Source: a virus
Taxonomy: Duplodnaviria; Heunggongvirae; Uroviricota; Caudoviricetes
DNA length: 51,314 nucleotides
Strand: one strand, 5' to 3'
Virus record (IMG/VR): IMGVR_UViG_3300042259_000065
In this document: one piece after another, positions 1 to 51,314 of the stretch
How positions within the stretch are numbered: position 1 is the first letter of the stretch
Layout of the letters: every line of letters begins with the position of its first letter
The notes under the pieces: model-generated
Seen by the model: the letters and a program-made list of their open reading frames with translations, nothing else
The model's database searches: none
Told to the model about the DNA's origin: nothing
Made by a program: the position numbers and the translations under genes

Positions 1-348
1 GAGACAGCGTTGTTTGATCTTAAACGTAAGAAGAACAATCTTGGCCTAACTGTTCCTTATTCCGACGCTGGTGCCCGTATGATGGAGAATGCCATTCAGA
101 AAGATGTAATTAATGTTGGTATTCGTGGTGGCCGTATTGCAGAAGGTACAACTCGTTCAGAGTTTGGTGTGATTGATTTGAACCCTATTGTTGATTTTGG
201 TGCTCGTGCAGATCAAACAGACACTAATATTGCTAATCGCATTTGGGATGAAGGTTTCATTGAAGTAGTAATGCTAAGCGGTATTGACCGTATTCAAGTT
301 AAAGCTTACGCATTGACAAACCGTCAATTTGAAGCAAACAACGCTTAA
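1..348 (+). CDS. Tail sheath protein, C-terminal part (5' end outside window)
   Basis: Frame is open from base 1 (ETALFDLK...). Lies directly before a tube-like gene, and its end (IDRIQVKAYAL) resembles sheath C-termini. Confidence 0.7.
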   Translation, partial: ETALFDLKRKKNNLGLTVPYSDAGARMMENAIQKDVINVGIRGGRIAEGTTRSEFGVIDLNPIVDFGARADQTDTNIANRIWDEGFIEVVMLSGIDRIQVKAYALTNRQFEANNA

Positions 349-361
349 TAGAGGATAAATA

Positions 362-823
362 ATGGCTACTGAATTTTATAGCTACGATCCCGATAATATC
401 ACACTGGTTATCGGCGCAATTGAAGTAGATTCTTGGGGTCCAGATGGTTTAGTTATTGCACGTGATGGTGACCATACTACTAAAGTGGTGGGTATCAAAG
501 GTGATATGACTGTAAACCGCAACCGTGATAAGACAGGTACAATTGCAATCAACGTTCTGACAGGTTCAGATATTGATAAGATGTTTGATGAACTTCAAGC
601 AGTAGACGACCTGATAAACTTCCCTGTTTTACTAAAGGTAAGTGGTATTAATAAACACCTTTCCACCACAGGTTGGTACGAAACAATGCCTGATCTTGAA
701 TTGGCTGCAGAAGCTGGTTCCCGTACACATGTGATTGGTCTACAGAATGCAATTCCTTCTGCTATTGCAGCAACATTCAACCTTGCTGGTACTGTGGAAA
801 ATACTTTCACTCAAGGTGCATAG
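362..823 (+). CDS. Tail tube protein
   Basis: 153 aa with SD GAGGA. N-terminal YDPDNITLVIG and GTIAINVLTGS pattern of myophage tube proteins; located between sheath and chaperone. Confidence 0.75.
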   Translation: MATEFYSYDPDNITLVIGAIEVDSWGPDGLVIARDGDHTTKVVGIKGDMTVNRNRDKTGTIAINVLTGSDIDKMFDELQAVDDLINFPVLLKVSGINKHLSTTGWYETMPDLELAAEAGSRTHVIGLQNAIPSAIAATFNLAGTVENTFTQGA

Positions 824-833
824 GTAATCATGC

Positions 834-854
834 GCCACAAGGAAGTGGCCTTTT
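834..854 (+). terminator. Rho-independent terminator after tail tube
   Basis: GCCAC-aaggaa-GTGGC followed by CTTTT. Confidence 0.6.
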
Positions 855-905
855 CACTCTTCAAGGATAGCTTAATAATTAATCAAATCAAGAAGGAGTC
901 TTGGC

Positions 906-1457
906 ATGACAGAAAGATACGATAACCGCAAACAAAAACCAAATGCTGCACAGCAAATTTTGGATAAGTATGCGGATAAGCAAACTAAGAAAGAAGAACA
1001 AATTAAGAAGAATGAAGTAGAGTTTGAAGTAAGTGGTAATAAATATATTATCCGAAAATGGAAACACCTTGACACATTAGCACGTTTACCAGAATTTATG
1101 AATATTTGGTATGGTCAAGTTCTTGCTAATCAAACAGAACAAGAAGCTCGTGATGAATTAGACCTTATTGATGATATGGGTGGTTCAGGACTCTATGCAC
1201 TTCAATTCTTAGAAAATCTACAAAACATTGATTTTGAAAACTATGTTAAAACTCATTTAGACCATGTATTTATGAAAGGTTCAAATAAACCTATTGATTT
1301 AGAGGATGATGTAGAATCACCTTTAGATATTTGGGCACTTTTTGTTAAGGTATCTGCTGTAAATTTTCTTATGCAGCTTTCCCAAACTATCTGCTCAACA
1401 CCGAGTCTGATTTATCTAACGGAAACTCAAGACAAACAGAACTCAACAAACGAGTAA
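906..1457 (+). CDS. Tail assembly chaperone (G-like)
   Basis: 183 aa with SD AAGGAG; canonical position between tube and tape measure genes. Confidence 0.7.
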   Translation: MTERYDNRKQKPNAAQQILDKYADKQTKKEEQIKKNEVEFEVSGNKYIIRKWKHLDTLARLPEFMNIWYGQVLANQTEQEARDELDLIDDMGGSGLYALQFLENLQNIDFENYVKTHLDHVFMKGSNKPIDLEDDVESPLDIWALFVKVSAVNFLMQLSQTICSTPSLIYLTETQDKQNSTNE

Positions 1458-1690
1458 AAAATCGTAATAGATATGCTCTGGAAAAGCTGCTTGAACAACA
1501 TGACAACAGTCATTGGATTTATACTATTCGAAGCCAGATCCTTACTTGTGAGTTTCTAAATGAAACAGTTGAGTCAATAGATAAACTTTGCTTGGATGAA
1601 TTATTCTGGCTATTTGAACAAATGCTTATCAAGATTAAATTTGAAGAAGCTATGCACAAGGATTCTGAATTAGAAAATAAAAACAAGTAA
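1361..1690 (+). other. -1 programmed frameshift site and extension giving a G-T-like chaperone (~261 aa)
   Basis: In-phase heptamer A_AAT_TTT at 1361-1367. The -1 frame is open 1349-1690 with no early start codon and reads SYAAFPNYLLNTE...DKLCLDELFWLFEQM...ENKNK*. Confidence 0.75.
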
Positions 1691-1807
1691 CTCTAACTGA
1701 TTTAAAGCCAAGCAATAGATACAACATTTAATAAAATAATACTTACTTTCTATGAAAATGTAGGTTATAATAATTGGAGAATTAAATTAACTTAAAAGGG
1801 GGTCGTA

Positions 1808-2914
1808 ATGTTATTAGCACATAAGGTCGAATTACGGCCTTCTAAAGAGCAACATGAGAAACTACTACAATGGGTTGGAACAACACGACATTGTTTCAAT
1901 AGTATGTTAGATAATTTCTCTAAAGAAGGAGTTAAGTTTTCTAAGAAAACAGCTAGAGAATATCTCTATAACACGTTACGTGTAGAGAATGAGTGGTATT
2001 CTGACGTAAGTCAGGCTATCCTCCAAGAATCTATTAATGACTTAGAAAACTCATATAAGCGTTTCTTTAAGAAGCTAAGTGGTTATCCAAGATTCAAGAA
2101 ACGTGGAGCTAAAGATTCTTTCTCTATCAGAGAAAGTAAGAAGTTTAAAGTAGAGGGAAGAAACCTTTATTTAGAGAAGTTCAATAGAGGTAAAGATAGT
2201 AAACCTCTAAAATTACGTGAGAAACTGCGTTTCGATGGTGTTCCTAAACAAGTCACTATATCTTACCATAACGATAAGTGGTGGGCTTCTATCTTAGTCG
2301 AAGGTTGTTCTAATTATAAAGGGGACTTTCCGCAAAGCGGAGAAGTTGGAATTGACTTAGGTATTAAAGATTTAGCTATACTTTCTGATGGAACTGGGTT
2401 CCAAAAGAGTAACAAACTATCTTTAAGTTTAGAGAAGTTAGTTAAACTTCAAAAGAAGTTATCTAAGAAAAAGAAAGGATCTAATCGGTATGCGAAAGCC
2501 AAGCTTTCGATTAGTAAACTTCACTTTAGAATACGTAAACAACGTGAAGCGTTGCTTCACAATGTGAGTCATACAATCACATCTAAGTACAAAACAATCT
2601 GTTTAGAAGATTTATCTGTTTCGTCAATGACGAGAGGTAAGAACAAAAAGTTAAACAGATTGGTACTAGATGTAGGTATGTATGAGTTGCGTAGGCAACT
2701 AGAATATAAATCTTTCTTAAGGGGTGTTGACATCTACTTCGTAGATAGATACTACCCTTCAAGTAAGATTCACTACGAATGTGGTTATAAGAATGATAAT
2801 CTTAAGCTAGGTGAATCTTCTTGGAAATGTGATAATTGTGGTCAACTTGTTGACAGAGATTTAAATGCTTCTAAGAATATTCTTAAAGAGGGTTTGCGTT
2901 TAGCAAACAAATAG
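1808..2914 (+). CDS. tnpB: TnpB RNA-guided endonuclease, canonical type
   Basis: N-terminal AHKVELRPSKEQ HTH; RuvC-I GIDLG, RuvC-II CLEDL, Zn ribbon HYECG...CDNC, RuvC-III DRDLNAS. All three catalytic acids are present. Confidence 0.95.
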   Translation: MLLAHKVELRPSKEQHEKLLQWVGTTRHCFNSMLDNFSKEGVKFSKKTAREYLYNTLRVENEWYSDVSQAILQESINDLENSYKRFFKKLSGYPRFKKRGAKDSFSIRESKKFKVEGRNLYLEKFNRGKDSKPLKLREKLRFDGVPKQVTISYHNDKWWASILVEGCSNYKGDFPQSGEVGIDLGIKDLAILSDGTGFQKSNKLSLSLEKLVKLQKKLSKKKKGSNRYAKAKLSISKLHFRIRKQREALLHNVSHTITSKYKTICLEDLSVSSMTRGKNKKLNRLVLDVGMYELRRQLEYKSFLRGVDIYFVDRYYPSSKIHYECGYKNDNLKLGESSWKCDNCGQLVDRDLNASKNILKEGLRLANK

Positions 2915-3053
2915 TAAACAAAGAGTGGACAGATACAAGCTTCTCTATAATCTCTACGGAGTAGGGTATGTAATCCTTAATTTATTAAGTTATACCTGAT
3001 AATACCGTAGGTAACCGGACGAATGTTTCATTCGTTGCGGTTTTATGTATCCG
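2915..3053 (+). ncRNA. Putative omega-RNA scaffold of TnpB-1
   Basis: Nested stems TACGG 2955-2959/CCGTA 3005-3009, GGTAT/ATACC and CTTAA/TTAAG, then terminal hairpin ACGAAT-gtttc-ATTCGT (3019-3035). Confidence 0.6.
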
Positions 3054-3070
3054 CTCAGGAGATGTGATCT

Positions 3071-6000
3071 ATGACAGAACGTGTAAGGAGTCAGTATACA
3101 AACTTGGTTAAGTTAAAGCTTGATCAACGAAGTTTGAAAAGGACTCGTAAACAGATACAAAACTTCAGATCTGAAGTTGCTAAAATGTTAAAACTTCAAG
3201 TAGATGTTGGAGGTTTAGGTACAAGTAAAAGAGGTTCTGGTTCAAGAATAACTAAACCTTATGAAGATAAAACTAAGTTCCAAAAAGCATCTAACACCCT
3301 GCTTGCTGACCAATTAAAAATTGAAGACAAATTAGCTAAAAAACAAGAACAACGTGTTCAAATGGAACAGAATGCACGTAGGAAGCAAGCAGTAGGTGGT
3401 TTAATATCTGACGGCACTAACAAAGCATCGCAAACGGCTTTTGCTGATATGCTACGCTCCGAAAACAAAGCTAAATCACCACTACATGATTCTCATGTAA
3501 GAATGCAACGTGACCAAGAAAAGTTTAATGCTTTGCAAGAAAAGTCAATTAGAAATTTCATGGTATCTAATCGTGCGATCAGGCAGATGAGTGATGAAGA
3601 GAAAGCAGTTCTTAAACAAAAACTCATGCAAGCTAAAACTCAAGAACAGCTTATTTATCTAATGAGAAAAGAACGTGCAGCAATCTCTGATACTCTTGCA
3701 CAGAATCGTAGATTAACACGTGAAGTAGAAAAGCGTAATGTTTTCCAACAGCGTATGAACTCTTCTGTAATGCAGATGGTTGGAACGCTCGGTAGTGCTT
3801 ATGCTTTAACAGCAGGAATTAGTTCTTCTTTGAACATCGGTATGCAAATGGAATCTATGCAGAAGAGTTTCAAGGTTGTATCAACTGATTCTAAAGCAGC
3901 AGCAGAGAATATAGCTTGGGTACGTTCAGAAGCTATGCGCTTAGGTTCTCCAATCATGGAAGCAAGTAAGGGTTTCTCATCTATGATTGCTGCTGCTGGC
4001 GACAAGATGACAATGGATGACCTTAAAGCTACCTTTACAGGTATTCAAGAAGCTGGTGTTGCACTGGGTCTAAGTCGGGAAGATTTAGGTGGTACAATCT
4101 TAGCTGTTAAACAAATGCTGTCTAGACTTTTGGGCAGGGTAAACTTCTTTAATTCAGGGGAACCCCTAACATTTTAAGATGAGGGCAATCCTGAGCGAAG
4201 GTTTCACTTAAAGTGATTCAACGTGCAAAGACTATTGGTGATGAGTGTAGCCAAGTAGGGTCAAGTGACTCGAAACAGGAAGCTGTACATTGTACAGAGG
4301 ATATAGTCTGAACTTCTATGGAGACATAGAGACGCAGGTAAAGCTGCTGGCTAAGCTTAACGAACTTAGTTGAACACATTGAAAGGTAAAATACAGGCTT
4401 GATTGTAGGTCTGTCTAAACTCCTCTAATTGCTGGAAACTCTGAAGGAATTAACTAGGATATTAATTGGTAACAATTAACGAACCCTGAAAATGTTAATT
4501 ATGATTACAGACAATCAGCATCGAAGATTCCTATTGGAATAACGATCAACGACTAGAACGAAAGTTCGTAGAGTATAAGTCACATATGATACTCGAAACG
4601 GGGAGCAATCACAAGATTGAAGATATAGTCTCGACTCTGCAGAGATGTAGAGCAGCAAGTAAAGTTGCGGGAAAGAGTTTGTGCCTCTTTTTGAAGATAA
4701 CGGATGAGCTTAATGTGTAGGTTCTTTCTGCAGAAATGCAGTCAATAAAACTAATTTAATTGCTGGAAAACCCTTAGAGCTTGATAATACTAACTTAGCA
4801 TGGTAACATAGCTAAGGGCAAGTGGTAATGCACTTGGTAGAGTAAAAAGTTATCAAGATTGGGCAATCAGCAGTCAACAATCTATAACTCGAAAACAGTA
4901 GAGGTATTATGTCTATTTTTATAAATAATGAAGAAGTTAAAGTGTGTCCTAATTATCCTAATTATGGTGCAAGTAAGGATGGTAATATTTACAGATTATC
5001 CACCAAAAAGCTTATGTCAAAGATAAAAGCTTATGATGGTTATTTAGATGTTAGAGTGTGTCATGATAATACCCCTAAGTCTGTCAAGTATCATGTAGTT
5101 GTGGCAGATGCTTGGTTACCATATGAAGAAGGTAAAGATTTTATAAATCATATAAATGGTGATAAATCTGATCCAAGAGTTTCAAATCTTGAGAGATGTA
5201 CTGGTGCGGAAAATCAGAGACACGCTATAAAAACGGGGTTGAAATCTAAAGGAGAAGACCTTTATAACTCAGTACTAACAAATGATAACGTACATGAGAT
5301 TTGTAAGTTACTATCGGATGGGATAACAGTTAAAAGCCTATCAGAGATGTATGGTGTGAGTAAGGATGTTATTAGGAAGATTAAAGATGGTTCCAATTAT
5401 CACTCTATTCGAAAGTTGTACTTAAACATCCCGCATAATTACCCAAATGAATTTTCAGAATCCACTATTAGGTGGGTTTGTGAGCAGATAGTAAAAGGTG
5501 TTGCAGATAACAATATTGCGAAGTCCAGTAACAATAAAAATTTATCATCTGCTGAAGTTAAAAGAATTAGACATAAAATAAGATATAAAATTATATCAGA
5601 TGAGTATTTCATAGATTGAGATTCAGAGACTATTCCGAAAGGAAGTAGGGTGTAAGTTAATGACACTCGAAAATATTAGCCCTAAACAGGTAAAGCTGAA
5701 GGTGAAGATATAGTCCGATCTATAAGGAAACTTATAGCAGCAAGTAAAGTTGCGGAGGTGGATTTACGAACCACCTCGAACACAATGAACACAACAACTG
5801 GGAGAAAGGGTGCCCTTTGCAATGCGAGCTATGGCAAAAGCCGCTGTAGATGCAGGATTGATTGACGGAAGTAAGACAGCTCAAGAACGTGAAGCTGCAT
5901 TGTTTAAATTAATGGAACAGGGTAAGTTAATCTCTGGTGATGTTTTACCATACTTTGGTAAAGCAATGAGTGAACTTGCTAACAATAATGACGAATTAGC

Positions 6001-6766
6001 AAAAGCACTTCGTGAAAACTTGGCTCCGGCTTTAGGTCGAGCAAGTAACCACCTTGTAGACTTACAAACAAAAATGTATGATGGTATGAAACCTTCTGTT
6101 ATGTTTGCATTGGACGGTTTTAGCGACTTAGCAAAAGAAGCTAATAATGCTGCATACTTTACAGGTACTATACTTGGTGGTGCACTATTTGGTTTAACTA
6201 CAATTATTCGTTTACCAGTAGCTGCATTAACAGATTTAGCTTATTGGATCTCAGATGTAACTGGATTAAGTGATGAATCCACTAAACATTTGTTAAGTTG
6301 GACAGGAACAGTGATTGGAGCCGCCGCAGGTGTGTGGGTATTAGTTAAATCTGTAAAAGCTTTAGCTACTGCTTATAAAGTTGCAAAACGTGCAGCAGAT
6401 GCAATGAAAACTTTAACAGGAAAAGCACCAACTACGGCTGCAACAACAGCAGCAAGCACTGGCACAAGAGGTGTAGTATCAACTGCAGCAAGAGGTGCAT
6501 TAAGACAATCTGGTAAGCTACTTGGACCATTAGGTGTACTTCTCTCTGGTTATGAAGGTGGTACGAGTTTATATGATAGACTTTCTACAACTAATGAACG
6601 TAATGCTAATGTTATGCAGTGGCTTAAAGAGCGTGGTAAATTGCAAATTGACATCAACGTCAACCCTAATGGATTGGATGATGTAATCGAAGCTAAAGTT
6701 GAGAAGAGTAATGGTGATATGCTAGAAGGTGCAGCAATGAATCTTTCTTCTGGGAGTATTAAATAA
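3071..6766 (+). CDS. Tape measure protein, spliced: join(3071..4123, 4382..4399, 4703..4710, 5788..6766), 685 aa
   Basis: Joined exons restore the tape-measure motif QMLS-KGKIQA-DEL-TQQLGERVP in a single frame. SD AGGAG; Ala-rich C-terminal half with hydrophobic segments. Confidence 0.9.
4124..4381 (+). ncRNA. Group I intron TMP-I1 (258 nt, no ORF)
   Basis: 5' exon ends in U and intron ends in G. P1 CTGTCT/GGGCAG with U.G at the splice site; P10 ACTTTT/AAAGGT; P aattcagggga, Q gcaatcctgagc, R aagacta, S ggatatagtct. Confidence 0.9.
4400..4702 (+). ncRNA. Group I intron TMP-I2 (303 nt, no ORF)
   Basis: P1 ACAGGCT/GGTCTGT (7 bp); P aattgctggaaa, Q caatcagca, R tcaacgacta, S aagatatagtct; ends gaagataacG. 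Confidence 0.88.
4711..5787 (+). ncRNA. Group I intron TMP-I3 (1077 nt) carrying an HNH endonuclease
   Basis: P1 GAGCT/GGTTC; P10 TGTGT/ACACA; P aattgctggaaa, Q gcaatcagcag, R ttcagagacta, S aagatatagtcc; ends gaacacaatG. Confidence 0.9.
4909..5619 (+). CDS. Intron-encoded HNH homing endonuclease
   Basis: HVVVADAW...INHINGDKSDPRVSNLERCTGAENQRHA (HNH_3-like). Sits between CAATCTAT and ATAGATTG, i.e. in the P6 loop. Confidence 0.9.
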   Translation: MSIFINNEEVKVCPNYPNYGASKDGNIYRLSTKKLMSKIKAYDGYLDVRVCHDNTPKSVKYHVVVADAWLPYEEGKDFINHINGDKSDPRVSNLERCTGAENQRHAIKTGLKSKGEDLYNSVLTNDNVHEICKLLSDGITVKSLSEMYGVSKDVIRKIKDGSNYHSIRKLYLNIPHNYPNEFSESTIRWVCEQIVKGVADNNIAKSSNNKNLSSAEVKRIRHKIRYKIISDEYFID

Positions 6767-7410
6767 TGGCTGATCCTATTTATATTACAACTCAATCAAA
6801 CTACACTGGAGGAGGGGATTTCTCCTCCTTTTATTTTGATGCAGTACATAGTTTTACACCAACATTTGCTTCACGAATGACAAAGTATACCATTAGTGAT
6901 AAGTCTGATATTACTAACCACATGGTTAAAGAGAATATTGCTATTTCTATGTCAGCTACTGTTACAGCTACTCCAGTTATCAAATATGACGGTAACCTTG
7001 TTGGATATACAGACTTCAATGAGCGTCCTAAAGAAGCTTTAAACTTGCTATATAGTTGGTGGAATAGCAATACAGACTTATTCATTGATGAAGGTAACAG
7101 ACAATATTCAAGAATGAATATTACTAATATCCAACCACGTGAAGAAGGTTTTGATTCTATCACATTTGATATTAGTTTTGAACAAGCTCGAAGAGTCGGT
7201 TATCAACGTGTTACTTTGATTGCAGATGCATCTACTTCTAAAAGTTTAGATGGTTCTCCAACAACAAGTAAGAAGACTGAAACCTCTGAAGAACGAACAA
7301 GTCAATTATTCCTACTTGGTCAAGATGTAGCACAACAAGCACAAGATTTAGGTGTAACACTTCCTGATAATTTATCAGATTTCTTTGAAACAACTGGAGT
7401 TGAGGAGTAA
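6766..7410 (+). CDS. Baseplate/tail initiation protein (Dit-like)
   Basis: Follows TMP; FDAVHS...YTISDKSDITNHMV pattern typical of this gene position. Confidence 0.55.
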   Translation: MADPIYITTQSNYTGGGDFSSFYFDAVHSFTPTFASRMTKYTISDKSDITNHMVKENIAISMSATVTATPVIKYDGNLVGYTDFNERPKEALNLLYSWWNSNTDLFIDEGNRQYSRMNITNIQPREEGFDSITFDISFEQARRVGYQRVTLIADASTSKSLDGSPTTSKKTETSEERTSQLFLLGQDVAQQAQDLGVTLPDNLSDFFETTGVEE

Positions 7411-7412
7411 AT

Positions 7413-7790
7413 ATGTTTTTTGAAATAGTAACCACTTCAACACCAGACCAAGTTTACAAGAATGTTGACTTAGATGGAACAAGTTATGACATTAGACTTC
7501 GATATCTCCAAAGGTTAACTAATGTTGCTACAACACCAATCAGTGCGGATGAATTTACTTTAGAGTTATCTCTTGCTGGAGGTGACCCATTCTTGACAAC
7601 TTCATTAAAAACAAGTAGAGACATTCTAGCACCTTTTAGATATCTAGACGATTGTCCACAAGGTGTCCTAATGCTTAGAGACTTTACTGCTTTGAAAAGT
7701 TTATTGACAGATGGTATCTACATGCCTGAAAGGGTTTCTTATGACACTATAGGAAGTAGATTTGTATTAACGTATACACCAACTACATAA
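7413..7790 (+). CDS. Baseplate protein
   Basis: 125 aa; VDLDGTSYDIRLRY pattern; synteny. Confidence 0.55.
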   Translation: MFFEIVTTSTPDQVYKNVDLDGTSYDIRLRYLQRLTNVATTPISADEFTLELSLAGGDPFLTTSLKTSRDILAPFRYLDDCPQGVLMLRDFTALKSLLTDGIYMPERVSYDTIGSRFVLTYTPTT

Positions 7791-7799
7791 GAGGTAACT

Positions 7800-8756
7800 A
7801 TGGCAGATAGACGCGAGATATTATATGAATGTGTCATAGGGAAACCTCTTAAACTTAGTAAAACTATGTTCATCCCCCTAAAGAATGAAGCTGATCAAAG
7901 TATTAAAATTGAAGATTATTATGATCGCAATGATGCAAATGCTTATTTGTTTAATGAACACAATATAATCTTCAAAATTAGGATGTCGTCAACAAGCTCA
8001 GATGCTAATAAAGCATCTATTAAATTATTCAACTTAGATGATGAGGTGTTGGATTACTTAATTACAAACCAAGATAATAAATTGGTTTTAACACTTTCTG
8101 CTGGTGATAATGCTCAAGGACTTAAAGAAATATTTAATGGAACTATTGAGAAAGTAGAAAACGAGGAAACTAATGAAACACGCATTACTACCTTACTGGT
8201 ATTAGATGGTATTACTCAAATCACCAATGCAAAAAGTGTAAGACGTTGGCCCAGAGGTACACCTTATGAAACAGTAATTCGTGACTTAGCAAACGATATG
8301 AAAGTTCCTATTAATCGTATGGCAGTCATTGAGGGTGAAACACAATCACCAACTACTTTTATGGGACCAACATATAAACTCTTGCAATCAAAACTAAATA
8401 GCCTTGGATTTCAATATAGTATTGATAAAGGTAAGGCATCTATTCTACCAAAGAATAAACGTGTCAAGAAAGAAGTTTCTATGATTACAAAAGATTCTGG
8501 TTTGATTGGTAGAGTGAATAGTTATAGCAATGGTACAAATAATACAGCCACTACCACAACATCACAAACTAAAGGTATTTCATTCAACTGCCTATTAGAT
8601 GGAAACCTTGCACCAAATGAAACAGTTTATGTACAAGATGGTGATTTTAAGGGAGCTTATAAAATTACAGAGGTTTCATTTTCTGGTAACTATGAAGGTA
8701 ATGATTGGACTTGTGCTGTAATTGCTGTAGAGACTGATGGAGAAATAGTAGAGTGA
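7800..8756 (+). CDS. Baseplate hub protein
   Basis: NKASIKLFNL...IFNGTI...DG...ITKDSGLIG...CLLDGNL...YKITEVSFSG pattern of myophage hubs. Confidence 0.7.
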   Translation: MADRREILYECVIGKPLKLSKTMFIPLKNEADQSIKIEDYYDRNDANAYLFNEHNIIFKIRMSSTSSDANKASIKLFNLDDEVLDYLITNQDNKLVLTLSAGDNAQGLKEIFNGTIEKVENEETNETRITTLLVLDGITQITNAKSVRRWPRGTPYETVIRDLANDMKVPINRMAVIEGETQSPTTFMGPTYKLLQSKLNSLGFQYSIDKGKASILPKNKRVKKEVSMITKDSGLIGRVNSYSNGTNNTATTTTSQTKGISFNCLLDGNLAPNETVYVQDGDFKGAYKITEVSFSGNYEGNDWTCAVIAVETDGEIVE

Positions 8757-9571
8757 AGTACAACAATATTACAGGTGAAACTCCTGCTCCATCAAGGGTA
8801 GGGTTGGTACAATTATTCAACCAATACATGAAAATTGCAAGCCGTGATTTTCACACCCAACTACCTGCAAAAGTGTTAGAAGTAGATTATGAAAAAGGCT
8901 TTGTAACAGTACAACCTCTAATTAGAACAATGATTGAAGTTGGTTCTGGTGAAGAGGTTGAATTACTTCCTGTAGATGAAGTTCCTATTATGTATATCTC
9001 ATCTAAGCGCGGCAAAGCTCGTCTAACAACTCCAGTAACAGTAGGTGATGTAGGCATCCTTTATTTTGCAGAACGTGATACAGGCATTTACAGGAACTCT
9101 GACGGTACTAAAATTGTTAACTCTGGAGAATATGCGGGACAAGGTTTCGATGGGTCATTGACACCAATCGGATTTTTCCCTGAAATATTCACAGCTAGCT
9201 CAAACAGGTCTATTCCCTCAGATGCAACAGTTCTTGAAGATGGGGTGTCCTCGGTATCATTAAAAGAATCGGGGGAAATTACGGTTAAGAATGAAAATGT
9301 AACTATTAAAGCTAATCCCGATGGAAGTAACAGTATTACAAATGGTGGTGGTACATTCTCAATGGCTGCTGATGGTACAGTAGATATCAATGGATTTATT
9401 ATTAATCCTGATGGTAGTGTTACTTTCCCAAGTTCTATTACTGGACCTACTGTTACTGCACAAACCTCTCTAACTGTTGCTGGAAAAGAGATGGATCAAC
9501 ATATTCACTCAGATGGTACTTACATTGCAGGAACTACAGATGTTACAGGTAATTCAGGAGCACCAGTATAA
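8753..9571 (+). CDS. Baseplate spike (Gp138-like N-terminal OB fold)
   Basis: HTQLPAKV...VTVQPLI...VPI...PVTVGDVGILYFAERD; C-terminal MDQHIHS metal-binding tip. Confidence 0.8.
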   Translation: MKYNNITGETPAPSRVGLVQLFNQYMKIASRDFHTQLPAKVLEVDYEKGFVTVQPLIRTMIEVGSGEEVELLPVDEVPIMYISSKRGKARLTTPVTVGDVGILYFAERDTGIYRNSDGTKIVNSGEYAGQGFDGSLTPIGFFPEIFTASSNRSIPSDATVLEDGVSSVSLKESGEITVKNENVTIKANPDGSNSITNGGGTFSMAADGTVDINGFIINPDGSVTFPSSITGPTVTAQTSLTVAGKEMDQHIHSDGTYIAGTTDVTGNSGAPV

Positions 9572-10116
9572 TGGCAGGAATTGATATTTATACAGACCCA
9601 ACTGGAGTCAACGATATTGTATTTGATGAGAAGGGTGATTTCCGTTGGACACAAACACGACAAGAAAGTTTAACACAACAAGTTAGAATTCTTTTAACAA
9701 CTTGGCTTGGTGAATGGAGTTTCAATTTAGAGTTTGGAACTCCTTATAAACAAAGATTGCTTGTTGGTAATCTTACTGAGTCAGAAATTAATTCTGAAAT
9801 CAAGCGTGTTATTTTAGATAATATTGATGACATAACAGCAGTAACAAGTGTTGTCACAGAATTTGATAGAAGCAACAGGATCTTAGCCTTAACTGTTGAA
9901 GTTTATTGTGACAATGAAACTATTGAAATCCCAATCGCAAACCCTCAGACAAAATTAAATACTTACCCAGAGCCACGTTCATTTGAAGATTTTGTTATCT
10001 GTAGCCTAGACCCTGAAACAGCAAGTTTAGAGTCAATTAATACATTGCATTATCATTTGAATTATGAACTTCCAGACTATGGTTCATCAACTTGGTGGAA
10101 CACTTGGGTTAATTAA
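9571..10116 (+). CDS. Baseplate wedge / sheath initiator (gp25-like)
   Basis: QQVRILLTTWLGEWSFNLEFGTPY motif. Confidence 0.75.
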   Translation: MAGIDIYTDPTGVNDIVFDEKGDFRWTQTRQESLTQQVRILLTTWLGEWSFNLEFGTPYKQRLLVGNLTESEINSEIKRVILDNIDDITAVTSVVTEFDRSNRILALTVEVYCDNETIEIPIANPQTKLNTYPEPRSFEDFVICSLDPETASLESINTLHYHLNYELPDYGSSTWWNTWVN

Positions 10117-10179
10117 TTTTCTCTATGATTTTATTGAATATTGTGTTAAAATAGTTTATTGAGTAAGAGGAATTTAATA

Positions 10180-11655
10180 ATGTCTAATGGTCTTACCACG
10201 ACAGGGTTTGATGTCAATAGTTTAACACAAAACATATTGGAATATCAAACAGGTCTACAAAATGCATATAATAACCCAAGGTTGTCTATCGAAGATAATG
10301 AACATCTTGGACAACTGATTAAACTTATTGCTGACCGAGAAACTAAAGTTTGGCAAGCAATTAAACAAGTATACCACGTATGGACACTCAATGGTGCAGA
10401 GTCAATCTTCCTAGATGAACTTTTTGCACTAAATGGTGTGTTCCGTAAAGCTGCAACTGCTGGTGTTGGTGATGCTGTTGTTCAAGTGGATCGTACAGCA
10501 CTTAACACCACAGAAGTTATCGCAGGTACAATTTTTAATGGTGAAAATGGTATTGCTTATGCAACATCTACATCACAACTAATTTCATCAAGGGTAACAG
10601 CTTACCGTATCAATGGTGCTTTGACAAGTCTTAACACTTACAATCTGACAATTACCAATAATGATACAGATGAAGTATTTACTTCAAGTCATACCCTTGC
10701 GGCTGCAGATAACACTTCACGATTAAACTTCTTAACAAGTGTAAAGAATGCTCTTGATTTAGTTAACCCTTCTGAGACAAATAGTTACATTGACTCAACC
10801 AATTTAGTTCTATATTGGGGATTTGATGAAGCTTATGAATTGCGTGGATTGCAGCAAGATGTTGAATTTTTATCAACACCAACACTGGGTAATCGTTATG
10901 CTTTAATTGAAGTAACAGCAACTACTACAGGCTTTAACCCTCTAGGTGTAGGTGAGATTGCAACAATGACACCACTTCCAGATGGATATGTTAGTGTTAC
11001 AAACTTAACTCAGTTCTCAGATGGTACAGATGTTGAAACAGATGCTGCATTTATTGAACGTGCACGTACTGTAACAGACTCCCCACGTAGTTCAACCCGT
11101 GCTGCTATTATTGCAGGATTGTTGACAAACGTAGAGGGTGTTCAACGTGCATTGATCCAGAAAGAAGTCGTAGATGGTATTGTTGAAGTAACACCTATCA
11201 TCATCGGCGGTGCAACAGCAGCTATTGCACAAGAGCTTTATAGAACTCAACCTATAAACAATCAATATATAGGTACAGAAAGTTACCAAGTGGATACAGA
11301 AGATGAGTCTACTGAAACAATTCGTTTCAGTCGTGGTACATCCCAACAAATGAGTATTAGAGTAACCTATTCCACTGTGAATGGTACAGCTTTGACAGAT
11401 ACTGAAACTTCGCAAGCTATTTCAAATCTGCTGGATACTTCTGAAGAATGGGGTCTTGGTCGTCAAATATTCAACTTCTCACTATTATCTTCTGTGAGTA
11501 ATGCGGTTGCAAGCAATAGGTTTTCAACACTCCTAGTAGAAATTAAGAAACTTGAAGATCCAGATAGTTCTTACTCCTCTGCAAACTATACACCAGATAT
11601 TACAGAACTTCCAGATCTAATTGAAGATAATATCACATTTGTAAGGGTTCTATGA
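10180..11655 (+). CDS. Baseplate J-like wedge protein
   Basis: GLTTTGF start, LDELFALNGVFRKAAT, GTDVETDAAFIERAR. ATG 10180 has SD AGAGG, preferred over 10159. Confidence 0.85.
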   Translation: MSNGLTTTGFDVNSLTQNILEYQTGLQNAYNNPRLSIEDNEHLGQLIKLIADRETKVWQAIKQVYHVWTLNGAESIFLDELFALNGVFRKAATAGVGDAVVQVDRTALNTTEVIAGTIFNGENGIAYATSTSQLISSRVTAYRINGALTSLNTYNLTITNNDTDEVFTSSHTLAAADNTSRLNFLTSVKNALDLVNPSETNSYIDSTNLVLYWGFDEAYELRGLQQDVEFLSTPTLGNRYALIEVTATTTGFNPLGVGEIATMTPLPDGYVSVTNLTQFSDGTDVETDAAFIERARTVTDSPRSSTRAAIIAGLLTNVEGVQRALIQKEVVDGIVEVTPIIIGGATAAIAQELYRTQPINNQYIGTESYQVDTEDESTETIRFSRGTSQQMSIRVTYSTVNGTALTDTETSQAISNLLDTSEEWGLGRQIFNFSLLSSVSNAVASNRFSTLLVEIKKLEDPDSSYSSANYTPDITELPDLIEDNITFVRVL

Positions 11656-12287
11656 TGAATGATAGCAATAGAGTCGTATTCGATTTAACCTTCACAGAAG
11701 ATGCTTATAATGATTTACCTTATGACCAGAGATTAGATAATCTTGTAAAACTTTTAGTTGTAATAAGTGACCGTTTTGATTTAGCTCAACGTCAAACTAT
11801 TGCAATGGCTTATCAAAGACTTTTAGATAATGCTGAAGGTGATATGGTAGATAGTATTGCTTCAAGATTCTTTATTGATCGACAAGGTAAATCTGATGAA
11901 GAAATGAGAGCAGCAATTAGATTGTTTTCATTGAGGCAAGATTCTGAGGGTACACGTTCTGAAGTAGTCAGGCTCCTTAATGTAATTGCTGGTGACGGTG
12001 GTTATGTTAATATTTACAAAGGACCAAATAATTATCTTCAGGTTGCTGTATCAACAGATTGTCTAGATTTAACAAAGGTTAAAGTTGATTTAGAGGGATT
12101 ATTTCCTATTAATACAAATTTAGAATTCTTAAAGACTAATGTCATTAGGAAACCTTTTGGTCTTGGAAGTTCACTTTTACCTAGTATTAATTCAGATAAA
12201 ATGGGGTTACTTGGAACATCAACAGACCCTAATGATGATTCAAATTATATGGCTGTAACGATTATTAGTAATGAGAATGGGAGATAA
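11652..12287 (+). CDS. Baseplate wedge protein (I-like)
   Basis: LLDNAEGDMVDSIA...RQGKSDEEMR pattern; follows the J-like gene. Confidence 0.65.
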   Translation: MMNDSNRVVFDLTFTEDAYNDLPYDQRLDNLVKLLVVISDRFDLAQRQTIAMAYQRLLDNAEGDMVDSIASRFFIDRQGKSDEEMRAAIRLFSLRQDSEGTRSEVVRLLNVIAGDGGYVNIYKGPNNYLQVAVSTDCLDLTKVKVDLEGLFPINTNLEFLKTNVIRKPFGLGSSLLPSINSDKMGLLGTSTDPNDDSNYMAVTIISNENGR

Positions 12288-12289
12288 TT

Positions 12290-13024
12290 ATGGCAACTGA
12301 GCCAACTAACCCTATAATTAGGATTGCAGAAAATGACACAACTCTGCCAAGTACAGGGTTAACAAATAAATTAGAACCTATTACTTCCGTGAAAGAAACA
12401 GGTTTTGACACTAATATACTCCTCTCCGCAGAAAATCTGAATTATATTTTAGATAATATCGGAGAATGGTTACAATATAACAAAGATGTAGCTGATTCTC
12501 AAATTATTGCTGGGGACGGGCTTGATTCTGATGTAGGGTCTATTGGAAAAGGACAGACGCTTTCTGTTGACGATACTGTTGTTCGTACTACAAGAAAAAT
12601 AGTTGCAGGGGGTGGCCTTGTAACAGGGGGGGACTTATCAGCAGATGTAACCGTCGATATGGGTACACCCTCTACAACAGGTGCTGGAAGCACAAACAGT
12701 GTAACAGTAGACTCACATGCACATGCGTTAACCTTAGACACTAACAATATCTCTATCCTTACAGGTAGTATCCTTAATGGAGGAACAATTCCTCTTCCTG
12801 CCGGATATACAGAAAGTCAATGTAGGTGGATGGTATCTTTTGATGATATTAACGTTGATGCAAGAATATGGGATATTCCAGAATCAGGGGCTTACACACA
12901 CTTACGATCTAATTGTTATACAACAGGGAGAGTTGTAACAGCCATACTTAGAGCTACTCAGTCAAGTGTAGGTCTTGTAGATTTTCCCGCCTCTGCTAAT
13001 TATATTATTATAGGAGTTAAGTAA
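12290..13024 (+). CDS. Tail fibre protein
   Basis: LSAENLNYIL, IVAGGGLVTGGDLSADVT fibre repeat, GGTIPLPAGYTESQC C-terminal module. Confidence 0.75.
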   Translation: MATEPTNPIIRIAENDTTLPSTGLTNKLEPITSVKETGFDTNILLSAENLNYILDNIGEWLQYNKDVADSQIIAGDGLDSDVGSIGKGQTLSVDDTVVRTTRKIVAGGGLVTGGDLSADVTVDMGTPSTTGAGSTNSVTVDSHAHALTLDTNNISILTGSILNGGTIPLPAGYTESQCRWMVSFDDINVDARIWDIPESGAYTHLRSNCYTTGRVVTAILRATQSSVGLVDFPASANYIIIGVK

Positions 13025-13419
13025 TGTTTTATATCTTCAATAAAGATAATGTATGCATAGGTAAATGTAGTTTTTCTCCTAATCAAGAAGACTTATCTTC
13101 ACGACAAGAATATTCAGTAGAAAGTTCAGAAGATTACAATATCTTCCAACTTACATATCAAGAAGGTTTTGTTGTCACAGAAAAGGAAGTTGTTGTAGAT
13201 ACTGCAAAAGAAGAACACTTATGGGTAAAGGAACAACTTAAGATAGTAGATGTTGAACTTATGTATCATTGGACGGGTGACTTGGAAAGGCAATCCTATA
13301 CAGAACAAGTTTGGAAAGATTACGCTATTGAATTAAGAAATTATACAACTTTAGTTGATAATATTCCAGTAATTAATTCTGATGTAAGACCAACTACCCC
13401 TTATAATGTAGAAGAATAA
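13024..13419 (+). CDS. Tail fibre assembly chaperone
   Basis: Immediately after the fibre gene; W...QL...WKDYAIELRNY...RP motif. Confidence 0.6.
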   Translation: MFYIFNKDNVCIGKCSFSPNQEDLSSRQEYSVESSEDYNIFQLTYQEGFVVTEKEVVVDTAKEEHLWVKEQLKIVDVELMYHWTGDLERQSYTEQVWKDYAIELRNYTTLVDNIPVINSDVRPTTPYNVEE

Positions 13420-13434
13420 TAAAAAGGTTGAATC

Positions 13435-13821
13435 ATGCCAGAAGTAATCAGTACAATGAAAATAGGTTGGTTCTTAATTACAGGTGGCTTAGGTATATTT
13501 GTATCGATTATGGGATTCTTAATAAGAAGAGAGCTAAATCGAAATAAAGATGTACAAGATAACCTACACAAAGATATTAAGGACTTGAAAAGGTCTGACG
13601 TTGAGCAACAAAAAACCATTTCTGAACATGAAACAAAGATTGCTGTTATGAAAGCAGAGAAAATTGATAGAGAAGAAATGATGAAAGAAATGACTAAAAT
13701 GCAACATGTCGTTGAGTCACAGATTAATAATCTTAAAAGTGACCTTAAAGAGGATATGAAAGAACTTAAAGATGAGTTCAAAGATATTAAAGATTTAATT
13801 ATCAATTCTCGACAACGATGA
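13435..13821 (+). CDS. Holin-like membrane protein (one N-terminal TM, coiled-coil C-terminus)
   Basis: Hydrophobic stretch IGWFLITGGLGIFVSIMGFLI followed by charged heptads. Confidence 0.45.
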   Translation: MPEVISTMKIGWFLITGGLGIFVSIMGFLIRRELNRNKDVQDNLHKDIKDLKRSDVEQQKTISEHETKIAVMKAEKIDREEMMKEMTKMQHVVESQINNLKSDLKEDMKELKDEFKDIKDLIINSRQR

Positions 13822-14279
13822 GTTACTTTTATATATTGTTCTGTATAACTTTATTACTGTTGTCAAAGTATACCTTTAATGTGAGACTCTTACTATTAAG
13901 TATCATTCTGTATCTGTGTTATATTACCTTTTCTAAAATATTTAATGTAGAAGAGTACATCTTTATAACTACTGTGTTTATTATTTCAGTGTCGTTTACA
14001 CTCTTTGATGTGAATAAGAGATTCTTTAGTATCATAGAGATTATATCTATAACTATTTTCAAGATTACAGAATTACTTTTATTATTATATCCCTCTACTT
14101 ATATAAGTTTTATTGGTGATTATTATTTTTACTTGGATGACGCTTTTATATCTACACTACTTTTTGTAATTTTCTCTAAAGAAGTTGGGTATCATCCTTT
14201 TAAAATGGATAAGATTAATCTTAGAAAATATATTTTGACAGCAGTAATAAGTTATTTAACTTTAATTTTTATAATTTGA
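13818..14279 (+). CDS. Multi-pass membrane protein
   Basis: 153 aa, mostly hydrophobic; ATGA overlap with the upstream gene. Confidence 0.55.
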   Translation: MSYFYILFCITLLLLSKYTFNVRLLLLSIILYLCYITFSKIFNVEEYIFITTVFIISVSFTLFDVNKRFFSIIEIISITIFKITELLLLLYPSTYISFIGDYYFYLDDAFISTLLFVIFSKEVGYHPFKMDKINLRKYILTAVISYLTLIFII

Positions 14280-14290
14280 TTGGAGATATT

Positions 14291-15889
14291 ATGACATATC
14301 CAGCTACAAATCTAAATGAAGCAGTAGGTTTAGTTGTCCCAGATTCAAATGCTTTACATGAGGTAATAAATGGTGAAGCTACAGAGAGTGTAATTCTACC
14401 TAATGGAGATACCGTCCCTACCCTAAGAAAATCATTAGTTGATAGTTTTTACTTCACACAAAGCACTCTACCTTGGACAGTAGGTCAAGATGAAACTGTA
14501 TTCAATCAACTACGTGAATTCAATGGTAAATTATATCATGCACCCTTAGCAACTACATCGAATCCCATCCCTATGGGAACAGCCCCAGAAGGTAATCCTC
14601 AGTGGAGGTCACTAGATTTACCAATTGAAGATATGGTTGTTAGTGCGTATAATAGTAGTGTTGCCGCACAACAGAGTGAGATTGCAGCCAATAATAGTGA
14701 GATTGCAGCAAGTAATTCCGAACAGAATGCAGCCTTAAGTGAGTATAATGCAAATATTTCAGCGCAATCTGCAGTATCTGCGGCAGCAACTGCGCAAACA
14801 GCAGCGGATAATGCTGTTGCTGTAGTTACAGGAGGCACCGCAACCATAACGCCGGAGCCTGGCAAAATCCCACTCGCGAACTCAAAAGGGGAAATCGAAC
14901 CAGGCTGGTTAGGGCAAGAATCTGCGACAAGCGCATTCACAATGATCTCTGGCGGTAAATGGGTGCAGCTTAAAGATGATTTCGGAAATTCACAAATTGT
15001 TCGCAGAATTCCAATCCACACATTTGAAGATCTGAACATTACAGATTGCCCGTTCACAGGGCCGCTTGATTGTTTTATTCGACAAGATCTGACGTTAAGG
15101 CCATACGTTGACGTCCCTGTTTATGAGGCAAGCAATAGCGGGGGTAAAGCAGTATCACAGGCTGGGAAAACTCCGTGGACTAGTATCAATGCGAACAATG
15201 CAAGGGCTAGAAGCGAAGAGCTAAACTCAAATTCAGTCATGATCAGCCAAGAAATTTGGGCAATGCTGTGCTGGAACATGTTGGCTGGCGGATTCCAACC
15301 AAGAGGAAATACTGAACATGGCCGATCTCATTCTAATCTTGATGAATTTGGAAGAAGAGCGGATGGAAGAGTGCCAAACGACAGAAGCGGGGCAGCATAT
15401 ACGTTGACAGGAAGTGGCCCCATGGAGTGGAGTCATGACGGAACACCATTTGGCGTTATGGACTTGGTGGGGAACGTATGGGAATGGGTTGATGGCATTA
15501 AGATGGTTGATGGCCAGTTCATCGTTGCTGAGTACACAGGACAGCCAGAGTCGGAATGGTCTGCAACAGGTGTGTATATTAGTGAGACAGGTCAATTTAC
15601 CAACGTGGCGCCATCGACGTTAAACTCAGGCAGCCAAGTTTGGGGTAGCATGTCGAAAGATGCTAGCTACTCTGGCAACGAACGTTTGCAAAGATTGATG
15701 ATTGAGCCGATTGCTTGTACCAGCGCGTTGGGCGGTCGATTTTACTGGAATCTTGACGGTGAGCGCTTCCCGCTCCGCGGTGGCAGCTGGTACAGCACGT
15801 CCGGTGCTGGCCCCGCGGCGCTGTACTGCAGCAATCCGCGTTCGCTCGCGAGCGGCGACTTCGGGTTTCGCTCCGCTTTCGTGTCTTGA
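14291..15889 (+). CDS. Second receptor-binding/tail fibre protein with C-terminal FGE-sulfatase/C-type-lectin (Mtd-like) domain
   Basis: Tail-spike-like N-terminus, Ala-rich linker, TITPEPGKIPLA motif, DLVGNVWEW and RGGSW...GFRSA CLec motifs. ATG 14291 has SD GGAG. Confidence 0.8.
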   Translation: MTYPATNLNEAVGLVVPDSNALHEVINGEATESVILPNGDTVPTLRKSLVDSFYFTQSTLPWTVGQDETVFNQLREFNGKLYHAPLATTSNPIPMGTAPEGNPQWRSLDLPIEDMVVSAYNSSVAAQQSEIAANNSEIAASNSEQNAALSEYNANISAQSAVSAAATAQTAADNAVAVVTGGTATITPEPGKIPLANSKGEIEPGWLGQESATSAFTMISGGKWVQLKDDFGNSQIVRRIPIHTFEDLNITDCPFTGPLDCFIRQDLTLRPYVDVPVYEASNSGGKAVSQAGKTPWTSINANNARARSEELNSNSVMISQEIWAMLCWNMLAGGFQPRGNTEHGRSHSNLDEFGRRADGRVPNDRSGAAYTLTGSGPMEWSHDGTPFGVMDLVGNVWEWVDGIKMVDGQFIVAEYTGQPESEWSATGVYISETGQFTNVAPSTLNSGSQVWGSMSKDASYSGNERLQRLMIEPIACTSALGGRFYWNLDGERFPLRGGSWYSTSGAGPAALYCSNPRSLASGDFGFRSAFVS

Positions 15890-15895
15890 TTCTTG
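15761..15895 (+). repeat. DGR variable-repeat-like segment with IMH-like 3' end (no template repeat in window)
   Basis: Strongly GC-rich, A-poor 3' end of the gene. The ten positions that would be AAY/ATC in a template are all NNY codons. Ends TCT-TGA-TTCTTG. Confidence 0.65.
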
Positions 15896-15921
15896 TGCTA
15901 TCACTATCAATAGAGGTTTTT

Positions 15922-16080
15922 ATGAATGAATTTAATTACTACTTTAACGGCGTTAGACACACTAGTGTTGATGTTGATTTTTTGAATGAACTAACCAAAA
16001 ACTGCGAAGACCCACAAGGCGTCATCGAAGGGATATTAGAAAGCAAAGCCCGATTTGATGATAGTGCTGGTGATAATTGA
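15922..16080 (+). CDS. Small hypothetical protein downstream of the RBP
   Basis: ATG 15922 with SD GAGG; 52 aa. Confidence 0.6.
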   Translation: MNEFNYYFNGVRHTSVDVDFLNELTKNCEDPQGVIEGILESKARFDDSAGDN

Positions 16081-16134
16081 TTCCCCTTGGTTGAATCAAT
16101 TTCAGCAAATTTGATATTCCCAAAAACTAAAATT

Positions 16135-16160
16135 AAGCCACCATTTCGGTGGCTTTTCTT
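16135..16160 (+). terminator. Terminator ending the late operon
   Basis: AAGCCACC-atttc-GGTGGCTT followed by a T-tract. Confidence 0.8.
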
Positions 16161-16163
16161 TAC

Positions 16164-16410
16164 CTAAAACTCACTAACCTGATTAGGCTCGCTAGGTTCA
16201 GGATCGGATTCTGATTCGACCTCTAGTGGGGCAGCGTCTGACAGGCGCTTGAGTTGTTCCTCAGTTAAATCGCCAGTTTTCTGGCAACGCGCAATGACCT
16301 GTTGCAGTGTCATCTTACCTTCTTCCATTGCCTTTGCCATCGCATCGAATCTAGTATCGAACTTATTGGAGGGATAAGTAGGACGATGCATACTGTTAAC
16401 ATTGAACAAA
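16164..16410 (-). pseudogene. Gene remnant resembling the C-terminus of temperate-phage recombination proteins
   Basis: PTYPSNKFDTRFDAMAKAMEEGKMTLQQVI...LTEEQLKRL. No RBS; trapped between two terminators. Family similarity is from memory only. Confidence 0.45.
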
Positions 16411-16432
16411 AAGCCCACCGAAAGGTGGGCTT
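16408..16432 (-). terminator. Terminator of the leftward replication operon
   Basis: AAGCCCACC-gaaa-GGTGGGCTT with a T5 tract on the minus strand. Confidence 0.8.
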
Positions 16433-16522
16433 CATAATATCCAAATTTTATTCTTCCACAAATATTACATCACATGCAATAACATTTTTCCGTGAGGAAG
16501 GTATTCTGATTAAAAGGGAATA

Positions 16523-17038
16523 TTAGTTATTATTATCAGGGTCTCTTCCTTCAGCACGTAAGCGGTTATGTTCATCAGCATGACATCTTGTACACAGCCA
16601 TATAACATCTAACCAATGTTCTTCCTCATAAGACCAATGATGAGCTTGAGGTTTACATTGCTTCCCACAACAACTACATTTTTCGGGGCGAATAATTTTA
16701 CCATATTTAAGACAACTGTTTACCTTGCATTGGGCTTTGTATTTCATAGGGTTTTGTTTTCTATACGCTCTTACCCGTTCCCTATCCTTTATGATAAATT
16801 CTTCGTCATTCTCTTTCCTTTTCTGCTGATACCTCTTTTGACAAGCTTCTACTCTTTCTTTATGATTCGGTCTGTTTCTGTCATACTCTTTGACCTTTTC
16901 TAAATTATCCAGTCTATACTGCCTAACCTTTTCTTTTCTACAATCCTTACAATTCTTATCATGACCTAATACTGTATTCCTAACAACATAAAATTCAGAC
17001 TCATCTTTAAATTCAAGACAAACTATACATTTAAACAT
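16523..17038 (-). CDS. Free-standing HNH (His-Cys) endonuclease
   Basis: N-terminal CxxC...CKDC Zn ribbon; C-terminal CSCCG...QAHHWSY...LDVIWLCTRCHADEH. Confidence 0.8.
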   Translation of the reverse strand: MFKCIVCLEFKDESEFYVVRNTVLGHDKNCKDCRKEKVRQYRLDNLEKVKEYDRNRPNHKERVEACQKRYQQKRKENDEEFIIKDRERVRAYRKQNPMKYKAQCKVNSCLKYGKIIRPEKCSCCGKQCKPQAHHWSYEEEHWLDVIWLCTRCHADEHNRLRAEGRDPDNNN

Positions 17039-17065
17039 ATGATATATCCCGTTTTTGGTTTAAGT

Positions 17066-17092
17066 AAAATAAAAGAGGGACTATGCCCTCTT
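17066..17092 (-). terminator. Terminator after the SSB-like gene
   Basis: AAGAGGG-catagt-CCCTCTT followed by TTATTTT on the minus strand. Confidence 0.7.
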
Positions 17093-17106
17093 AAAGTATT
17101 CAGATA

Positions 17107-18547
17107 TCAAAATGGAATCCTTTGTGTTCAGAAGGTATCGCAACTTACCTTCCCGTCATTATGACAGCTATATGTTTCCATATAGAGCAGACTATATCAT
17201 CAACTACTTGAGTTGCTGTGCGCTTGGGGAGCCATTTGCTTGCTCTCTACAGGGTTACACTCATCACCCTTAGTCGTTACACTTTCAACCACAGTTGTGG
17301 AAGCTTAGCTCGGATATTGTCTTCACCTTTACGTGGTCAGATGTCTACCGAATTCACACAGTTTTCGACATACCTCACAGTATGAAGCGACCTTATTGAT
17401 CGTCATCAAAGAACATTGTTGGTTCACTGGAACTGTAATCACTCTCAGAAGGTTTTTCCTCTTTCTGCACAGGTTTGCTTGCCTGAGAAGGTTTCTCTTC
17501 ACCACGAGCTTCCTGTTGAGGATTGGAGGGTGTTTGCGCAATATTTGCACCCTTAGCATCAAGAGCTTTCTTCAAATCAGAATCTTCCCAATTACAACCC
17601 AACCAGAAGTCAGGAGCTTTAACAGCATTAGGTTGGAAAGCTTTTGCACGAGGAAGCACACACATCAATTCCTTGCGGTGACTTACCCAAGATACAACAT
17701 CATCAGAATAATCACCACCATTTAGAAGTACACCATAGAATTCACTGTTACATTCTGGAATTTGGTCTTCACGTTTGATTACATTATCACCAACTTCTAC
17801 ATCAGAAATTTCTGAATGTTCAACAATAATTTCATTGAAGAAACGCTCACCTTTCTCAGCAACCAATGTGACATTACAAGCTTGGTTGGCAAAGACACCA
17901 ATATCATATTCTTTTGAATATTCATCGGCAATATTTAGAGAGTTAGCCATTTTCATCAGTGGGCTATTTGGTGAAAGTTTACCTGTACGGAAATTAGGAT
18001 TGAAGCGAAGGTGCTTACGCATATCCTCGATACCCATAGAATCAATCTTAACATAACCATTGAAACAAACACGAAGAGGTTTAACTCCAAGATGATGCAG
18101 TGCTTCAATAGGGTGTTTAGTCCAGTCAATTTCTACTTTAGGAATGTCGAAGTATAGTGCAAATTCTTGAGTTGGTCGCTCAGGTTTGAATTGCATACGT
18201 TTACCATCAACATCTTTGAAGTAGTTATCAGGATATTTTTCAACATGAGCTTTCTCTTCATCAGAGAGTTGGTCACCTTTGCCAGCAACACCTTTCCATT
18301 CATAAGAAGCATCTTGTTGTGGTTGCAAACCTAAGTCTGCAATACCTTTACAGATAGCAACATATTTCTTACGCTTCTGCATAATACCTTCACGAATCTC
18401 ACCATCAGCTTTAGTGGCTTGGACTTCCTTACCATCAAAAAGTGACCAGTAATATTCATTCCACGCTGTCCATGCTTCATCTGGAACTTGACTTGCAGAT
18501 TGACCACCAGTTGATGTAGGGATTTGTGGTTTCATTGAAAATGTCAT
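17107..18547 (-). CDS. ssb: Single-stranded DNA-binding protein, spliced: complement(join(17107..17118, 17399..18547)), 386 aa ending FFDDDIPF
   Basis: Replication-module context, long Pro/Gln/Glu-rich linker, and splicing yields the DDDIPF SSB-Ct tip. SSB identity is inferred from the tail and context. Confidence 0.75.
17119..17398 (-). ncRNA. Group I intron in the SSB-like gene (280 nt, no ORF)
   Basis: Minus strand: P1 CGAT/GTCG with U.G; P gtgaattcggta, Q caatatccgagc, R gtaacgacta, S gatgatatagtct; ends gaacacaaagG before ATTCCATTTTGA. Confidence 0.88.
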
Positions 18548-18720
18548 ATAGTTTTATTTCCTTTTATTGAACGTCTTTTACAAGACAAATGATTAAAGTT
18601 TAAAGAACAATACAGTTCTGAGTTTATTTATTTGGTCTCTCCTCCAAAATGTCATATCTCTACAACGAAATGTGCTACGGAATTTCTTATTTTGCCATGA
18701 AAGTATTACTGTGTCAATGG

Positions 18721-18918
18721 TTAAATTTCTTCAACTTCTACACTTAGTAAATAATGAATTTTTGTTGAGTCTTTAGGTACAACTTTGTAGATATCTGTAC
18801 GTTGCACAATATCGTTACCATCTTTGCGTGACTCAGTATGTGCTTCAACAAATTCAACTACCTCTACAACATCACCTTTCTTGATGCCAAAATAATCGAC
18901 TTTTGATTTAATTTTCAT
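18721..18918 (-). CDS. Hypothetical protein (KOW/SH3-like)
   Basis: 65 aa, SD AGGAG; IKKGDVVEVVE motif. Confidence 0.6.
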   Translation of the reverse strand: MKIKSKVDYFGIKKGDVVEVVEFVEAHTESRKDGNDIVQRTDIYKVVPKDSTKIHYLLSVEVEEI

Positions 18919-19148
18919 ATTTTCTCCTTAAATAAACTCTACTTTACTTTTATCAAAATTAACAAACTTCATGCTTGAAAGTAATATACTTTTGCACAAA
19001 GGTTGATGTCTCTTGCACACAAGTGCAAAGGTATCTTTCTTGCCAAGAATACTATTAATTTTCAAACCACAACTCTTTGGCAAAGACATTATTCGCACAA
19101 GGTATTCAATTTGTGCAAAGGATGCTGTTATGTGGGCTACGGTTTGCA

Positions 19149-19580
19149 TTAGGTTAAGCCTTTCAACAAATTATGAATCTTTTCTGCACCGATAGGATTC
19201 TTACTATGCACAAAGTAGCCTTTCATTGGGTGAGGTATCAACCCGAGAGTTAAATAATCTTTAAGACACGTAGCGGCATCGTAACCTGTTCTCTCACCTT
19301 GTTCATCTTTTTCAGAGTATACATCACCAAAGGCTGTTTGTGCAATAAGAGTTCCTTTTGGTTGAATCCAGAAATCTTGCAAGTCATGATCGAAGCTGTA
19401 GTAATCATAAATATCTTTTTCCATTTCGTCAATGAAATCTGATACATTACGTACAACTTTCCAATCAATACCTTCTGGATAAGAGGCAGAACTTCCAAGA
19501 AGACTCCACTTTACATCAGATGGATTACGTTCATCATCAATGAATAAACCTTTGTACATATTATTCTCATTAATCGTCAT
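19149..19580 (-). CDS. Receiver-like domain protein (cyclic-phosphate-processing REC type)
   Basis: LFIDDERNP...WKVVRN...SFDHDL...TGYD...HSKNPIGAEKI motif set. Confidence 0.7.
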   Translation of the reverse strand: MTINENNMYKGLFIDDERNPSDVKWSLLGSSASYPEGIDWKVVRNVSDFIDEMEKDIYDYYSFDHDLQDFWIQPKGTLIAQTAFGDVYSEKDEQGERTGYDAATCLKDYLTLGLIPHPMKGYFVHSKNPIGAEKIHNLLKGLT

Positions 19581-19914
19581 AAGCCGTGCAATTCATAGAA
19601 GTATACATCTTCTCAAAGAATTGTAAAGCATCTTCAACATTTTGTGTAGAATAATCCACATTGAAAACCTCATTTTCACCAAAAGAAAATTGCACTTTAA
19701 ACATAGCTTGCAAATCTTCTTTCAAAGAATCAGGTGCTTGTGGGAAATCTTTGTAATCGTAAAGATGACAATTGATAAAGTATAATTTCTTGTCACAATC
19801 ATGTGACCAAACTTTTAGCTGATAAAATTTATCACAATTTTCATAAAGTTCTTTTGTTCCGTGAATGTTAAAATGTTTGAAGCCATGCTTCAATAGGTTT
19901 AGTTCAATAGTCAT
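19570..19914 (-). CDS. Hypothetical protein
   Basis: ATG 19914 with SD AGGAG; preceded by TTGACA-16-TAAGAT (19970-19943). Confidence 0.65.
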   Translation of the reverse strand: MTIELNLLKHGFKHFNIHGTKELYENCDKFYQLKVWSHDCDKKLYFINCHLYDYKDFPQAPDSLKEDLQAMFKVQFSFGENEVFNVDYSTQNVEDALQFFEKMYTSMNCTAYDD

Positions 19915-20165
19915 AATTATTCTCCTGATCAAATCTGAGTACATCTTAGCATAAGGTAATTTGGTGTCAATGGTTATTTAACTTTTAACAAGGCAACCGT
20001 GATTGGTCAACTACTTCAACATCACTAATACCATAAAATGTAATGTCCTTTTTAGCAGCACGAATACTATTGTAAGATGAAGCTAGGTTCATTTGTTGAA
20101 CAAAATACACTTCATCATCGTAGATATCAACATAAAGGTTGTTATCGTAATCATAAATATAGTAC

Positions 20166-20564
20166 CTAGCAAAAATTATCCTTTAGTAAAGCGCAGAATT
20201 CATCAAAAGATAAAGTTTTGACAAACTCACTATCCTCATCAAATGCGACCTGTTTGTCACATTCGTAAATAACTGCTGCGTTATATACACTAATTTTAAA
20301 AACAGTCAATATTTTTCTAAGAAACATCTTATCGAAACCAAACCATTCAAAGAGTTGTAATGGTGATGTACAACCAAATATCACGAAGTAAGGTATCCCT
20401 GTGGAGAAAGAAGAGTGTTCTGGTTCAGGCATCCAAGGGGCATTTGAACGAAAATATCTACACATAGTTTTAATGTCCTCATCATGAGTGTGAAATTCTG
20501 CCAAATACGGACCTACTTTGCGATCATTACCAATATCTACCTCAACACGATAAACTATGTGCAT
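20166..20564 (-). CDS. Hypothetical protein
   Basis: ATG 20564 with SD GAGGA, downstream of a consensus promoter. Confidence 0.65.
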   Translation of the reverse strand: MHIVYRVEVDIGNDRKVGPYLAEFHTHDEDIKTMCRYFRSNAPWMPEPEHSSFSTGIPYFVIFGCTSPLQLFEWFGFDKMFLRKILTVFKISVYNAAVIYECDKQVAFDEDSEFVKTLSFDEFCALLKDNFC

Positions 20565-20599
20565 AAAAATTAATCCTCTTAAACATAACATTTAAGAGG

Positions 20600-20628
20600 A
20601 TTATATGACTTGAAAGATATGTTGTCAA
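20600..20628 (-). promoter_or_regulatory. Consensus sigma70 promoter
   Basis: TTGACA-17 nt-TATAAT on the minus strand. Confidence 0.8.
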
Positions 20629-20653
20629 CAAGAAGATTAAACTTTTGGTAAAA

Positions 20654-20860
20654 TTATTCTTGCTCAAGGATTTCCCATTTGTCCATGTTGAAGGCTTTGT
20701 ATGGACGAACGAATAGTTTCGATGGAGAATCTACATTCATATATAAGCAGCCTTCTTCCCAAGAATCACCTACTTTGATAAGAAGATTATGATTGAGAAC
20801 AGTGTATGTTGCTCCGCGAGGTAGGTAGCGGAGAAGGGTGGCTTTGGTTAGGTTAGTCAT
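20654..20860 (-). CDS. DUF1653-like protein
   Basis: YTVL...LYM...LFVRPYKAF motif. Confidence 0.55.
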   Translation of the reverse strand: MTNLTKATLLRYLPRGATYTVLNHNLLIKVGDSWEEGCLYMNVDSPSKLFVRPYKAFNMDKWEILEQE

Positions 20861-21680
20861 TGGTGGTTTCCTTTAGATGGAAGGCTTCCATAACTTCTGG
20901 GAAGAAGTTTCTGTTTAACCAAGCTAACTCGCCTTTCTCTCTTTCTGCTACCTCATCATATCTGAGAGCTGCTTCTATGGGACAACTGAAGAAGCCGAGA
21001 TGAGTCTGTTTACTGTTATAATATAGATTTGCCCTATATGAACCTTTGGAATCAGACCAGCACACGCCCTTGTACTTCACCTTTCCCCAATGTTTAGGCC
21101 CAGTATTTATTGATTGCTCACCCAAGGTTATCCACCTAGTATTCTCTAAACAGTAGTTTCCAAAAGTATCTATCCTATCTAAGGTTAAACCCTCATCATA
21201 ACGGGATAGGTTATCCTCCATGAAGTTGTCAAGGTTCAACCACCTATCACAGACTTTGATACCTTTGCCACCATAATAAGAATATCCTTTAAAATCCTTA
21301 TCGTAGCACCTATTTATGATACCTACCCATGATTGGTAAAGTCGGTGACCAGAAAGGCCATGCTTAGTGTTCCCGATACCCTCCTTCTTACCATAACATA
21401 CGCCCTCTACATTAGTTATTTTGAAAACTACCTTGTCGTTATTCGTACACTTCCCACAAGAGGATACATTATTAGCTTTTAAGTTACAATACATCATTGG
21501 TTTGTAATTACCACACTCACAAGAACAAACCCACATACTTTTTGTAGTTCCATTTGGTTGTGTAAAATTATCAGTTCGATAAATGGCGGTGAGTTTACCA
21601 TAAACTTTGCCCGTGATATCTACACTATTCCAAGCCAAAGGCTTTTCTGGAAACCTAATTTTTAAATCCTCTATATTCAC
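20853..21680 (-). CDS. Free-standing HNH-AP2 homing endonuclease
   Basis: CSCECGN; HGLSGHRLYQSW...NRC...YGGKGIKVCDRW...LTLDRID..GNY..EN.RW; C-terminal AP2 (YKGV...HLGFF...AALRYD). Confidence 0.85.
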   Translation of the reverse strand: MNIEDLKIRFPEKPLAWNSVDITGKVYGKLTAIYRTDNFTQPNGTTKSMWVCSCECGNYKPMMYCNLKANNVSSCGKCTNNDKVVFKITNVEGVCYGKKEGIGNTKHGLSGHRLYQSWVGIINRCYDKDFKGYSYYGGKGIKVCDRWLNLDNFMEDNLSRYDEGLTLDRIDTFGNYCLENTRWITLGEQSINTGPKHWGKVKYKGVCWSDSKGSYRANLYYNSKQTHLGFFSCPIEAALRYDEVAEREKGELAWLNRNFFPEVMEAFHLKETTND

Positions 21681-21695
21681 AATATTCCCTCCTAA

Positions 21696-24690
21696 TTAGT
21701 GTGCACCACTCCAGCCCTCTTCAGGTGTTGCCATTAGATACTCACCTGTAATCGGGACTTTAAACTCTAACATCTTATAAGCATCTTCAATACACTTAAC
21801 CATTAACTCACCTGCCCGACAATAAGCCCTTGCAATATTGCCATTGTCTAGAACTTTTGTATTGCCAGAGAGGACAAACTTACCACCATTCAACTCCTTT
21901 GCAGATTTAGAAGCAGAGCAGACCTGATGCAAGTTTTCTAGAGTAATACCGTATTGAAGACAGATATCCTCTTCCGATTGATATTCTTTTTCCTTAGCTT
22001 TAGCTTTCTCAGCATCATCAACACTTTTCAGAATATTCTCTATGAGAGATTTATCATTCAACCCAGTTGGAAACTCTTTAAGACGGACTAGATTATCAGG
22101 TACTTGTAACTGGTACTCATCCTTTTAATTTTAGAGACGTTACTCTCTTTCCACAATTTCTTGCGTAATTGGATCATATCACAATCTGTAAAACAGATTC
22201 CCCGCTTTTCGAAATCCACTTGGATTCCTACGAACAACTATGTTCTGATCTCTGCACACCTTGCGATGCTCAGGATTGCCTTTGCCATTACGCAGTAAGG
22301 TTTCCCTGAATTAACGGAGTTTTTCGACACACCTCACGATGTGAAGCCACAATGAGTTTATGGTAGTAAATTATACGAGCTACACCTTTATCTAACAGTC
22401 CTTCCTCTAAAGCCCTCTCATGCCATAGAATGCCTGCTAAGTCCATACCGATTGCACCCATAGATTGTAGATAAGCATTAAGGAGACTATGCTTGGAACG
22501 AGTCCAAATCTTACGCTTATCTATACCTAAAATATAGCGTTTCCCTGTTGACTCCCAGAACTTCTCTAACCATTCTTTACACCCTTTAAGACCAAAGTTA
22601 GTATCCCAGAATGCATTAATTACATCTTGAGCAGCGTCCTTACTGATGCCCAACATAGCCGATACCTTAGCTGCTTGAGCGCCATACAGCACTCCATAGG
22701 TAATTCCTTTACCTTCAGAACGTGATACTGTTCTTCCTGCAGCCTTAGAATATGCTTTGGCATTCTCAGTATGGGGGTCCCCACTCAATCCACGATAATA
22801 AGCACCACCATCAAATGGGTAAGCAGCATTAGCAGCACAGAAGCCCTCTAGGTTACTTCCATCTATACCTACTTGCCAAAATCCCTCTGGAACAGTGAAC
22901 AATTCCCTCATTTCATGCCCTAAAAGAGCATCTGATCCGGGGATATTGGCTATGACGGAGTGTTTTCGTCTGTTTGTGTTGGTAAGTCCAGAATATCGTG
23001 CTGGAAGTTTACCATCTTTCTTGAGTCGAGGATGATTTAGCCAACCAGTTTCTTTAGTTTCATCTATAGCTTTAATAACTGAGCGTCTATTACGAAGAGA
23101 CAACCATTTAACAATCTTAGATGCCATTTCACCATCAATCTTTTCAAGATTGGGACAAAGTTCCCCTCTATCATCCTTAAGTTTAGGACTTGTTACCAAG
23201 AAACGAGACTTCTTGACAACCTTCTTGAAGTCTGGATGGTTTCTATTGGTAATCTTTTCTAGTTTAACTCCCATCTCTTGATTGATATAGGGCAGGTAAA
23301 TAGAGTCCCTTTTCTCCAATATATACTCCCAACAGGATTCCTCCACCTCAAAGTCAGGTCTATTTTGTTTATTATCGTCCCTAGAGACATCCTTGGTACG
23401 GAACAACGTAGGAACCCAATTACCATCAGTTACAAGCCATTGCTTGATATCGTCTTGATTTGATAGTCTCATTGGTTCGAACAAAAACTCCTCTGGGATG
23501 TATTTTTCTTCAAGAAGCTTTCTTGCTTTAACCTCATCCTCTGCCGATAGAATACTTGTAGATTCCTCCTTTTGACGTTGTGATCTAATGAAGTCTCCCA
23601 TTTGATCTTCATCTTCAACACCATGATTGACACAATATCTCTTTCCTGCAACAGATAATTCACCCGTTTTCTTAAATGCAGTTTTTGGAGGAGCTACAAA
23701 CTTCTGTGCATCACGATCAACTTCAATATTGTAATACTTCTCAATAAAGTTTAGCCCGTGGTGTGAGATATTACCATCTTTATCAAAAGGATTAGCTGGA
23801 AAATTAGGTTCTCTTGATTTTGGGACTCGTTTTGGGGGAAGTTTAGGTTCTACATCTTCCTCAATCTCCCGCATCATTTTATCGACTTTCTCAACTAATT
23901 CCCAAGCTTTATCCTCTCGGAACACTACACCCTGCTCTTCTTGAACCTGCATTAAGTGGTCAGAGAGGAGATTACGCTTCAAAGGCAATCTCCAATCAAC
24001 ACCTTTATCCTTTCCATCCTGCATTTCTTTAATTAAGAATTTCCATTGAAGTTCGTTGATTATTACGTCTTCCCATACACGATCAACATACTTCCATAAC
24101 GGGAGTCCTTTCCAATCTTCAATGGCAACCTTCTTGTTTGCAACCTTGACACCCCATGCCTCCAATGAGTGTGGTCCAATACTTTTTGCTTTTCCTCCTT
24201 GAGGGTTTTTAACTTTAGCAGGACATCCTCTTGGAAGAGGTCGGTCAGGATAAAGGCCACGAGACATACTAAGTGTATCATAGACTCTGATTTCCTTCCC
24301 ATTGATTTTCTCTACGGGAATTTTCTCGTATTTAGTCCCCAGCAGGTAATTGAATGCCAACATATCAAAACCTTCCAAGTTTTGACAGGCAATAGCAATT
24401 GGGTCTTTTACAATCCAATCATTAAACTCACTAAAATCATAGAGGTTTAAATTAACTCCTTTACCTTCTGCAAACTTCTTAGCTTCCTCAAACTCTGGAT
24501 GCTTAAAGTCAAGAAAGAGGTTCCAATTATTCTTTCCATACTCCTTAAACAATAAGGTGTGGAACTTAGAGATGTGGTCTTCATCTGCAATAGATTTTCC
24601 ACATAGACCATCACCTTCAGTGTCGAATATAAATAAGCCTTTCAATATACTTTCCTCTTTAAAATGGTTCATCTCCGTCTTGGTCAACAA
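21696..24690 (-). CDS. Family A (T7-like) DNA polymerase with 3'-5' exonuclease, spliced: complement(join(21696..22121, 22360..24690)); likely start TTG 24645, ~900 aa
   Basis: ExoI FDTEGD; motif A IDGSNLE; motif B RSEGKGITYGVLYG; motif C YYH|DEYQ restored by splicing. Confidence 0.92.
22122..22359 (-). ncRNA. Group I intron in DNA polymerase motif C (238 nt, no ORF)
   Basis: P1 CCAT/GTGG; 7-bp P10 ACTCATT/GATGAGT; P aattcaggga, Q gcaatcctgagc; P7 GATCA/TGATC; terminal G at 22122. Confidence 0.9.
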
Positions 24691-26566
24691 TATTGTCCAT
24701 AACTAAACCTGTCTGTTCAACAAACTCTGGGTCTTGATAGGTGGTCTCATCTACGCTCAAACTTTTTACTGGCTCAGTTATAATTTCCATGGGGGCTTCT
24801 GAGAAGCAATGAACAACCTCACCATTTAGTTTATAACACTCGCCCTCAATCTCCCATTTTGAGGCATCAACAAACTTACCTGTATCTTCTTCCATCCATA
24901 GTACATCAGTGTTCCCAAGTTTTTTACCACGCCTGTTCTTAAGACTAACCAACCTCACTCGACCACGGCTTCTATTAGGAAGTTCCTCTGGTTCTACTGC
25001 TATCACAGACCAAGATAATTGTTCCAGAGATGCTGAACCACGAAGATTCTCCTTTCTAACTGGGTAGAAGAAAGGAAGCTGCTCACCCGTATCCTTATCC
25101 GTAGGCGGTTTAAAGTTTATGCGACTCATATGACTAACCATTAAGATAGTTACATTGTGTTGCTTACAAAATGCAGCTAGGTGAGTCATGACTATATCAA
25201 GTTCTTTCCGTTCATCTCCTGTACGAAGACCAGATATTACCATACTGATATGGTCTAGGACAAACCACCGACAACCAAAAGCCATCAGTTGTTTGAACTT
25301 ATTAAGGAGTTCATCAATAGGTATAGATCCAAAGTGGTCGAGAACTCGGACAATATCCTCTTTTTGCCATTGAGTATGAATCTTGTTGTGATCATCTTCA
25401 CTGATAAATGATTCTGGATCGTTAGCAAAGTTCTTAGGGTTGTACCCTAGCTCCATCCCATACCAAGAGTTTATAGCTTCCTCTTTATCTTCTTCAAGTC
25501 TGATAACCCCTAGTTTTTCACCATCTACATAATCATCAAGTCTAGCTTTTCCACCGACAAAATTTACAGTTTCAGGATCATAATAACCCTCTGGTAAGCC
25601 ATGGCGTAGATAGTCAATGATATCCTTTTCCATGTAACGGGTAACTGTGCTTTTGCCTGAGCCAGATGGTCCCAAAACAGTGATTAATTCTGAAGAAGTT
25701 AATCCAAACAGAGTTTTAGTCAACTTAGGGAAGTATTTTAAAGGTAATCCTACTTTTTTCTTCTTCCTTAGATCCTTAACACTCACCTCTTGAAGAGAGA
25801 CAACTTTTTCAGGAGAATATTTTATTTTATTAAAAGATACCGCTTTTGCAAACTCTTTTGGAAAGGTCGATACCCATTGCCGAACATCCTTAATATCTTC
25901 TGGAAAATTAACAACGTAAAACTCTTGGGAGAGGAGGTAAGCTGCAATATCTTCTGTACCTTCCTTACCTTTCTTGATGCCCTTAGCTTTTTCAACCTCT
26001 GTTGCCGAGTCATTGTCTAACACACAGCATATGTCTTTAAAAGATCTGACAAATTTCTCATTGTGGGCGATACTCTGTTGTGAATTGCCGACACCGCAGT
26101 TCATCCCTACAACGTTGGGTTCAATCTTACCTTCCCATTTGCTTCCCTTAAGACTATTCAAGAGATCCCGTCTAGCAGCAATAACATCTCCCTCTCCCTC
26201 TGAAATCACCAGTGTAGATTTCTTATCGGTTTTACAGACATGTTGCCCGAACAATTGACTGCTTACTTTAACTACCCCAACAACGGTAAAATGACCATGC
26301 TCTTCTTTGTCTTTTGTCCAATCCCTCCGCTTATAACCTGTAAGCTTCCCCTCTTGATTATAATAGGGAAAGTATGTTGCTACAAGTGTCTCACCATCTT
26401 CTTGACTGAACTCCGACCTAACCCCATAAAACTCGGCATCTTCTTTTATAATATCCTGCTGAGGAACAGCTACACAAGGGAAAGTTTTTACCTCTTCCAC
26501 TGTCAATGGTTCTTCATTACGATAATACTTTTGGAAGGTTCTACCTTTCTTTGCACTCACGCTCAA
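24659..26566 (-). CDS. Primase-helicase (T7 gp4-like TOPRIM + SF4 helicase)
   Basis: VISEGEGD, LDND, Walker A GPSGSGKST, LDHISM, LRGSASLEQLS, KNRRG. Confidence 0.93.
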   Translation of the reverse strand: MSVSAKKGRTFQKYYRNEEPLTVEEVKTFPCVAVPQQDIIKEDAEFYGVRSEFSQEDGETLVATYFPYYNQEGKLTGYKRRDWTKDKEEHGHFTVVGVVKVSSQLFGQHVCKTDKKSTLVISEGEGDVIAARRDLLNSLKGSKWEGKIEPNVVGMNCGVGNSQQSIAHNEKFVRSFKDICCVLDNDSATEVEKAKGIKKGKEGTEDIAAYLLSQEFYVVNFPEDIKDVRQWVSTFPKEFAKAVSFNKIKYSPEKVVSLQEVSVKDLRKKKKVGLPLKYFPKLTKTLFGLTSSELITVLGPSGSGKSTVTRYMEKDIIDYLRHGLPEGYYDPETVNFVGGKARLDDYVDGEKLGVIRLEEDKEEAINSWYGMELGYNPKNFANDPESFISEDDHNKIHTQWQKEDIVRVLDHFGSIPIDELLNKFKQLMAFGCRWFVLDHISMVISGLRTGDERKELDIVMTHLAAFCKQHNVTILMVSHMSRINFKPPTDKDTGEQLPFFYPVRKENLRGSASLEQLSWSVIAVEPEELPNRSRGRVRLVSLKNRRGKKLGNTDVLWMEEDTGKFVDASKWEIEGECYKLNGEVVHCFSEAPMEIITEPVKSLSVDETTYQDPEFVEQTGLVMDNIVDQDGDEPF

Positions 26567-27048
26567 CTAATACCTCCACATTCAATAACCTGCTTACTCT
26601 TGGCAGAAGCTTCACAAGCAAGCCTATCAGCTCTCTCATTAAATTCTACACCAGTATGCGCTTTTACTTTAACCCAAGTTACATGATGTTTTTGGGTTTC
26701 ATTATAGAGGTCAATAACTAATTGCTTATTCTTAACCTCGCCTTTATTCTGTGTGACAAATCCTCTCCGTTCCCATCCACTGTAATATTTTGTTATGCAA
26801 TCTATCGTGTATTGAGAGTCACTGTAGATGGTAACAAAACACCTCTCCTTTAGTAACCTCAGCCCAACCAACGGTGCTGTTAGTTCCGCAATGTTGTTAG
26901 TTCCAATTCCAATAGGAGTCGAAACCTCTTTCACATAGTTTCCATAAATTAAAACAGTACCGGCACCACAATAATATTGATTATTAGGTGCTTTTATTGC
27001 ACTACCATCACACCAAATCTCTACATTCTTAATAACAACCTCCTTCAA
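26563..27048 (-). CDS. rnhA: Ribonuclease HI
   Basis: CDGS...TNNIAEL...YSDSQY...VKAHTGVEFNERADRLA. Confidence 0.95.
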   Translation of the reverse strand: MKEVVIKNVEIWCDGSAIKAPNNQYYCGAGTVLIYGNYVKEVSTPIGIGTNNIAELTAPLVGLRLLKERCFVTIYSDSQYTIDCITKYYSGWERRGFVTQNKGEVKNKQLVIDLYNETQKHHVTWVKVKAHTGVEFNERADRLACEASAKSKQVIECGGIS

Positions 27049-27074
27049 ACTTCGTTTGCAACATTAACCCTTCC

Positions 27075-27401
27075 TCAACCTAGCATCATTGCAGCATTAT
27101 GAATCTTTTGCAGATACTCCTCTGCAGCACGTTCCAAGAGCAAAGTTTCAATTTCTGTGCAGCATACTTTAGCATCTTCGTCTTTAATCAAATCTTCTGG
27201 TCTGATATCAAGCTTATCTTTTGCTAAATCTTTTTGCTGCACACAAACTCTAATTTTTCCATTGCAAAATGATTGCTCAACAGAACTCCATTCGTGCTGC
27301 AAAAGGTCTTCAATCTGACACTTGTACACTTTTAGGTATTTACTATCACAAGTAAGACCAATCATCTTCGCAAGTTCAACTTTTGTCATAGTACACCTCA
27401 C
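27075..27401 (-). CDS. Hypothetical protein
   Basis: ORF packed in operon. Confidence 0.6.
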   Translation of the reverse strand: MRCTMTKVELAKMIGLTCDSKYLKVYKCQIEDLLQHEWSSVEQSFCNGKIRVCVQQKDLAKDKLDIRPEDLIKDEDAKVCCTEIETLLLERAAEEYLQKIHNAAMMLG

Positions 27402-27670
27402 ATTACAACGATATCTTCGTCTACATAGTCAGCTCGCCAAACCATAATTTCTCCACTTTCAATACCATCCAAGAGTTTTACTTTTATTAAATTATCACTA
27501 ACTTCAAGGATGACATACATTTCATCACTATTAGTGGTCATTCTGACTTGACCAACTTCACTTTTACGATTGTTTTTCATACCACACCTCTTTAATAATT
27601 TTATCCACTTGAGGAGTAGTGCCTTTTGCACAACGAACCAGAGGTGTTGGAAACAATTTATCTGGCTCAA
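27398..27670 (-). CDS. Hypothetical protein (real start probably internal, MKNNRK...)
   Basis: ORF packed in operon. Confidence 0.5.
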   Translation of the reverse strand: MSQINCFQHLWFVVQKALLLKWIKLLKRCGMKNNRKSEVGQVRMTTNSDEMYVILEVSDNLIKVKLLDGIESGEIMVWRADYVDEDIVVM

Positions 27671-27803
27671 TAAGGTCTACATAACCTTCATACATTGTTG
27701 TAACCGCTTCAAATTCAAAACATGGATACTTTTTGAGAAAAGCTTTCAATTTTTCCACATCGTAACCTGATAAACATTCTTTATCCATCGTTATTCTCCT
27801 CAC
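27564..27803 (-). CDS. Hypothetical protein
   Basis: ORF packed in operon. Confidence 0.55.
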   Translation of the reverse strand: MRRITMDKECLSGYDVEKLKAFLKKYPCFEFEAVTTMYEGYVDLIEPDKLFPTPLVRCAKGTTPQVDKIIKEVWYEKQS

Positions 27804-28153
27804 ATCAAATTATTTTCATCGTAGAACCATTTCTCATCAGCAATATGTTTCATTGTCAAGCCAAACAAATCTTGCACCAATTTATGTTCTTCCTCAAGGA
27901 ACATTTGTTTACGAAGCACATCGTCCTCAATCACAATAGTATCTGTGAAATCATTTCCCATTGTATCACAAATATAAATTTCTTCAACACTGAAATCTTC
28001 GTAAAAGTCATCACGAGTTTGAGGATTTTTAACCTTTGGTGCAAAAAGTACAGTTGCTTCAACAAGATACTTTACTCCACTTACTTCGTGTTCAAAAGGT
28101 GAGATTTCTGTCAAATGGTAACCGTCTTTAAAATTATAGTTTTGTGTCATCAA
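27800..28153 (-). CDS. Hypothetical acidic protein
   Basis: ORF packed in operon. Confidence 0.6.
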   Translation of the reverse strand: MMTQNYNFKDGYHLTEISPFEHEVSGVKYLVEATVLFAPKVKNPQTRDDFYEDFSVEEIYICDTMGNDFTDTIVIEDDVLRKQMFLEEEHKLVQDLFGLTMKHIADEKWFYDENNLM

Positions 28154-28155
28154 AT

Positions 28156-28347
28156 TTAATCTCCAATAAACAAATTAAAAATTACATCATCTTGTGCAAC
28201 TGCTCCATCTTCTTCAATATCCTTACCTTTCCAATGAGGACTTGTTGTTGATGGAATCAAATCTTTGTACTTCTCTGAGGTGTAGTCTACACTATCTTTG
28301 CTACATTTGCAACTATCAAAGTTTGGACAAACCTTTCCTTTACACAT
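28156..28347 (-). CDS. Hypothetical protein with N-terminal Cys cluster
   Basis: CKGKVCPNFDSCKC; SD AAGGAG. Confidence 0.55.
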   Translation of the reverse strand: MCKGKVCPNFDSCKCSKDSVDYTSEKYKDLIPSTTSPHWKGKDIEEDGAVAQDDVIFNLFIGD

Positions 28348-28348
28348 A

Positions 28349-28831
28349 TTATTCTCCTTTCAATTTAACTTGTTCATCTTTCATTGCATCAAAATAAATC
28401 TTCTTACAAGCTTGTACATCCACTTCAAAGTTATACTTTTCTGCGATACTCAAGACTTCTACAAGCACTGTACCAAACAAATCTGATTTTTGCAACAAGG
28501 AATAATAATCTTTTATAAGAGGTTCACTTTTCACAATATCAATGACTGTTTTGCGATGTGCTTCATATCTTGCTTGTAAGCGCCCACACGAGTTGAAAGT
28601 ATCTTCTAATGCAGTTGTATTGCACATAAGCATAAGACTTGCCCTGATGTCATGTAGAAGGTTTCTGATGCATTGATGTACACTAGAATCAATCCTATAA
28701 TATTTATCTACCAATTTCACACAACGTGGTTCAGCTTTCTTGACAGCAGGAGTCCTTGTTGATTCTTCTGTGAACAAATGTGATGGTGGATAGCTCGTCA
28801 AGATTTCACATTGGGTGTAAATGTGATTCAT
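28349..28831 (-). CDS. Hypothetical protein
   Basis: SD AAGGAG; first gene after the leftward promoter. Confidence 0.65.
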   Translation of the reverse strand: MNHIYTQCEILTSYPPSHLFTEESTRTPAVKKAEPRCVKLVDKYYRIDSSVHQCIRNLLHDIRASLMLMCNTTALEDTFNSCGRLQARYEAHRKTVIDIVKSEPLIKDYYSLLQKSDLFGTVLVEVLSIAEKYNFEVDVQACKKIYFDAMKDEQVKLKGE

Positions 28832-28867
28832 TTTGTTTCTCCTTTGTTGCTATGTGAATATACCCTA

Positions 28868-28978
28868 ACTCTACCACACTACATTCTCTTGTCAACCAAA
28901 AATCTTATCCCTGACAAAGAAATTATTTTCAAAAAAGTTGAAATCTTTTGTTGACAACCATCTTCTGTTTGGTAAGAT
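28868..28978. promoter_or_regulatory. Back-to-back divergent sigma70 promoters
   Basis: Minus: TTGACA (28895)-16-TAGAGT. Plus: TTGACA (28951)-16-TAAGAT. A/T tracts between them; coincides with the strand switch. Confidence 0.75.
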
Positions 28979-29015
28979 TAACCTTGTTAAACGAACATTG
29001 ATTGGAGAAAAGGTT

Positions 29016-29225
29016 ATGATTACTTTATACGGATACTCATTGGAACTTTACCAAGTTATTTTAAGTATTTATGTTACTGGTTATGGTATTGTACTTGGAC
29101 TGGGAAATACTTTTGCTAGATTTATGAGTTTGTTTACCGGAAGGTATACTCAATCAGATTTAGGGAAAGTTTTAGATTCTCTGTGGTATGGCTGTATTTT
29201 CGTATTAATTGGTACACTTCTATGA
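29016..29225 (+). CDS. Small membrane protein
   Basis: ATG 29016 with SD; two hydrophobic segments. Confidence 0.55.
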   Translation: MITLYGYSLELYQVILSIYVTGYGIVLGLGNTFARFMSLFTGRYTQSDLGKVLDSLWYGCIFVLIGTLL

Positions 29226-29389
29226 AACCCACCAAACCTTTACCACATCCGCAGTCTGAATTAAAGTGGATTGATGACAATGTACATCGTTATGAATCTT
29301 TGCAACACGCAGAGGCTGTTAAAAGAAACATCTTGACACGTTGTAGATTACAAACTATGCTGCAGAAGCTAAATCAAGTTTTGAATTAA
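29222..29389 (+). CDS. Hypothetical protein
   Basis: ATG overlaps the upstream stop. Confidence 0.5.
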   Translation: MKPTKPLPHPQSELKWIDDNVHRYESLQHAEAVKRNILTRCRLQTMLQKLNQVLN

Positions 29390-29399
29390 GGAGATTATT

Positions 29400-29516
29400 A
29401 TGTTATCAGAAGAAGATGCAATTCAATTAGAGTTAATAGATATTGAAGTTGAAGATAAAGAATACTTTGAACAACGCTATACAGATCTTGATGAAGATTA
29501 CGAGGATTACTTATGA
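29400..29516 (+). CDS. 38-aa highly acidic peptide (not in ORF track)
   Basis: SD AAGGAG; MLSEEDAIQLELIDIEVEDKEYFEQRYTDLDEDYEDYL*. Confidence 0.6.
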   Translation: MLSEEDAIQLELIDIEVEDKEYFEQRYTDLDEDYEDYL

Positions 29517-29713
29517 ACGGTAAACCATCTGATACAGAAAGCATTCTACTTCGAGTATGTGCAATACTTCTTGACAACCAATCTACTATGTTGTCAGAAA
29601 GTTATGTTCCACCAGAAATGATTCTAAGTTTCCATGAGAATTTACGTTCATGTAGACGTGCTGTGGATAAGATTAAACTTGACCGAGAAAAGGAAACTCT
29701 ATGTCAGAAATGA
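29513..29713 (+). CDS. Hypothetical protein
   Basis: Overlaps neighbouring genes. Confidence 0.55.
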   Translation: MNGKPSDTESILLRVCAILLDNQSTMLSESYVPPEMILSFHENLRSCRRAVDKIKLDREKETLCQK

Positions 29714-30003
29714 ATTTTACTAAACCTGTAATATTTTGTGCAAATTTTGATGTGAAAGGCTTAGGTGTTTATACAAATGGTGAGAATACTTTCTGTGTAG
29801 AAGTCTACCGTATGGAAGGTAGAACTACTTATACCTACAAGCTCAATGGTGTATGTAGCCATATGTCCAGAACAACAGCTACAGAAGCTTGGGAACTTGC
29901 TGGAGAGCATATTAATGCAGATTTGATTACTGTCTGCAGAAAGTGGTTGAATAAGGCATTTAAGAAAGAGATTAAGGATTATAAGGAGAGTAAAAGTGTA
30001 TAA
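29701..30003 (+). CDS. Hypothetical protein
   Basis: SD AAGGA. Confidence 0.6.
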   Translation: MSEMNFTKPVIFCANFDVKGLGVYTNGENTFCVEVYRMEGRTTYTYKLNGVCSHMSRTTATEAWELAGEHINADLITVCRKWLNKAFKKEIKDYKESKSV

Positions 30004-30682
30004 ATTTTTAGAGATTTTCTTTCAAGATTACTCAGATGAACCAGAGTTGAAAATACCTTCTCATTGGTGTGTGAAATATTTACCAGAAAATTCAGGTTTT
30101 GTAGATTACAGTTATCATTCAACTGAGGATGAGGCTGTTGAGTGGGCAAAGAAACATACCAACTATGAAAATGAATTTGATGAGATCATTGTACCTATTA
30201 CTAATGAAGATGCTGATAAAATCTTAGATGAGGTGTTCTCTAAAGGTTATGGTCATGCAGAAGTAATCACACCGGAAGAATGGTTTGATATTAAGAAGTT
30301 TAACTTTATCAAAGAGTCTCGTACAAACAATCTATATGACTATTTTCCTATTTGGTTTGAAGAGTTGTGTAATATCGAAGGTGTGTATCTAGCAGGTGGT
30401 AGTTTACGTAATTTACTGGGAGGTAAAGATATCATTGCAGATATTGATCTATTCTTTAATGGTGAAACTGCTTTGAAGAAAGCTGAAAACGTCATGCAAA
30501 TGTATGAAGGTAGTGAAGATGGTTGTTGGTATGAAGCATTCCGTTGTCCAGCAGGTGAATTAATTACTTACAAAACTGCAATTGACAAACCTGATGAAGA
30601 TAAGACTCCAGAAGATTATAAAAATCAACGTAAAGTACAATTTATTACCAAAAGTTTTTATGATTCACCAGAACAGTTATAA
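29996..30682 (+). pseudogene. Nucleotidyltransferase (CCA/poly(A)-polymerase-head-like), apparently truncated at the IS607 left end
   Basis: YLAGGSLR...DIDLF motif. Stops at VQFITKSFYDSPEQL*, before the downstream FDF-like motif expected in this family. Confidence 0.6.
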
Positions 30683-30750
30683 AGAAACAGAACAATAAGA
30701 ACTATTGACACAATACGCACATTATGTTAATATAACAATAGGAGGTATTT

Positions 30751-31308
30751 ATGAAGTATTACACAACAGGGCAGATCGCTAAGATGTATAATGTAGCCCC
30801 TATGACAGTGAGACGTTGGATTGAATCAGGAAAGTTTGAACATGTACAACGTACACTTGGTGGTGAGTACAGGGTAGGTGTAATAACTGAAACCAAAAAT
30901 ATATTATACGCTAGAGTATCTAGTAAAAAACAAGAGAGTTCTATTGATAGTCAATTAGAGTACCTTAAAAGTAAGGTATCAGAATATGATGAGGTTATGT
31001 ATGATATTGGATCTGGGTTCAATTTCAAAAGGAAACAATTTAGAGCCATTCTGGAAAGATGTCTTAAAGGAGAAAGTATCCGAGTTGTGGTTTCCAACCA
31101 AGACAGATTTACAAGAGTCGGTTTTGAATTCTTACAGTGGATCTTTGAAAGAACAGGAGGCTCTATCGAAGTATTGGATAAAACGGAAACTAAACAAGAA
31201 TTCGATTACGACAACCTTATCTCGTTCATCACTGTCTTCTGTAACTCTTACTACGGAAAACGCAACACAAGTCGTAACAAGAAAAATAAGGATTTACCCA
31301 AAGAATAA
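30751..31308 (+). CDS. tnpA: IS607 TnpA serine recombinase
   Basis: MerR-like HTH (YTTGQIAKMYNV...TVRRW...RTLGGEYR) plus YARVSS...QL...DIGSG...R...DRFTR. Confidence 0.95.
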   Translation: MKYYTTGQIAKMYNVAPMTVRRWIESGKFEHVQRTLGGEYRVGVITETKNILYARVSSKKQESSIDSQLEYLKSKVSEYDEVMYDIGSGFNFKRKQFRAILERCLKGESIRVVVSNQDRFTRVGFEFLQWIFERTGGSIEVLDKTETKQEFDYDNLISFITVFCNSYYGKRNTSRNKKNKDLPKE

Positions 31309-32374
31309 AGATAAATATTTGAGTTTATGTGATTTATCCAGAGCCTGCTATAACAAGATGATTGAATTTAAAATAAATTATGAATCAGATAAAAGGAAAT
31401 CACAGGAACAAAGGACTGAGGTAATGAATTGGTGCAAGCAATGGGGTAACTATCAATCACATGTTATGCAAGAAGCTTGTAGGCAGGCTGATATTACAGC
31501 TAATTCTATTATTAAAAAGAGAATGAAAGGTCAAAAGTGCGAATTTTCTTTTAGATCAAGAAAAAGTCCTGTTCAGGGATTTGATATACAAAAACTCCCT
31601 AAGAAGGGGATATACCCTAAGTTTCTTGGGGATGTACATTTTACAGAAGATGTTCCAGAGTATGCAAAAGGTAAAACAGCAAGGGTTATAACAGAGAATG
31701 GGTGTTGGTGGTTGTGTTGTTATGACACTATTAAAATCGTTAGAACAACATCAATAGACAAAGTTTGCGCTCTTGATTGTGGTGTTAGGACTTTCCAAAC
31801 TGTTTATTCACCGAGTGAAGTAGCAGAATTAGGTTCTAACTACTTCAAGGATAAACTATTACCATTATACATTAAATTAGATAAGCTAATTTCTAAAAGG
31901 AGAATACAATGTAATTTAAAGTTAGATAACCAAAGAAGCTCAGATTTAATAACTTTTTATAGTAAGAAGATAAATAAACTTCGTTTGAGAATCAAAAACT
32001 TAGTTGAAGACCTTCATAAGAAGTGTGCAAATTATTTAACAAACGAATTTGACTTAATACTGATACCTGTATTTGAAACTAAGAAGATGTCAAAACTTGG
32101 TAATAGAAAACTTAATAATAAATCCGTAAGAGCCATGTTAGGGTTGTCTCATTACAAGTTTAAAGAAACTTTGAAGTGGTTTGCTAAAAAGAAGGGTAAG
32201 CTCGTAGTAGATGTCAATGAGAGCTTTACATCCAAGACAAACCCGTTTACTGGTGAGCTTATGAATATAGGTAGTGCTAAATCATTTAAATACCTAAATA
32301 AGATTTACGATAGGGATATGAATGGTGCGAGGAATATATTCATTAAAAATACGTTGCTGTGCAACGAAGAGTAG
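30986..32374 (+). CDS. tnpB: TnpB with rearranged RuvC (pro-Fanzor/Fanzor2-like)
   Basis: ALDCGVRTF; no EDL but IPVFET; VNESFTSK; DRDMNGARNI. N-terminal LWFPTKTD extension overlaps tnpA by about 320 nt. Confidence 0.85.
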   Translation: MMRLCMILDLGSISKGNNLEPFWKDVLKEKVSELWFPTKTDLQESVLNSYSGSLKEQEALSKYWIKRKLNKNSITTTLSRSSLSSVTLTTENATQVVTRKIRIYPKNKDKYLSLCDLSRACYNKMIEFKINYESDKRKSQEQRTEVMNWCKQWGNYQSHVMQEACRQADITANSIIKKRMKGQKCEFSFRSRKSPVQGFDIQKLPKKGIYPKFLGDVHFTEDVPEYAKGKTARVITENGCWWLCCYDTIKIVRTTSIDKVCALDCGVRTFQTVYSPSEVAELGSNYFKDKLLPLYIKLDKLISKRRIQCNLKLDNQRSSDLITFYSKKINKLRLRIKNLVEDLHKKCANYLTNEFDLILIPVFETKKMSKLGNRKLNNKSVRAMLGLSHYKFKETLKWFAKKKGKLVVDVNESFTSKTNPFTGELMNIGSAKSFKYLNKIYDRDMNGARNIFIKNTLLCNEE

Positions 32375-32437
32375 GATACACTCTAATCATAACAACAAAT
32401 GTTCTATTTGTTGCGGTTTTAAGTATCAGAATTAACA

Positions 32438-32860
32438 ATGGCTCTAGAGGAAGAGTTTGATACTAAGATTCAGGTTTCTTCTTTCAAAGAATGCAAAACT
32501 GTGGAAGACATCTTTGTAACTTTTGCGGATATGTTGAATGCTAGTTGGGTGGCTCCAAAAGCTCGTGTATGCAACGTAGAGAAGATTTCTGGTGTTGAGT
32601 TAAGCAACCATACACATTTGCAACAAAACACAACTGTGAGTCATACAGGAGCTTTGGAAGATGATACCTTTATTGATGAACATTCATTTGCTTTCACAAA
32701 GATTCAATCTATAGCAAAAGAAAATAACCTCTTGCTAAGTTTCGAAGCTTCTGGTAAAGTGACTGCATATTCAGAAGAAGATGAATTTGTTGTAGAAAAT
32801 TATGAACAATTAAAGCAAGTTATGGAGGCTTTGAAAGTTTTGGATAGTTTTAGAGGTTAA
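32438..32860 (+). CDS. Hypothetical protein lacking an obvious RBS (possible 3' fragment)
   Basis: Begins 9 nt after the IS right end; no SD upstream. Confidence 0.55.
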   Translation: MALEEEFDTKIQVSSFKECKTVEDIFVTFADMLNASWVAPKARVCNVEKISGVELSNHTHLQQNTTVSHTGALEDDTFIDEHSFAFTKIQSIAKENNLLLSFEASGKVTAYSEEDEFVVENYEQLKQVMEALKVLDSFRG

Positions 32861-32871
32861 GGAGGCTAATT

Positions 32872-33132
32872 ATGTCTGGAGGTTATTTTGATTACAATCA
32901 ATTTAAATTGCAAAACATTGCAGATGATCTGCGTAACCTAGTAGAAGAAGATGGAAGGTTGGGGTTTGTTGAAGATAAGAAGTCTTTGTTTGAAGAAATT
33001 GACAAGCTAATTGACATGTTAGACTATTCATCTAAGATCATCCATCACATAGATTACCTCTTGTCAGACGATATCTCTGAAGAGGTTATGTGGAAACGTA
33101 TTAATGATGTTAAGAAGGAGAAGGAATTATGA
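32872..33132 (+). CDS. Conserved phage hypothetical protein
   Basis: SD AGGAGG; MSGGYFDY...IDYLLSDDI motif. Confidence 0.7.
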   Translation: MSGGYFDYNQFKLQNIADDLRNLVEEDGRLGFVEDKKSLFEEIDKLIDMLDYSSKIIHHIDYLLSDDISEEVMWKRINDVKKEKEL

Positions 33133-33644
33133 GTATTGAAAATAAAGAGTACGTAAGCTTGTGGGTAACCAAAGAAACTGCAGCAGAATTGAAGAAGTTA
33201 CAATCAGGTGAAAATGAAAAACTTATGGTTGAAGAGGTGGCCAAGAAACTTCAATTAAATATTGAAAGTGAACTACGACAACTCGATGATGATTTGGCGC
33301 GATATAAAGCAGCATGTGTGGTTTTCAAACAATCTATTATGGGAGTATATAGCTCTCAGCAAGAAGAGATTGAGAAAGTTATTGATAATATGTGGGATAT
33401 TATGCCTAAAGTTAAATCTGAATCTAAAAAACTTGTAGTAGAAATCGAAAAGGAAATCTCTCCACTTAAACAACAACTGGATGAAACGGCTAAAAGTGTA
33501 GAGCAAATCAAAACGGCGTTCAATAATATCAACTTTTATGCAGCAGAAAGAATGGTAGACCTTGTGGTTAAGATTAACCAATTGGACGATGGTAGTAAAG
33601 AGATTTTGAAGTTTCTGATGAACGAATACCAGCAAGGAGAATAA
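33129..33644 (+). CDS. Coiled-coil hypothetical protein
   Basis: Heptad-rich; SD AAGGA. Confidence 0.65.
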   Translation: MSIENKEYVSLWVTKETAAELKKLQSGENEKLMVEEVAKKLQLNIESELRQLDDDLARYKAACVVFKQSIMGVYSSQQEEIEKVIDNMWDIMPKVKSESKKLVVEIEKEISPLKQQLDETAKSVEQIKTAFNNINFYAAERMVDLVVKINQLDDGSKEILKFLMNEYQQGE

Positions 33645-33646
33645 CT

Positions 33647-34030
33647 ATGATTAAACCAACAATTAACGCAAATGGGGAAGTAATTCTAGATGTACTAGAT
33701 ATCTTTGATAATACTTCTTAGAGTTTTAAACTTGAACTAGCAGAACGTTTGTCATGTGAAGACACCATTATTAAGCATGTCATGGATCAAGTGTTTGACG
33801 GCTTTACAGAGAATGGTTATAGTGGTTCAGAAGTTATTGACAACTTACGTCTAAAATCAGCCCTACAACAAGCTAGAGAGCGTGTTCGTAAAGAAGCTAA
33901 CCAACTTATGCTTAAAGAATTAAAACGTCTCAGAGAGGTTCTAGAGAACCGTAATCGCTATGCGGAAAGTGGTTGGAAAGAATATCACAAACTTTATAAC
34001 AAAGTCTATGGGGGCAACTTACAGTTATGA
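33647..34030 (+). pseudogene. Hypothetical gene with an internal in-frame amber codon
   Basis: SD AAGGAG and ATG 33647; TAG at 33719-33721; the same frame continues open to 34030. Confidence 0.6.
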
Positions 34031-34257
34031 CTAAAATTAAACTATTACCCAAATCCTCCGCAGAAACAGAACCTTATGGTGCTTGGAAAAATGTTAATTA
34101 TGACAACGCTATTGTCGAAGCAGAATTGTTTGAACAAAAAGGTCTGCAAGGTGCATATATTCTTGGTGAGGAATTGTTGCGTATTGGTGTAAAAGGTGAT
34201 AGTGTTAAACCTAATTACAAATTTATTTATGCAGATTTTGAAATTGTAGAAGAATAA
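34027..34257 (+). CDS. Hypothetical protein
   Basis: Overlapping start. Confidence 0.6.
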   Translation: MTKIKLLPKSSAETEPYGAWKNVNYDNAIVEAELFEQKGLQGAYILGEELLRIGVKGDSVKPNYKFIYADFEIVEE

Positions 34258-34402
34258 TCTGTGAAATATAAAACTATTTGAGAAAGGCTGATATTATAAC
34301 GTTTAAACAAATTGTAAGGCTTATCACAAGGTTTTATTGACAAAGGTGATAGATTGCCTTATGATTAATTTAAATTGATTACAGAAGGTTATAGGAGGTT
34401 TT

Positions 34403-34855
34403 ATGGATAACTACGAAATACCTAAGGAATATAAACAAAGAGAACTTTTGGTGAATAAAATCCGTTGTCCCGATGGGACAATCTTACAATCTACACACCA
34501 ACATGATTTCAAACAACATATTCAAGAAGATGGACGAGAATACTTTATTGATGGAGGCACACAATATCAACGAATAGGGTATTCTGATCTTGAGTTTGAG
34601 GACTTATCACTATACACAGATGATCCTCATGAAAAGATTCGAGAAGAGTTTATCTGGGGACGAAATTTTGACAAGAATGGTAAGAAACTTCCTCAAACAG
34701 AATACATTGCACTAAAAGATTTAGCGGATGGTCATTTGAAGAGTTTATGTCACTTTACACTGAAAGGTTATCCTGCTAAGATTAATCAGGTTTTGGTTAA
34801 TGAATGGAATTACAGGATTGAACAGAACGAATTTGGTTGGGGTGATTATGAGTAA
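34403..34855 (+). CDS. Conserved phage protein
   Basis: SD GGAGG; IRCPDG.ILQSTHQHDF...FIDGG..YQR motif. Confidence 0.7.
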   Translation: MDNYEIPKEYKQRELLVNKIRCPDGTILQSTHQHDFKQHIQEDGREYFIDGGTQYQRIGYSDLEFEDLSLYTDDPHEKIREEFIWGRNFDKNGKKLPQTEYIALKDLADGHLKSLCHFTLKGYPAKINQVLVNEWNYRIEQNEFGWGDYE

Positions 34856-35273
34856 AACTAAAAAGGTTGCACGTTTACAACGGAAGGTAGATTACCTTGA
34901 AAAGCAACTTGCTTTTGCAAACAGTGAATTTTGTCAACGTATTAATCGTCCAGTGAAGTTTCAAACTACAGAACGTCCAGTTTTCAGAAGTAGTGACAGT
35001 TTTGAAGAGCAACACCTCAACACTTTAATCCACTACATTTACTCTGAAATGGATAAAGCTTATAATATGGCTTGTCAAATGGGTGAAACTGACCCTAGTG
35101 AGGTTGAGTTCATACTTTACATGGATCATGATACATATTATGATTTGCATAATATTAATAACTATCATGACTTTAAGTGTGATGTTGAATCTGGTAAAAT
35201 CAAATTTCGTGGTCATGAAGTGGTCTTGACAACTATGTCAAAACGTTATGTGCATTTTGCAAGGATTAAGTAA
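34848..35273 (+). CDS. Hypothetical protein
   Basis: Start MSKTKK, overlapping the upstream stop. Confidence 0.6.
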   Translation: MSKTKKVARLQRKVDYLEKQLAFANSEFCQRINRPVKFQTTERPVFRSSDSFEEQHLNTLIHYIYSEMDKAYNMACQMGETDPSEVEFILYMDHDTYYDLHNINNYHDFKCDVESGKIKFRGHEVVLTTMSKRYVHFARIK

Positions 35274-35432
35274 TGTTCACATCAATAAGACAACAAGACG
35301 ACTATACAATTTATACTATTGATTCATACAGGGATATGGTTGAATTGACAGAGTGGCTTGATGTATTTAACTTGCAATATCATGTAAATCAGATTACAGT
35401 TAGTCGAAGTGAGATTTGGGTGAAAGGAGGGG

Positions 35433-35753
35433 TTGATTTTGAAAAATAAGCTAACAAAACGTAATAAAGTTAAACTTACAAAATTATTTAAGATTGCAGA
35501 GAGAAATGATATGTATCTTTGTGACTTTATGAGCTTAAAGAAAACCATCGCACAACATAATAATCTTAACAAAAAGCGTAAAAAGTGTGAAGAAGTTCTC
35601 TTGTGGGGTAAAGCCACAAAATTCTTAAGTAGTAAATGGATTGTTCCTATTGCATATAAAACAAAATATGGTAAACTTATTGATGCTAAGAGTTCTCGTG
35701 TATTCTCTAGTGAAGATGAGATGAATAATGCAAGAAATCGAGGTGATTTGTGA
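35433..35753 (+). CDS. Basic hypothetical protein
   Basis: SD GGAGG before TTG. Confidence 0.6.
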   Translation: MILKNKLTKRNKVKLTKLFKIAERNDMYLCDFMSLKKTIAQHNNLNKKRKKCEEVLLWGKATKFLSSKWIVPIAYKTKYGKLIDAKSSRVFSSEDEMNNARNRGDL

Positions 35754-36124
35754 AAAAGAAACTACGTAATCAAATTAAAAAGACTTACCATTGGTGGGAT
35801 TATACATTCTTATTGAAGCTAATGGTATTATGGTTAGATCACTCATCTAAGGCTCATAGGGACAAAGGACACCTTCTGCGTAGTAAACACACCAGTCATC
35901 AAATGAAAGTTGTCTCTGGTGTTATCAAGCGAATTATTGCAGATGAATATGATAAACCTTGCAAAGTGTTTACATCTAGAAATAAAATAACTTCTTCGGC
36001 TAAGATTTTCGGAAATGAAGAATTTGAATATTTAGATTTGAAATACCAAAACACACATAGACAAGCAGATATTGATTTTGTGTTTGATATGATGAAGAAA
36101 CACTTACTGAGTTGGTGGGATTGA
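35750..36124 (+). CDS. Hypothetical protein
   Basis: SD GAGG; C-terminal WWD. Confidence 0.6.
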   Translation: MKKKLRNQIKKTYHWWDYTFLLKLMVLWLDHSSKAHRDKGHLLRSKHTSHQMKVVSGVIKRIIADEYDKPCKVFTSRNKITSSAKIFGNEEFEYLDLKYQNTHRQADIDFVFDMMKKHLLSWWD

Positions 36125-36126
36125 TT

Positions 36127-36354
36127 ATGAGACAATGTTTTAATTGTGATGGTGATAAGGTTATTGAACTTTCCTACCAAGAAGATGGGGAACCTTTAGA
36201 TGAATACTTCCTTGTTTCTGGTTACATTGAACCTTGTTGGACATGTGATGGAACTGGTGAGATTGAGGAAGGATGTTATTGCCATGCCTACTGTAGTTGT
36301 GAATGCATTTGTGGTGCGTGGGATGACCATGAATGTGATTGTTGGGATGGTTGA
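36127..36354 (+). CDS. Cys-rich metal-binding protein with DnaJ-type CxxCxG repeats
   Basis: CFNCDG, CWTCDGTG, CYCHAYCSCECIC, CDC: 12 Cys. Confidence 0.6.
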   Translation: MRQCFNCDGDKVIELSYQEDGEPLDEYFLVSGYIEPCWTCDGTGEIEEGCYCHAYCSCECICGAWDDHECDCWDG

Positions 36355-36416
36355 TAGTTTAAGACTATTGACTTATTAGGTTTTTATATGTTAAACTAGT
36401 TTATAGACTTAATTAA

Positions 36417-36632
36417 TTGGAGATTACTATGGTGAAACCAGAATGGGAACATGTTATTAATATCTATAGTGGTATGTGTAATAAGCCTTTCACAAAGAAA
36501 CAGATTCAAAATATGTTGACATATCGAAAGAAAAATAATATGCTTCAAGAATGGTTAGATTTGAAGACAGCCTACTCTATGTGGGTTGTTAATCACAATT
36601 TTGATAAAGAGAATTCTAATGAGAACAATTAG
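36417..36632 (+). CDS. Hypothetical protein
   Basis: Follows a TTGACT promoter. Confidence 0.55.
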   Translation: MEITMVKPEWEHVINIYSGMCNKPFTKKQIQNMLTYRKKNNMLQEWLDLKTAYSMWVVNHNFDKENSNENN

Positions 36633-36826
36633 TCAGTGTCTTAGGTTGAAGGATAAGTCTAAGATGACAATAGAAGAGTATATTATGATGTCTGATTGGG
36701 TTAAGAATACCGCCAGATATATGTATGAACCTTCAGCATATGCACACATTTTAGGTTGGTGGGTATTAGGTGATAGTAGTGTACCATTGTCACCTAAAGA
36801 GGCTGGATTAGATTAGAGGTATTATT

Positions 36827-36988
36827 ATGCAACTAGATTTACCTAAATGGATGTCTGATGAGATTGAATCGGATTCACATAAATCTGTGCAATATGTAAT
36901 AAAGGAAATAATAAAGGAATACTTAGAAAGTAAAGAAGGGAAGAGAATTAGAGATAGAATTAGAGAAAGGGAAGGGGTATTAAACTGA
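36827..36988 (+). CDS. 53-aa hypothetical protein (not in ORF track)
   Basis: SD GAGG; MQLDLPKWMSDE...REGVLN*. Confidence 0.5.
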   Translation: MQLDLPKWMSDEIESDSHKSVQYVIKEIIKEYLESKEGKRIRDRIREREGVLN

Positions 36989-37073
36989 TTATATACCTCT
37001 GTAAGCATTGATACATAAGGGCTGAGAGAGACCCATTACATAAATCTCCTCAATATAACTCGAATGAGGTAAC

Positions 37074-38399
37074 ATGATTAAATTAGAAGAATTAGATAAT
37101 AATACCAGACTTGATTTGATAAGAGGGTGTGAACCTTTCTATATAACATATAGATCACCTAAGTGGCAGAATAACATAGTAGATGTGTTATGTAAAGAGT
37201 TTGGTAAAACTTATGAGATACCTATTAGAGTCATACTTACTGCTGCCTCTAAAGCTAAAAGATATGGATTAACTGGTACGCAATTTCCACTAGACTTCAT
37301 GAAATTTAAAAAGGCTGAATCTAAGACGAAGAAGAATATACCATATAGTAAAACTAAAGACCTGATCTCTTTGATGGAGAAATCGGGGTATCTTACATTG
37401 TATGTAGGTTTTAAGAATAAAACAGACGGTATATCAAGTGCTATTCGTTTTCATGATAAACTTTTGAATTGTTTAGATAAGAAGATGTGTGATAAGTGGG
37501 GAATGTCAAGATTTGAGAATTTAAATCTTCTAGAAGTTATAGACTCTGAGAATAGTACACAGCATAAAGATGTTTTCCATTCTCTTAAGAAATTTAAGGG
37601 TGTTAAGAAACTTGTAGAAGATATCAACCTAGTGAATAAAAATCTTTGTGAACACCTCATAACTTACAAAGGTGAAACTTGCTGTGTGGTTTATAAAAGA
37701 AGATTTGAGGACGACCTTCAATCAGCAGGTAGATGGTATGTGGTAGGTACTTTTCAAGTAGAAGATTCTTATTTAAGAAACACAATAATGATTGATTCTA
37801 CTCCCACTGTTGAAATAGATATTAAACATATCCACCCTTCAATATTAGCATCTATATCAGGTTTTAAACTTAAGAAAGGTTATGATCCTTATGATATAAC
37901 TTCTTATGTTAAGACTCCTTTAGAATTTAAAGTGCTTAGGGAATTTATAAAACCGTGCTTTATGGCACTATTGTATGCTAATAATAGAGGTACAGCTTTA
38001 CACACTATCAGGGAAAAGCTTTGGGATAATCGACACATAGCAACTTGGTTAGATGCAGAAACCATTCTAGAGGCTTTAGAAGAACATAATCATATGTTGT
38101 CAGAATTCTTTTATCATAAAGATAATTGGAAATTATGTCAGTTCATAGATAGTCAAATCGCAACTAAAATTATGGTTCATTTTGCAAGCAAAGGTGAAGT
38201 ATGTTTAAACTACCATGATAGTTGGATAGTAACTTACCACAACAAACAAGAACTTATTAATGTGATGAGAGACAGTTGGGAACATGTTATTGGAAATCTT
38301 GATAACTTCGGTTATGATATAGAATTTGATAATACACCAAAGGTTAAGCAGGGGCATCCAGCTTTTGAGTCTATACCTATTGAATATTATGAGGAATAA
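37074..38399 (+). CDS. Compact PolA/T7-RNAP-superfamily polymerase-like protein (441 aa)
   Basis: SAGRWY, TVEIDIKHIH (motif A), REFIKPCFMALLYA (R-x3-K-x7-Y, motif B), LNYHDSW (motif C). Confidence 0.6.
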   Translation: MIKLEELDNNTRLDLIRGCEPFYITYRSPKWQNNIVDVLCKEFGKTYEIPIRVILTAASKAKRYGLTGTQFPLDFMKFKKAESKTKKNIPYSKTKDLISLMEKSGYLTLYVGFKNKTDGISSAIRFHDKLLNCLDKKMCDKWGMSRFENLNLLEVIDSENSTQHKDVFHSLKKFKGVKKLVEDINLVNKNLCEHLITYKGETCCVVYKRRFEDDLQSAGRWYVVGTFQVEDSYLRNTIMIDSTPTVEIDIKHIHPSILASISGFKLKKGYDPYDITSYVKTPLEFKVLREFIKPCFMALLYANNRGTALHTIREKLWDNRHIATWLDAETILEALEEHNHMLSEFFYHKDNWKLCQFIDSQIATKIMVHFASKGEVCLNYHDSWIVTYHNKQELINVMRDSWEHVIGNLDNFGYDIEFDNTPKVKQGHPAFESIPIEYYEE

Positions 38400-38402
38400 C
38401 CA

Positions 38403-38624
38403 ATGAAACTCCTTGGACGTAAGTATTACAAAGATAAAACTGGTGGGAAACATCACATCCGCACCAATGGAGAATATGATTGTTGGTGGAAAGATGTCTG
38501 TACACCAAGCAAATCTCTTGAGAAAAGGTTAGTTCAGAAAGAGATTGAAGAAGGTGAACAATTATATTATGCTTACCTTGAAGACGAATTAGATGATGAA
38601 TGTGGAGGTTATGAGAATCGATGA
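38403..38624 (+). CDS. Hypothetical protein
   Basis: SD GAGGA. Confidence 0.6.
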   Translation: MKLLGRKYYKDKTGGKHHIRTNGEYDCWWKDVCTPSKSLEKRLVQKEIEEGEQLYYAYLEDELDDECGGYENR

Positions 38625-38821
38625 CTATTGAAAGTTATTATGATTTGGAGGCTGACCTCGACCTTTTCATACCTTATGCAACAAAGAAAATTTCTACAAA
38701 GTGGAATATTCCTATTGACAAAGTTAAGATTGTTTGGAATGATACAGAACTTGAATACTGCATCTACATTAATGGGAAGTGGTGTGGTTATTATGATTTG
38801 GATGAAATGGGGGATTCATGA
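38621..38821 (+). CDS. Hypothetical protein
   Basis: Overlapping start. Confidence 0.55.
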   Translation: MTIESYYDLEADLDLFIPYATKKISTKWNIPIDKVKIVWNDTELEYCIYINGKWCGYYDLDEMGDS

Positions 38822-39138
38822 ACTACGAAGAAATGAGTGATTTTGAGATTAACTTAGCTGTTGCCAAGATGAAATACAATCACCCAAGCGATCCTGAATA
38901 CTTTAAGTTTTACAGATTGAATAACGGAAACGTTGTTCAGGTTAACGCTTATAAAATGTGGCCTCAAGATTTGGACTTCTGTAACAACCCGTCAGACGCT
39001 TGGTCTTTGTTGGTGAGTCTTGTTAATTGTGGGTGTACAGTTGTTGTTGAGAAAGATAAAATCAATGGAGATTTTTTGAATGGCAAAAGTATCACAAGAA
39101 AAATTGCAGAGCTATATCTTAGCGAAAGAGCAGATTAA
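38818..39138 (+). CDS. NinX/DUF2591-like protein
   Basis: MNYEEMSDFEINLAVA...DFCNNPSDAW motifs. Confidence 0.75.
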   Translation: MNYEEMSDFEINLAVAKMKYNHPSDPEYFKFYRLNNGNVVQVNAYKMWPQDLDFCNNPSDAWSLLVSLVNCGCTVVVEKDKINGDFLNGKSITRKIAELYLSERAD

Positions 39139-39589
39139 TTTTGTAAAAGGAAAGCCCTATTGGGTAGTCCATAAAAGCGGCGCAAAAACAGGGGTGCCAG
39201 CGGGTAGTGTTGACAAGGCTGGGTACAGAAGGATTTGCGTCGGTGGTGACATACTTCTAGCGCATAGGGTTTCATGGTTTATTGAGCATGGATATAACCC
39301 AGAACTAAGTTTGGATCACATTGATGGCGACAAGGATAATAATGACCCGTCGAATTTGAGAGTTGTTGAGTTCCATCAAAATCAAAAGAACATGAAAAAG
39401 CCATCAACCAACTCTACTGGATTTAAAGGAGTTTATAAAAACTCAGGAAGAGGTAAGCCGTTTTGCGCTCAAGTAAAGCACAAAGGCGTCAAATATTATC
39501 TTGGTAGCTTTGACACCGCAGAAGAGGCGAAATTAGCTTACGACAAAAAAGCAATGGAGTTGCACGGTGAGTATTATAGGTACGAATAG
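39080..39589 (+). CDS. HNH-AP2 endonuclease
   Basis: AHRVSW...DHIDGDKDNNDPSNLR...NQKN...NSTGFKGV...YLGSFDTAEEA. Confidence 0.9.
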   Translation: MAKVSQEKLQSYILAKEQINFVKGKPYWVVHKSGAKTGVPAGSVDKAGYRRICVGGDILLAHRVSWFIEHGYNPELSLDHIDGDKDNNDPSNLRVVEFHQNQKNMKKPSTNSTGFKGVYKNSGRGKPFCAQVKHKGVKYYLGSFDTAEEAKLAYDKKAMELHGEYYRYE

Positions 39590-39842
39590 GGTAATGATTT
39601 ACTTTCTGAAAATGAAGGATGCCGAGAATGAATAAAGATAAAGCTGCAGACAATCTAGACCAATTCTTTCAAAAGGAAGAAGTTCAGGGCGTACTAATCT
39701 CTCGTGCACAACAGCTTGATGACCCTTCACAACTTATCTACATTTCTGGTGAAGATGTAGATGGTGTTCATATGAAATATACGTCTGAATACCTGAGCGG
39801 AACCTGAAATATATTCAGAAGAATCTTAGAGTAGATTCAGGT

Positions 39843-40055
39843 TTGATATCAGAGGAAGATAGAGGTCAGTGGCTGATTGACAATCCAGAACCAGAGATCA
39901 AGTTTCGTGAATCAGAACTAGGTTATAGTTTTTCATCTGATATGTCTAAATCTGAAAGAAAACAATCTTTCTTTGATGCATATGAACAAGCTAAGCTCAA
40001 AACACAGCGCCACCAAGAACAAATCACAGATATTGTTGGAGAAGAAAAACTATGA
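39843..40055 (+). CDS. Hypothetical protein
   Basis: ORF in operon. Confidence 0.5.
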   Translation: MISEEDRGQWLIDNPEPEIKFRESELGYSFSSDMSKSERKQSFFDAYEQAKLKTQRHQEQITDIVGEEKL

Positions 40056-40240
40056 GTAAATTATGCCCATCTTGTGGTAGTGAAATGTTGCTACATGATA
40101 CTACTTATAGCAATTATGATTCCCCAAGGGCTTATTCAGGCCAGCAAACTGGTGAAATTTATAAATGTTGTAATGAAGAATGTGAAGATCTTTATATACA
40201 TGATTGGTTGGCTAATGATTTTTATGAGTGGAGTTATTAG
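40052..40240 (+). CDS. Zn-ribbon small protein
   Basis: CPSCG...YKCCNEEC. Confidence 0.6.
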   Translation: MSKLCPSCGSEMLLHDTTYSNYDSPRAYSGQQTGEIYKCCNEECEDLYIHDWLANDFYEWSY

Positions 40241-40620
40241 ATATGAGCAAATACTATAAATTAATAAAACTTTCATCAAAAGGGTTTGAATTAACAACCA
40301 CAGATATCAATATGATTTTTGATATGTTAGATTCTTATGTTTGCACAAGTTGTAAAGTGAGAAAGTCAGAGGCTGAGAACTATTGTCAAAATAATCCTAT
40401 GGAGGAGTTTGAACAGGAGTACTTTATTGAAAACGCTTTTCCTGATAATTATGATACTTTACCAGTCTCGGATAAAGTTGATTGGTTGATGTCAACATGT
40501 TGTGGTGCAGAGTTTGCTTATTATGAGTTCGATTCTTATGAAGATTTAATTATAGATAACAAAGAGTGTGCTGAATGGTATATGAGGGAGTATCCAGAAA
40601 AGTTTCCAATAGGAGAATAA
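40228..40620 (+). CDS. Acidic hypothetical protein with Cys pairs
   Basis: CTSC...TCCGAEF. Confidence 0.6.
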   Translation: MELLDMSKYYKLIKLSSKGFELTTTDINMIFDMLDSYVCTSCKVRKSEAENYCQNNPMEEFEQEYFIENAFPDNYDTLPVSDKVDWLMSTCCGAEFAYYEFDSYEDLIIDNKECAEWYMREYPEKFPIGE

Positions 40621-40621
40621 A

Positions 40622-41092
40622 ATGACATTTTTAGAATTAGAAAAACAGTATCAAGCTTATAAAGAAGAACTATCTGAAACATTAAATACACTAGGAGCTA
40701 TGTGTAGCAACTTCACTGAGGATAATCCTGAATACTTTGAAGGAATAGATTATGTGAATAATCCTTATGAGCTTGGTTACAACGAAACCTATCAAGAACA
40801 CTGGATTGATCTGGAAGATAATTCAATCACAATTCTTTTTAGCTACGAAGACTCTTATGATGAAATTTGTGACTCTGATTCACAGATTTCATACCCACTG
40901 CATTGGGTAGAAGCTGTGTTTGAAGGAAGTGAGTCTGGTTTAGGTACCATTCTACATGAAATCAAAGATAATATTCTAAAACATAATAATGTTGAGATTG
41001 CTCGTGCCAAACGAGAAGCGATTTATGAAGCACTACGTTACGACTTAATCACAAAAGAGTTTGCGGAAGAAGCTCTTGCAGAGTTAATATAA
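40622..41092 (+). CDS. Acidic hypothetical protein
   Basis: SD AGGAG; rich in D, E and Y. Confidence 0.65.
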   Translation: MTFLELEKQYQAYKEELSETLNTLGAMCSNFTEDNPEYFEGIDYVNNPYELGYNETYQEHWIDLEDNSITILFSYEDSYDEICDSDSQISYPLHWVEAVFEGSESGLGTILHEIKDNILKHNNVEIARAKREAIYEALRYDLITKEFAEEALAELI

Positions 41093-41219
41093 AATTTTGA
41101 AAACGATGGAAAATTTAATTTCAACAAAGTAGGTTTCTTTTGTTGACAAGCAAGATTATGCGTGCGAAGATTCAAACATGTAGTAAAGAAGTGAGTTTTA
41201 ATCTAGAGAGGATTGAGTT

Positions 41220-41711
41220 ATGAAAACACGTATTGTGAGTGCATTTCCAGCTTGTGGGAAAAGTTATATCTATGATAACCAAACCAAGTTAGGTTTAAAG
41301 GTTTCAGATAGTGATTCAAGTCAGTTTAGTTGGGTCGAGACAGATTCTGGTAAGGTTCGTAATCCTGATTTCCCACGTAATTATATTGAGCATATTAAAA
41401 GTTTGATTGGTAAAGTGGATTATGTCTTTGTGAGTTCACATAATGAAGTTAAGCTTGCTTTAGAAGATGCGCAACTTCAATATATTCTTGTCATGCCTAA
41501 CCCAGATTTAAAACTCGAATGGTTAGGTCGTTGTTGGTTGAGAGGGTCATCAGAAGGATTCTTAAAACTTATAAATAATAATTGGGATGATTGGGTCAAC
41601 CCTCAGAAAATTAGCTTTTATTGGAATCCTGTTGGTGTAACTTACTTATCATCAGGTGAATACCTTTCTGATAAACTATCTTGGTTTAACACATTTTCAG
41701 GTTGTAATTAA
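41220..41711 (+). CDS. P-loop kinase-like conserved phage protein
   Basis: IVSAFPACGKSY...DSDSS...RNPDFPRNYIEHIK. Confidence 0.7.
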   Translation: MKTRIVSAFPACGKSYIYDNQTKLGLKVSDSDSSQFSWVETDSGKVRNPDFPRNYIEHIKSLIGKVDYVFVSSHNEVKLALEDAQLQYILVMPNPDLKLEWLGRCWLRGSSEGFLKLINNNWDDWVNPQKISFYWNPVGVTYLSSGEYLSDKLSWFNTFSGCN

Positions 41712-41722
41712 GGAGAACAACA

Positions 41723-42142
41723 ATGACAGAATTTAAGATGATTGATACAAAAGATTTGCAGATTAAAAGTTTGCTTGAGTTTGCAAAAGCTTTAGGTTAT
41801 ATGCCAGTAGCTAGTGAATGGCTATGTCAAGGGTTTAAAACTTTGGATATGTGTACATGGCACACTAAATATATCAGTGCGGAGGATATGATTAAGCTAC
41901 ACAATGGACATTTATACCGAGTGATTGAGATACCAAACGGAGAGAAGGTTTATGATTTTATTGAATTAAAACATATTGATGTTGCAAATACTTCATTTAC
42001 TTATGCAAAGAATGCTAAACTTATTGATCAAGTAAAACTACAGCGTGATAAGAGTCAACCTGATGGTGTAAAATGTCAGAATCATATGGTTAAGCTTACC
42101 GAGAAAGGTAAAGAACTTTATGAACATTTGAGAAGTTTGTAA
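41723..42142 (+). CDS. Hypothetical protein
   Basis: SD AAGGAG. Confidence 0.65.
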   Translation: MTEFKMIDTKDLQIKSLLEFAKALGYMPVASEWLCQGFKTLDMCTWHTKYISAEDMIKLHNGHLYRVIEIPNGEKVYDFIELKHIDVANTSFTYAKNAKLIDQVKLQRDKSQPDGVKCQNHMVKLTEKGKELYEHLRSL

Positions 42143-42151
42143 GAGGTAGAG

Positions 42152-42373
42152 ATGTTTATTAAAATTATCTGGTATGATGTCTTTGAACGGAAAACTTTAG
42201 AGTGTATTGTTGCTGATGGTAATGCAGCTTGGAGTATTTGTCATGCTTTAGACCAATGTGATACAGTACGTCAATGGAGATTAGATGTTCCAGAGGATAC
42301 ATTTATCTGGTATCACAGTAACAATTCATGGGATAAATTAAAGATTGATCCTAACAAATGGGATTATAGTTAA
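42152..42373 (+). CDS. Hypothetical protein
   Basis: SD GAGG. Confidence 0.6.
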   Translation: MFIKIIWYDVFERKTLECIVADGNAAWSICHALDQCDTVRQWRLDVPEDTFIWYHSNNSWDKLKIDPNKWDYS

Positions 42374-42403
42374 GAGGGTTAAGTTAATTTCAAAACCTCA
42401 TAC

Positions 42404-42428
42404 AGCCGCCTATGAGCGGCTTTATTTA
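42404..42428 (+). terminator. Terminator
   Basis: AGCCGC-ctatga-GCGGCT followed by TTTATTT. Confidence 0.75.
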
Positions 42429-42914
42429 TACCTAATACACTTCATCAAATAAACCTCTACCTCTTCACCACAAGCCATACACGAACGATTTAAACCATTC
42501 TCAAACAAACTTTACTCTTAATCAATAAATTATTCTAACCAAACGTGAATTTTAGAAACGATTGCGATAATTATTCTTAGCAAAGTAGAAAATTTTGAAA
42601 CAGGGGACGAAAATTATCTCAAGCATTTTACTTTTGAAAGGACGTCGATTTGATTTCAAGTAAACGTAATTGCACACGACGAAAGAATTATCTTAACCTA
42701 TCGCGTTTCTCTAAAAATTTGTATCAGATTGGAAAATGATCTTTAGCAATCGTGAAAATTTGGGATAATGATAATGAGTGTGAGAATTATTTACTTTGTA
42801 GAATGAAAACCATTATTATTTGATAATGTTGTCATTAGTAAATAGCGGGATCGGTTGGTTCCTGCAAAACCTTGATCTTAACTTGTAAGATTCGCGAGCT
42901 AATGGCTAACCGCA

Positions 42915-43439
42915 AGTGATTTCCTGATTTGTTGAATATATTATAAAGCCACTCGCCAATAAAAGCAAGTGACTTTGATCACAATTTTAGCTATTTTCGT
43001 ACTCTTTTAGCCACTTTCTAGCTTGCATAATGCTTTTAGTGTTAAAGTTTATATAATAGAATCCGTTTTTATAAACATTATAAACCCAAGTTTTTTGGCA
43101 AAATTCAAAAGTAAATAGATGACCATTAAGCTTTAAAGTACCATTTTTTGCATTAGCTGCCATCTTTTGCGCGCCATCCAGTAGTTTGTTCATATTGATA
43201 GCCATATATGCGATCCTCTTTGTTGTTCACTTGTTAGTAGGTAACCGTTTACCTTAAAAAGAATATTAATACTTTAAGTATGAAAATACAAGGCTTTTTA
43301 AACCTTATATTTAATTTTGTGACTCAAGTCACGTTTATAAATATCATCCACTCTTTATAGCTACCAACCTATTTAGACTTAAGTCTGCGACAATAACGGC
43401 TTCGCTAGTGATTTCCTGATTTGTTGAATATATTATAAA
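42915..43439 (-). repeat. Two identical 33-bp direct repeats (42915-42947, 43407-43439) forming the -10/leader of duplicated leftward promoters
   Basis: AGTGATTTCCTGATTTGTTGAATATATTATAAA occurs twice. Upstream -35 elements TTGCTT and TTGCAA lie at 17-nt spacing. Confidence 0.85.
42987..43205 (-). CDS. Small early protein
   Basis: SD GAGGA; own promoter TTGTAT-17-TAATAT. Confidence 0.65.
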   Translation of the reverse strand: MAINMNKLLDGAQKMAANAKNGTLKLNGHLFTFEFCQKTWVYNVYKNGFYYINFNTKSIMQARKWLKEYENS

Positions 43440-43478
43440 AGAGATCGCTCACTATTGCAAGCGATCTTTATCACAATT

Positions 43479-43616
43479 TTATTTATTAATACTTTCTATG
43501 TGCCAGATAAAAGATCTAGGAAGCATACTATAAGCTATTGCAGAAACTTGATCATAGTTCATACCATGAAAATCTCTATATTGTACTTTAAAACCGTTAT
43601 TCCATACTAGTCGCAT
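43479..43616 (-). CDS. 45-aa early protein (not in ORF track)
   Basis: SD GAGG; MRLVWNNGFKVQYRDFHG...ESINK*. Confidence 0.55.
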   Translation of the reverse strand: MRLVWNNGFKVQYRDFHGMNYDQVSAIAYSMLPRSFIWHIESINK

Positions 43617-43888
43617 AATAAAACCTCTTAATTGTTGTTCGCTAAAATTTCCTAAAGATTACACCCATCTTTTTATAGAGTCAAACACTTTTTAAGTAAA
43701 ATTTATCCTTGCCCAGGTGGATACTTTTCACCTGGAGGATAAGGCGCAGAAAAGTGTGAGATTCCGCACAATTTTGGCGCTTAAAAGTGTATAAATGCGC
43801 TTACCATGTAAAAACAACTTGCACAACTTGATAAGATTGTTTATTGTGTAGTTATTCCAACGGGAACTACTAACAAAGGTTTAAAGTT

Positions 43889-44044
43889 ATGATTAACGTT
43901 ATCATCCAAGAATACGAAACAAGCGCTCCAGAACGTCGTACAATGCCAGCAAGCCACGCTCACAAACTGGGCTTATCAAAAGCATTCTATAAAGTGCAAT
44001 TGCTAGGCGAGTTCGGTCAAGTTGATTTCGAGTACAAAGCTTAA
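43889..44044 (+). CDS. 51-aa early protein (not in ORF track)
   Basis: Follows promoter TTGCAC-17-TATTGT; SD AAAGG. Confidence 0.6.
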   Translation: MINVIIQEYETSAPERRTMPASHAHKLGLSKAFYKVQLLGEFGQVDFEYKA

Positions 44045-44266
44045 GGAGTAACAATCATGCATATACCAACTTTTGAACAATGGCTAGAAAGCCCTTACAA
44101 GTTCAATATTGATCTAGTTGTATTATGTAATCTTGGGGAGATCCGATCCTAAAATATAAATATGATATAGGTCACAGATAATACACTTATAGGAAGTTAA
44201 AGGTTTACATACTTTTATAAATGATTTATATTACACTCAATCCGAACACAAAAGAGACGTACTATT

Positions 44267-44506
44267 ATGTTTTATTGTTTACATACATTTTTAGATCCAT
44301 TGGGTATAGAATCATATATGATCACTCGCCCGTTAGGTGCTGAATCAACTATCCGGATCGTATGCGGAAAGGTTACACAACTAAAGACTGAATACTATTT
44401 CAGCCATTATAAAGAGATCGCTAGAATGGATCGCAAGTTACCACGCCGCCCATCTATGGTAGACTATGGACTGACAAAAGTTAGTTACAGCGAGATATAT
44501 TGTTAA
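44267..44506 (+). CDS. Hypothetical early protein
   Basis: ORF in early cluster. Confidence 0.5.
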   Translation: MFYCLHTFLDPLGIESYMITRPLGAESTIRIVCGKVTQLKTEYYFSHYKEIARMDRKLPRRPSMVDYGLTKVSYSEIYC

Positions 44507-44633
44507 TAATGTGACACACTTCACAAATTTATTCAGACTATAGAAAATAATACTTGCATTAAAATTTCAATCGTTTATATTAAACACATCAGCCAAGCAA
44601 TGACGCAAGGCACAACAAAGAGAGATTAAGATC

Positions 44634-44858
44634 GTGGACAGAGTATTTAAGAAAGGCGATTTTATAGGCCATCTAGGGTTTATTACTGTTGATTGTACTA
44701 TAACAAGATCAGGCAAAATCTACTGGACAAATAAGCAAGTTCTAACTCTATTGGATGAAGAGGGGCGACCTTTTACCAATGCACAATTTAGAAAAAATGC
44801 ATATAAGCAGGCTGAAAATTTCTTTAAATCATTAGGCTGGGTATTGGGGGATCTTTAA
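44634..44858 (+). CDS. Hypothetical early protein
   Basis: Follows the TTGCAT promoter. Confidence 0.55.
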   Translation: MDRVFKKGDFIGHLGFITVDCTITRSGKIYWTNKQVLTLLDEEGRPFTNAQFRKNAYKQAENFFKSLGWVLGDL

Positions 44859-44862
44859 TATT

Positions 44863-45042
44863 ATGACTAAAGCAGAAGCGGTTAAACTTTACAAGATGGA
44901 AAATTCAGAATTCATCAAAGAGTGCAAAGCACGGAAAGATCGCGTTATGTTACGCATAGCTTGGAACGATTGGACAGACAGCCTTTGCAAGGATGGTGTT
45001 ATCACCGAGTCACAGTACCACAATTGGTCTAATCCGTTCTAA
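44863..45042 (+). CDS. 59-aa conserved phage early protein (not in ORF track)
   Basis: AWNDWTDSLCKDGVIT..QY..W..PF motif. Confidence 0.65.
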   Translation: MTKAEAVKLYKMENSEFIKECKARKDRVMLRIAWNDWTDSLCKDGVITESQYHNWSNPF

Positions 45043-45138
45043 TGTGATAAAGTTCACACATTAACAAAAGCGCTATTTACTTGTATAGATAACGCTTTAT
45101 AATGTGAAACATAAATCAACGAAAACAAGGTGCATAAT

Positions 45139-45333
45139 ATGTCTATTTCATATCTTAATACAAAAATATACGGGCAAGTTGAAACACTTGATCAATTAGA
45201 TTCTAGCGATTTCAAAGATTATAAAGCCTTCAGAGCAGAGAAAAAACGCCTATTAGGTGAATACGTTCTGGCAGGTGGTCACGGTGCCCCGTATTGGTCT
45301 AGACGTTCAACAAAAGCTTATAAGGGGGCATAA
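45139..45333 (+). CDS. Hypothetical early protein
   Basis: ETLDQLD...EY.LAGG...YWSRR motif. Confidence 0.6.
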   Translation: MSISYLNTKIYGQVETLDQLDSSDFKDYKAFRAEKKRLLGEYVLAGGHGAPYWSRRSTKAYKGA

Positions 45334-45334
45334 C

Positions 45335-45559
45335 ATGCAAGCAATCATGATTGAAGGTTTATTTGTTATTCCTACGCTTGTGCCACTGGGTCAAATTAAA
45401 GTAGGCGACACTATTCTGCACAATGGGAAACTTAAGACTGTTTCACGCTCAAATATAAAACATGATTCTTTTATGGGTTTAACTTTGTTCGGGGATAGCT
45501 ACCACATCAAAAGAAAAGTTATCAAATGTAAGATCTTTAATGGTTTAAAATTTATTTAG
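45335..45559 (+). CDS. Hypothetical early protein
   Basis: IKVGDTILHNGKLKTV...DSFMGLTLFGDSY motif. Confidence 0.6.
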   Translation: MQAIMIEGLFVIPTLVPLGQIKVGDTILHNGKLKTVSRSNIKHDSFMGLTLFGDSYHIKRKVIKCKIFNGLKFI

Positions 45560-45679
45560 TGACGACAGTCATAAATTAATTATAACAGGGAATTTTTGTT
45601 TGACTTGATGAAAATTCCCGCTTATAGTTAATTACATAGATAGGCAATAAAGCTTAACATACTGAAAAAGGTACATACT

Positions 45680-46093
45680 ATGTCAAACCAAAAACAAATC
45701 AAACTAGCGCTTTTCAAAATTGTTAATGATTCAATTGACACTGAAGCTTATACTGACCAAGAATTCTCAACAGTGGCGGATAAGTGTAAATATGTTTTAA
45801 AATGTTTTGATAATGAATATTATGATCGTAGTGAACCAAACTACACAAAACGTCTAGCCGGATGGTTGCAAGGTTTACCTACAATTGTTACGGTCCCTTT
45901 TTACTATGTAGAGATCATCAAGATCGGATACAAGCTAGATCTTATAAAGAAAGGAAAATATAAAACCACAACAGAAAACAACGAGCAAAAGTTTATTGAA
46001 CAATGGTTCGAATTAATGGCGCACAAATTGATCCAGATGTCGCAAATGAAATCCTATGCTGAAAATCAATTTAATAGTTACATTGCCGAGTGA
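45680..46093 (+). CDS. Hypothetical early protein
   Basis: Follows promoter TTGACT-17-TATAGT; WLQGLP motif. Confidence 0.65.
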   Translation: MSNQKQIKLALFKIVNDSIDTEAYTDQEFSTVADKCKYVLKCFDNEYYDRSEPNYTKRLAGWLQGLPTIVTVPFYYVEIIKIGYKLDLIKKGKYKTTTENNEQKFIEQWFELMAHKLIQMSQMKSYAENQFNSYIAE

Positions 46094-46500
46094 TGGGATG
46101 GGATAATATGCGATTGCTCGGATACCATATCGCCAAAAGGAAAAAGCTAGATGATTTAACACTAGAAATTATTGGGCAGCAAATTTATAATGCCTTAAGT
46201 GGTAGCAATGCTTCAGATGAAAAAATCATGCAAGATTTCAAAAAGTTTTATATTTTTTACCAAATTGTTAATCTCTTAGAGAATCGCGATACTATCGAAA
46301 TAACTCAAGATGTTTGGGAAGACTTGAGTTTATCTGAAGAAGAATTTCGAGTCAGTTTACATGGGTTCTATAAGACAATCCAAGGGGTAAACAAGCTAGA
46401 AAAGGCTACTAAAGCTAAAATTAATCAAGGGTTATCAGCAGAGATTGTTTGGTCAAAGCATAATCTTTTAAACCAAGTACGATTTACTAAAGTGTATTAA
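46090..46500 (+). CDS. Hypothetical early protein
   Basis: Overlapping start. Confidence 0.55.
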   Translation: MMGWDNMRLLGYHIAKRKKLDDLTLEIIGQQIYNALSGSNASDEKIMQDFKKFYIFYQIVNLLENRDTIEITQDVWEDLSLSEEEFRVSLHGFYKTIQGVNKLEKATKAKINQGLSAEIVWSKHNLLNQVRFTKVY

Positions 46501-46670
46501 TTATAAGGAAACAAAATGAAGGCATCGATAAACTTTACCAAAACACGAAATAAACAACAGTACAATTTTGCAGAGTGGGAAGATTCAAAACAAACCAAGC
46601 GCGAGAAAAAGAAACATGATCGCAGCGGTCGAGATGTTAAACGAAATTATTGATAAATTGTGATACAAGC

Positions 46671-46702
46671 CCCGCTTCTTAGTTGAGGCGGGATTTTTCT
46701 TT
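46671..46702 (+). terminator. Terminator
   Basis: CCCGCTTC-ttagtt-GAGGCGGG followed by a T-rich tract. Confidence 0.7.
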
Positions 46703-46782
46703 TAATAAAGCTTGCAATCTTGAGCAAGTTTGCTATTATGTATTTAACGAAACGTGACACAACTTAGACAAAAGGTTAACAT

Positions 46783-47077
46783 CATGAAAAATTATATCTT
46801 GGCGATAATTCTACTTTCTATCAGCAGCTTTTCATTTGATGCAAATGCAACTGAGCCGATGCAATACAGCGTTGATCAAGATAAAATCACTACTACAACA
46901 GCACCAACTAGCGGACTACTGAAGGCGAATTGCAAAGCTTTCGACAAAGACGGTAAAACTATTGCGGGGCAACTTGTGACGGTAGACCAAGAATTTTTGG
47001 CGCAGGGGCTTTACATTGTAGAATTTAACCTATACAATGAGCAGCACAATAAAGTTAATTTAGTTAAATGTAAATAA
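46783..47077 (+). CDS. Exported early protein with signal peptide
   Basis: MKNYILAIILLSISSFSFDANA signal-like N-terminus with A-N-A cleavage motif. Confidence 0.6.
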
Positions 47078-47090
47078 TAGGGTACAGATT

Positions 47091-47495
47091 ATGAAAACTT
47101 TAAACATCGCATTAAACAAAAATTTACCGGAAGCTACACAATTAAACCAATTATGTGATCTCCTACGTGAGGAGTTGAAACACCGCCATAAAAATAAAAA
47201 TCGTCGTTATGCTGAAGTTAGAAATACTCTTATCAATAATAATTTGTTTAAATCCGTTAAAATCAGCGATAAAAAACCTAGTGCATGGTCTAGCAATTTA
47301 CGTGATAAATTGAACAATAGGACGTTTGAACAATGTTATTTAGGGGAGTTATATAATTGCAATAGTTTAAAACAGTTGTATACGGTCATTTACAAAATAC
47401 AAATTGATCGCCTAGCTGGGCTAAGTGGCAGAGCTATAGCTAAGCAAGTCTTAAGAGGTAAAAACAATGTGCCGTGTAAAACTATACAACTTTGA
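47091..47495 (+). CDS. Basic hypothetical protein
   Basis: ORF in early cluster. Confidence 0.6.
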   Translation: MKTLNIALNKNLPEATQLNQLCDLLREELKHRHKNKNRRYAEVRNTLINNNLFKSVKISDKKPSAWSSNLRDKLNNRTFEQCYLGELYNCNSLKQLYTVIYKIQIDRLAGLSGRAIAKQVLRGKNNVPCKTIQL

Positions 47496-47757
47496 AGATA
47501 ACAATAAACTTTCTGAATTCATTGATCATTTGGAAAATCAACAGGATGTAACATTTATCTATTATCCAGAAAATCAAACTATTGTGCTAGATTTCCCTTG
47601 GGTAGCAACAAGCAAGATCTTTTATGCAAGCGCGATAGATTATCTAAAGAATAACGTTATTCTGGCAATAGGACCGGATTGCCAAGGGACAAATGAATTG
47701 CAAGAGTGTGAGCATATTGATTTGGAAAATAAAATGCTTGTGAGTGGTAAAATGTGA
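47467..47757 (+). CDS. Hypothetical protein
   Basis: SD GAGG. Confidence 0.55.
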   Translation: MCRVKLYNFEDNNKLSEFIDHLENQQDVTFIYYPENQTIVLDFPWVATSKIFYASAIDYLKNNVILAIGPDCQGTNELQECEHIDLENKMLVSGKM

Positions 47758-47860
47758 CTTTCGTCACTTTACAATAGATTAAACTTTTAGTATTATTACA
47801 TTGTCGGCAGGGGGAATAGTTTCTTACTGGACAAGTGGCAAAATTGCCAAGGTGGATAAA

Positions 47861-48244
47861 ATGGGTAAAGTATATTCTTGTAAATGTTGTGGCTCTGATG
47901 TAACAGTACCTTATTTTTATAATAAAGGGGTTTATGGTTATACTTGCATCCGTAAAGTTAACCCAAACGCTAAAAAGACCAAAGCCAAATTTGTTAAAGT
48001 GGATTATATCGAAATTAAAAGAACCGAAGGAACGGCAACAGGCACAGCAGCGGCGTTATTAGATGGTAAAAAATACAATTGCGGCCGTATACTTTTTGAC
48101 ATGGCAGACGCACAGAAAGGGGTCTTTGAAAAATTTAAATGTTCTAACCTTCAGGAAACTGACCAAGGGTGGTTTATGATGGTAAAAGATACAAACGGAC
48201 GTGATCTATATAAAGATCGATATACAGGTAAATCAATTTTTTAA
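47861..48244 (+). CDS. Zn-finger early protein
   Basis: CKCCG...YGYTCIRK motif; promoter TTTACA-17-TATTAT upstream. Confidence 0.6.
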   Translation: MGKVYSCKCCGSDVTVPYFYNKGVYGYTCIRKVNPNAKKTKAKFVKVDYIEIKRTEGTATGTAAALLDGKKYNCGRILFDMADAQKGVFEKFKCSNLQETDQGWFMMVKDTNGRDLYKDRYTGKSIF

Positions 48245-48250
48245 CCTTAT

Positions 48251-48279
48251 AAGCCGCCAATTAAGGCGGCTTTTGTTTG
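48251..48279. terminator. Terminator between convergent genes
   Basis: AAGCCGCC-aattaa-GGCGGCTT followed by TTGTTTG. Confidence 0.75.
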
Positions 48280-48287
48280 TGTATCAA

Positions 48288-48776
48288 TCATACCTTTCTA
48301 AACAATTTATAATCGAACTGGTACAATTTCCCTTGTAATTGTTCACCTTGCACATTAAACCATTTCCTGTTAGTGATCGTTCTTGGTGTATTAACTTTGT
48401 ATTGATTGCTATCAAATCGCCCGTTATTAGATTTATTCTTGATGATAGTTAACAGGCCCACTTCAGAGAGCAGAGAGATCTTTCTTGATAACTTTCTATC
48501 ATTGATTCCTAGTTCTTCACATATTAGAGAATAATTAGGATAAATGTTATCGAAGCCATGTACCTTGCCAAAATTAAACAAATAAGAAAAAATCAGCTTA
48601 CAATCACTATCTAAGATCCACTCCTTATCTAATCCGGTTTTTTTATCTTTTATTGAATTAATAGCCTGAACTCTATAGATTCTAGACAGCCATTTTTTCA
48701 CGTTTACATAATGGCCCGTATCAATTTCTACATGATCATTGTAGAGTATCTTTTGTGTTCTCTTCAGTGTTGGCAT
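48288..48776 (-). CDS. Winged-helix DNA-binding protein (replication-initiator-like HTH)
   Basis: IYPNYSLICEELGINDRKLSRKISLLSEVGLLTI...SNQYKV. Confidence 0.7.
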   Translation of the reverse strand: MPTLKRTQKILYNDHVEIDTGHYVNVKKWLSRIYRVQAINSIKDKKTGLDKEWILDSDCKLIFSYLFNFGKVHGFDNIYPNYSLICEELGINDRKLSRKISLLSEVGLLTIIKNKSNNGRFDSNQYKVNTPRTITNRKWFNVQGEQLQGKLYQFDYKLFRKV

Positions 48777-50539
48777 TCTGTTTGCATCCTATTCGTGCAT
48801 GTTGTCGGTCTATTAGGTCAATTATTAATCTTGTCGGGGATATGCTCAATTCTTGGCATAATTCCATAACCTGATCAATAGTAACTTGATTATTGAGATT
48901 GATTCTCATTCTCAGTTATCCTTTAAGGTTGTTTGATGTACTACTAATTGTAACACAAATAAGAATGATTATCAATACCACCGACATATTGTCGTACGGT
49001 ATTTTGAGCAATCCCTTATACAGCAAGGCTTCACCCCATCCGACAAAATATCGGCATAAGAATACTATATAATACCTGCACAATATTAAAACTATCTAAA
49101 AGGATAACCTTTACTAAACAATAATACCGTGAGAGTGTATTAACTATTGACAAAGTGTTGTTTACACTGTAAATAATGATTATATGTTTGATAGTATGTG
49201 AAGATTAGATAGGAAAGAGGATAGTGAGAACTATCTGATTGACTAGATAAGCTGATAATCAAACAAAGGATAACATTAATGGTTACGTGAGTAACAAGGG
49301 GAATAACTAACAACGGAGTTGTAAAAGTATAACCTTTCGTCACGTAGTGACAATAATAGAACACTTGTAAGCATGTGATACGTTCAGGGAGGAGTTAAAT
49401 TATTCGTTAGAATTGTTTAACAACTCCTTCTCGCTATCGCTTACAAAGGTTATCACTATCTAATGCAACGCATTAAAATATTACACTTCTCATTCACATC
49501 CGTTAATAAAAATACAAATAATAACTATTATCATTACACTTTATAAACACAAATCATTCTCATAAACTAATACCATTCGGTGCATGTACACCAAATAATA
49601 GGTTATTAAGAATCATTCTTATTTATAACAGGTAAAACATGTGATTGTATATTGGATAATTGAGAAAGGTTATCATCTATTGGAAAGTGTTGATTGTTCG
49701 TTGCGATGCAACAAAGGATAGGTACTTGGTTACGTAGTAACAGTGTTGATATTTCTGGATTATAAAGGTCTACTATATTGGTGCCCTGCACCGAGCTTAA
49801 CACCACAATCTCAATTTATAACCTTTTATTAAAGCTTTCCTATCTCAAGTATCATACCTCTTCCAATAACATTACCCTTGTCACTCTGTGACGAAATAGA
49901 ACCACCTTTACAACTACGTTGTGATATTCTTGATTCTGTCAAAAATAACCATTCCTAAAATTACTACTCCCCAAATTTTAATTTCTAAAAATCTGTATAA
50001 ATTTCCCCAAGAATATTTTATTCAAAACTTATTCACTTTTATTGAATACAATATTTACCCAAAAGTATGGATATTTCCCCAAATAAACACCCTCAAAACT
50101 CCGTTTTAATAGGTATCCTTATAAAAATTTTTAGTATGTTTTCAAATATTATTTGAAGCAGGTTAATTTATGTTACTTGTAACAAAGAATCCTTAGTTCT
50201 CAATGGTTGGTGATATTTGGCATAGGATATTTTACTTGTAGCCAAGCTACAAAGAGGTAAGTATTTATTTTATATAGGATAATTTTATAAAAGGTAGGAT
50301 ATTTTAAGTGAGACATTTTGTCCTATTGTGTTATAAGTATATGAATACATTATAAATTTTATAGAATTAACAATAATTAACATGATAGGTGTGAATATTT
50401 GATTGAAAGGTATGATTTTGGTAAGATTTATATTGTGAGGAATGTAATAGTTTTAAAACTACGTTTAATATAGCTTTAATATGGCCGTGAGAGGCTTTCT
50501 GAGGGGTTTTATAGAATTAGTGTAGTGATTATGCTAATA

Positions 50540-50567
50540 AAAGAAAAGACGCCTGTGAGAGCGTCTT
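50540..50567 (-). terminator. Terminator after the methyltransferase
   Basis: AAGACGC-8 nt-GCGTCTT with TTCTTTT on the minus strand. Confidence 0.65.
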
Positions 50568-50591
50568 AGGAGGTTTATATTAAGTGTTAAT

Positions 50592-51314
50592 TTATAATGT
50601 ATTATATGGATTATCAAAACTACAATTCTTAACCCACTCGACACTTTTATTGAACTGTTGTGTATCCATTTCAATACAAATACTATTACGGCCTTCCAGA
50701 TAACAAGCTACTGCTGTTGACATACTGCCTGCAGTAAAGTCTAGGACAGTAGCACCTTCGTTGGTGTAGGTTCTAATCATATAACGTAGTAAGTCTAATG
50801 GTTTTTGTGTAGAGTGGAGATTAAGCTTTTGTTTATCACTGGAAAACTTTAAGACGTCACGAGGGTATCTATCAGTCTGACCTCCACCAGAAATACCTAA
50901 TGTAACTTTACCATAGAGTTCACCATCATCGCCGTGCTTTGTATAGGTGTTGGCAGGTTTGTGTCCATTAGTCTTTTGTGGGTTATATGTAGGTAGTTTA
51001 TTATAAAACACTAGAATGTTCTCATGAGCTTTCATAGGCATCTTCTTTGCATTAAGATGACCTGTAGCAGAAGTTTTCTCCCAAATCCATTCATATTTAA
51101 GTTTACCTATATTGCTACAACCTAAGACTTTATCAAAAGGTGTTTGTGCAAACAATAAAATAGGAGTATCTGTGTAGGTATGTAATGGTAACCATTTCCA
51201 CATTTCTTCTAAATCTACACATGAATCCCATGGTGCTTGCGTGGTTCCATAAGGCAGGTCTGTCAAAACTAAATCTACAGATGTGTAATCTAAATCAGCA
51301 CTACAGACTTTGGT
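50592..51314 (-). CDS. DNA adenine/N4-cytosine methyltransferase, beta class (5' end outside window)
   Basis: Motif IV TDLPYG precedes HSTQKP...VLDFTAGS (motif I); frame open to the window edge. Confidence 0.9.
   Translation of the reverse strand, partial: TKVCSADLDYTSVDLVLTDLPYGTTQAPWDSCVDLEEMWKWLPLHTYTDTPILLFAQTPFDKVLGCSNIGKLKYEWIWEKTSATGHLNAKKMPMKAHENILVFYNKLPTYNPQKTNGHKPANTYTKHGDDGELYGKVTLGISGGGQTDRYPRDVLKFSSDKQKLNLHSTQKPLDLLRYMIRTYTNEGATVLDFTAGSMSTAVACYLEGRNSICIEMDTQQFNKSVEWVKNCSFDNPYNTL

Follow-up and report, generated by a model that had tools for sequence, protein, structure and literature searches.

How a phage builds a tape-measure protein (TMP) when only 26 nt of coding sequence stand between the two long parts of the gene, and these are themselves divided into pieces of 18 and 8 nt, is the question raised by this locus, which lies in a 51,314-nucleotide stretch of viral DNA (the window). 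The answer that we hold with high confidence is that the TMP gene of this Vibrio myophage gives rise to a single pre-mRNA in which three autonomous group I introns are present and which is spliced to a 685-codon open reading frame. The features of the locus are the following.

3071..4123, + strand: TMP exon 1, 351 codons
4124..4381, + strand: group I intron 1 (I1), 258 nt, ORF-free, insertion site s1, match to RF00028
4382..4399, + strand: micro-exon 2, 18 nt, coding for KGKIQA
4400..4702, + strand: group I intron 2 (I2), 303 nt, ORF-free, insertion site s2, match to RF00028
4703..4710, + strand: micro-exon 3, 8 nt, GATGAGCT, coding for Asp and Glu, with its last two bases opening a Leu codon
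4711..5787, + strand: group I intron 3 (I3), 1077 nt, insertion site s3, match to RF00028 in two halves
4909..5619, + strand: ORF of an HNH homing endonuclease inside I3, 236 aa
5788..6766, + strand: TMP exon 4, of which the first base completes the Leu codon, followed by 325 codons and a stop

In the unspliced sequence, the exon 1 frame reads through into I1 and ends at a stop codon at 4175–4177 (ORF 3071..4177). Joining 4123/4382–4399/4703–4710/5788 yields an open frame of 2058 nt (685 aa) whose translation reads ...QMLSKGKIQADELTQQLGERVP...; the junction region of the spliced TMP includes KGKIQADELTQQLGER and GKIQADELTQQLGER. A preliminary description of this DNA had proposed these intron boundaries and lengths, the peptide across the junctions and the division of a Leu codon between exons 3 and 4, and coordinates and translation agree with it exactly.

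Profile and alignment evidence on both sides of the introns bears on the identity of the gene. Domain coverage was judged from the PHROG coordinates of the two long exons and from Pfam searches of uninterrupted homologues. On exon 1, Pfam TMP_3 (PF20155) scores 40.2 bits against a cut-off of 41, at residues 254–351 and profile positions 4–102 of 192, and this match ends at the last exon 1 residue. In the uninterrupted homologues, TMP_3 is found at 62 and 81 bits over positions 2–188, with 186–188 of the 192 positions covered. Exon 1 also matches phrog_35923 (tape measure) with an E value of 3.1e-74, and exon 4 matches phrog_25927 with an E value of 2.7e-74 over profile positions 288–623 of 625. 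From the end of exon 1 to the start of exon 4, exactly nine positions are unmatched in each of phrog_25927, 5255, 28779 and 2335. The spliced TMP aligns without gaps to the uninterrupted TMPs of VnaP and PWH3a-P1, and across the junctions it reads SKGKIQADELTQQLGE, compared with SKNKIMAEELTGQLGE and GKQKFQAEELRQQMGD in those two proteins. This open frame and gap-free alignment bear out the earlier proposal that joining the four exons restores a tape-measure motif. Relatives have the TMP gene downstream of sheath, tube and chaperone genes and upstream of baseplate genes, and its location between sheath and baseplate genes goes with the classification as a myophage.

Each of the three intervening sequences resembles a group I ribozyme. 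An Infernal search, which the preliminary description had suggested as a check, was carried out by cmscan with the Rfam group I catalytic intron model (RF00028, gathering score 50 bits). I1 (77.8 bits, E 3.7e-18) and I2 (72.6 bits, E 1.4e-16) both score over the gathering threshold. I3 is recovered as two halves, 4761–4917 (18.1 bits) and 5600–5737 (34.8 bits), which flank the ORF at 4909–5619; it falls under the Rfam threshold as a single match because of this ORF insert. In all three introns the U that precedes the 5’ splice site forms a U.G pair in the P1 helix, and the last intron base is G, as had been described. P1 comprises 6 bp in I1 (CUGUCU/GGGCAG), 7 bp in I2 (ACAGGCU/GGUCUGU) and 5 bp in I3 (GAGCU/GGUUC). 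The earlier assessment of P10 is likewise upheld: the helix is clear in I1 (6 bp, AAAGGU/ACUUUU) and in I3 (5 bp, ACACA/UGUGU) and weak in I2, where 3–4 offset bp can be formed and where it overlaps the P1 of I3 by ~2 nt.

These pairings occupy much of the micro-exons. In micro-exon 2, the P10 of I1 takes up the first 6 nt and the P1 of I2 the last 7 nt; in micro-exon 3, the P1 of I3 takes up the last 5 nt. The statement that exon 3 is nearly all P1 substrate is correct in that the exon does form the P1 of I3, but ‘nearly all’ is too strong because 5 of its 8 nt pair there. At 18 and 8 nt, the two exons are near the smallest size that still accommodates one P10 and one P1.

Comparisons with related phages provide evidence that these ribozymes are maintained. 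First, the preceding U and the terminal G are present in 21 of 21 introns mapped in eight phages and in all three further introns of the phage G001, and the U is paired to G at the 5’ splice site in each of the 21 introns from eight phages that were analysed for pairing. Second, changes in the exon are matched by changes in the guide sequence: position -5 at s1 is C, A or U opposite G, U or A, respectively, and similar covariation of guide and exon occurs at s2, s3 and s4. Third, relatives carry compensatory changes in most helices of the core as well as in P1 and P7; in the s2 intron family these affect 50 of 81 predicted pairs in a five-phage alignment. P7 is GACUA/UAGUC in I1–I3 and GACCA/UGGUC in relatives at the same sites, and no mixed combination of these strands occurs among the 20 introns in which both strands were located. 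In the cmscan alignments, P7 is separated from P3’ by an insert of ~40 nt, and the last 50 nt form two covarying hairpins 3’ of P9. Judged from the position of the insert rather than from a subgroup-specific model, the introns look like members of subgroup IA, with an insert resembling P7.1/P7.2 and with P9.1/P9.2.

I3 differs from the other two introns of the locus in carrying an ORF. A 722-nt insert (4889–5610) in its P6 loop is the only large insertion in an end-to-end alignment with the ORF-less s3 introns of CoeS_P1 and S4-7, which score 50.2 and 62.4 bits, respectively, against RF00028; a third ORF-less orthologue of I3 scores 48.9 bits. The ORF is preceded by AGAGG 4 nt 5’ of its ATG, and its stop codon overlaps the 3’ strand of the I3 P6. 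Residues 61–104 of the product match Pfam HNH_3 (PF13392) with a score of 28.5 bits (cut-off 24.8), and the protein matches phrog_59 (HNH endonuclease) with an E value of 5e-41. It is 51.7% identical in amino acid sequence to ICP1 gp80/hdgA, which is encoded in an ICP1 intron at the same site, s3. The intron endonucleases cluster by insertion site, such that s3 proteins are 46–65% identical to one another and ~26–35% identical to s1 and s4 proteins, and it is solely on account of this grouping that the target of the putative endonuclease is placed near the insertion site.

The introns of this window occupy part of a larger insertion hotspot. A homologue of exon 1 is present in 287 phage records. 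Across ten related phages, five insertion sites were mapped within 60 nt, and between zero and four of them are filled. Sites s1, s2 and s3 are used in this window, s1, s3 and s4 in G001, and s1 to s4 in CoeS_P1. G001 is the nearest relative, with 97.8% identity over the final 600 nt of exon 1, and its s1 intron is 93.4% identical to I1. It lacks I2 precisely, with exons 2 and 3 contiguous as 26 nt, while none of the three introns is present in VnaP or PWH3a-P1; these natural alleles support the intron reading. The same 18-nt micro-exon is likewise flanked by introns in CoeS_P1, S4-7 and 1.084.O, and an 8-nt micro-exon occurs at the same position in CoeS_P1, S4-7 and ICP1. An assembly artefact is ruled out by the presence of the same architecture in independently sequenced relatives. 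Exon identity to CoeS_P1 climbs from ~55% to 88% toward the introns, a pattern that was considered as a possible co-conversion tract and rejected as evidence for one, since the identity increases where the conserved TMP_3 domain lies.

Occupancy of zero to four sites, with varied sets in near-identical phages, offers a natural system in which to study how introns are gained and lost, how endonucleases turn over and how co-infecting phages compete. A tentative and rather doubtful reading is that the 60-nt stretch coding for ...A/IQQMxS/KGKIQA/EEL/TxQLG/E... is a battleground between co-infecting Vibrio myophages in which the stacking of several introns serves as protection. At least four lineages of site-specific endonuclease may be aimed at this stretch, and each intron would disrupt the sequences recognised by its neighbours, so that a phage with stacked introns (up to four) would be immune to several foreign endonucleases. 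A retained endonuclease, here that of I3, may in turn harm intron-free rivals, by analogy with the intron endonuclease of PhiPA3. If so, the differing intron sets of close relatives may reflect ongoing selection rather than the neutral drift of selfish elements.

For expression of the gene itself, the splicing of one TMP pre-mRNA with three autonomous group I introns would proceed as follows. Each ribozyme would find its own 5’ splice site through an internal guide that pairs with the last 5–7 nt upstream and places a U.G pair at the point of cleavage, and splicing would be completed at the terminal G. With all three introns removed, exon 1 (351 codons), the two micro-exons (18 and 8 nt) and exon 4 (979 nt) would make up 685 continuous codons, and the product would regain the motif that is most strongly conserved in TMP_3. 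The sequence supports the view that all three introns must be removed to produce full-length TMP. Since the TMP is needed for tail building, three splicing reactions catalysed by RNA should be required for this phage to produce virions. The micro-exons are just able to hold an upstream P10 together with a downstream P1, which probably means that no particular order of splicing is required. As the P10 of I2 is weak and overlaps the P1 of I3, efficient ligation at the 8-nt exon is proposed by analogy with ICP1. At the DNA level, the putative I3 endonuclease most likely cuts or nicks intron-free alleles in co-infecting relatives and so would drive homing; I1 and I2, located 8–26 nt away, may be carried along with I3 by co-conversion. 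The locus would represent one combination (s1, s2, s3) out of the five-site hotspot.

The same tight packing could be taken to impose an order of splicing or to generate exon-skipped mRNAs, such that TMP yield or TMP isoforms would be set at the RNA level. The frame arithmetic given in the preliminary description is sound, in that loss of exon 2 (18 nt) is in frame and loss of exon 3 (8 nt) causes a frameshift; the overlap between the P10 of I2 and the P1 of I3 is also in keeping with such regulation, and group I introns reportedly cause exons to be skipped in Twort orf142 and in a Bastillevirinae polymerase gene (PMC11878797). However, the P10 guide of I1, ACUUUU, suits exon 2 and not exon 3 or exon 4, and a TMP without exon 2 is unlikely to work because KGKIQA covers conserved positions of the motif. 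Moreover, G001 lacks I2 and VnaP lacks every intron, and the three-intron arrangement is thus not needed for regulation. Exon skipping and a fixed order of splicing are speculation for this locus, and we consider regulation of this kind improbable.

A gene in pieces would be the other way to account for the layout, with the ORF at 3071–4177 and a product initiated at GTG 5810 acting as separate, cooperating polypeptides and the introns persisting as decayed, non-splicing relics. Relatives’ GenBank records do annotate the TMP as two separate ‘tape measure’ CDSs, GTG 5810 has GGAGAAAGG upstream as a possible ribosome-binding site, and the phage gene nrd, cited in PMC10448857, works although it is split by a homing endonuclease. 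That reading is highly improbable, however, given that the break sits in the middle of the TMP_3 domain, that the nine residues between the ORFs persist only as micro-exons whose conserved in-frame retention would have no reason, that compensatory changes in the ribozyme cores and guides indicate ongoing selection for splicing, that the homologous ICP1 gene is spliced (PMC10448857), and that the GGAG...GTG stretch codes for the conserved residues LGERV. With the single spliced product preferred, the true TMP is taken to be one protein, of which nine central residues lie outside both of the tape-measure CDSs annotated in the relatives’ records.

Several known systems resemble this one in part. 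The td, nrdB and sunY introns of phage T4 belong to the phage subgroup IA2 and have endonuclease ORFs looped out of the ribozyme core; that of the td endonuclease, I-TevI, is located in P6. Like the introns predicted here, these self-splicing group I introns interrupt essential phage genes, and the reading frame meets a stop shortly past the 5’ splice site; the introns of the window also seem to share the IA-type architecture, with a P7.1/P7.2-like insert. The T4 endonucleases are GIY-YIG enzymes or defunct, whereas the I3 protein belongs to HNH_3, and with a single intron per gene T4 has no micro-exons. Mitochondrial cox1 of Agaricus bisporus contains 19 introns and exons as short as 3 nt (PMC2987802). 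Like the TMP locus, fungal cox1 arrays combine many group I introns and endonuclease genes in one conserved gene and leave micro-exons; they differ in being organellar, in often requiring protein helpers for splicing, and in having introns scattered over the whole gene rather than at five sites within 60 nt.

Among phages, orf142 of Staphylococcus phage Twort contains three group I introns and undergoes exon skipping (Landthaler & Shub 1999, as cited in PMC11878797), in agreement with its citation in the preliminary description. Each is a late structural phage gene whose one ORF is interrupted by three group I introns, self-splicing in Twort and predicted to be so here. According to PMC11878797, orf142 is a tail tube gene; its host is Gram-positive, and skipping has been shown in Twort and is hypothetical here.

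The closest precedent is the TMP gene of ICP1. A literature search for microexons in phage group I introns found nothing relevant, and the preliminary description knew of no micro-exons this short in a TMP; its claim to novelty is overstated, since Barth et al. [quoted passage not shown] The text gives the number of exons; by our own mapping, the ICP1 introns are at s2, s3 and s4 and leave micro-exons of 8 and 16 nt. The two genes belong to the same TMP family (gp81/gp79 with hdgA/gp80 in ICP1); their products are 37.6% identical in amino acid sequence at the end of exon 1 and contain the same conserved motif. Sites s2 and s3, the 8-nt micro-exon between them and orthologous HNH_3 endonucleases in the s3 intron are common to both. 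They differ in that s1 is empty in ICP1, in that the window has micro-exons of 18 and 8 nt (s1, s2, s3), and in that splicing has been shown in ICP1 and is predicted here. A multi-intron TMP gene is thus not new in kind, ICP1 being a precedent whose splicing has been established experimentally, and the comparison across phages is the part of this analysis likeliest to be of use beyond the ICP1 paper.

The tape-measure protein (TMP) gene of the window has the layout claimed in the preliminary description, three group I introns (I1, I2 and I3) separated by two micro-exons, and the boundaries and lengths agree with the sequence.

Layout of the TMP gene
3071-4123: exon 1, last codons ...CAA ATG CTG TCT
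4124-4381: I1, 258 nt
4382-4399: micro-exon 2, 18 nt, AAAGGTAAAATACAGGCT
4400-4702: I2, 303 nt
4703-4710: micro-exon 3, 8 nt, GATGAGCT
4711-5787: I3, 1077 nt
4909-5619: HNH endonuclease ORF within I3 (HNH_3, 28.5 bits, cut-off 24.8; phrog_59, E 5e-41)
5788 onward: exon 4

Joining the four exon pieces gives an open 2058-nt frame (685 codons plus stop) that reads ...AVKQMLSKGKIQADELTQQLGERVPFAMRAM... across the junctions; the unspliced exon 1 frame meets a stop 18 codons into I1, at 4175-4177. Three comparisons bear out the earlier claim that joining restores the TMP motif. First, the spliced product aligns gap-free with two uninterrupted Vibrio phage TMPs, those of VnaP (680 aa) and PWH3a-P1 (621 aa), the junction regions of window, VnaP and PWH3a-P1 being SKGKIQADELTQQLGE, SKNKIMAEELTGQLGE and GKQKFQAEELRQQMGD, respectively. 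Second, matches to four full-length TMP profiles (phrog_25927, 5255, 28779 and 2335) reach the end of exon 1 and resume at the start of exon 4, leaving in every case exactly nine profile positions unmatched, equal to the nine codons made up by 18 + 8 + 1 nt. Third, Pfam TMP_3 matches the uninterrupted homologues over positions 2-186 and 2-188 of 192, and its match in the window ends at position 102, exactly the last residue of exon 1.

A cmscan search against Rfam, the check that had been proposed, places I1 (RF00028 match 4045-4331, 77.8 bits, E 3.7e-18) and I2 (4351-4652, 72.6 bits, E 1.4e-16) well over the gathering score of 50. I3 is recovered at relaxed thresholds as two RF00028 halves, 4761-4917 (P4-P6, 18.1 bits) and 5600-5737 (P7-P9, 34.8 bits), lying on either side of the ORF. 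ORF-less introns at the same site score on their own in phages vB_CoeS_P1 (50.2 bits) and S4-7 (62.4 bits), and alignment with them shows I3 to be the same ribozyme with one 722-nt insert (4889-5610) in the P6 loop. The P1 helices are CUGUCU/GGGCAG (I1), ACAGGCU/GGUCUGU (I2) and GAGCU/GGUUC (I3). As described, in all three introns the U preceding the 5' splice site pairs with a G of the internal guide sequence and the terminal base is G; P10, called clear for I1 and I3 and weak for I2, comprises 6 bp, 5 bp and just 3-4 offset bp, respectively. The observation is thus real and its interpretation well supported: very probably these are three functional self-splicing introns whose removal restores one TMP.

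This locus falls within a group of Vibrio myophages with genomes of ~125-140 kb. Mapping the homologous region in about ten other phages reveals five insertion sites (s0-s4) within 60 nt of coding sequence, in the order ...RA /s0/ IQQMMS /s1/ KGKIQA /s2/ EE+L(2 nt) /s3/ (1 nt)+TGQLG /s4/ ER....

Occupied TMP insertion sites and micro-exons (HNH, intron with an HNH gene)
The window: s1, s2, s3 (HNH); 18, 8 nt
G001 (nearest record; L010 836-1771, reverse strand): s1, s3, s4; 26, 16 nt
vB_CoeS_P1 (L001 6352-7565): s1, s2, s3, s4; 18, 8, 16 nt
S4-7 (L004 2549-3999): s0, s1, s2, s3; 18, 18, 8 nt
1.084.O: s1 (HNH), s2, s4 (HNH); 18, 24 nt
ICP1: s2, s3 (HNH), s4; 8, 16 nt
R16F: s3 (HNH); none
277E43-1: s3 (HNH); none
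qdvp001: s1 (HNH); none
VnaP, PWH3a-P1: no site occupied; none

In G001, whose final 600 nt of TMP exon 1 match the window at 97.8% identity, exons 2 and 3 are contiguous. On this comparison its state is a natural precise deletion of I2, and the I2 boundaries are thereby confirmed. The empty s2 of G001 reads CAAGCA, against CAGGCT in the window, and so lacks the U needed at the 5' splice site; the window's empty s4 reads GGA, against GGT in phages with an s4 intron. The TMP genes of vB_CoeS_P1 and S4-7 each hold four tandem introns, all ORF-less, and three micro-exons, and their GenBank records annotate the TMP as two separate CDSs. Gaps between tblastn matches suggest further intron-free phages (VPMCC14, IBT_VpB-34), a single ORF-less intron in PS17B-2, 5P1b and 5P1c, and several introns in 10AMN.

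Three features of their RNA structure argue against the TMP introns being relics. Guide sequences covary with exons: exon position -5 at s1 is C, A or U with partner G, U or A, respectively, and s2, s3 and s4 show similar changes. In an RNAalifold analysis of five aligned s2 introns, 50 of the 81 predicted pairs are maintained through two-sided changes, spanning P3, P4, P5, P6, P8, P9 and two hairpins 3' of P9. P7 is either GACUA/UAGUC or GACCA/UGGUC, and none of the 20 introns in which both strands were found is mixed. Judged by this covariation, the TMP introns are very probably working ribozymes under selection. The last 14 nt of the 24 TMP introns mapped in the window and its relatives' records (L001-L010) mostly share an ending of the form TGAAC/G-A-Y-A-W-Y-G, which points to a shared element at the 3' terminus (perhaps P9.0) and to descent of the introns at s0-s4 from a common ancestor.

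To form P1, each intron would need just the last 5-7 nt of the upstream exon, and to form P10 just a few nt at the start of the downstream exon. Exon 2 accommodates the P10 of I1 (6 nt) and the P1 of I2 (7 nt), leaving 5 nt free. Exon 3 does form the P1 of I3, using only 5 of its 8 nt rather than nearly all of it as first proposed, and the weak I2 P10 overlaps that P1 by ~2 nt. Because the micro-exons hold the pairings needed, the three introns can probably be spliced out in any order and independently of one another, with a degree of competition at exon 3. Were skipping to occur, the frame would survive loss of exon 2 but not loss of exon 3.

The I3 endonuclease ORF is preceded by AGAGG, 4 nt upstream of the ATG, and ends with a stop codon that overlaps the 3' strand of P6. 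Endonucleases at s3 (window, ICP1, R16F and 277E43-1) share 46-65% identity with each other and ~26-35% with the s1 and s4 enzymes, a grouping that fits lineages each specific to one site. The I3 endonuclease may also mobilise the ORF-less I1 and I2 through co-conversion. I2 (4400-4702) is 96.4% identical to its vB_CoeS_P1 counterpart (L001 6623-6926), compared with ~71-88% for the flanking exons, which hints at recent horizontal movement of I2. Exon identity also rises near the cluster; the rise coincides with a conserved TMP domain and therefore proves nothing.

Three other elements are present in the window.

17168-17421, minus strand: fourth group I intron, 58.8 bits to RF00028 (gathering score 50)
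22150-22369, minus strand: fifth candidate group I intron, RF00028 47.5 bits (just below 50), E 8.7e-10
1808-2914, plus strand: 368-aa ORF, phrog_506 'transposase', E 2.5e-99, immediately upstream of the TMP gene

Group I introns in the window thus number five, the fifth a candidate. The 368-aa ORF lies within the late structural operon, at a place taken in VnaP by a homing endonuclease gene.

A literature search found no paper on a five-site TMP hotspot or on four-intron alleles. Fungal mitochondrial cox1 also has micro-exons down to 3 nt (PMC2987802), and the Twort precedent invoked earlier is borne out by orf142, cited in PMC11878797 as having three introns with exon skipping. The closest system is the cholera phage ICP1. 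Barth, Dunham and Seed 2023 report that TMP genes are often interrupted, that RNA-seq, RT-PCR and Sanger sequencing resolve the ICP1 TMP transcript into four exons and three introns, and that an HNH-3 endonuclease gene lies in the middle intron, whereas in isolate M4 it is the first and third introns that carry endonuclease genes (PMC10448857). ICP1 gives three RF00028 matches, and its introns map here to s2, s3 and s4, leaving micro-exons of 8 and 16 nt; both the HNH-bearing intron and the micro-exon of 8 nt are therefore homologous to those of the window, and TMP micro-exons this short, of which the preliminary description knew no case, have a counterpart. Unlike the window, ICP1 does not use s1, and its set of occupied sites differs. 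The TMP locus of the window is thus another example of a type demonstrated experimentally in ICP1, with other sites occupied, and is of interest mainly for the comparison across phages.

Follow-up and report, generated by a model that had tools for sequence, protein, structure and literature searches.

A probable mobile group I intron between the last codons of a likely SSB gene in a tailed phage

Main finding

The 51,314-nt stretch of viral DNA analysed here (hereafter the window) contains an SSB-like gene that is interrupted close to its 3′ end by a group I intron. The reading we prefer, and consider probable, is that this is a mobile, ORF-less phage intron of the IA type, lying between the DDD and the IPF-stop codons of what is most likely an SSB gene. 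The product of the interrupted gene, judged from structural models, is most likely a diverged OB-fold protein of phrog_2544 that is nearest structurally to PrgE and the DUF669-type SSBs. Following transcription, the ribozyme would fold from P1 to P9.2, cleavage would take place after U17399, aided by a U.G pair in P1, and exon 1 would be ligated to the 12-nt exon 2 that follows the terminal G 17119. The spliced mRNA would then encode a protein with the C-terminal tip of a bacterial SSB, and ribosomes on unspliced RNA would halt at the in-frame UAA that forms the second intron codon and leave a tip-less protein ending ...DDDQ. This tip-less protein is most likely a by-product that is kept small by efficient splicing, rather than a designed isoform. 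The literature searched contained no account of a phage SSB whose tail is split by an intron.

Location of the intron and its splice sites

Exon 1 of the SSB-like gene (17399..18547, (-) strand, taken from the ORF list) comprises 383 codons and ends ...EPTMFFDDD. Without splicing, the ORF runs from 18547 to 17393 on the (-) strand and encodes 384 amino acids with the C-terminus ...EPTMFFDDDQ followed by a stop, confirming the FFDDDQ end that had been reported in an earlier note on this DNA. The codons GAT GAC GAT occupy 17407..17399, with U17399 as the final exon base and C17398 as the first intron base. The 280-nt group I intron that the same note had placed directly after these codons is indeed present (17119..17398, (-) strand), and it was identified by its match to RF00028, its consensus structure and its covariation; it contains no ORF. 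The first two intron codons, CAA TAA (17393..17398, (-) strand), were read from the sequence and supply the in-frame stop of the unspliced product, and an in-frame stop falls inside intron codons 1-3 in 10/10 related introns examined. At its 3′ end the intron closes with GG (17120, 17119), in which G17119 is the omega G, and a G directly before (GAY)ATHCCN likewise ends all ten related introns. Use of the first G as an alternative junction gives DDD-DSILISEYFKRA and then a stop, just as had been claimed.

Exon 2, ATT CCA TTT TGA, was found where it had been proposed, at 17107..17118 on the (-) strand, and encodes Ile-Pro-Phe-stop. This micro-exon is conserved in intron-bearing alleles: the pattern (GAY) ATH CCN TTY stop is kept in nine others, with variation between ATT, ATC and ATA, between CCA, CCT and CCG, between TTT and TTC, and among the stops TGA, TAA and TAG. 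Since these differences are synonymous only, we argue that the micro-exon is translated. The exon ends are also invariant between the window and five homologous introns, with TTTGATGACGAT before the intron, GG at the intron's end and ATTCCNTTTTRA after it, though the host proteins are only 24-30% identical. The predicted ligated-exon junction is GATGACGAT joined to ATTCCATTT or, with a longer exon 2 side, ...GATGACGAT joined to ATTCCATTTTGA. The predicted spliced C-terminus is ...EPTMFFDDDIPF, i.e. FFDDD-IPF, and this product, also put forward in the earlier note, agrees with the junctions of the homologous introns.

The Rfam covariance model drew the boundaries differently. RF00028 matches 17421..17168 at 58.8 bits (E 1.8e-12, above the gathering score of 50), in an alignment where P1 is shifted and carries two mismatches and the 3′ end falls 49 nt earlier than the site we propose. 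A 5′ site after ATGTT and a 3′ end at 17168 are ruled out by the homologous introns and by intron-less alleles, and the products that such boundaries would yield, ...TMF-CHNDGKVSCDTF or DDD-LS, each followed by a stop, were rejected with them, as the homologues fix the junctions at DDD/IPF instead. Comparison with the five homologous introns thus supports the junctions at DDD/IPF over the ends given by Rfam.

Secondary structure and covariation

A consensus structure was built with RNAalifold from six sequences, namely the window intron and the five related Vibrio phage introns. In this structure 95.9% of cells are paired, as opposed to 33-44% with slid partners, and compensatory changes occur in 24 pairs as opposed to 0-4 in the slid controls; covariation in the intron structure is far beyond chance. 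The P1 helix (17388..17402, (-) strand; alignment columns 9-13 with 21-25) is 100% paired in the six sequences. It is short, with four exon pairs and one intron pair, in which exon bases C17402-G17401-A17400-U17399 and intron base C17398 pair with G17392-G17391-U17390-C17389-G17388. The U17399.G17391 wobble pair at the 5′ splice site is invariant in 6/6 sequences. P10, examined by eye in alignment A2, is possible only as a weak 3-bp AAU/AUU helix (AGU/AUU in two phages), with the loop AAU (17397-17395) and the AUU of exon 2 as candidate partners.

The core helices P3-P7, with the P7 pseudoknot among them, are maintained by covariation; P3 (7 bp) and P7 (5 bp) contain one compensatory pair each. 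The 5′ strand of P7, GACUA (17271..17275, (-) strand), pairs with its 3′ strand, UAGUC (17190..17194, (-) strand; helix 10 of the consensus structure), and the compensatory change in P7 is from U-A to C-G in phage 355E48.1. The P9 hairpin (17168..17185, (-) strand; helix 16) has compensatory changes in two pairs and marks the end of the Rfam model. Two 3′ peripheral hairpins outside that model, P9.1 (17167..17153, (-) strand) and P9.2 (17152..17131, (-) strand), occupy the 49 nt between Rfam's end and the proposed 3′ splice site, and in this region helix 18 shows compensatory changes in four of its six pairs.

These features bear on whether the intron still functions. It could be dead, in which case there would be no splicing, the gene would now end ...DDDQ and the IPF micro-exon would be a relic. 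The short P1 and P10 fit such a loss, but we regard it as barely credible, given that all core helices are intact and maintained by compensatory changes across phages, and that a micro-exon of just 12 nt has accepted nothing but synonymous changes where host proteins are 24-30% identical. Furthermore, a terminator-like hairpin followed by a T run (17073..17092, (-) strand) is placed 15 nt after the exon 2 stop and not after exon 1. From this conservation we infer that the window intron is spliced.

Occurrence in related phages and the adjacent HNH gene

The earlier note had proposed looking at intron-less homologues for an IPF end, and IPF or VPF was found there, so that the outcome it had named as refuting its reading did not occur. 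Intron-less relatives include proteins 94-96% identical to the window protein, and the intron-less phages vB_CoeS_P1 and J2-1 both end in this way, as do 29/39 close cluster representatives, 80/145 wider representatives and 10/14 IMG/VR loci; another eight of the 39 close representatives are cut off at FDD(D). Most family members carry no intron, including the 94%-identical phage and 14/14 IMG/VR relatives, and a specific 19-nt intron signature gave 0 matches in the IMG/VR scan. A second pattern used on IMG/VR, built on the exon-intron junction, proved too loose, with 97/97 matches attributable to chance.

The same tip also hosts a second intron lineage, inserted at FDD/DIPF in two alleles (L008 and L009) and at FDDD/IPF in a third (L011). 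Phages of this group also carry relatives of the second lineage inside DNA polymerase genes, at other sites, and the window itself holds five RF00028 matches.

A free-standing HNH endonuclease gene (16523..17038, (-) strand; 171 aa, phrog_2340) lies directly downstream, 69 nt beyond exon 2, with the ORF-less intron upstream of it. Together they overlap a cassette of 789 nt (16648..17436, (-) strand) that is absent from the 94%-identical vB_CoeS_P1, with blastn breakpoints at 17437 and 16647. The cassette starts 38 nt before the end of exon 1 and runs through the intron, exon 2 and the terminator into the HNH gene, of which it includes the 5′ 130 codons. In this slot vB_CoeS_P1 has an unrelated HNH gene, and it also carries a remnant, 95% identical, that corresponds to the last 40 codons of the window HNH. 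That remnant was the sole match when the window HNH was run by tblastn against the other intron-bearing loci; no homologue was found beside the five other introns of the same lineage, and a Pfam scan of the genes downstream of other intron-bearing alleles returned one weak HNH only, in L004. The HNH gene is linked to the window intron by adjacency only, and its role is putative.

A selfish mobile element is the reading favoured by the patchy occurrence, the two lineages at two sites, the relatives in polymerase genes, the cassette swap and the presence of five introns in a single window. The location of the intron at the tip can be explained by conservation: the gene as a whole evolves fast, but no part of it is as conserved as the DNA encoding the tip, and homing endonucleases and introns exploit targets of this sort.

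Identity of the interrupted gene

The window protein belongs to phrog_2544, a family of unknown function, and is without a Pfam or named PHROG family. Neither PF00436 nor any other meaningful Pfam match was obtained for the query or 39 relatives at E 10, and a Pfam scan of ten distant relatives (49 relatives scanned in total) gave nothing meaningful; the PF05037 (DUF669) profile likewise did not match the query or its relatives. An hhalign comparison of the family with N4 SSB gave a probability of 0.3% and no link. The sole match from a PDB sequence-profile search, INO80, was dismissed as chance.

The AF2 model has a pLDDT of 81.5 (core >90) and predicts an OB-fold core with big insertions at residues 19-334, followed by a disordered acidic tail of 50 residues (335-384, pLDDT <50). 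The best solved structural match is PrgE (Z 6.6, 110/128 residues aligned), and next come RPA70, Teb1, Cdc13 and LEF-3, all of them OB-fold ssDNA binders, with every Z at or below 6.6 and chance arrangements being common below 8. Foldseek against the PDB gave no match at E 0.001 or better. A DUF669 cluster aligned with a TM of 0.58 over 134/166 residues, and there were weaker DUF669 leads besides. The family tail NEPPMDFDDDIPF is identical over 13 residues to the E. coli SSB tail (PDB 1EQQ, 4MZ9).

The gene forms part of a replication module, to which PolA, a DnaB-like helicase and RNase H also belong. Our whole-genome statements are based on the nearest complete genome (G001, with 37% of sampled words in common), where no PF00436 SSB was found and the positive control worked; gp32, gp2.5-type and DUF669 families gave no matches in that genome, but their controls gave none either. 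DUF669 proteins have been shown experimentally to be SSBs (PMC13687109; PMC4889955), and DUF669-type SSBs occur in phages without a canonical SSB (PMC4889955). Prophage DUF669 proteins carry DDDIPF, for which mimicry of the host tail has been proposed, and Gp63, an SSB of the DUF669 type, works together with a partner ATPase in recombinational repair (PMC13687109).

In an alternative role, the protein would not be the replicative SSB but some other OB-fold protein, such as a recombination mediator or decoy, whose copy of the host SSB tip would capture or redirect host SSB-interacting enzymes. Such a role would leave the account of the intron unaltered, and it would fit the lack of sequence membership in any SSB family, the large size (384 aa) with its big insertions in the OB core, and the precedents of Gp63 and the proposed prophage tail mimicry (PMC13687109). 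We nevertheless think it unlikely, as no canonical SSB that could serve replication was seen in the nearest complete genome, the gene adjoins polymerase, helicase and RNase H genes, and SSBs are typically built as an OB core, then a long disordered linker, then an acidic tip. Taken together, the modelled OB-fold, the tail, the tip, the genomic setting and the failure to find another SSB in the nearest genome suggest that the phrog_2544 protein is probably a phage SSB.

Possible consequences of incomplete splicing

The C-terminal tip of E. coli SSB docks partner proteins and, to our knowledge, every known partner of bacterial SSB is docked by these tip residues. The earlier note correctly observed that the unspliced mRNA encodes a near-full-length protein lacking the tip only, as the ORF is complete apart from three residues, and from this it had raised the possibility of a switch between two isoforms. 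In a switch of this kind, splicing efficiency would be adjusted according to time, growth state or the rate of translation, and the intron would gate the interaction motif, with tip-bearing SSB recruiting partners and tip-less SSB coating DNA only. The near-complete unspliced ORF agrees with this, as does the stop within the first three codons of every related intron, which would give a stable near-full-length product. Coupled transcription and translation must presumably also bring some ribosomes to the junction before the 280-nt ribozyme is complete, and Sandegren and Sjoberg (2007) reportedly found T4 intron splicing to depend on translation and growth state.

Even so, we consider the switch quite unlikely, and no computed result speaks for regulation. 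Most family members are intron-less and have the full-length form only, and the patchy intron, its two lineages and two insertion sites and the cassette swap follow the logic of a mobile element. The residues added to the unspliced forms are not conserved across alleles (Q, none, K, M, NL, TL). Phage group I introns commonly carry an early in-frame stop wherever they are inserted (e.g. T4 td), and the tip-less product is therefore no evidence for isoform design. A related and distinctly improbable idea is that a race between splicing and the first ribosomes decides how much SSB bears the tip and how much lacks it, and that the phage uses this balance to time the engagement of partners, which might be host or phage enzymes, for example early versus late in infection or in fast- versus slow-growing hosts. 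If true, a docking peptide of three residues would be under post-transcriptional control by a self-splicing intron. The unspliced product looks stable and differs by a defined functional peptide, so that whether the splicing efficiency of a phage intron has physiological effects is directly testable.

Implications

The GenBank entries of at least about 30 Vibrio phages, together with 8/39 close protein clusters, give this protein minus its last three or four residues. Spurious ORFs that span the intron are annotated in several records as well. The family is broad, with phrog_2544 comprising at least 145 clusters at 50% identity from Vibrio, Pseudoalteromonas and Pseudomonas phages, and it gains a testable proposed function as a non-canonical OB-fold SSB with the host SSB tip. 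The approximately 20 nt encoding DFDDDIPF is a recurrent landing site, used by two intron lineages at two positions, and makes a clean case in which selfish elements home to the DNA under the strongest constraint in a gene. With different HNH genes exchanged in one slot, the tip site may also indicate a place where phages compete with one another.

Comparison with known systems

The closest known relatives of the window intron are the phage IA introns, such as T4 td, nrdB and nrdD and those of Staphylococcus Twort/K-like phages, with which it has the RF00028 ribozyme family in common. Like the window intron they are small and ORF-less, with a 5′ U.G pair, a terminal G, P9.1/P9.2 and an in-frame stop near the start, and they are inserted in conserved DNA of a DNA-metabolism gene. 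Over 34-44 nt of the P7-P9 segment, the window intron and introns from phages of Staphylococcus and Enterocloster are 93-100% identical. The window intron differs from these in its host gene and in its position three codons before the stop, and its 12-nt 3′ exon means that the unspliced message encodes an almost complete protein and not a fragment.

The arrangement with the HNH gene recalls the 'collaborative homing' that Zeng, Bonocora and Shub are said to have described in 2009 in cyanophage psbA and T3/T7-like phages. What recalls that system is an ORF-less intron close to an HNH gene, whose 5′ part is joined with the intron in a single cassette that a 94%-identical phage lacks. The window case departs from it in that the window HNH is without a counterpart beside the five other same-lineage introns examined, and in that another HNH fills the slot in the intron-less relative.

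On the protein side, the spliced window protein would resemble the E. coli SSB C-terminus (...MDFDDDIPF) in ending EPTMFFDDDIPF after a long linker that AF2 predicts to be disordered, whereas its core is not a PF00436 OB domain. The DUF669/PrgE-type SSBs are the nearest structures and have an acidic flexible C-terminus in common with the window protein, but its core is about twice as long as theirs, with large insertions, and has no HMM match to PF05037.

Gene End, Intron Boundaries and Ribozyme Structure

The unspliced SSB-like ORF (18547..17393, minus strand) encodes 384 aa and ends in ...SSSEPTMFFDDDQ. Its last exon 1 codons, GAT GAC GAT (17407..17399, minus strand), are directly followed by CAA TAA, and 280 nt past the end of exon 1 the minus strand reads ...AAAGG (GG at 17120-17119) and then ATT CCA TTT TGA, the 12 nt of exon 2 (17118..17107). 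A terminator-like hairpin and T run lie 3′ of exon 2 (17092..17073, minus strand), and an HNH endonuclease ORF starts downstream of the hairpin on the same strand, at 17038. An earlier note had proposed a 280-nt group I intron and a micro-exon here; its length and coordinates all match the window sequence, and the alternative frame it mentioned does give DSILISEYFKRA before a stop.

The Rfam model RF00028 matches window positions 17421..17168 with 58.8 bits, above the gathering score of 50, with a poor P1 alignment (two mismatches) and a model end 49 nt short of the proposed 3′ splice site. The intron ends could be settled at the proposed junctions because of related intron-bearing sequences. 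A homologous intron is found at the end of a homologous gene in many Vibrio myoviruses of ~130 kb, and five of these (355E48.1, PS17B-2, 495E54-1, eugene 12A10 and 1.063.O) were compared with that of the window. Although the five host proteins have just 24-30% identity to that of the window, all six alleles have in common the 5′ exon end TTTGATGACGAT, an in-frame stop in the first or second intron codon, and a 3′ junction of GG followed by ATTCCNTTTTRA. RNAalifold on the six sequences places a U.G pair exactly at the 5′ splice site and recovers P2, P3 and P9 as well as hairpins P9.1 and P9.2, which fill the stretch outside Rfam's model.

The P7 pseudoknot was added to this structure by hand before control tests. 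Standard pairs occupy 95.9% of cells in the proposed structure versus 33-44% when partners are slid by 1-3 columns, and 24 pairs are changed on both sides versus 0-4. On four of the five measures none of 500 shuffles attained the observed value; on the fifth a single shuffle did. Within the six-sequence alignment P7 has one compensatory pair and P9.2 has compensatory changes in four of its six pairs; P10 of the window intron is 3 bp at best. With the Rfam match and both controls passed, the group I assignment stands, and the U.G pair, the conserved exon ends and the reach of P9.1 and P9.2 to the 3′ site bear out the junctions. The P7-P9 segment (17159-17209, minus strand) shares 93-100% identity over 34-44 nt with introns of Staphylococcus Twort/K-like and Enterocloster phages, a remarkable degree of conservation between hosts so far apart.

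The C-Terminal Tip and the Role of Splicing

The ends of intron-less homologues had been suggested as a check on the tip, and these do carry IPF or VPF. The intron-less Vibrio phage vB_CoeS_P1 (94% identical) ends in ...FEDDDWSDSIPF and the intron-less Pseudoalteromonas phage J2-1 in ...QDDVPF. Close cluster representatives end in [IVC]PF in 29 of 39 cases, with eight cut at FDDDQ, FDDK, FDDM, FDDDNL, FDDDTL or FDDD. Of the 145 wider representatives, gathered by searching 1.8 billion proteins with a profile, 80 end in [ILVMC]PF and 19 in another x-x-F. All 14 relatives' loci from IMG/VR are intron-less, and 10 of them end in [IV]PF. In intron-bearing alleles the micro-exon shows synonymous variation only (ATT/ATC/ATA, CCA/CCT/CCG, TTT/TTC, and stops TGA/TAA/TAG), which at the sequence level is the signature of a translated exon, and we consider it the strongest indirect sign of splicing.

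Five family proteins (P0026, P0054, P0090, P0114 and P0125) have a related hydrophobic extension beyond the tip, such as ...EDIPF-SPVGLQYPQLLLSM or ...APYGLQYPNLLLSC. In the most distant relatives (loci L122-L125; proteins such as P0093, P0165 and P0172), of ~22% identity and ~310 aa, the acidic tail carries N/D-P-F internally, with further acidic residues after it (e.g., ...DDVNPFDLGDE), and lacks a terminal IPF, possibly a variant grammar of the tail.

It had also been suggested that splicing chooses between tip-bearing and tip-less SSB isoforms. The unspliced message does encode a tip-less protein as claimed, and the idea is physically reasonable because, with bacterial SSB as a guide, such a protein would still coat DNA but not recruit partners. 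However, the computed evidence gives a switch no support: most alleles, including those of near-identical phages, are without the intron, which is distributed as a mobile element would be; the residues that the unspliced form gains show no conservation; and phage introns usually have an early in-frame stop. We find a switch improbable, and an ordinary selfish group I intron the most likely reading. Its homing site would be the DNA for the only strongly conserved peptide in a rapidly evolving gene, and the IPF tip of the SSB-like protein would be restored by splicing.

Intron Mobility and a Second Lineage

The window is 94.5% identical to vB_CoeS_P1 from 18700 to 17437; homology is lost 38 nt short of the splice site and picks up again at 16647, within the HNH gene. 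Within the 789-nt non-homologous segment (16648-17436, minus strand) lie the final 38 nt of exon 1, the whole intron and exon 2, the terminator and HNH codons 1-130. In its place vB_CoeS_P1 (L001 2662-3508) carries another tail-coding segment and an HNH gene unrelated to the window's; a remnant with 95% identity to the final 40 codons of the window HNH persists, which suggests that the intron-less state of this phage may be secondary. Its tail, DDD-WSDS-IPF, breaks up the DNA at the insertion site, and the interrupted site would resemble an endonuclease-resistant allele. In two 94%-identical phages the slot between the SSB-like and tail-fibre genes is occupied by HNH genes unrelated to each other, and it looks like a hot spot of endonuclease cassette exchange. 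The nearest complete genome compared with the window, G001, is likewise intron-less at the SSB-like gene.

RF00028 has five matches in the window: the SSB-like intron, three in the tape-measure gene (4045-4331, 4351-4652 and 5600-5737, plus strand; 77.8, 72.6 and 34.8 bits) and one sub-threshold match in the polymerase gene. The first two tape-measure matches are just 19 nt apart. The tape-measure ORF (Pfam TMP_3) spans 3071..4177, and an HNH_3 ORF (4909..5619) lies between the second and third matches, both on the plus strand. The sub-threshold match (22150-22369, minus strand; 47.5 bits, E 4.5e-9) is at the 3′ end of the family A DNA polymerase ORF (24690..22288); a 121-aa ORF (22061..21696) may be the next polymerase exon, and an AP2-domain protein (21680..20853, minus strand) is encoded just downstream of it.

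The contigs of four truncated homologues (L008, L009, L010 and L011) were also surveyed. In L008 and L009 the group I intron is of another lineage (Rfam scores of 53.7 and 51.6 bits, respectively) and is inserted one codon earlier, after ...FDD and before GAC ATC CCA TTC TAG, encoding DIPF and a stop. The L011 intron is related to it by alignment, has the junction FDDD/IPF, and gave no match when searched alone against Rfam; L010 has the same intron type, and its contig stops inside the intron. This second lineage is also at the homologous gene's tail in IBT_VpB-34, S4-7, 1.187.O and P018-4, and has relatives in the DNA polymerase genes of PS17B-2, 5P1b, 5P1c and 249E41-1; thus the tip-coding DNA was invaded more than once and introns move between genes.

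Identity of the Host Protein

No Pfam family was found for the SSB-like protein, and its sole PHROG is phrog_2544, of unknown function, to which ten distant relatives also belong. An AlphaFold2 model (40 sequences) has a mean pLDDT of 81.5, with residues 19-334 above 90 and tail residues 335-384 below 50. Foldseek of the model against the PDB gave nothing significant. VIA-align against 48,161 chains ranked PrgE of plasmid pCF10, an ssDNA-binding OB-fold protein (PMC11137577), first (Z 6.6, 110 of 128 residues aligned), followed by RPA70, Teb1, Cdc13, cold-shock domains and baculovirus LEF-3 at Z 3-4. An ESM-Atlas DUF669 cluster gave a TM of 0.58 (normalised by the DUF669 protein) over 134 of 166 residues, and weak DUF669 links also came from Foldseek against AFDB and from language-model features. 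Earlier work predicted that DUF669 proteins, found in phages without other SSBs, are SSBs with a diverged OB fold and an acidic tail (PMC4889955); for one of them SSB function has since been demonstrated, and DDDIPF occurs in prophage members (PMC13687109).

Over 13 residues, family member P0035 has the same tail as E. coli SSB (NEPPMDFDDDIPF). PDB myosin-2 constructs (2XEL, 2JHR and relatives) end with the SSB tail ...SNEPPMDFDDDIPF, apparently as a tag, so tail-only searches pick up unrelated entries. The gene shares its strand with those for a family A polymerase, a DnaB-like helicase and RNase H, and between it and the polymerase module is a 143-aa cREC_REC (cyclic-phosphate processing receiver) domain protein (19149-19580, minus strand; E 5e-16). 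A search of G001 for a PF00436 SSB found none, with a working positive control. The structure model, DUF669 likeness, tail and context together make it probable that this protein, which by sequence falls outside every named SSB family, is the phage's SSB.

Annotation and Comparison with Known Introns

GenBank records of relatives have a bare "Intron_gpI" beside a truncated CDS, or no annotation. Several annotate hypothetical proteins over the ribozyme and close the SSB-like CDS at the stop codon within the intron. ORFs opposite the intron (window 17112-17273, 17218-17385 and 17333-17725, plus strand; relatives' loci L004 1579-1851 and L005 1581-1973, minus strand) are probably spurious. Full-text literature searches turned up no account of an intron within the tail of a phage SSB. 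As a ribozyme the intron is standard; what is new is the gene that hosts it, where it sits and its 12-nt 3′ exon.

Follow-up and report, generated by a model that had tools for sequence, protein, structure and literature searches.

The window, which is the whole 51,314-nucleotide stretch of phage DNA analysed here (IMG/VR virus record IMGVR_UViG_3300042259_000065), carries an intact, recently mobile IS607-family insertion sequence that circulates among large tailed phages of the marine Vibrio and Pseudoalteromonas type. Its TnpB belongs to the relocated-glutamate lineage of IS607 TnpBs, which includes the cyanobacterial pro-Fanzors and the Fanzor2 proteins of giant viruses, and the 3' part of its transposase gene is under selection in two reading frames. 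We propose, with a probability of about 0.78, that this mobile IS607 element encodes an alternative-Glu TnpB that would be translated from the ATG at 30986, inside tnpA, and that would use a guide RNA and a target-adjacent motif to cleave empty sites, resulting in homing of the element.

Ends, mobility and 3' region of the element

The element and the phage genes at its borders are organized as follows:

29996..30682, + strand: upstream phage gene, truncated (228 aa, compared with 313 aa in the sister phage G001)
30677..32429, + strand: whole IS607-type element, 1753 bp with one AG junction dinucleotide counted
30677..30750, + strand: left end with a sigma-70-like promoter and an AGGAGG ribosome-binding site (consensus match)
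30751..31308, + strand: tnpA, intact IS607 serine-recombinase transposase, 185 aa, with HTH and resolvase catalytic domain
30986..32374, + strand: tnpB, long form, 462 aa, homologue of the nucleases of the Fanzor2/pro-Fanzor (alternative-Glu) lineage
32309..32429, + strand: most conserved block (last ~65 nt of tnpB and 55-nt tail), candidate 3' core of a guide-RNA scaffold and right-end recombination site
32430..32450, + strand: predicted guide segment, made up of phage DNA of the flank reached by read-through past the right end
32438..32860, + strand: downstream phage gene lacking its first 46 codons; the missing part is an acyl-carrier-like PP-binding domain in G001

TnpA scores 127.2 bits against the IS607 transposase profile NF033518 (cut-off 110) and also matches PF00239 and PF12728, the HTH being N-terminal. 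With tnpB located downstream of tnpA on the same strand, these scores bear out the IS607 identity put forward in the earlier note. The strong AGGAGG ribosome-binding site precedes tnpA, and a promoter scan identified a putative promoter (TTGACA, 17 nt, TAATAT) at 30705-30733, with 10 of 12 matches and a TG extension.

The boundaries of the element are given by its other copies. Copies L207-L210 (98.5% identical) and L213 (94.7% identical) are located in two other phage contexts, and their matches extend exactly over window positions 30673-32429; identical ends are common to the three independent phage contexts. Similarity to the 76% identical copy L010 also ends at 32429. The element is absent from G001, a 98% identical phage with flanks that are 97-98% identical, and Vibrio phage vB_CoeS_P1 represents a clean empty site for the L213 copy. 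Only AG is common to the junctions in the three contexts and the one empty site. A second copy of AG at 30675-30676 lies beside the left end at 30677, and there is no target-site duplication beyond the crossover dinucleotide. The right end reads ...GTATCAG and the junctions are AC[AG], not GG. This departs from the published IS607 behaviour of ending in and inserting at a GG dinucleotide (PMC13565253); the right end of the related copy L015 may be GG. No terminal inverted repeats were found in an end-to-end search of the element, and a search for end-binding repeats returned only short, chance-level matches. The 10-nt sequence GTATCAGAAT occurs directly ahead of the ATG of tnpB as well as at the right junction, which is a chance-level repeat match. 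The span initially assigned to the feature, 30751-32429, is correct in its place and right end, but the element begins ~75 nt earlier, at 30677.

The presence of 98.5% and 94.7% identical copies at two other sites indicates that the element moved recently. TnpA, as a serine recombinase, would move the element as dsDNA, with the crossover at a dinucleotide that is apparently AG preceded by AC. The left flank is deleted in the window, and the original target context is therefore lost. Megablast of the element against the phage collection detected no close DNA relatives, and a single-sequence scan of viral contigs found nothing; detection of relatives there required an alignment-based scan.

The 3' block is strongly conserved. 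None of the last 118 nt of the element differs from L213 (0/118), compared with 6.2% differences in the tnpB-only region, and identity to L010 is 82-91% in the block versus 56-80% directly upstream. A hairpin at ~32392-32414 retains its pairing through changes in L010 and L015 in a comparison of four sequences, the consensus fold of which contains two short helices only. Single-sequence folds of the last 131 and 201 nt are not significantly more stable than shuffled sequences (z of -1.5 and -1.0, respectively), and an Rfam search of the element yielded no family match and one chance-level match to an unrelated lncRNA. Right ends were mapped only for the near-identical copies of the element.

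Because overlap with the 3' end of tnpB is normal for guide-RNA scaffolds, the 55-nt tail does not imply unusual compactness. The short 3' region had been taken to mean either a very compact scaffold or one that overlaps the reading frame. The ~55-nt tail from the stop codon to 32429 is present, but it is ordinary in length, and the second option is favoured, as ~65 nt of the reading frame and the tail constitute one conserved block. Transcription of a guide RNA probably covers the last ~120-200 nt of the element and continues into the flank; as for ISXfa1, ISDra2 and ISFba1, its expected place is the 3' end of the gene. Read-through of the guide into the flank has precedents in ISXfa1 and in the Fanzor2 of Acanthamoeba polyphaga mimivirus, ApmFz2 (PMC10711439, PMC11832414), from which the predicted guide segment at 32430..32450 was derived. 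The flanking sequence is different in all three insertion contexts.

The host genome is that of a large tailed phage related to Vibrio phages. A near-complete relative of the host phage has no tyrosine integrase, and it is plausible that the host phage is lytic. The window also contains a second TnpB and an HNH endonuclease gene.

In the proposed mechanism, a guide RNA formed of the last ~120-200 nt of the element and of the flank would direct TnpB to phage genomes with an empty site, and recombination of the cut genome with an occupied genome would restore or spread the element. The predicted target-adjacent motif is close to ACAG. It is possible, but on balance doubtful, that the element is mainly a phage weapon that cuts co-infecting empty-site relatives in the manner of free-standing homing endonucleases. 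Such non-restorative homing has been discussed previously (PMC13565253), and it would fit with the location of all three contexts, and of the 38-40% identical relatives, in large lytic-type marine phages, with the additional TnpB and HNH endonuclease genes, and with the exact match of the predicted guide to G001. However, the bases preceding the match in G001 are GGTAG, not the ACAG of the three primary insertion sites, which makes the cutting of G001 uncertain, and the element disrupts two genes of the phage that carries it. Guide-RNA-directed homing is the reading that we prefer.

Probable Fanzor2-like N-terminal domain encoded over tnpA

The closest relative of the window TnpB with a solved structure is ApmFz2 (TnpB-like protein L79, 9b0l, PMC11832414), to which it is ~20% identical. 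ApmFz2 is the best match among solved sequences (E 7.5e-15) and the top Foldseek match (E 1.4e-21) of the AF2 model of TnpB, which has a pLDDT of 85.4. The model aligns to TnpB structures with Z scores of 22-26. According to VIA, residues 19-461 of the model align to residues 53-518 of ApmFz2 with a Z score of 26.2, whereas the alignments of all other TnpB and Cas12f structures begin only at approximately residue 93. The match to TnpBs of ISXfa1 (IS607; PMC10711439), ISDra2 and ISFba1 (8exa, 8h1j, 8iaz) comprises the WED-REC-RuvC core from model residue ~93 on, with Z scores of 22-25; the ISDra2 and ISFba1 proteins have the canonical Glu and a C4 zinc finger, and lack the N-terminal domain.

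In the phylogenetic tree, which included no alternative-Glu sequences carrying a hydrophobic residue instead of Pro, the window TnpB belongs to a 115-row clade that contains Fanzor2 and cyanobacterial members and has a support of 100, apart from three canonical TnpBs. A Helicobacter phage match considered as an IS607 control was dropped, being of IS605 type with a divergent Y1 transposase, and was kept only as an outgroup of the tree. The hosts of the window clade include phages, Campylobacterota, Alteromonadaceae, Paracoccaceae, Chloroflexota, Poribacteria and others. The earlier note had placed this TnpB in the relocated-Glu IS607 clade and had named a phylogeny as a check; the tree agrees with that placement, as do the sequence and fold matches to Fanzor2. 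The accompanying claim that the clade is ancestral to Fanzor2 does not follow, as the tree leaves the basal split between phage/bacterial, cyanobacterial and giant-virus sequences without order.

The part of TnpB that precedes the common core is encoded by the region shared with tnpA:

30986..31308, + strand: dual-coding zone shared by codons 79-185 of tnpA (frame 0) and codons 1-107 of tnpB (frame +1)
31046..31108, + strand: motif of the N-terminal domain, PFW...LWFPTKTD, TnpB residues 21-41, written over ...AILE...VVVSNQDRFTR of TnpA

In Fanzor2, an ordered N-terminal domain precedes the WED strand, and Fanzor2 residues 53-130 appear to correspond to residues 19-99 of the TnpB model. This domain, which is composed of RuvC-R and thumb and has been described as unique to Fanzor2, completes the RuvC fold of Fanzor2, contacts the guide RNA and grips the target DNA; the first ~100 residues of TnpB would be its counterpart. 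The N-terminal 115 aa of TnpB gave no match to Fanzor2 by sequence in a comparison with solved sequences, and the link therefore relies on the fold alignment of the predicted model. Model segments 19-40 and 59-73 are confident, and residues 1-18, 41-58 and 74-88 are of low confidence. The motif has a pLDDT of 79-83 and is positioned inside the part of the model aligned to the Fanzor2 N-terminal domain.

An open frame for tnpB begins at 30959 and runs to a stop codon that ends at 32374, with the first ATG at 30986. The +1 frame of the overlap in the window contains no stops, compared with a mean of 6.0 expected from shuffling of the synonymous codons of tnpA, and none of 5000 shuffles of the window tnpA is free of stops. 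The last 60% of tnpA is likewise devoid of +1-frame stops in 95 related loci, where ~5.1 are expected per whole gene, whereas the +2 frame of the same loci is not depleted (12.5 stops versus 13.2). The gene for TnpB is in frame +1 of tnpA at 148 of 149 loci, and synonymous-codon identity climbs from ~0.35 to 0.45-0.60 within the overlap. Five cyanobacterial genomes provide an internal comparison: tnpA genes beside DPG/alternative-Glu TnpBs have no late +1 stops, and those beside other (non-DPG) TnpBs have 9-16. The openness of the frame is specific to this TnpB lineage. An N-terminal extension, FWKD...LWFPTKTD, in an alternate frame inside tnpA had been suspected from the first reading of the window, and these counts substantiate it. 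No mention of the tnpA/tnpB overlap was found in the searchable key papers.

The extension is conserved as a protein segment. In 75 relatives, conservation of residues W23 and L34 reaches at least 90%, and the motif was found in phage, bacterial, chlorovirus and giant-virus loci. It is located at a constant distance of ~80 codons before the core, with an in-frame ATG upstream in all 63 of 63 loci. The 5'-truncated copies L010 and L007 retain the 3' part of tnpA that encodes the motif. Homologues with 30-38% identity and the same motif are encoded by Vibrio phages 184E37-3b and F100, where they are annotated as transposases, and by Microcoleus phage My-WqHQDG, where the annotation is hypothetical protein; in each of them tnpA or its remnant is in the -1 frame relative to tnpB. 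The tnpA is truncated or broken in the two Vibrio phages, and in the Microcoleus phage, whose TnpB has kept DPG and the four Cys, it is unannotated under a 561-aa ORF.

A fusion of TnpA and TnpB by programmed frameshifting was rejected: tnpB is in frame +1, not the usual -1, and no fusion is needed since the motif in the relatives is preceded by an ATG of its own (63 of 63 loci). The RuvC-R and thumb domain is quite probably an old feature of the whole prokaryotic and phage alternative-Glu IS607 lineage, encoded in the +1 frame across the last 60% of tnpA, and the long form in the window is most likely translated from the ATG at 30986. It is unlikely that the extension is untranslated and that TnpB starts non-canonically near 31283 or at Met125, after tnpA, with the +1 frame kept open incidentally by the TnpA sequence, by codon usage or by a signal in the RNA or DNA. 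A start after tnpA is the choice of automatic gene callers, which predict a product of 338 aa. The closest divergent copy, L010, has an ATG directly before the core and is called as a 370-aa form. A weak ribosome-binding site (AAGG, at a distance of 9 nt) precedes the ATG at 30986, and the low-confidence segments of the model are in the extension. However, a protein initiated at Met125 would lack the first WED strand (KIRIYP), a strand common to all TnpB structures, and none of the codons ATG, GTG and TTG occurs in the window near the core start at 31283. The frame openness, synonymous constraint, W23 and L34, motif spacing and upstream ATG are all lineage-specific, and the extension aligns with a solved, ordered domain of Fanzor2 (PMC11832414). 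Translation from 30986 is therefore retained as the preferred reading. The 462-codon frame and the ATGATGAGG start are kept in L207 and L213; an exact look-up of three ATG-start versions of the long TnpB found none in the protein collection.

Catalytic residues and cysteine-free zinc region

The catalytic core of TnpB contains the following positions:

31775..31777, + strand: D264, RuvC-I catalytic Asp, in ALDCGVRTF (LDCG motif), with DCG in place of the DPG of the lineage
32066-32068, + strand: P361 at the canonical Glu position, in IPVFET
32219..32221, + strand: E412, relocated RuvC-II Glu, in VNESFTSK
32237..32311, + strand: residues 418-442, a stretch without Cys in place of the C4 zinc ribbon (alignment to 9b0l)
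32315..32317, + strand: D444, RuvC-III catalytic Asp, in DRDMNGARNI

TnpB scores above the cut-off of PF07282 (40.7, cut-off 26.3), just below that of NF040570 (92.7 bits, cut-off 100) and below that of PF01385 (19.8, cut-off 30.5). The three motifs IPVFET, VNESFTSK and DRDMNGARNI are present as first described. Residues D264, E412, R443 and D444 are invariant in the alignment of 75 sequences, P361 is at least 90% conserved among the 75 relatives, and, when aligned to 9b0l, E412 stands six residues ahead of the position of the first zinc-ribbon Cys of Fanzor2. The catalytic triad of TnpB is likely D264-E412-D444.

The prokaryotic IS607 TnpBs that combine DPG with the alternative Glu are known as pro-Fanzors or TnpB2 (PMC10711439; PMC10530073). 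Their published fingerprint combines DPG, the alternative Glu, defined as six residues before the zinc-finger Cys, and CxxC..CxxC (PMC10711439), and the proteins that follow this pattern are mostly or only cyanobacterial (PMC10711439; PMC10530073). The window TnpB shares with pro-Fanzors the tree lineage, the alternative Glu, the IS607 TnpA and the tnpA/tnpB overlap, but it has DCG and no CxxC..CxxC. The pro-Fanzor-like RuvC-I sequence ALDCGVRTF reported for this copy is thus present, but because it reads DCG in place of DPG, the copy fails the published fingerprint. Position 265 is Pro in at least 90% of relatives and Cys in the window TnpB; DPG is found in 264 of 299 relatives (~90%), and DCG is also kept in L207, L213 and L010. 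In both the window TnpB and ApmFz2, the alternative Glu precedes the zinc-ribbon position by six residues and the canonical Glu site is occupied by a non-acidic residue; both are also linked to IS607. Fanzor2 differs in its C4 zinc finger, DPG, N-terminal nuclear localisation signal (residues 1-53) and origin from a virus of eukaryotes, whereas the window TnpB has no Cys in the zinc region, DCG, ~18 low-confidence residues before the domain, and a tailed phage as host.

Residue-by-residue alignment to the mimivirus Fanzor2 shows that both CxxC pairs are replaced, with no Cys left in the region. The same state is found in 153 of 217 scorable relatives, and the whole 35-row tree clade of the window TnpB lacks the zinc cysteines. 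The earlier note had described a lost Zn finger: TNPFTGE...KYLNK is indeed a cysteine-free replacement, but it is not a peculiarity of this copy, and its occurrence in most sampled relatives indicates that it is not decay. A structure prediction, proposed in that note as a check, models the region confidently, with block-mean pLDDT of ~85-93. The distribution of the Cys-free state across many phyla and phages argues for a working fold. Between copies, TnpB shows the signature of purifying selection, with 35 synonymous and 27 non-synonymous changes separating the tnpB-only region from that of L213 and with the frame, start codon and triad kept.

It is improbable, even more so than the absence of translation of the extension, that the nuclease is dead or has become an RNA-guided binder after the loss of the zinc cysteines and the Pro-to-Cys change, with the element spread by TnpA alone: all four zinc ligands are missing, DPG is replaced by DCG, the score is below the NCBIfam cut-off (NF040570), and nuclease-dead TnpB derivatives such as the TldR repressors are known, but the triad is present and invariant across the clade, most relatives share the Cys-free and confidently modelled zinc region, the substitutions between copies lean synonymous with the frame kept in three contexts, and zinc-finger loss is known from large TnpB branches (PMC10691335). 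TnpB is apparently an intact RNA-guided nuclease.

Implications for the Fanzor lineage

The lineage is much wider than the cyanobacterial set of 2023, comprising many bacterial phyla and bacteriophages, and it is mostly zinc-free. Owing to its requirement for four Cys, the pro-Fanzor pattern missed this larger, zinc-free part. If the overlap reading is true, ~100-170 codons would encode two proteins at once, and the nuclease and transposase would be physically locked together. "Solo" TnpBs of the lineage would then have to retain a remnant of tnpA. Annotations would consistently miss N-terminal sequence of these nucleases, a point of importance for expressing them as compact editors: the 338-aa calls in databases would drop the N-terminal domain and the first strand of the core, and constructs of ~460 aa should take the upstream start.

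For the origin of Fanzors, the overlap would add a testable molecular character beyond DPG and the alternative Glu, and would link a domain solved in a virus of eukaryotes to phage and bacterial relatives, in which this Fanzor2-type domain would be encoded inside the transposase gene. One element, 95-98.5% identical at three sites in different large marine phages, offers a natural test system for RNA-guided homing.

The IS607-type element and its host phage

Two overlapping genes on the + strand were identified where the earlier note had placed a TnpB gene overlapping tnpA. They lie between phage genes that are intact in G001, a sister phage record without the element.

Genes of the element and its borders
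30751-31308, + strand: tnpA, 185 aa; 127 bits against the curated IS607 transposase model (cut-off 110)
30959-32374, + strand: long tnpB frame, open from 30959, first ATG at 30986, stop at 32374; overlaps tnpA
29996-30682 and 32438-32860, + strand: phage genes damaged at the insertion, compared with G001 (locus L003, 669-2183, - strand)

The TnpB frame scores above the cut-off of the Cas12f1-like TNB domain and, with 92.7 bits, slightly below the cut-off of 100 of the guided_TnpB model, the match to which starts at residue 100. In all three phage contexts of the element, the junctions read AC(AG)/TTATAAAG...GTATC(AG)/flank. Because of this agreement, the element is placed at 30677-32429, with AG as the likely crossover dinucleotide, in contrast to the GG reported for IS607 (PMC13565253). 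AC precedes the left AG in three of three contexts; in G001, GT, not AC, stands ahead of the right-hand AG where the right end of the window's element joins. The exact 10-nt repeat GTATCAGAAT occurs at 30976-30985, directly 5' of the long tnpB ATG, and at 32423-32432, spanning the junction at the right end. A 1.8-kb sequence would contain about one such repeat by chance, and no meaning is assigned to it.

The window is part of a large tailed phage, with genes for a tail assembly chaperone, tape measure, baseplate wedge, tail fibre, DNA polymerase, and primase/helicase. Over the matching parts its DNA is ~90% identical to Vibrio phage vB_CoeS_P1, and it is 97-98% identical to the 125-kb viral record G001. 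A lytic lifestyle is plausible, because G001, rated 99% complete, contains no tyrosine integrase.

The window encodes a second, canonical TnpB (1808-2914, +, 368 aa; domains HTH_OrfB_IS605, OrfB_IS605, and TNB) between the tail assembly chaperone (906-1457) and tape measure genes, with no transposase seen nearby. G001 has a relative of it (locus L001), and in Vibrio phage 184E37-3b the slot between these two genes is occupied by a homologue of the alternative-Glu TnpB, in which the RuvC-II glutamate is relocated, instead of a canonical TnpB. The tape measure gene is seemingly split (3071-6766, +) into ORFs 3071-4177 and 5810-6766, each with matches to tape-measure families. Between the two ORFs is an HNH endonuclease gene (4909-5619), which may reflect insertion of a mobile HNH gene or an intron/intein-type organization. 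G001 also encodes a separate small serine recombinase (C1:101796-102203, locus L176; 259-aa open frame) with no adjoining TnpB of the alternative-Glu family.

The N-terminal extension encoded within tnpA

The earlier note proposed that an N-terminal extension of TnpB is encoded in an alternate frame inside tnpA, and frame, constraint, motif, and fold data bear this out. Around 31283, where the TnpB core begins, the window offers no ATG, GTG, or TTG. Phage, bacterial, and giant-virus homologues share the conserved motif PFW...LW.P.(K/E)T(D/A), with W23 and L34 conserved at 90% or more. Each of the 63 scorable loci has an ATG in frame ahead of the motif, and the spacing from motif to core is constant at ~80 codons. 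The extension is short, ~100 codons, in the window's clade and ~157 codons, starting near the tnpA start, in most relatives.

Of 149 loci that contain both genes, 148 have tnpB in the +1 frame relative to tnpA. Among 95 loci with intact tnpA, +1-frame stops are confined to the first 40% of the gene and absent from the last 60%, whereas shuffling of synonymous codons predicts ~5.1 per gene; the +2 frame is not depleted (12.5 versus 13.2). For the window overlap alone, 6.0 stops are expected and none is observed, and none of 5000 shuffles was stop-free. Synonymous-codon identity of same-residue pairs rises from ~0.35 at TnpA residues 1-60 to 0.45-0.60 in the overlap, and is maximal over the LWFPTKTD / VVVSNQDRFTR stretch. 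As a control, tnpA genes beside different TnpB types were compared within five cyanobacterial genomes: those beside DPG/alternative-Glu TnpBs have no late +1 stops and overlap tnpB by 512-698 nt, whereas those beside other TnpBs have 9-16 late +1 stops and essentially no overlap. The truncated copies in locus L010, on an unrelated contig, and in Vibrio phage 184E37-3b retain just the extension-coding 3' part of tnpA.

In the AlphaFold2 model of TnpB (75-sequence alignment as input; mean pLDDT 85.4, pTM 0.83), residues 19-461 were structurally aligned to residues 53-518 of mimivirus Fanzor2 (9b0l) with a Z score of 26.2, whereas for all other TnpB and Cas12f structures the alignment begins only at about model residue 93. 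Residues 53-130 of Fanzor2 are described as an N-terminal domain absent from other TnpB structures; one part completes the RuvC fold and contacts the guide RNA, and the other, the 'thumb', clasps target DNA beside the TAM (PMC11832414). On the basis of the model, the extension is most simply read as the counterpart of this N-terminal domain.

Automatic calls for the near-identical TnpB copies (4108-5124 in both L207 and L213, among others) start after tnpA and give 338 aa, so that the first core strand is lost along with the N-terminal domain. Equivalent truncation is likely to be widespread in databases. In Microcoleus phage My-WqHQDG (OR578706; locus L009, 1444-2046), a full-length IS607 tnpA lacks annotation in GenBank, since the gene called there is the long tnpB frame, a 561-aa 'hypothetical protein' that runs across it. 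No mention of a tnpA/tnpB overlap was found in PMC10711439, PMC3627910, PMC11832414, or the 2026 review PMC13565253, or in a full-text literature search of limited coverage on TnpB overprinting.

Nuclease fold, zinc region and lineage

All the nuclease motifs listed in the earlier note, RuvC-I, IPVFET, the Glu of NESF, and DRDMNGARNI, are present. Among 75 aligned long-form relatives, D264, E412, R443, and D444 never vary, and the canonical glutamate position is occupied by a proline, P361, that is conserved at 90% or more. Fanzor2 9b0l is the best sequence match among solved structures (E 7.5e-15) and the first Foldseek match of the model (E 1.4e-21), followed by ISFba1 and ISDra2 TnpB and then Cas12f structures. 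In the alignment to 9b0l, the first CxxC is replaced by N..T and the second by a shorter stretch without cysteine; this region is still confidently predicted in the AlphaFold2 model.

An exhaustive profile search recovered 4274 relatives at E <= 0.001. Of 217 relatives with a scorable zinc region, 153 have no cysteine, 26 one or two, and 38 four or five. All scorable members of the window's tree clade (35 rows, support 100) have at most two cysteines there, most of them none, and a second large Cys-less group falls within zinc-bearing sequences from cyanophages and cyanobacteria. The zinc finger is missing, as the earlier note said; by this comparison the loss is old and common to relatives, not decay of this copy, and it probably happened more than once.

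Pro-Fanzors, prokaryotic IS607 TnpBs related to Fanzor2, were defined by DPG in RuvC-I and an alternative Glu located six residues ahead of the zinc finger; the search pattern also demanded CxxC..CxxC, and members were reported mostly or only from cyanobacteria (PMC10711439). DPG is present in 264 of 299 relatives, whereas the window TnpB and its closest copies have DCG; the window TnpB is also Cys-free in the zinc region. Relatives occur in Vibrio and Microcoleus phages, in many uncultured viral contigs, including giant-virus bins and one chlorovirus-sized record, and in Campylobacterota, Alteromonadaceae, Paracoccaceae, Chloroflexota, Poribacteria, Latescibacterota, Bacteroidota, and cyanobacteria. 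All 115 representatives grouped with a support of 100 against a small outgroup of three canonical TnpBs, which included no alternative-Glu sequences with a hydrophobic residue replacing Pro. The tree supports a common lineage of the window TnpB, Fanzor2, and pro-Fanzors; the earlier claim that the clade is ancestral to Fanzor2 goes beyond it, as the order of the three main subgroups is not resolved.

Copies, 3' end and selection

Clustering at 90% identity places the exact TnpA protein in a group of 7 members, which were traced to whole-element copies in two other phage contexts. The flanks of loci L207-L210 (element 98.5% identical) have distant relatives in Pseudoalteromonas phage J2-1 and some Vibrio phages, and locus L213 (94.7%) lies at another site of a vB_CoeS_P1-like phage; for the L213 copy, vB_CoeS_P1 itself has a clean empty site. 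These copies match the window over exactly 30673-32429. L010, a more distant copy at 76% nucleotide identity, has lost its 5' end up to 45 nt before the long tnpB start, and its similarity stops exactly at 32429.

In place of the element, G001 has 399 bp that carry the end of the upstream gene (85 codons) and the beginning of the downstream gene (46 codons); these 46 codons encode an acyl-carrier-like PP-binding domain. The 399-bp deletion accompanying the element truncated a 313-aa upstream gene and removed the PP-binding N-terminal domain of the next. Six nucleotides (ACAGTT) are common to the deletion site and the left end of the element. The missing segment is bounded exactly by two AG dinucleotides, so we infer that the loss fits insertion followed by intramolecular, transposase-mediated adjacent deletion.

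The earlier note took the 55-nt tail after the stop to imply a very compact scaffold, or one overlapping the ORF. The latter fits, since the tail is no separate unit and is continuous with a conserved block at the ORF end. The last 118 nt (32309-32429) have no differences from L213, whereas the tnpB-only region differs at 6.2%. Against L010 the block is 82-91% identical (third-codon positions 73-90%), compared with 56-80% (40-60%) directly upstream. Among four sequences compared, pairing of a hairpin at ~32392-32414 is kept through changes in L010 and L015, a related copy; an Rfam search and single-sequence folds of the 3' region were uninformative. Because published scaffolds, ~150 nt in ISXfa1 and 205 nt in ApmFz2, overlap the ORF (PMC10711439, PMC11832414), nothing here calls for an unusually compact guide RNA.

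The 462-codon frame, the ATGATGAGG start, DCG, E412, and D444 are retained in all three contexts. The tnpB-only region differs from L213 by 35 synonymous and 27 non-synonymous changes, roughly a quarter of the neutral ratio. The intact tnpA, the preserved frame and residues, the synonymous-leaning changes, and the absence of the element from the 98%-identical sister phage G001 point to a working, recently moving element.

What the first reader, a model, noticed from the sequence alone, without database searches (positions are those of the whole stretch)
37074..38399. Half-size single-subunit polymerase-like protein with intact T7-RNAP-style motifs
In 441 aa it has, in order, GRWY (cf. D-x2-GR-x-Y), an acidic motif A (VEIDIKH), an exact R-x3-K-x7-Y motif B and HDS motif C (T7 RNAP: IHDSF). 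The phage already has a replicative PolA, so this may be a minimal RNA polymerase or primase, or a template-independent nucleotide polymerase. It could complement the ZBD-less primase or serve middle/late transcription. Activity is inference.
Basis: partly seen in the sequence, partly recalled or inferred. Interest (0 to 1): 0.7.

Follow-up and report, generated by a model that had tools for sequence, protein, structure and literature searches.

The report
Minimal winged-helix family-A polymerase (divPolA2)
This Vibrio-phage gene encodes a stripped-down relative of DNA polymerase I and T7 RNA polymerase with a probable DNA-binding head; it belongs to a large phage family first described by computer analysis in 2024 (divPolA2), and its job, most likely starting nucleic-acid chains, has never been tested.

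Summary
The polymerase reading holds at fold level. An AlphaFold2 model (pLDDT 95.6) has a palm-fingers core (residues ~147-421). In a search of 48,161 solved chains, its top 21 matches are all family-A DNA polymerases or T7-like RNA polymerases (Z up to 14.8). A winged-helix-like domain (~30-145) precedes the core.

R220, R235, D249, Y273, K293 and D382 are invariant in ~195 homologues, so the enzyme is almost certainly active.

The family is not new. Its profile hits AUR84708, the published prototype of divPolA2 (Yutin et al. 2024), at E 2e-57. It also aligns with the TV-Pol lineage of 2008 (hhalign E 2.6e-5). Other windows of this scan found the same family on other DNA.

Function is untested. 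My best guess (~0.35) is site-directed de novo priming of phage replication. The phage's T7-gp4-like primase-helicase lacks a zinc-binding domain, and a near-complete relative has no primase zinc ribbon, no AEP (archaeo-eukaryotic) primase and no sigma factor. Transcription, repair and selfish or conflict roles remain open.

Verdict: a new member of a known but uncharacterised kind, of moderate interest.

The parts
37074..38399 (+). Gene for the 441-aa minimal family-A-type polymerase (P0001), a divPolA2 family member
   Evidence: ORF and translation. PHROG 4756, unknown function, E 2e-129. The family profile hits the divPolA2 prototype AUR84708 at E 2.1e-57.
37161..37508 (+). N-terminal winged-helix-like domain (residues ~30-145), presumed DNA-binding head
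   Evidence: The domain modelled alone has pLDDT 95.4. Most of the top 50 structural matches are winged-helix domains (MarR, CodY, Crp/Fnr, PadR, Cdc6/ORC, TFE, kleisin), but the scores are low, Z 4.3-5.4. A few family members give weak Pfam wHTH hits.
37512..38336 (+). Compact palm-fingers polymerase core (residues ~147-421) with no 3'-5' exonuclease and no canonical two-helix thumb
   Evidence: AlphaFold2 model, pLDDT 95.6. [quoted passage not shown] Foldseek gives E 2e-6, probability 1.0.
37728..37739 (+). GRWY in the beta-hairpin (G219 R220 W221 Y222). R220 corresponds to T7 RNAP R425 and Klenow R668.
   Evidence: R220 is kept in 194/194 sequences, G219 in 189, Y222 in 170. The correspondence comes from collinear motif alignment and from my knowledge of the reference enzymes, not from a residue-level superposition.
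37809..37838 (+). Motif A strand (VEIDIKH + IHP). D249 is the catalytic Asp. H254 sits at the PolA 'steric gate' position (Klenow E710).
   Evidence: D249 is kept in 192/192 sequences and E247 in 176. Position 254 is H in 169, Q in 18 and E in 2. The register matches T7 DNAP motif A in hhalign, although that alignment is not significant on its own.
37938..37976 (+). Motif B helix (R289-x3-K293 ... Y301), the O-helix equivalent
   Evidence: R289 is kept in 188 sequences (plus 3 K) and K293 in 191/191. Position 301 varies: N in 105, Y in 54, F in 32.
38139..38150 (+). Q356 and D359 in the helix before motif C (Q356 aligns with T7 DNAP Q615)
   Evidence: Q356 is kept in 178 of the ~196 aligned sequences and D359 in 179. 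Alignment register.
38214..38222 (+). Motif C, H381-D382-S383 (RNAP-style HDS; PolA has HDE)
   Evidence: D382 is kept in 192/192 sequences and H381 in 190. Position 383 is S in 176, G in 12 and E in 2. Family member P0035 hits Pfam RNA_pol PF00940 here at E 2.9e-4, 20.2 bits, just under the cut-off of 22.
35460..38395 (+). Variable patch that holds the gene. It is replaced in the nearest related phage genome, while both flanks stay about 97% identical.
   Evidence: blastn of the G001 locus L004 against the window matches 38396-39898 (96.9%) and 35123-35459 (97.6%) and nothing in between. The G001 gene at this site is a paralogue only 21% identical to P0001.
24659..26566 (-). T7-gp4-like primase-helicase without a zinc-binding domain. 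This is context for the priming hypothesis.
   Evidence: PHROG 239 match starts at profile position 97 of 801. Pfam finds only DnaB_C. The N-terminus has no Cys4 cluster but keeps a Toprim-like SEGEGD and an LDND motif.

Best explanation
Shown: the gene encodes a stand-alone, proofreading-less, thumb-poor polymerase of the PolA/T7-RNAP superfamily. It has a winged-helix-like N-domain and a ~275-residue palm-fingers core, and it belongs to the divPolA2 family, probably a branch of TV-Pol. All residues needed for two-metal nucleotidyl transfer are present and under strict purifying selection.

Inferred: the winged helix places the enzyme on a particular DNA site. The open, thumb-less active site starts a short chain de novo or extends a very short one. 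That chain is then handed to the phage replisome of PolA plus gp4-like helicase. In this reading the enzyme is a site-directed primase or initiator polymerase. It would supply the de novo priming that a gp4-type protein without its zinc-binding domain is not expected to perform. The arrangement parallels animal mitochondria (a T7-like RNAP, Twinkle and Pol gamma) and resembles in principle the CcPol-MP primase of SCCmec.

Whether the product is RNA or DNA is open. P0001 has His, not Glu, at the steric-gate position, and an RNAP-style HDS motif C.

The confidence given (0.35) is for the priming role. Confidence in the fold and family assignment is about 0.95.
For: Fold.

Catalytic residues are invariant in ~195 homologues, including all paralogues.

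divPolA2 membership: the family profile hits the prototype AUR84708 at E 2.1e-57.

TV-Pol kinship: hhalign of the family against the Ma-LMM01 gp030 lineage gives E 2.6e-5 and probability 75% over 358 columns, with the motifs collinear. Controls against T7 RNAP, T7 DNAP and the phage's own PolA give probability of 2% or less. The reverse profile finds 13 family members at E<0.01.

TV-Pols were predicted to be primase-polymerases (PMC2579912). CcPol-MP, which that paper counted among the TV-Pols, is a proven DNA primase using a PolA active site (PMC7581432).

The phage's primase-helicase lacks a zinc-binding domain. The 99%-complete relative G001 shows no primase zinc ribbon above cut-off (PF08273, PF01807) and no AEP Prim-Pol.

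An RNase H gene sits beside the primase-helicase.

The gene lies in the + strand block of small genes. That block starts at the divergence point and cumulative GC-skew minimum near 29 kb.

In ICP1 the homologue (ORF100, 53.1-54.8 kb) lies a few kb from the early bidirectional replication peak reported 'near the 60 kb position'.
Against: No member of divPolA2 has been assayed.

CcPol itself is now placed close to canonical PolA, in the CHEAP subfamily (PMC10201439), so it is an analogue rather than a close relative.

No helicase, SSB or other replication gene is a conserved neighbour in 17 loci.

No iterons or origin-like repeats flank the gene.

Phages carry 1-3 very divergent paralogues. The subtype assorts independently of the replisome type: the window PolA is 88% identical to ICP1's but the mini-polymerase only about 25%, and phage J2-1 has a 53% mini-polymerase but no similar PolA. 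This does not fit a tightly co-adapted replisome part.

The Toprim catalytic residues of the gp4-like protein look intact, so it may still prime.

The ICP1 origin argument is only as good as a coverage plot.
Confidence: 0.35

Rival explanations
1. It is a miniature DNA-dependent RNA polymerase that transcribes a class of phage genes. The winged helix would act as the promoter reader, and different paralogues would read different promoter classes.
For: Motif C is HDS(F/W) as in T7-like RNAPs, and the hairpin reads GRxY as in the RNAP motif DxxGRxY. Member P0035 nearly reaches the Pfam RNA_pol cut-off. Yeast mitochondrial RNAP gives the lowest rmsd and highest identity among top matches (Z 13.0, 3.7 A, 17%). 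The steric-gate Glu of DNA polymerases is replaced by His or Gln. No Sigma70_r2 match and no canonical T7-type RNAP were found in the relative G001, although the PF00940 search rang in no control genome, so that absence is weak. Yutin et al. 2024 raise this possibility.
Against: No highly repeated 9-mer exists in the 92 intergenic regions of the complete relative G001 (maximum 6 copies), unlike T7-type promoters. Early-region promoter-like repeats are sigma-70-like, with TTGACA. Motif A reads like PolA (D-x-x-x-[LI]-[HE]-P-x-I-L-A). The Tyr that reads the 2'-OH in T7 RNAP (Y639) has no conserved counterpart. Paralogues at the same locus carry the DNA-polymerase signature of Glu plus HDE.
Confidence: 0.2
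2. It is an accessory DNA polymerase for repair, gap filling or lesion bypass on phage DNA, not involved in initiation.
For: It is exonuclease-less, encoded in addition to the replicative PolA, and sits in variable neighbourhoods. Some paralogues have the PolA steric-gate Glu and HDE. Yutin et al. 2024 suggest this role.
Against: A sequence-reading type of N-domain and the loss of the thumb are not typical of repair PolAs. His or Gln at the steric gate in about 95% of the sampled family is unexplained. No repair genes are linked.
Confidence: 0.2
3. It is mainly a selfish or conflict gene. Either it is the polymerase of a small mobile cassette inherited from TV-Pol transposons, or it is an enzyme that makes a nucleic-acid product used against host defences or competing phages.
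For: Copy number varies from 1 to 3 per genome. At the syntenic site a 21%-identical paralogue replaces the gene between phages whose flanks are 97% identical. Neighbourhoods are variable. TV-Pols are linked to transposons (PMC2579912). An HNH-AP2 homing endonuclease gene lies 0.7 kb downstream.
Against: No recombinase, terminal repeats or target duplications lie next to it. In every ICP1-named record listed the match is one copy at a comparable position. Strict conservation of the active site fits any active role equally well.
Confidence: 0.15
4. It is a catalytically dead polymerase fold reused only as a DNA-binding regulator.
For: None specific. It has a DNA-binding-type N-domain and sits in the early gene region.
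Against: Both metal-binding Asp residues, the RxxxK pair and the hairpin Arg are invariant across ~195 sequences as low as ~21% identical to P0001.
Confidence: 0.03

Closest known systems
divPolA2 (Yutin, Tolstoy, Mutz, Wolf, Krupovic, Koonin 2024, Virol J 21:200, PMC11348598); prototype AUR84708 of Vibrio phage 1.063.O (MG592441); first seen in Rheinheimera barbaviruses
   Same: Same family by profile search (E 2.1e-57). Shared features: a palm with intact catalytic residues, no exonuclease, no canonical thumb, an N-terminal globular domain, encoded beside a regular DNA polymerase, variable neighbourhood, and 2-3 paralogues per genome.
   Different: P0001 is only 22% identical to the prototype and belongs to another subclade. 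P0001 has His at the steric-gate position and HDS, while the prototype and two G001 paralogues have Glu and (H/F)DE. The paper found no similarity for the N-domain. Here it looks like a winged helix, though with weak scores.
TV-Pol (Transposon-Virus polymerase) family, Iyer, Abhiman, Aravind 2008, Biol Direct 3:39 (PMC2579912), e.g. Microcystis phage Ma-LMM01 gp030
   Same: It has the minimal PolA/T7-RNAP core: a hairpin Arg, two palm Asp residues, and RxxxK plus a conserved Asp in the fingers. A subset has an extra N-terminal domain, and members are never linked to nucleases. The D-x4-H motif is shared with the gp030 lineage. hhalign gives E 2.6e-5 over 358 columns.
   Different: The profile-profile probability is only 61-75%. 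There is no D5-like helicase, resolvase, integrase or transposase next to the gene in 17 loci. The thumb is reduced to about one helix. That gp030 is the TV-Pol the paper lists for Ma-LMM01 is my inference, from its position beside IS605-type transposases.
CcPol-MP primase of staphylococcal SCCmec (Bebel et al. 2020, PMC7581432; Rice 2023, PMC10061031)
   Same: A truncated PolA-type active site is used for de novo chain initiation. A separate DNA-binding module confers template binding. It is carried by a mobile element.
   Different: CcPol is close to canonical PolA (CHEAP subfamily, PMC10201439) and keeps part of the exonuclease domain. Its DNA-binding partner is a separate OB-fold protein, and it sits in an operon with a helicase. 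None of this is seen here.
T7-like single-subunit RNA polymerases, including the split N4 RNAPII (gp15/gp16) and mitochondrial RNAP
   Same: The palm-fingers fold (Z 13.0 yeast mitochondrial RNAP, 11.9 T7 RNAP, 7.9 N4 RNAPII), an HDS motif C, and a GRxY hairpin motif.
   Different: P0001 is half the size or less. I saw no counterpart of the promoter-binding N-domain, specificity loop or intercalating hairpin. No Pfam RNA_pol match reaches the cut-off. The Y639 equivalent is not conserved.
Canonical family-A DNA polymerases (Klenow, Taq, Bst, T7 gp5, apicoplast Pol)
   Same: These are the best structural matches (Z up to 14.8). Motif A has a PolA-like pattern. The order of motifs A, B and C is the same, with comparable spacing.
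   Different: There is no exonuclease domain, no two-helix thumb and no Pfam DNA_pol_A match. P0001 has His instead of the steric-gate Glu, and HDS instead of HDE.

Membership tests
divPolA2 (Yutin et al. 2024) | Sequence homology to the published prototype AUR84708 (genome MG592441) | tested here: met
   The profile of 88 family members hits MG592441 25475-26704 (-) at E 2.1e-57, 190 bits, covering profile positions 32-421. That ORF is annotated AUR84708.1. Pairwise BLASTP against P0001 gives 22% identity and E 5e-8.
divPolA2 (Yutin et al. 2024) | Palm domain with conserved catalytic residues; no 3'-5' exonuclease; N-terminal globular domain in place of a canonical thumb | tested here: met
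   The catalytic residues are invariant. The model shows the core at 147-421 and a separate N-domain at 30-145, with only one helix (177-192) where the thumb would be. Loss of the thumb is judged from secondary structure, not from a residue-level superposition.
divPolA2 (Yutin et al. 2024) | Encoded in addition to a regular DNA polymerase, in variable neighbourhoods, often as 2-3 paralogues | tested here: met
   PolA lies at 22288-24690. No neighbour is conserved across 17 loci. G001 has 3 copies, PWH3a-P1, J2-1 and G003 have 2 each, and ICP1 has 1.
TV-Pol (Iyer et al. 2008) | Hairpin with an absolutely conserved Arg; two conserved palm Asp residues; fingers with a conserved Asp and RxxxK | tested here: met
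   R220, D249 and D382 are invariant. R289 is kept in 188/191 sequences and K293 is invariant. D271 is kept in 139 sequences and Y273 is invariant in the fingers insert.
TV-Pol (Iyer et al. 2008) | Significant profile similarity to an accepted TV-Pol | tested here: inconclusive
   Against the Ma-LMM01 gp030 lineage, hhalign gives E 2.6e-5 and probability 74.8% (61% with the 88-sequence profile) over 358 collinear columns. Controls give probability of 2% or less. The reverse HMM gives a best E of 3.6e-4. This is positive but below the usual 90% probability. The identity of gp030 as the paper's TV-Pol is inferred, not checked by accession.
TV-Pol (Iyer et al. 2008) | Thumb module of two antiparallel helices N-terminal to the hairpin | tested here: inconclusive
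   The model has one 16-residue helix (177-192) before the hairpin. I had no coordinates for a residue-level comparison.
TV-Pol (Iyer et al. 2008) | Fusion or linkage to a D5-like helicase, or to a resolvase, integrase or transposase | tested here: not met
   None lies within 3.5 kb in 17 loci. The two TnpB-like transposase ORFs of the window are 5 kb and 34 kb away.
T7-like single-subunit RNA polymerase (Pfam PF00940) | Match to the Pfam RNA_pol model above the gathering score | tested here: not met
   P0001 has no Pfam match even at E 10. The best family member, P0035, scores 20.2 bits against a cut-off of 22.
T7-like single-subunit RNA polymerase (Pfam PF00940) | Motifs DxxGRxY, A, B with the 2'-OH-reading Tyr, and C as HDS | tested here: inconclusive
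   GRxY and HDS are present and conserved. The Tyr position (301) is N, Y or F across the family. Motif A resembles PolA more than RNAP.
Canonical family-A DNA polymerase (Pfam PF00476) | Pfam DNA_pol_A match; 3'-5' exonuclease (or its remnant); steric-gate Glu; HDE motif C | tested here: not met
   None of the 88 members has a listed Pfam DNA_pol_A match. There is no exonuclease domain. P0001 has H254 and HDS. Two G001 paralogues and AUR84708 do have Glu and (H/F)DE.
CcPol-MP type PolA-SSB primase | Adjacent small OB-fold partner gene and a helicase in the same operon | tested here: not met
   No conserved downstream partner and no helicase in 17 loci. The neighbours of P0001 are PHROGs of unknown function. 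Their folds were not predicted.

The most novel reading that the evidence does not exclude
divPolA2 enzymes are the smallest natural single-subunit, template-directed polymerases able to start chains. They combine a ~275-residue PolA/T7-RNAP core with a winged helix that reads a DNA site. The His/HDS subclade (P0001, ICP1 ORF100) would make RNA and the Glu/HDE subclade would make DNA. One phage could then carry both an RNA-making and a DNA-making miniature initiator polymerase.
Probability: 0.15. Interest if true: 0.8.

Novelty: new member of a known kind. Interest (0 to 1): 0.4.

Why it matters
The family is large: 2110 cluster representatives at E<=1e-3 in a 1.8-billion-protein library. It is unannotated in Pfam and NCBIfam, and its PHROG has no known function. 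It occurs in tractable phages, including the cholera phage ICP1.

If it primes replication or transcribes genes, it would define the minimal working core of the PolA/T7-RNAP superfamily. It would also explain how these phages replicate with a gp4-like protein that has no zinc finger. And it could give a very small programmable polymerase.

If it is only a repair enzyme, it is ordinary.

The finding is not new in kind. The family was described computationally in 2024 (divPolA2), and its wider group in 2008 (TV-Pol).

Tried and rejected
1. Sequence-only identification gave nothing: Pfam at E 10, NCBIfam, and PDB sequences with one protein and with the profile. The ESM Atlas gave only 'hypothetical protein' clusters.

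2. I first suspected a PD-(D/E)xK homing nuclease, because of 'EIDIK' and the multiple copies. The fold search ruled this out.

3. I looked for a conserved partner gene. Clustering the flanks of 17 loci found none. The partly shared neighbours are a DNA methylase, a CapR-domain protein, tail and terminase genes, and unknowns.

4. I tested co-adaptation with the replisome. In the pair window/G001, both the replisome and the mini-polymerase are swapped. Across five genomes, however, the subtypes assort independently, so I rejected the idea.

5. I looked for phage-specific promoters. No repeated 9-mer occurs in the intergenic DNA of G001. The window has no T7-like repeat family.

6. I looked for iterons or origin-like repeats around the gene and found none convincing. 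Only a short upstream element is shared with PWH3a-P1 and qdvp001. It looks promoter-like.

7. hhalign of the family against the single sequences of T7 RNAP, T7 DNAP and the phage PolA was not significant.

9. I searched for fused forms. The longest hit (864 aa) is joined to a T4 baseplate domain and looks like a gene-calling run-on. The other long forms have no Pfam domain.
Full report
**Observation.** The ORF at 37074-38399 (+) is real and gives 441 aa. The window comes from a Vibrio myophage of roughly 127 kb, judged from the longest contig that carries the protein. It is related to PWH3a-P1 and qdvp001, whose orthologues are 64% identical. The window also encodes tail genes, a full PolA (22288-24690, -), a T7-gp4-like primase-helicase (24659-26566, -) and RNase H.

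**Sequence searches.** P0001 has no match in Pfam (even at E 10), in NCBIfam or in PDB sequences. Its only family is PHROG 4756, of unknown function. The family is nevertheless large. An exhaustive phmmer search of 1.84 billion cluster representatives gives 2110 hits at E<=1e-3 and 375 at E<=1e-10.

In an alignment of 88 diverse members, R220, R235, D249, Y273, K293 and D382 are invariant. In ~195 sequences aligned to the family HMM the same six never vary. G219, E247, R289, Q356, D359, H381 and S383 are each kept in 90% or more.

**Fold.**
- The AlphaFold2 model from the 88-sequence alignment is very confident (pLDDT 95.6, pTM 0.91).
- Foldseek against the PDB returns family-A DNA polymerases with probability 1.0; the 50 rows shown are all of this family (E from 2e-6).

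| Match | Z |
|---|---|
| Apicoplast Pol | 14.8 |
| Klenow | 13.1 |
| Pol nu | 13.0 |
| Yeast mitochondrial RNAP | 13.0 (rmsd 3.7 A, 17% identity) |
| T7 DNAP | 12.8 |
| T7 RNAP | 11.9 |
| N4 RNAPII | 7.9 |

- These matches cover model residues ~147-421.
- Residues ~30-145 form a separate domain. Modelled alone (pLDDT 95.4), most of its top 50 matches are winged-helix domains, but with low scores (Z 4.3-5.4). I call it winged-helix-like, not proven.
- There is no exonuclease domain. Only one helix (177-192) lies where the two-helix thumb would be.

**Motif character.** The enzyme is a hybrid.
- Motif A follows the PolA pattern: D-x3-[LI]-[HE]-P-x-I-L-A, compared with DYSQIELRILA.
- At the steric-gate position, however, His or Gln replaces Glu (H in 169, Q in 18, E in 2).
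- Motif C is the RNAP-type HDS(F/W), and the hairpin reads GRxY as in RNAP DxxGRxY.
- One member (P0035) reaches 20.2 bits on Pfam RNA_pol at motif C, against a cut-off of 22.
- Two paralogues in the nearest genome, and the published prototype, have the DNA-polymerase signature instead: Glu plus (H/F)DE.
- This split into two motif classes is, as far as I can tell from the papers I read, not described. It is the best lead for a difference in sugar choice.

**What is known.** Three bodies of work bear on this.

1. Iyer, Abhiman and Aravind (2008, PMC2579912) defined TV-Pol, a minimal polymerase family related to PolA and T7 RNAP.
   - It occurs in transposons and viruses, and its features are the ones seen here: a hairpin Arg, two palm Asp residues, and fingers with RxxxK and an Asp. 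A subset has an N-terminal domain. The authors predicted primase-polymerase activity.
   - I took Ma-LMM01 gp030, a 506-aa protein beside IS605-type transposases, as that phage's TV-Pol.
   - I built its small family alignment and compared profiles. The result was E 7.9e-5 at 61% probability with the 88-sequence profile, and E 2.6e-5 at 74.8% probability with 196 sequences. The alignment covers 358 columns, with every motif in register and a shared D-x4-H.
   - Controls against T7 RNAP, T7 DNAP and the phage's own PolA gave probability of 2% or less.
   - The reverse HMM finds 13 family members at E<0.01. Kinship with TV-Pol is likely but not at the usual confidence.

2. CcPol-MP of SCCmec is a proven DNA primase that uses a PolA active site (PMC7581432, PMC10061031). 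CcPol has since been placed next to canonical PolA (PMC10201439). It is therefore a functional analogue, not a close relative.

3. A lead from earlier notes of this scan took me to Yutin et al. 2024 (PMC11348598).
   - The paper describes 'divPolA2': a divergent PolA encoded in addition to the regular polymerase. It has intact palm residues, no thumb, no exonuclease and an unassigned N-terminal domain. Its neighbourhoods vary, and a genome may carry two or three paralogues. The authors suggest a repair DNA polymerase or an RNA polymerase.
   - I checked membership myself. My family profile hits the paper's prototype AUR84708 (MG592441, 25469-26761) at E 2.1e-57. P0001 is 22% identical to it.
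   - BFVD also lists a Rheinheimera barbavirus member annotated 'DNA polymerase' among the family's structural neighbours.
   - The gene is therefore a new member of a family already described in silico.

**Genomic behaviour.**
- The nearest held genome (G001, 125 kb, 99% complete) has three paralogues, 21-25% identical to P0001. PWH3a-P1, J2-1 and G003 have two each, and ICP1 has one (ORF100, 555 aa).
- At the site syntenic with P0001, the G001 flanks are about 97% identical (window 35123-35459 and 38396-39898). The 2.9 kb between them, which holds the gene and several small ORFs, is replaced by a cassette with a 21%-identical paralogue.
- The replication module (20845-27036) is also swapped between these two phages:

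| Gene | Identity to G001 | Identity to ICP1 |
|---|---|---|
| PolA | 31-33% | 88% |
| Primase-helicase | 26% | not measured |

- I tested whether the mini-polymerase subtype follows the replisome subtype, and it does not. ICP1 has the 88% PolA but a mini-polymerase only ~25% identical. PWH3a-P1 has a 51% PolA and a 64% mini-polymerase. J2-1 has a 53% mini-polymerase and no similar PolA.
- No neighbour is conserved across 17 loci, and no helicase, SSB or recombinase is linked.
- HNH homing-endonuclease genes lie beside both swapped patches (20853-21680 and 39080-39589). This may explain the recombination.

**Function.** The invariance of the catalytic set, in all paralogues, argues for an active nucleotidyl transferase. 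Beyond that, the evidence is circumstantial.

For a priming or initiator role:
- TV-Pols were predicted to prime, and CcPol-MP gives a precedent.
- The phage's gp4-like protein starts directly with the Toprim part and has no Cys4 zinc-binding domain. In T7 that domain is needed for template-directed primer synthesis (my knowledge of T7 gp4).
- G001 has no primase zinc ribbon above cut-off (PF08273, PF01807) and no AEP Prim-Pol.
- The ICP1 homologue lies a few kb from the early bidirectional replication peak reported near 60 kb.
- A thumb-less, open active site joined to a site-reading domain suits initiation.

Against it:
- The paralogues are many, divergent and freely exchanged.
- No replication genes are linked, and there are no nearby origin-like repeats.
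- The Toprim residues of the gp4-like protein appear intact.

For transcription:
- The motifs are RNAP-like.
- G001 has no match to Sigma70_r2 or to the T7-type RNAP Pfam model. The RNAP search rang in no control genome, so its negative result says little.

Against transcription:
- The intergenic DNA of G001 has no repeated promoter-like word.
- The visible early promoters are sigma-70-like.

Repair and selfish or conflict roles cannot be excluded. My weights are priming 0.35, transcription 0.2, repair 0.2, selfish or conflict 0.15, and inactive 0.03.

**Verdict.** The gene is a new member of a known kind (divPolA2, probably within TV-Pol), and the scan has met the same family repeatedly on other DNA.

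What this analysis adds:
- the winged-helix-like reading of the N-domain;
- the two motif classes at the steric gate and motif C;
- the profile link between divPolA2 and TV-Pol;
- the absence of any zinc-finger primase in a near-complete relative;
- the independent assortment from the replisome.

Interest is moderate, because the family is large, untested and present in the tractable phage ICP1.

Noticed in passing
window 20845-27036 (-): The whole replication module (HNH endonuclease, PolA, primase-helicase, RNase H) is swapped relative to the nearest genome G001, whose flanks are 93-98% identical. PolA is 31-33% identical to G001's, primase-helicase 26% and RNase H 45%. The window's PolA is 88% identical to that of cholera phage ICP1. 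This is a clear case of the 'DNA polymerase swapping' described by Yutin et al. 2024. The HNH gene 20853-21680 sits at the edge of the swapped patch and has no tblastn match in G001.
   Followed up: partly
window 39080-39589 (+): An HNH plus AP2-domain homing-endonuclease-type gene lies 0.7 kb downstream of the mini-polymerase gene. It is shared with G001 and may drive recombination at the variable patch 35460-38395.
   Followed up: no
window 1808-2914 (+) and 30986-32374 (+): Two transposase ORFs (PHROG 506) are each followed by an 85%-identical 33-nt sequence (3019-3051 and 32395-32427). They look like two copies of a small insertion element in a lytic phage. The second copy lies in a stretch that does not align with G001.
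   Followed up: no
window 36112-36354 (+): An 80-aa Cys-rich ORF (PHROG 10039, unknown function) has two CxxCDG motifs, which resemble the DnaJ-type zinc-finger pattern. It lies inside the variable patch just upstream of the mini-polymerase and has no counterpart in the G001 cassette.
   Followed up: no
window 36827-36988 (+): A 53-aa ORF directly upstream of the mini-polymerase (PHROG 38126) has a sequence pattern that looks ribbon-helix-helix-like to the eye. The gene is not conserved before the paralogues in G001.
   Followed up: partly
window 42911-42995 and 43403-43487; 28920-28960 and 41112-41152: There are two families of repeated intergenic elements. One is an 85-nt pair 492 nt apart (79% identical). 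The other is a 41-nt pair containing TTGACA, with one copy at the divergence point of the two gene blocks near 29 kb, where cumulative GC skew is lowest. They are probably early promoters or regulatory sites.
   Followed up: no
L012 6993-8282 (IMG/VR contig, downstream of a homologue): A 429-aa protein with four CapR-homology domains (Pfam PF21817) lies next to a divPolA2 gene in a 142-kb marine phage contig. From memory, CapR is the PLE satellite's repressor of ICP1 capsid genes.
   Followed up: no

What the first reader, a model, noticed from the sequence alone, without database searches (positions are those of the whole stretch)
42960..47800. Early promoters carry CRP-like boxes at activating positions: possible host cAMP sensing by a lytic phage
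Seven near-consensus TGTGA-N6-TCACA sites lie at 42968, 43318, 43460, 43755, 44510 (perfect), 45043 (perfect) and 47753, with a weaker one at 45558. Each is upstream of a sigma70 promoter. Three overlap the -35 by exactly 1 nt (centre about -42, class II). The others centre near -60, -70, -71.5 and -91.5 (class I phasing). I saw no comparable cluster in the rest of the window. This suggests early transcription is tuned to host carbon status via cAMP-CRP, or via a phage protein with the same specificity.
Basis: partly seen in the sequence, partly recalled or inferred. Interest (0 to 1): 0.78.

Follow-up and report, generated by a model that had tools for sequence, protein, structure and literature searches.

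The report
CRP-type boxes on phage early promoters
A Vibrio phage of the ICP1 (cholera phage) group carries, upstream of nearly all of its first-expressed promoters, near-perfect copies of the DNA site read by the host's sugar-starvation regulator CRP, always on the same face of the DNA helix; this gives a concrete, testable idea of how these phages start infection, although no binding has yet been shown.

Summary
The window has nine TGTGA-N6-TCACA boxes in 42968-47768: seven with at most 1 mismatch, against 0.13 expected, plus two with 2 mismatches. Nine or ten of the 11 intergenic sigma70-type promoters there carry a box. The same cluster occurs in six relatives, including ICP1 (14 of 19 genome hits in 6.3 kb, seven perfect), but not in KVP40 or ICP2.

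Across seven phages the boxes lie at quantised gaps from the -35 hexamer: -1, 9-10, 17-20, 26-28, 36-37 and 45-49 nt. In one orthologous promoter, indels of 9 and 20 nt preserve this phase.

In ICP1 the box region (ORF7-25) is the class that peaks at 4 min and falls about 3.7-fold by 8 min in published RNA-seq. The box-free neighbouring early genes do not fall.

None of five relatives searched encodes a recognisable CRP-family protein. The best reading (about 0.6) is that host cAMP-CRP acts as a class I/II-type activator of immediate-early promoters. Binding, activation and carbon sensing are untested. A group at about -52.5 and the super-consensus site quality do not fit simple cAMP tuning.

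I found no paper describing this. Earlier notes of this scan report similar boxes in unrelated phages.

The parts
42968..42983 (-). Box 1. On the minus strand it reads TGTGATCAAAGTCACT (1 mismatch). It overlaps the -35 hexamer of a leftward promoter by 1 nt (class II-like, centre about -42.5).
   Evidence: same cassette in ICP1 (L002:8194) and the IMG/VR relative (L004:4155)
42940..42968 (-). Leftward promoter TTGCTT-17-TATAAT (-35 at 42968..42963, -10 at 42945..42940). No ORF over 41 aa lies downstream, so it may drive a non-coding RNA.
   Evidence: part of the duplicated 85-nt cassette 42911-42995 / 43403-43487
43318..43333 (-). Box 2, TGTGACTCAAGTCACG (1 mismatch). It lies 26 nt upstream of a weak leftward promoter, centre about -69.5.
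   Evidence: same box, gap and hexamers in ICP1 (L002:8460) and L004:4504
43263..43291 (-). Weak leftward promoter TTGTAT-17-TAATAT, upstream of the 72-aa ORF 43205..42987.
   Evidence: score 5.4, conserved in ICP1
43460..43475 (-). Box 3. On the minus strand it reads TGTGATAAAGATCGCT (2 mismatches, one half-site TCGCT). It overlaps the -35 hexamer by 1 nt (class II-like).
   Evidence: resembles the V. cholerae ChIP site AGCGATTAAGATCACA
43432..43460 (-). Strong leftward promoter TTGCAA-17-TATAAT. A hairpin at 43442-43467 embraces the -35 hexamer.
43755..43770 (+). Box 4, TGTGAGATTCCGCACA (1 mismatch). It lies 48 nt upstream of the -35 hexamer of the first rightward promoter, centre about -91.5.
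   Evidence: The orthologous promoter has gap 27 in VPMCC14, 28 in ICP1, 10AMN and P018-4, and 37 in CoeS_P1.
43819..43847 (+). Promoter TTGCAC-17-TATTGT, driving the 51-aa DUF7170 gene (43889-44044).
44161..44176 (+). It lies 27 nt upstream of the -35 hexamer, centre about -70.5.
   Evidence: same arrangement in P018-4 (L005:7944)
44204..44232 (+). Promoter TTTACA-17-TATATT, upstream of ORF 44267-44506.
44510..44525 (+). Box 6, TGTGACACACTTCACA (perfect core). It lies 28 nt upstream of the -35 hexamer, centre about -70.5.
   Evidence: ICP1 L002:10322 has the same gap
44554..44581 (+). Promoter TTGCAT-16-TATATT, upstream of ORF 44634-44858.
45043..45058 (+). Box 7, TGTGATAAAGTTCACA (perfect core). 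It lies 17 nt upstream of the -35 hexamer, centre about -59.5.
   Evidence: identical in L004:7364
45076..45103 (+). Promoter TTTACT-16-TATAAT, upstream of ORF 45130-45333.
45558..45573 (+). Box 8, AGTGACGACAGTCATA (2 mismatches). It lies 26 nt upstream of the -35 hexamer, centre about -69.5.
   Evidence: the same cassette has a stronger box at the same 26-nt gap in ICP1 (perfect), 10AMN and P018-4
45600..45628 (+). Promoter TTGACT-17-TATAGT. It lies inside the inverted repeat 45588-45619, which embraces the -35 hexamer. It drives ORF 45680-46093.
   Evidence: ICP1 annotates the equivalent as Porf17
47753..47768 (+). Box 9, TGTGACTTTCGTCACT (1 mismatch). It overlaps the -35 hexamer by 1 nt (class II-like, centre about -42.5).
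   Evidence: same in CoeS_P1 (L001:12420)
47768..47796 (+). Promoter TTTACA-17-TATTAT, upstream of ORF 47801-48244.
46712..46739 (+). Contrast: the one clear early-region promoter without a box (TTGCAA-16-TATTAT). It is preceded by the terminator 46671-46692 and a lone TGTGA half-site at 46659.

Best explanation
The boxes are high-affinity binding sites for the host's cAMP receptor protein (CRP). They are built into the immediate-early promoter cassettes of ICP1-type Vibrio phages. On the newly injected DNA, host sigma70 RNA polymerase uses near-consensus -35/-10 promoters. A CRP dimer bound on the correct helical face would help recruit the polymerase. At about -42 it would do so as at class II promoters. 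At about -60, -70, -80 and -90 it would do so as at class I promoters, through the flexible alpha C-terminal domain.

Shown here:
- The motif, its 6-nt spacing and its clustering.
- Its helical phasing relative to the promoters.
- Its conservation across seven phages.
- Its coincidence with ICP1's fastest kinetic class.

Inferred: that CRP is the binder, that the effect is activation, and that it makes the start of infection depend on, or be boosted by, host cAMP-CRP. Because the sites are close to consensus, CRP would probably be captured even at low cAMP. The element may therefore act more as a built-in booster than as a graded sensor.
For: 1. Motif identity.
- With a 6-nt spacer there are 65 boxes with at most 1 mismatch (24 perfect) in 47 kb of early regions. 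Every other spacer from 2 to 10 nt gives 1-6 hits.
- The half-site profile is T .80, G .97, T .97, G .99, A .96, then a pyrimidine, with A/T-rich flanks.
- This matches the core half-site given for E. coli CRP (PMC1635313) and the sites under V. cholerae CRP ChIP-seq peaks (PMC6050953).

2. Enrichment. Density is 11-53 times that of the rest of the genome in each of seven phages, with Poisson P from 1e-7 to 1e-20. In the window there are 7 hits against 0.13 expected.

3. Geometry.
- 46 box-promoter pairs fall at gaps of -1, 9-10, 17-20, 26-28, 36-37 and 45-49 nt.
- The best-fitting period is 9.3-9.4 bp, R = 0.74-0.82. None of 2000 or 5000 uniform nulls reaches this, also with a non-redundant set of 28 pairs.
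- Orthologous promoters differ by indels of 9 and 20 nt between the box and the -35 hexamer.
- Boxes between divergent promoters are in phase with both, at gaps of 27/28 and 36/37 nt.

4. Host factor needed. In ICP1 the box region ORF7-25 has a T8/T4 read ratio of 0.16-0.44. ORF27-46 has 0.86-2.68, with no overlap. Transcription from an injected genome at time zero can use only host factors, or proteins delivered with the DNA.

5. No phage candidate.
- No cNMP-binding domain and no above-threshold Crp-type HTH was found in five relatives.
- The window's winged-helix ORF has no homologue in the relatives.
- No HTH was found in 19 early-region ORFs.
- The most conserved early protein, DUF7170, models as beta-beta-alpha-beta, not as an HTH.

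6. Specificity control. KVP40 and ICP2, which also infect vibrios, show no cluster.
Against: - There are no binding or expression data. Start sites are predicted, not mapped.
- Seven of the 46 pairs, all in relatives, place the box at about -52.5. To my knowledge (Gaston et al. 1990; Busby and Ebright 1999) this is not a canonical activating position for CRP.
- The best-fitting period (9.3-9.4 bp) is shorter than 10.5 bp, and the distal positions lie 1-3 bp nearer than the textbook -82.5 and -92.5.
- The base after TGTGA is C as often as T. T dominates in the V. cholerae ChIP sites that I could read.
- The promoters already have good -35 and -10 hexamers, so they may not need an activator.
[quoted passage not shown] This argues against fine cAMP tuning.
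- The published effect of crp and cyaA mutations on O1-specific vibriophages was attributed to adsorption.
- The link with ICP1 kinetics compares two contiguous regions, not independent promoters. One consensus promoter in the fast region, Porf18, has no box.
Confidence: 0.6

Rival explanations
1. A phage-encoded or virion-delivered dimeric DNA-binding protein, not of the CRP family, reads TGTGAY-N4-RTCACA. It controls the immediate-early class, for example by shutting it off between 4 and 8 min or by contacting the polymerase as phi29 p4 does.
For: - The boxed class is the one that is shut off fast in ICP1.
- The extended half-site TGTGAC is commoner than in host CRP sites.
- The -52.5 group is unusual for CRP.
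- Most early genes have no known function.
- The cluster is specific to this lineage and absent from KVP40 and ICP2.
Against: - No conserved candidate was found.
- 35 of the 46 boxes lie at least 9 nt upstream of the -35 hexamer, where a simple steric repressor would not work.
- An exact copy of the host CRP core and spacing would have to be a coincidence or mimicry.
- An activator of immediate-early genes would have to arrive with the DNA.
Confidence: 0.2
2. Host CRP does bind, but the main role is not activation. The sites might soak up CRP from host promoters as the genome replicates, or bend and insulate neighbouring cassettes, or damp transcription.
For: - The site quality is super-consensus: 37% have a perfect core, against 9 of 182 in E. 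coli.
- There are up to 14 sites per genome.
- The promoters are strong on their own.
- V. cholerae has a known case of paired upstream CRP sites that repress, at rtxBDE.
Against: - Strict helical phasing with the -35 hexamer, and preservation of phase through indels, would not be needed for a sponge.
- The sites are confined to the promoters of one kinetic class.
Confidence: 0.12
3. The palindromes are structural or recombinational parts of mobile promoter cassettes. They would be RNA hairpins, terminators or processing sites, or microhomologies for shuffling early genes, as proposed for PeSL cassettes of T4-type phages. No dedicated binding protein would be involved.
For: - One cassette (box, hairpin and promoter) is conserved between the window and ICP1, while the downstream genes are unrelated.
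- An 85-nt cassette is duplicated.
- Hairpins embrace two -35 hexamers.
Against: - The stem has only 5-6 bp and no U-tract follows it.
- The sequence itself is conserved in 65 copies, with no compensatory changes.
- Mismatches break the pairing rather than preserve it.
- The 6-nt spacing is specific, and the boxes are phased with promoters at six different distances.
Confidence: 0.05

Closest known systems
Class I and class II CRP (CAP)-dependent sigma70 promoters of Enterobacteriaceae and Vibrionaceae (lac, galP1; V. cholerae CRP regulon, PMC6050953)
   Same: - The 16-bp core TGTGA-N6-TCACA.
- Sites overlapping the -35 hexamer at about -42, or upstream on the same helical face at about -60, -70, -80 and -90.
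- A sigma70-type core promoter.
   Different: - The sites are on the genome of a lytic phage and serve almost a whole immediate-early gene set.
- The cores are much closer to consensus than chromosomal sites.
- There is an extra group at about -52.5.
- The core promoters are already strong.
- Binding and cAMP dependence are untested.
Spo0A boxes in the early promoters of Bacillus phages phi29 and Nf (PMC2731898)
   Same: A lytic phage carries binding sites for a host global nutritional or developmental regulator in its early promoter region. The start of infection is thereby coupled to host state.
   Different: Spo0A represses the phi29 early promoters and replication. Here the positions suggest activation, the regulator would be CRP, and the host is a Gram-negative Vibrio.
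Phage T1 pir control by cAMP-CRP and LsrR (PMC6737242)
   Same: A phage regarded as virulent has a gene under host cAMP-CRP control, which links infection outcome to host metabolic state.
   Different: In T1 this concerns a single gene and a lysogeny-like switch. Here about ten promoters of the immediate-early programme are involved.
Host PhoB- and NtcA-controlled genes of marine cyanophages (Zeng and Chisholm 2012; recalled from my own knowledge, not read here)
   Same: Lytic marine phages use a host nutrient-status regulator to drive phage genes.
   Different: Those are auxiliary metabolic genes answering phosphate or nitrogen stress. They are not the general immediate-early promoter set, and the regulators are different.
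T4-type early promoters and PeSL (promoter-early stem-loop) cassettes (a lead from scan note e1-1850049; the papers were not read here)
   Same: Many short early genes are each preceded by a reusable strong sigma70 promoter cassette with a stem-loop. The cassettes are conserved while the genes are swapped.
   Different: As far as I know, PeSL cassettes are not described with an upstream CRP-type palindrome kept in helical phase.

Membership tests
CRP (CAP) DNA site, canonical CRP-N type | Inverted repeat TGTGA / TCACA separated by exactly 6 bp | tested here: met
   65 hits (24 perfect) with a 6-nt spacer, against 1-6 for spacers of 2-10 nt; the everted and reversed controls give 1-2 hits and the direct-repeat control 10
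CRP (CAP) DNA site, canonical CRP-N type | T rather than C at the third core position (TGTGA, not the Sxy-dependent TGCGA), with the G positions most conserved | tested here: met
   T .97, G .97 and G .99 in 118 half-sites. The one exception in the window is the half-site of box 43460 (TCGCT). The definition is from PMC1635313.
CRP (CAP) DNA site, canonical CRP-N type | The host has a CRP with this specificity | tested here: met
   The hosts of the relatives are Vibrio species. V. cholerae CRP ChIP-seq peaks carry this motif (PMC6050953). The host of the window phage itself is not known.
CRP (CAP) DNA site, canonical CRP-N type | Binding by CRP that depends on cAMP | not testable with these tools
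   Needs EMSA, footprinting or ChIP.
Class II CRP-dependent promoter | Site centred near -41.5, overlapping the -35 region | tested here: met
   Window boxes 42968, 43460 and 47753 overlap the -35 hexamer by 1 nt, with 21-22 nt between the box and the -10 hexamer. Nine such pairs occur across the seven phages. Start sites are predicted only.
Class I CRP-dependent promoter | Site upstream of the polymerase site on the same helical face (near -61.5, -71.5, -82.5, -92.5) | tested here: inconclusive
   The groups at about -60, -70, -80 and -90 fit within 1-3 bp. Seven pairs at about -52.5 do not fit, and the best-fitting period is 9.3-9.4 bp.
Class I/II CRP-dependent promoter | Transcription stimulated by CRP-cAMP through AR1/AR2 contacts with the polymerase | not testable with these tools
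   Needs in vitro transcription or reporter assays with crp positive-control mutants.
Phage-encoded CRP/FNR-family regulator with its own operators | A gene with a cNMP-binding domain (PF00027) and a Crp-type HTH (PF13545) in the phage genome | tested here: not met
   No PF00027 match at E <= 1. Only sub-threshold, non-syntenic PF13545 matches in five relatives, while the control genomes matched. Only 51 kb of the window's own genome was available.
Intrinsic terminator or structured RNA | A stable G+C-rich stem followed by a U-tract, or covariation that preserves pairing | tested here: not met
   5-6 bp stems, no U-tract, sequence conserved rather than pairing. No Rfam match over a family's gathering score.
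PeSL-like mobile early promoter cassette | A reusable early promoter plus stem-loop, flanked by non-homologous genes | tested here: inconclusive
   The cassette at 45558-45628 is shared with ICP1 Porf17, but the downstream proteins are unrelated. An 85-nt cassette is duplicated. No comparison with T4-type PeSL sequences was made.

The most novel reading that the evidence does not exclude
The whole immediate-early programme of the ICP1 lineage, the dominant predator of epidemic Vibrio cholerae, is wired to host cAMP-CRP through super-consensus sites. Host carbon and energy state would then set how fast infection starts. The abrupt shut-off of this class at 4-8 min would reflect a phage action on CRP, cAMP or the alpha C-terminal domain of the polymerase.
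Probability: 0.3. Interest if true: 0.85.

Novelty: new variant of a known kind. Interest (0 to 1): 0.68.

Why it matters
ICP1 is the main model phage of cholera ecology. [quoted passage not shown]

A conserved, phase-locked element of CRP type on almost every immediate-early promoter gives the first specific cis-element for that programme, and a named host factor to test.

If CRP is the binder, phage take-over would be linked to the same regulator that controls V. cholerae quorum sensing, competence, biofilm and virulence genes (PMC6050953). That link could help explain how well the phage infects in nutrient-poor water compared with the gut.

If CRP is not the binder, the boxes define the operator of an unknown phage regulator.

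Earlier notes of this scan report similar boxes in unrelated phages. The use of host global activators by lytic phages may therefore be widespread.

Tried and rejected
- Chance or composition: rejected.
- Generic property of Vibrio phages: KVP40 (21 scattered hits in 245 kb, none perfect) and ICP2 (2 hits) show no cluster.
- RNA hairpin, terminator or known RNA family: rejected.
- Phage CRP-family protein: none found.
- The window's winged-helix ORF 48288-48776(-) as the binder: it has no homologue in five box-bearing relatives.
- DUF7170 (43889-44044, the most conserved early protein) as the binder: the AlphaFold model (pLDDT 78.5) is beta-beta-alpha-beta with no HTH, and Foldseek against the PDB gave nothing at E <= 0.001.
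- Pfam and PHROGs scans of the early ORFs: no DNA-binding domains.
- The window's own genome is not held, so the rest of this phage could not be searched.
- Zahid et al. 2010 (PMC2897465), on crp/cyaA and JSF phages, is not held. Only second-hand summaries were read.
- Table S1 of PMC13595925 lists the 11 immediate-early ICP1 genes that escape BREX. I did not try its supplements (the tool states that papers added after August 2026 have none held), so I could not check whether they are the boxed genes.
- A literature search for CRP at -51.5 returned only C-reactive-protein papers.
- No complex prediction was run, because that tool does not model protein-DNA pairs.

Full report
**What the window is.** The stretch 42800-48000 matches only Vibrio phages. 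The best matches are vB_CoeS_P1, vB_VibM_10AMN, P018-4 and VPMCC14, followed by many ICP1 isolates. An IMG/VR contig of 125 kb is a close relative. The window is therefore part of a myophage of about 125 kb of the ICP1 (Mohonavirus-like) group. The region of interest is a run of very short ORFs. Two small leftward units lie at 42.9-43.7 kb and a rightward array lies at 43.9-48.2 kb.

**Checking the observation.**
Their mismatches to the 10-nt core are 1, 1, 2, 1, 0, 0 and 1, and 2 for the 'weaker' site.
- A ninth box at 44161, with 1 mismatch, was overlooked.
- Seven of the nine hits with at most 1 mismatch in 51.3 kb lie within 4.8 kb. Dinucleotide shuffles of that region give 0.13 on average and never more than 2.
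- The palindrome is specific for a 6-nt spacer. Over the early regions of seven phages (47 kb) there are 65 hits, 24 of them perfect. Any other spacer from 2 to 10 nt gives 1-6 hits, and the reversed and everted controls give 1-2.

**Conservation.** The same clustering occurs in every relative examined.

| Phage | Hits (at most 1 mismatch) in cluster / whole genome | Cluster size |
|---|---|---|
| ICP1 | 14 / 19 (seven perfect) | 6.3 kb of 126 kb |
| 10AMN | 11 / 18 | 7.1 kb |
| VPMCC14 | 11 / 21 | 6.9 kb |
| P018-4 | 8 / 15 | 6.4 kb |
| CoeS_P1 | 8 / 17 | 10 kb |
| IMG/VR relative | 6 / 12 | 3.2 kb |

Enrichment over the rest of each genome is 11-53 fold. Two unrelated vibriophages, KVP40 and ICP2, have no cluster. 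The cluster is therefore a property of this lineage, not of Vibrio phage DNA in general.

**Anatomy relative to promoters.**
- I scored sigma70-type promoters independently of the boxes and paired each box with the best promoter downstream on either side.
- The 46 pairs fall into narrow groups of gap between the box end and the -35 hexamer: -1 (9 pairs), 9-10 (7), 17-20 (5), 26-28 (14), 36-37 (6) and 45-49 (3). Three strays remain.
- A Rayleigh test gives a best period of 9.3-9.4 bp with R = 0.74. None of 2000 uniform nulls reaches this value.
- A non-redundant set of 28 promoter-family and gap combinations gives R = 0.82, reached by none of 5000 nulls.
- With a start site 7 nt after the -10 hexamer, the box centres are about -42, -52.5, -60, -70, -80 and -90.
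- The orthologous promoter of the first rightward gene keeps its box while the distance to the -35 hexamer is 27/28 nt (ICP1, 10AMN, P018-4, VPMCC14), 37 nt (CoeS_P1) or 48 nt (window and IMG/VR relative). Indels of 9 and 20 nt thus preserve the helical face.
- Boxes between divergent promoters are in phase with both (gaps of 27/28 and 36/37 nt).
- In the window, 9-10 of the 11 intergenic promoters between 42.9 and 47.8 kb carry a box. Only the promoter at 46712 clearly lacks one.

**Motif.** The half-site profile is T .80, G .97, T .97, G .99, A .96, followed by a pyrimidine (C .44, T .42), with A/T-rich flanks. This is the canonical CRP-N core (PMC1635313). The boxes resemble the best sites under V. 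cholerae CRP ChIP-seq peaks, such as TGTGATATGATTCACA and AGCGATTAAGATCACA (PMC6050953). The phage boxes are much closer to consensus than chromosomal sites. [quoted passage not shown]

**Link to timing.**
- In ICP1 the boxes lie upstream of ORF10, 12, 15, 17, 20 and 21, and in the divergent region ORF22-25.
- Published RNA-seq classes gp8-21 and gp25 as early (PMC7567579, Table S1).
- From the raw counts of that paper I computed the ratio of reads at 8 min to reads at 4 min. It is 0.16-0.44 (median 0.27) for ORF7-25 and 0.86-2.68 (median 1.13) for the adjacent box-free early genes ORF27-46. There is no overlap, and Mann-Whitney gives P = 4e-7.
- The box region is thus the true immediate-early class that is rapidly shut off.
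- This compares two contiguous regions, not independent promoters. Porf18, inside the fast region, has no box.
- A 2026 paper reports that BREX arrests ICP1 at a small immediate-early set of 11 genes (PMC13595925). I could not read which genes these are.

**Who binds.**
- Immediate-early transcription can use only host proteins, or proteins injected with the DNA.
- ICP1 encodes no RNA polymerase, and its regulation is described as unknown (PMC9040626).
- Five relatives have no cNMP-binding domain and only sub-threshold, non-syntenic Crp-type HTH matches.
- The window's winged-helix ORF 48288-48776(-) is absent from the relatives.
- The early ORFs show no DNA-binding domain.
- The most conserved early protein is a 51-aa DUF7170, 76-90% identical across the group. 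It models as beta-beta-alpha-beta and has no structural match.
- Host CRP is therefore the most economical candidate. I put this at about 0.6.

**What does not fit.**
- The group at -52.5 is not a canonical activating position, as far as I know.
- The period is shorter than 10.5 bp.
- TGTGAC is as common as TGTGAT.
- The core promoters are strong on their own.
- The sites are of super-consensus quality, which argues for constitutive capture rather than graded sensing.
- The known crp/cyaA effect on O1-specific phages was ascribed to adsorption.

The rivals are a phage regulator with CRP-like specificity (0.2), CRP binding for a purpose other than activation (0.12), and a structural or recombinational role of the cassettes (0.05).

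**Novelty.** Full-text searches that combined ICP1 or vibriophage with CRP, cAMP, promoter or catabolite found no report of these boxes. The principle has precedents: Spo0A sites in phi29 and Nf (PMC2731898) and cAMP-CRP control of T1 pir (PMC6737242). Earlier unchecked notes of this scan describe CRP-type boxes on early promoters of unrelated phages, including another vibriophage. Within the scan this is therefore a recurring theme, seen here in a well-studied phage lineage for which published expression data exist.

Noticed in passing
window 42911-42995 and 43403-43487: An 85-nt cassette is duplicated at 79% identity. It holds a transcribed leader, a -10 hexamer, a -35 hexamer, a CRP-type box and AATTTTA. 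The first copy has no ORF over 41 aa downstream (leftward, towards 42400), so it may drive a non-coding RNA. ICP1 is reported to express abundant ncRNAs (PMC9040626).
   Followed up: partly
window 45588-45619 and 43442-43467; ICP1 L002:11335-11366: Inverted repeats of 11-13 bp embrace the -35 hexamer of two strong early promoters. The first is conserved in ICP1 (Porf17), 10AMN and P018-4. They could be terminators for the upstream unit fused to the next promoter (PeSL-like), or operators of another factor.
   Followed up: no
window 45680-46093 versus ICP1 L002:11430-11846: The same promoter cassette (box at a 26-nt gap, hairpin, TTGACT/TTGACA promoter) drives unrelated proteins of 137 and 138 aa in the two phages (BLASTP E = 7.6). 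The cassettes are conserved while the early genes are swapped.
   Followed up: partly
window 43889-44044: This 51-aa DUF7170 protein is 76-90% identical across ICP1-type phages, far more conserved than its neighbours. ICP1 ORF23 is annotated as 89 aa with 'no visible ribosome-binding site' and probably starts at the internal Met, giving 51 aa. The AlphaFold model is beta-beta-alpha-beta, and Foldseek against the PDB gave no match at E <= 0.001.
   Followed up: partly
window 34313-34328: An isolated 1-mismatch box (TGTAAGGCTTATCACA) lies 8 nt upstream of a TTGACA hexamer, outside the cluster. It is conserved in the IMG/VR relative (G002:120673). It may be a further boxed promoter in the delayed-early region.
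   Followed up: no
window 48288-48776 (-): A 162-aa ORF with a Cdc6_C-type winged helix / HTH_36 lies just right of the early region. It has no homologue in five related phages, so it is an accessory gene of this phage.
   Followed up: partly
window 50592-51266 (-): An N6/N4 DNA methylase (PF01555, E = 6e-21) lies at the right end of the window.
   Followed up: no
ICP1 HQ641347 8182-8289 (L002:10230-10337): Three boxes lie in tandem upstream of one promoter (ORF20), two of them perfect and 17 nt apart centre to centre. This resembles class III or multi-site CRP promoters.
   Followed up: no
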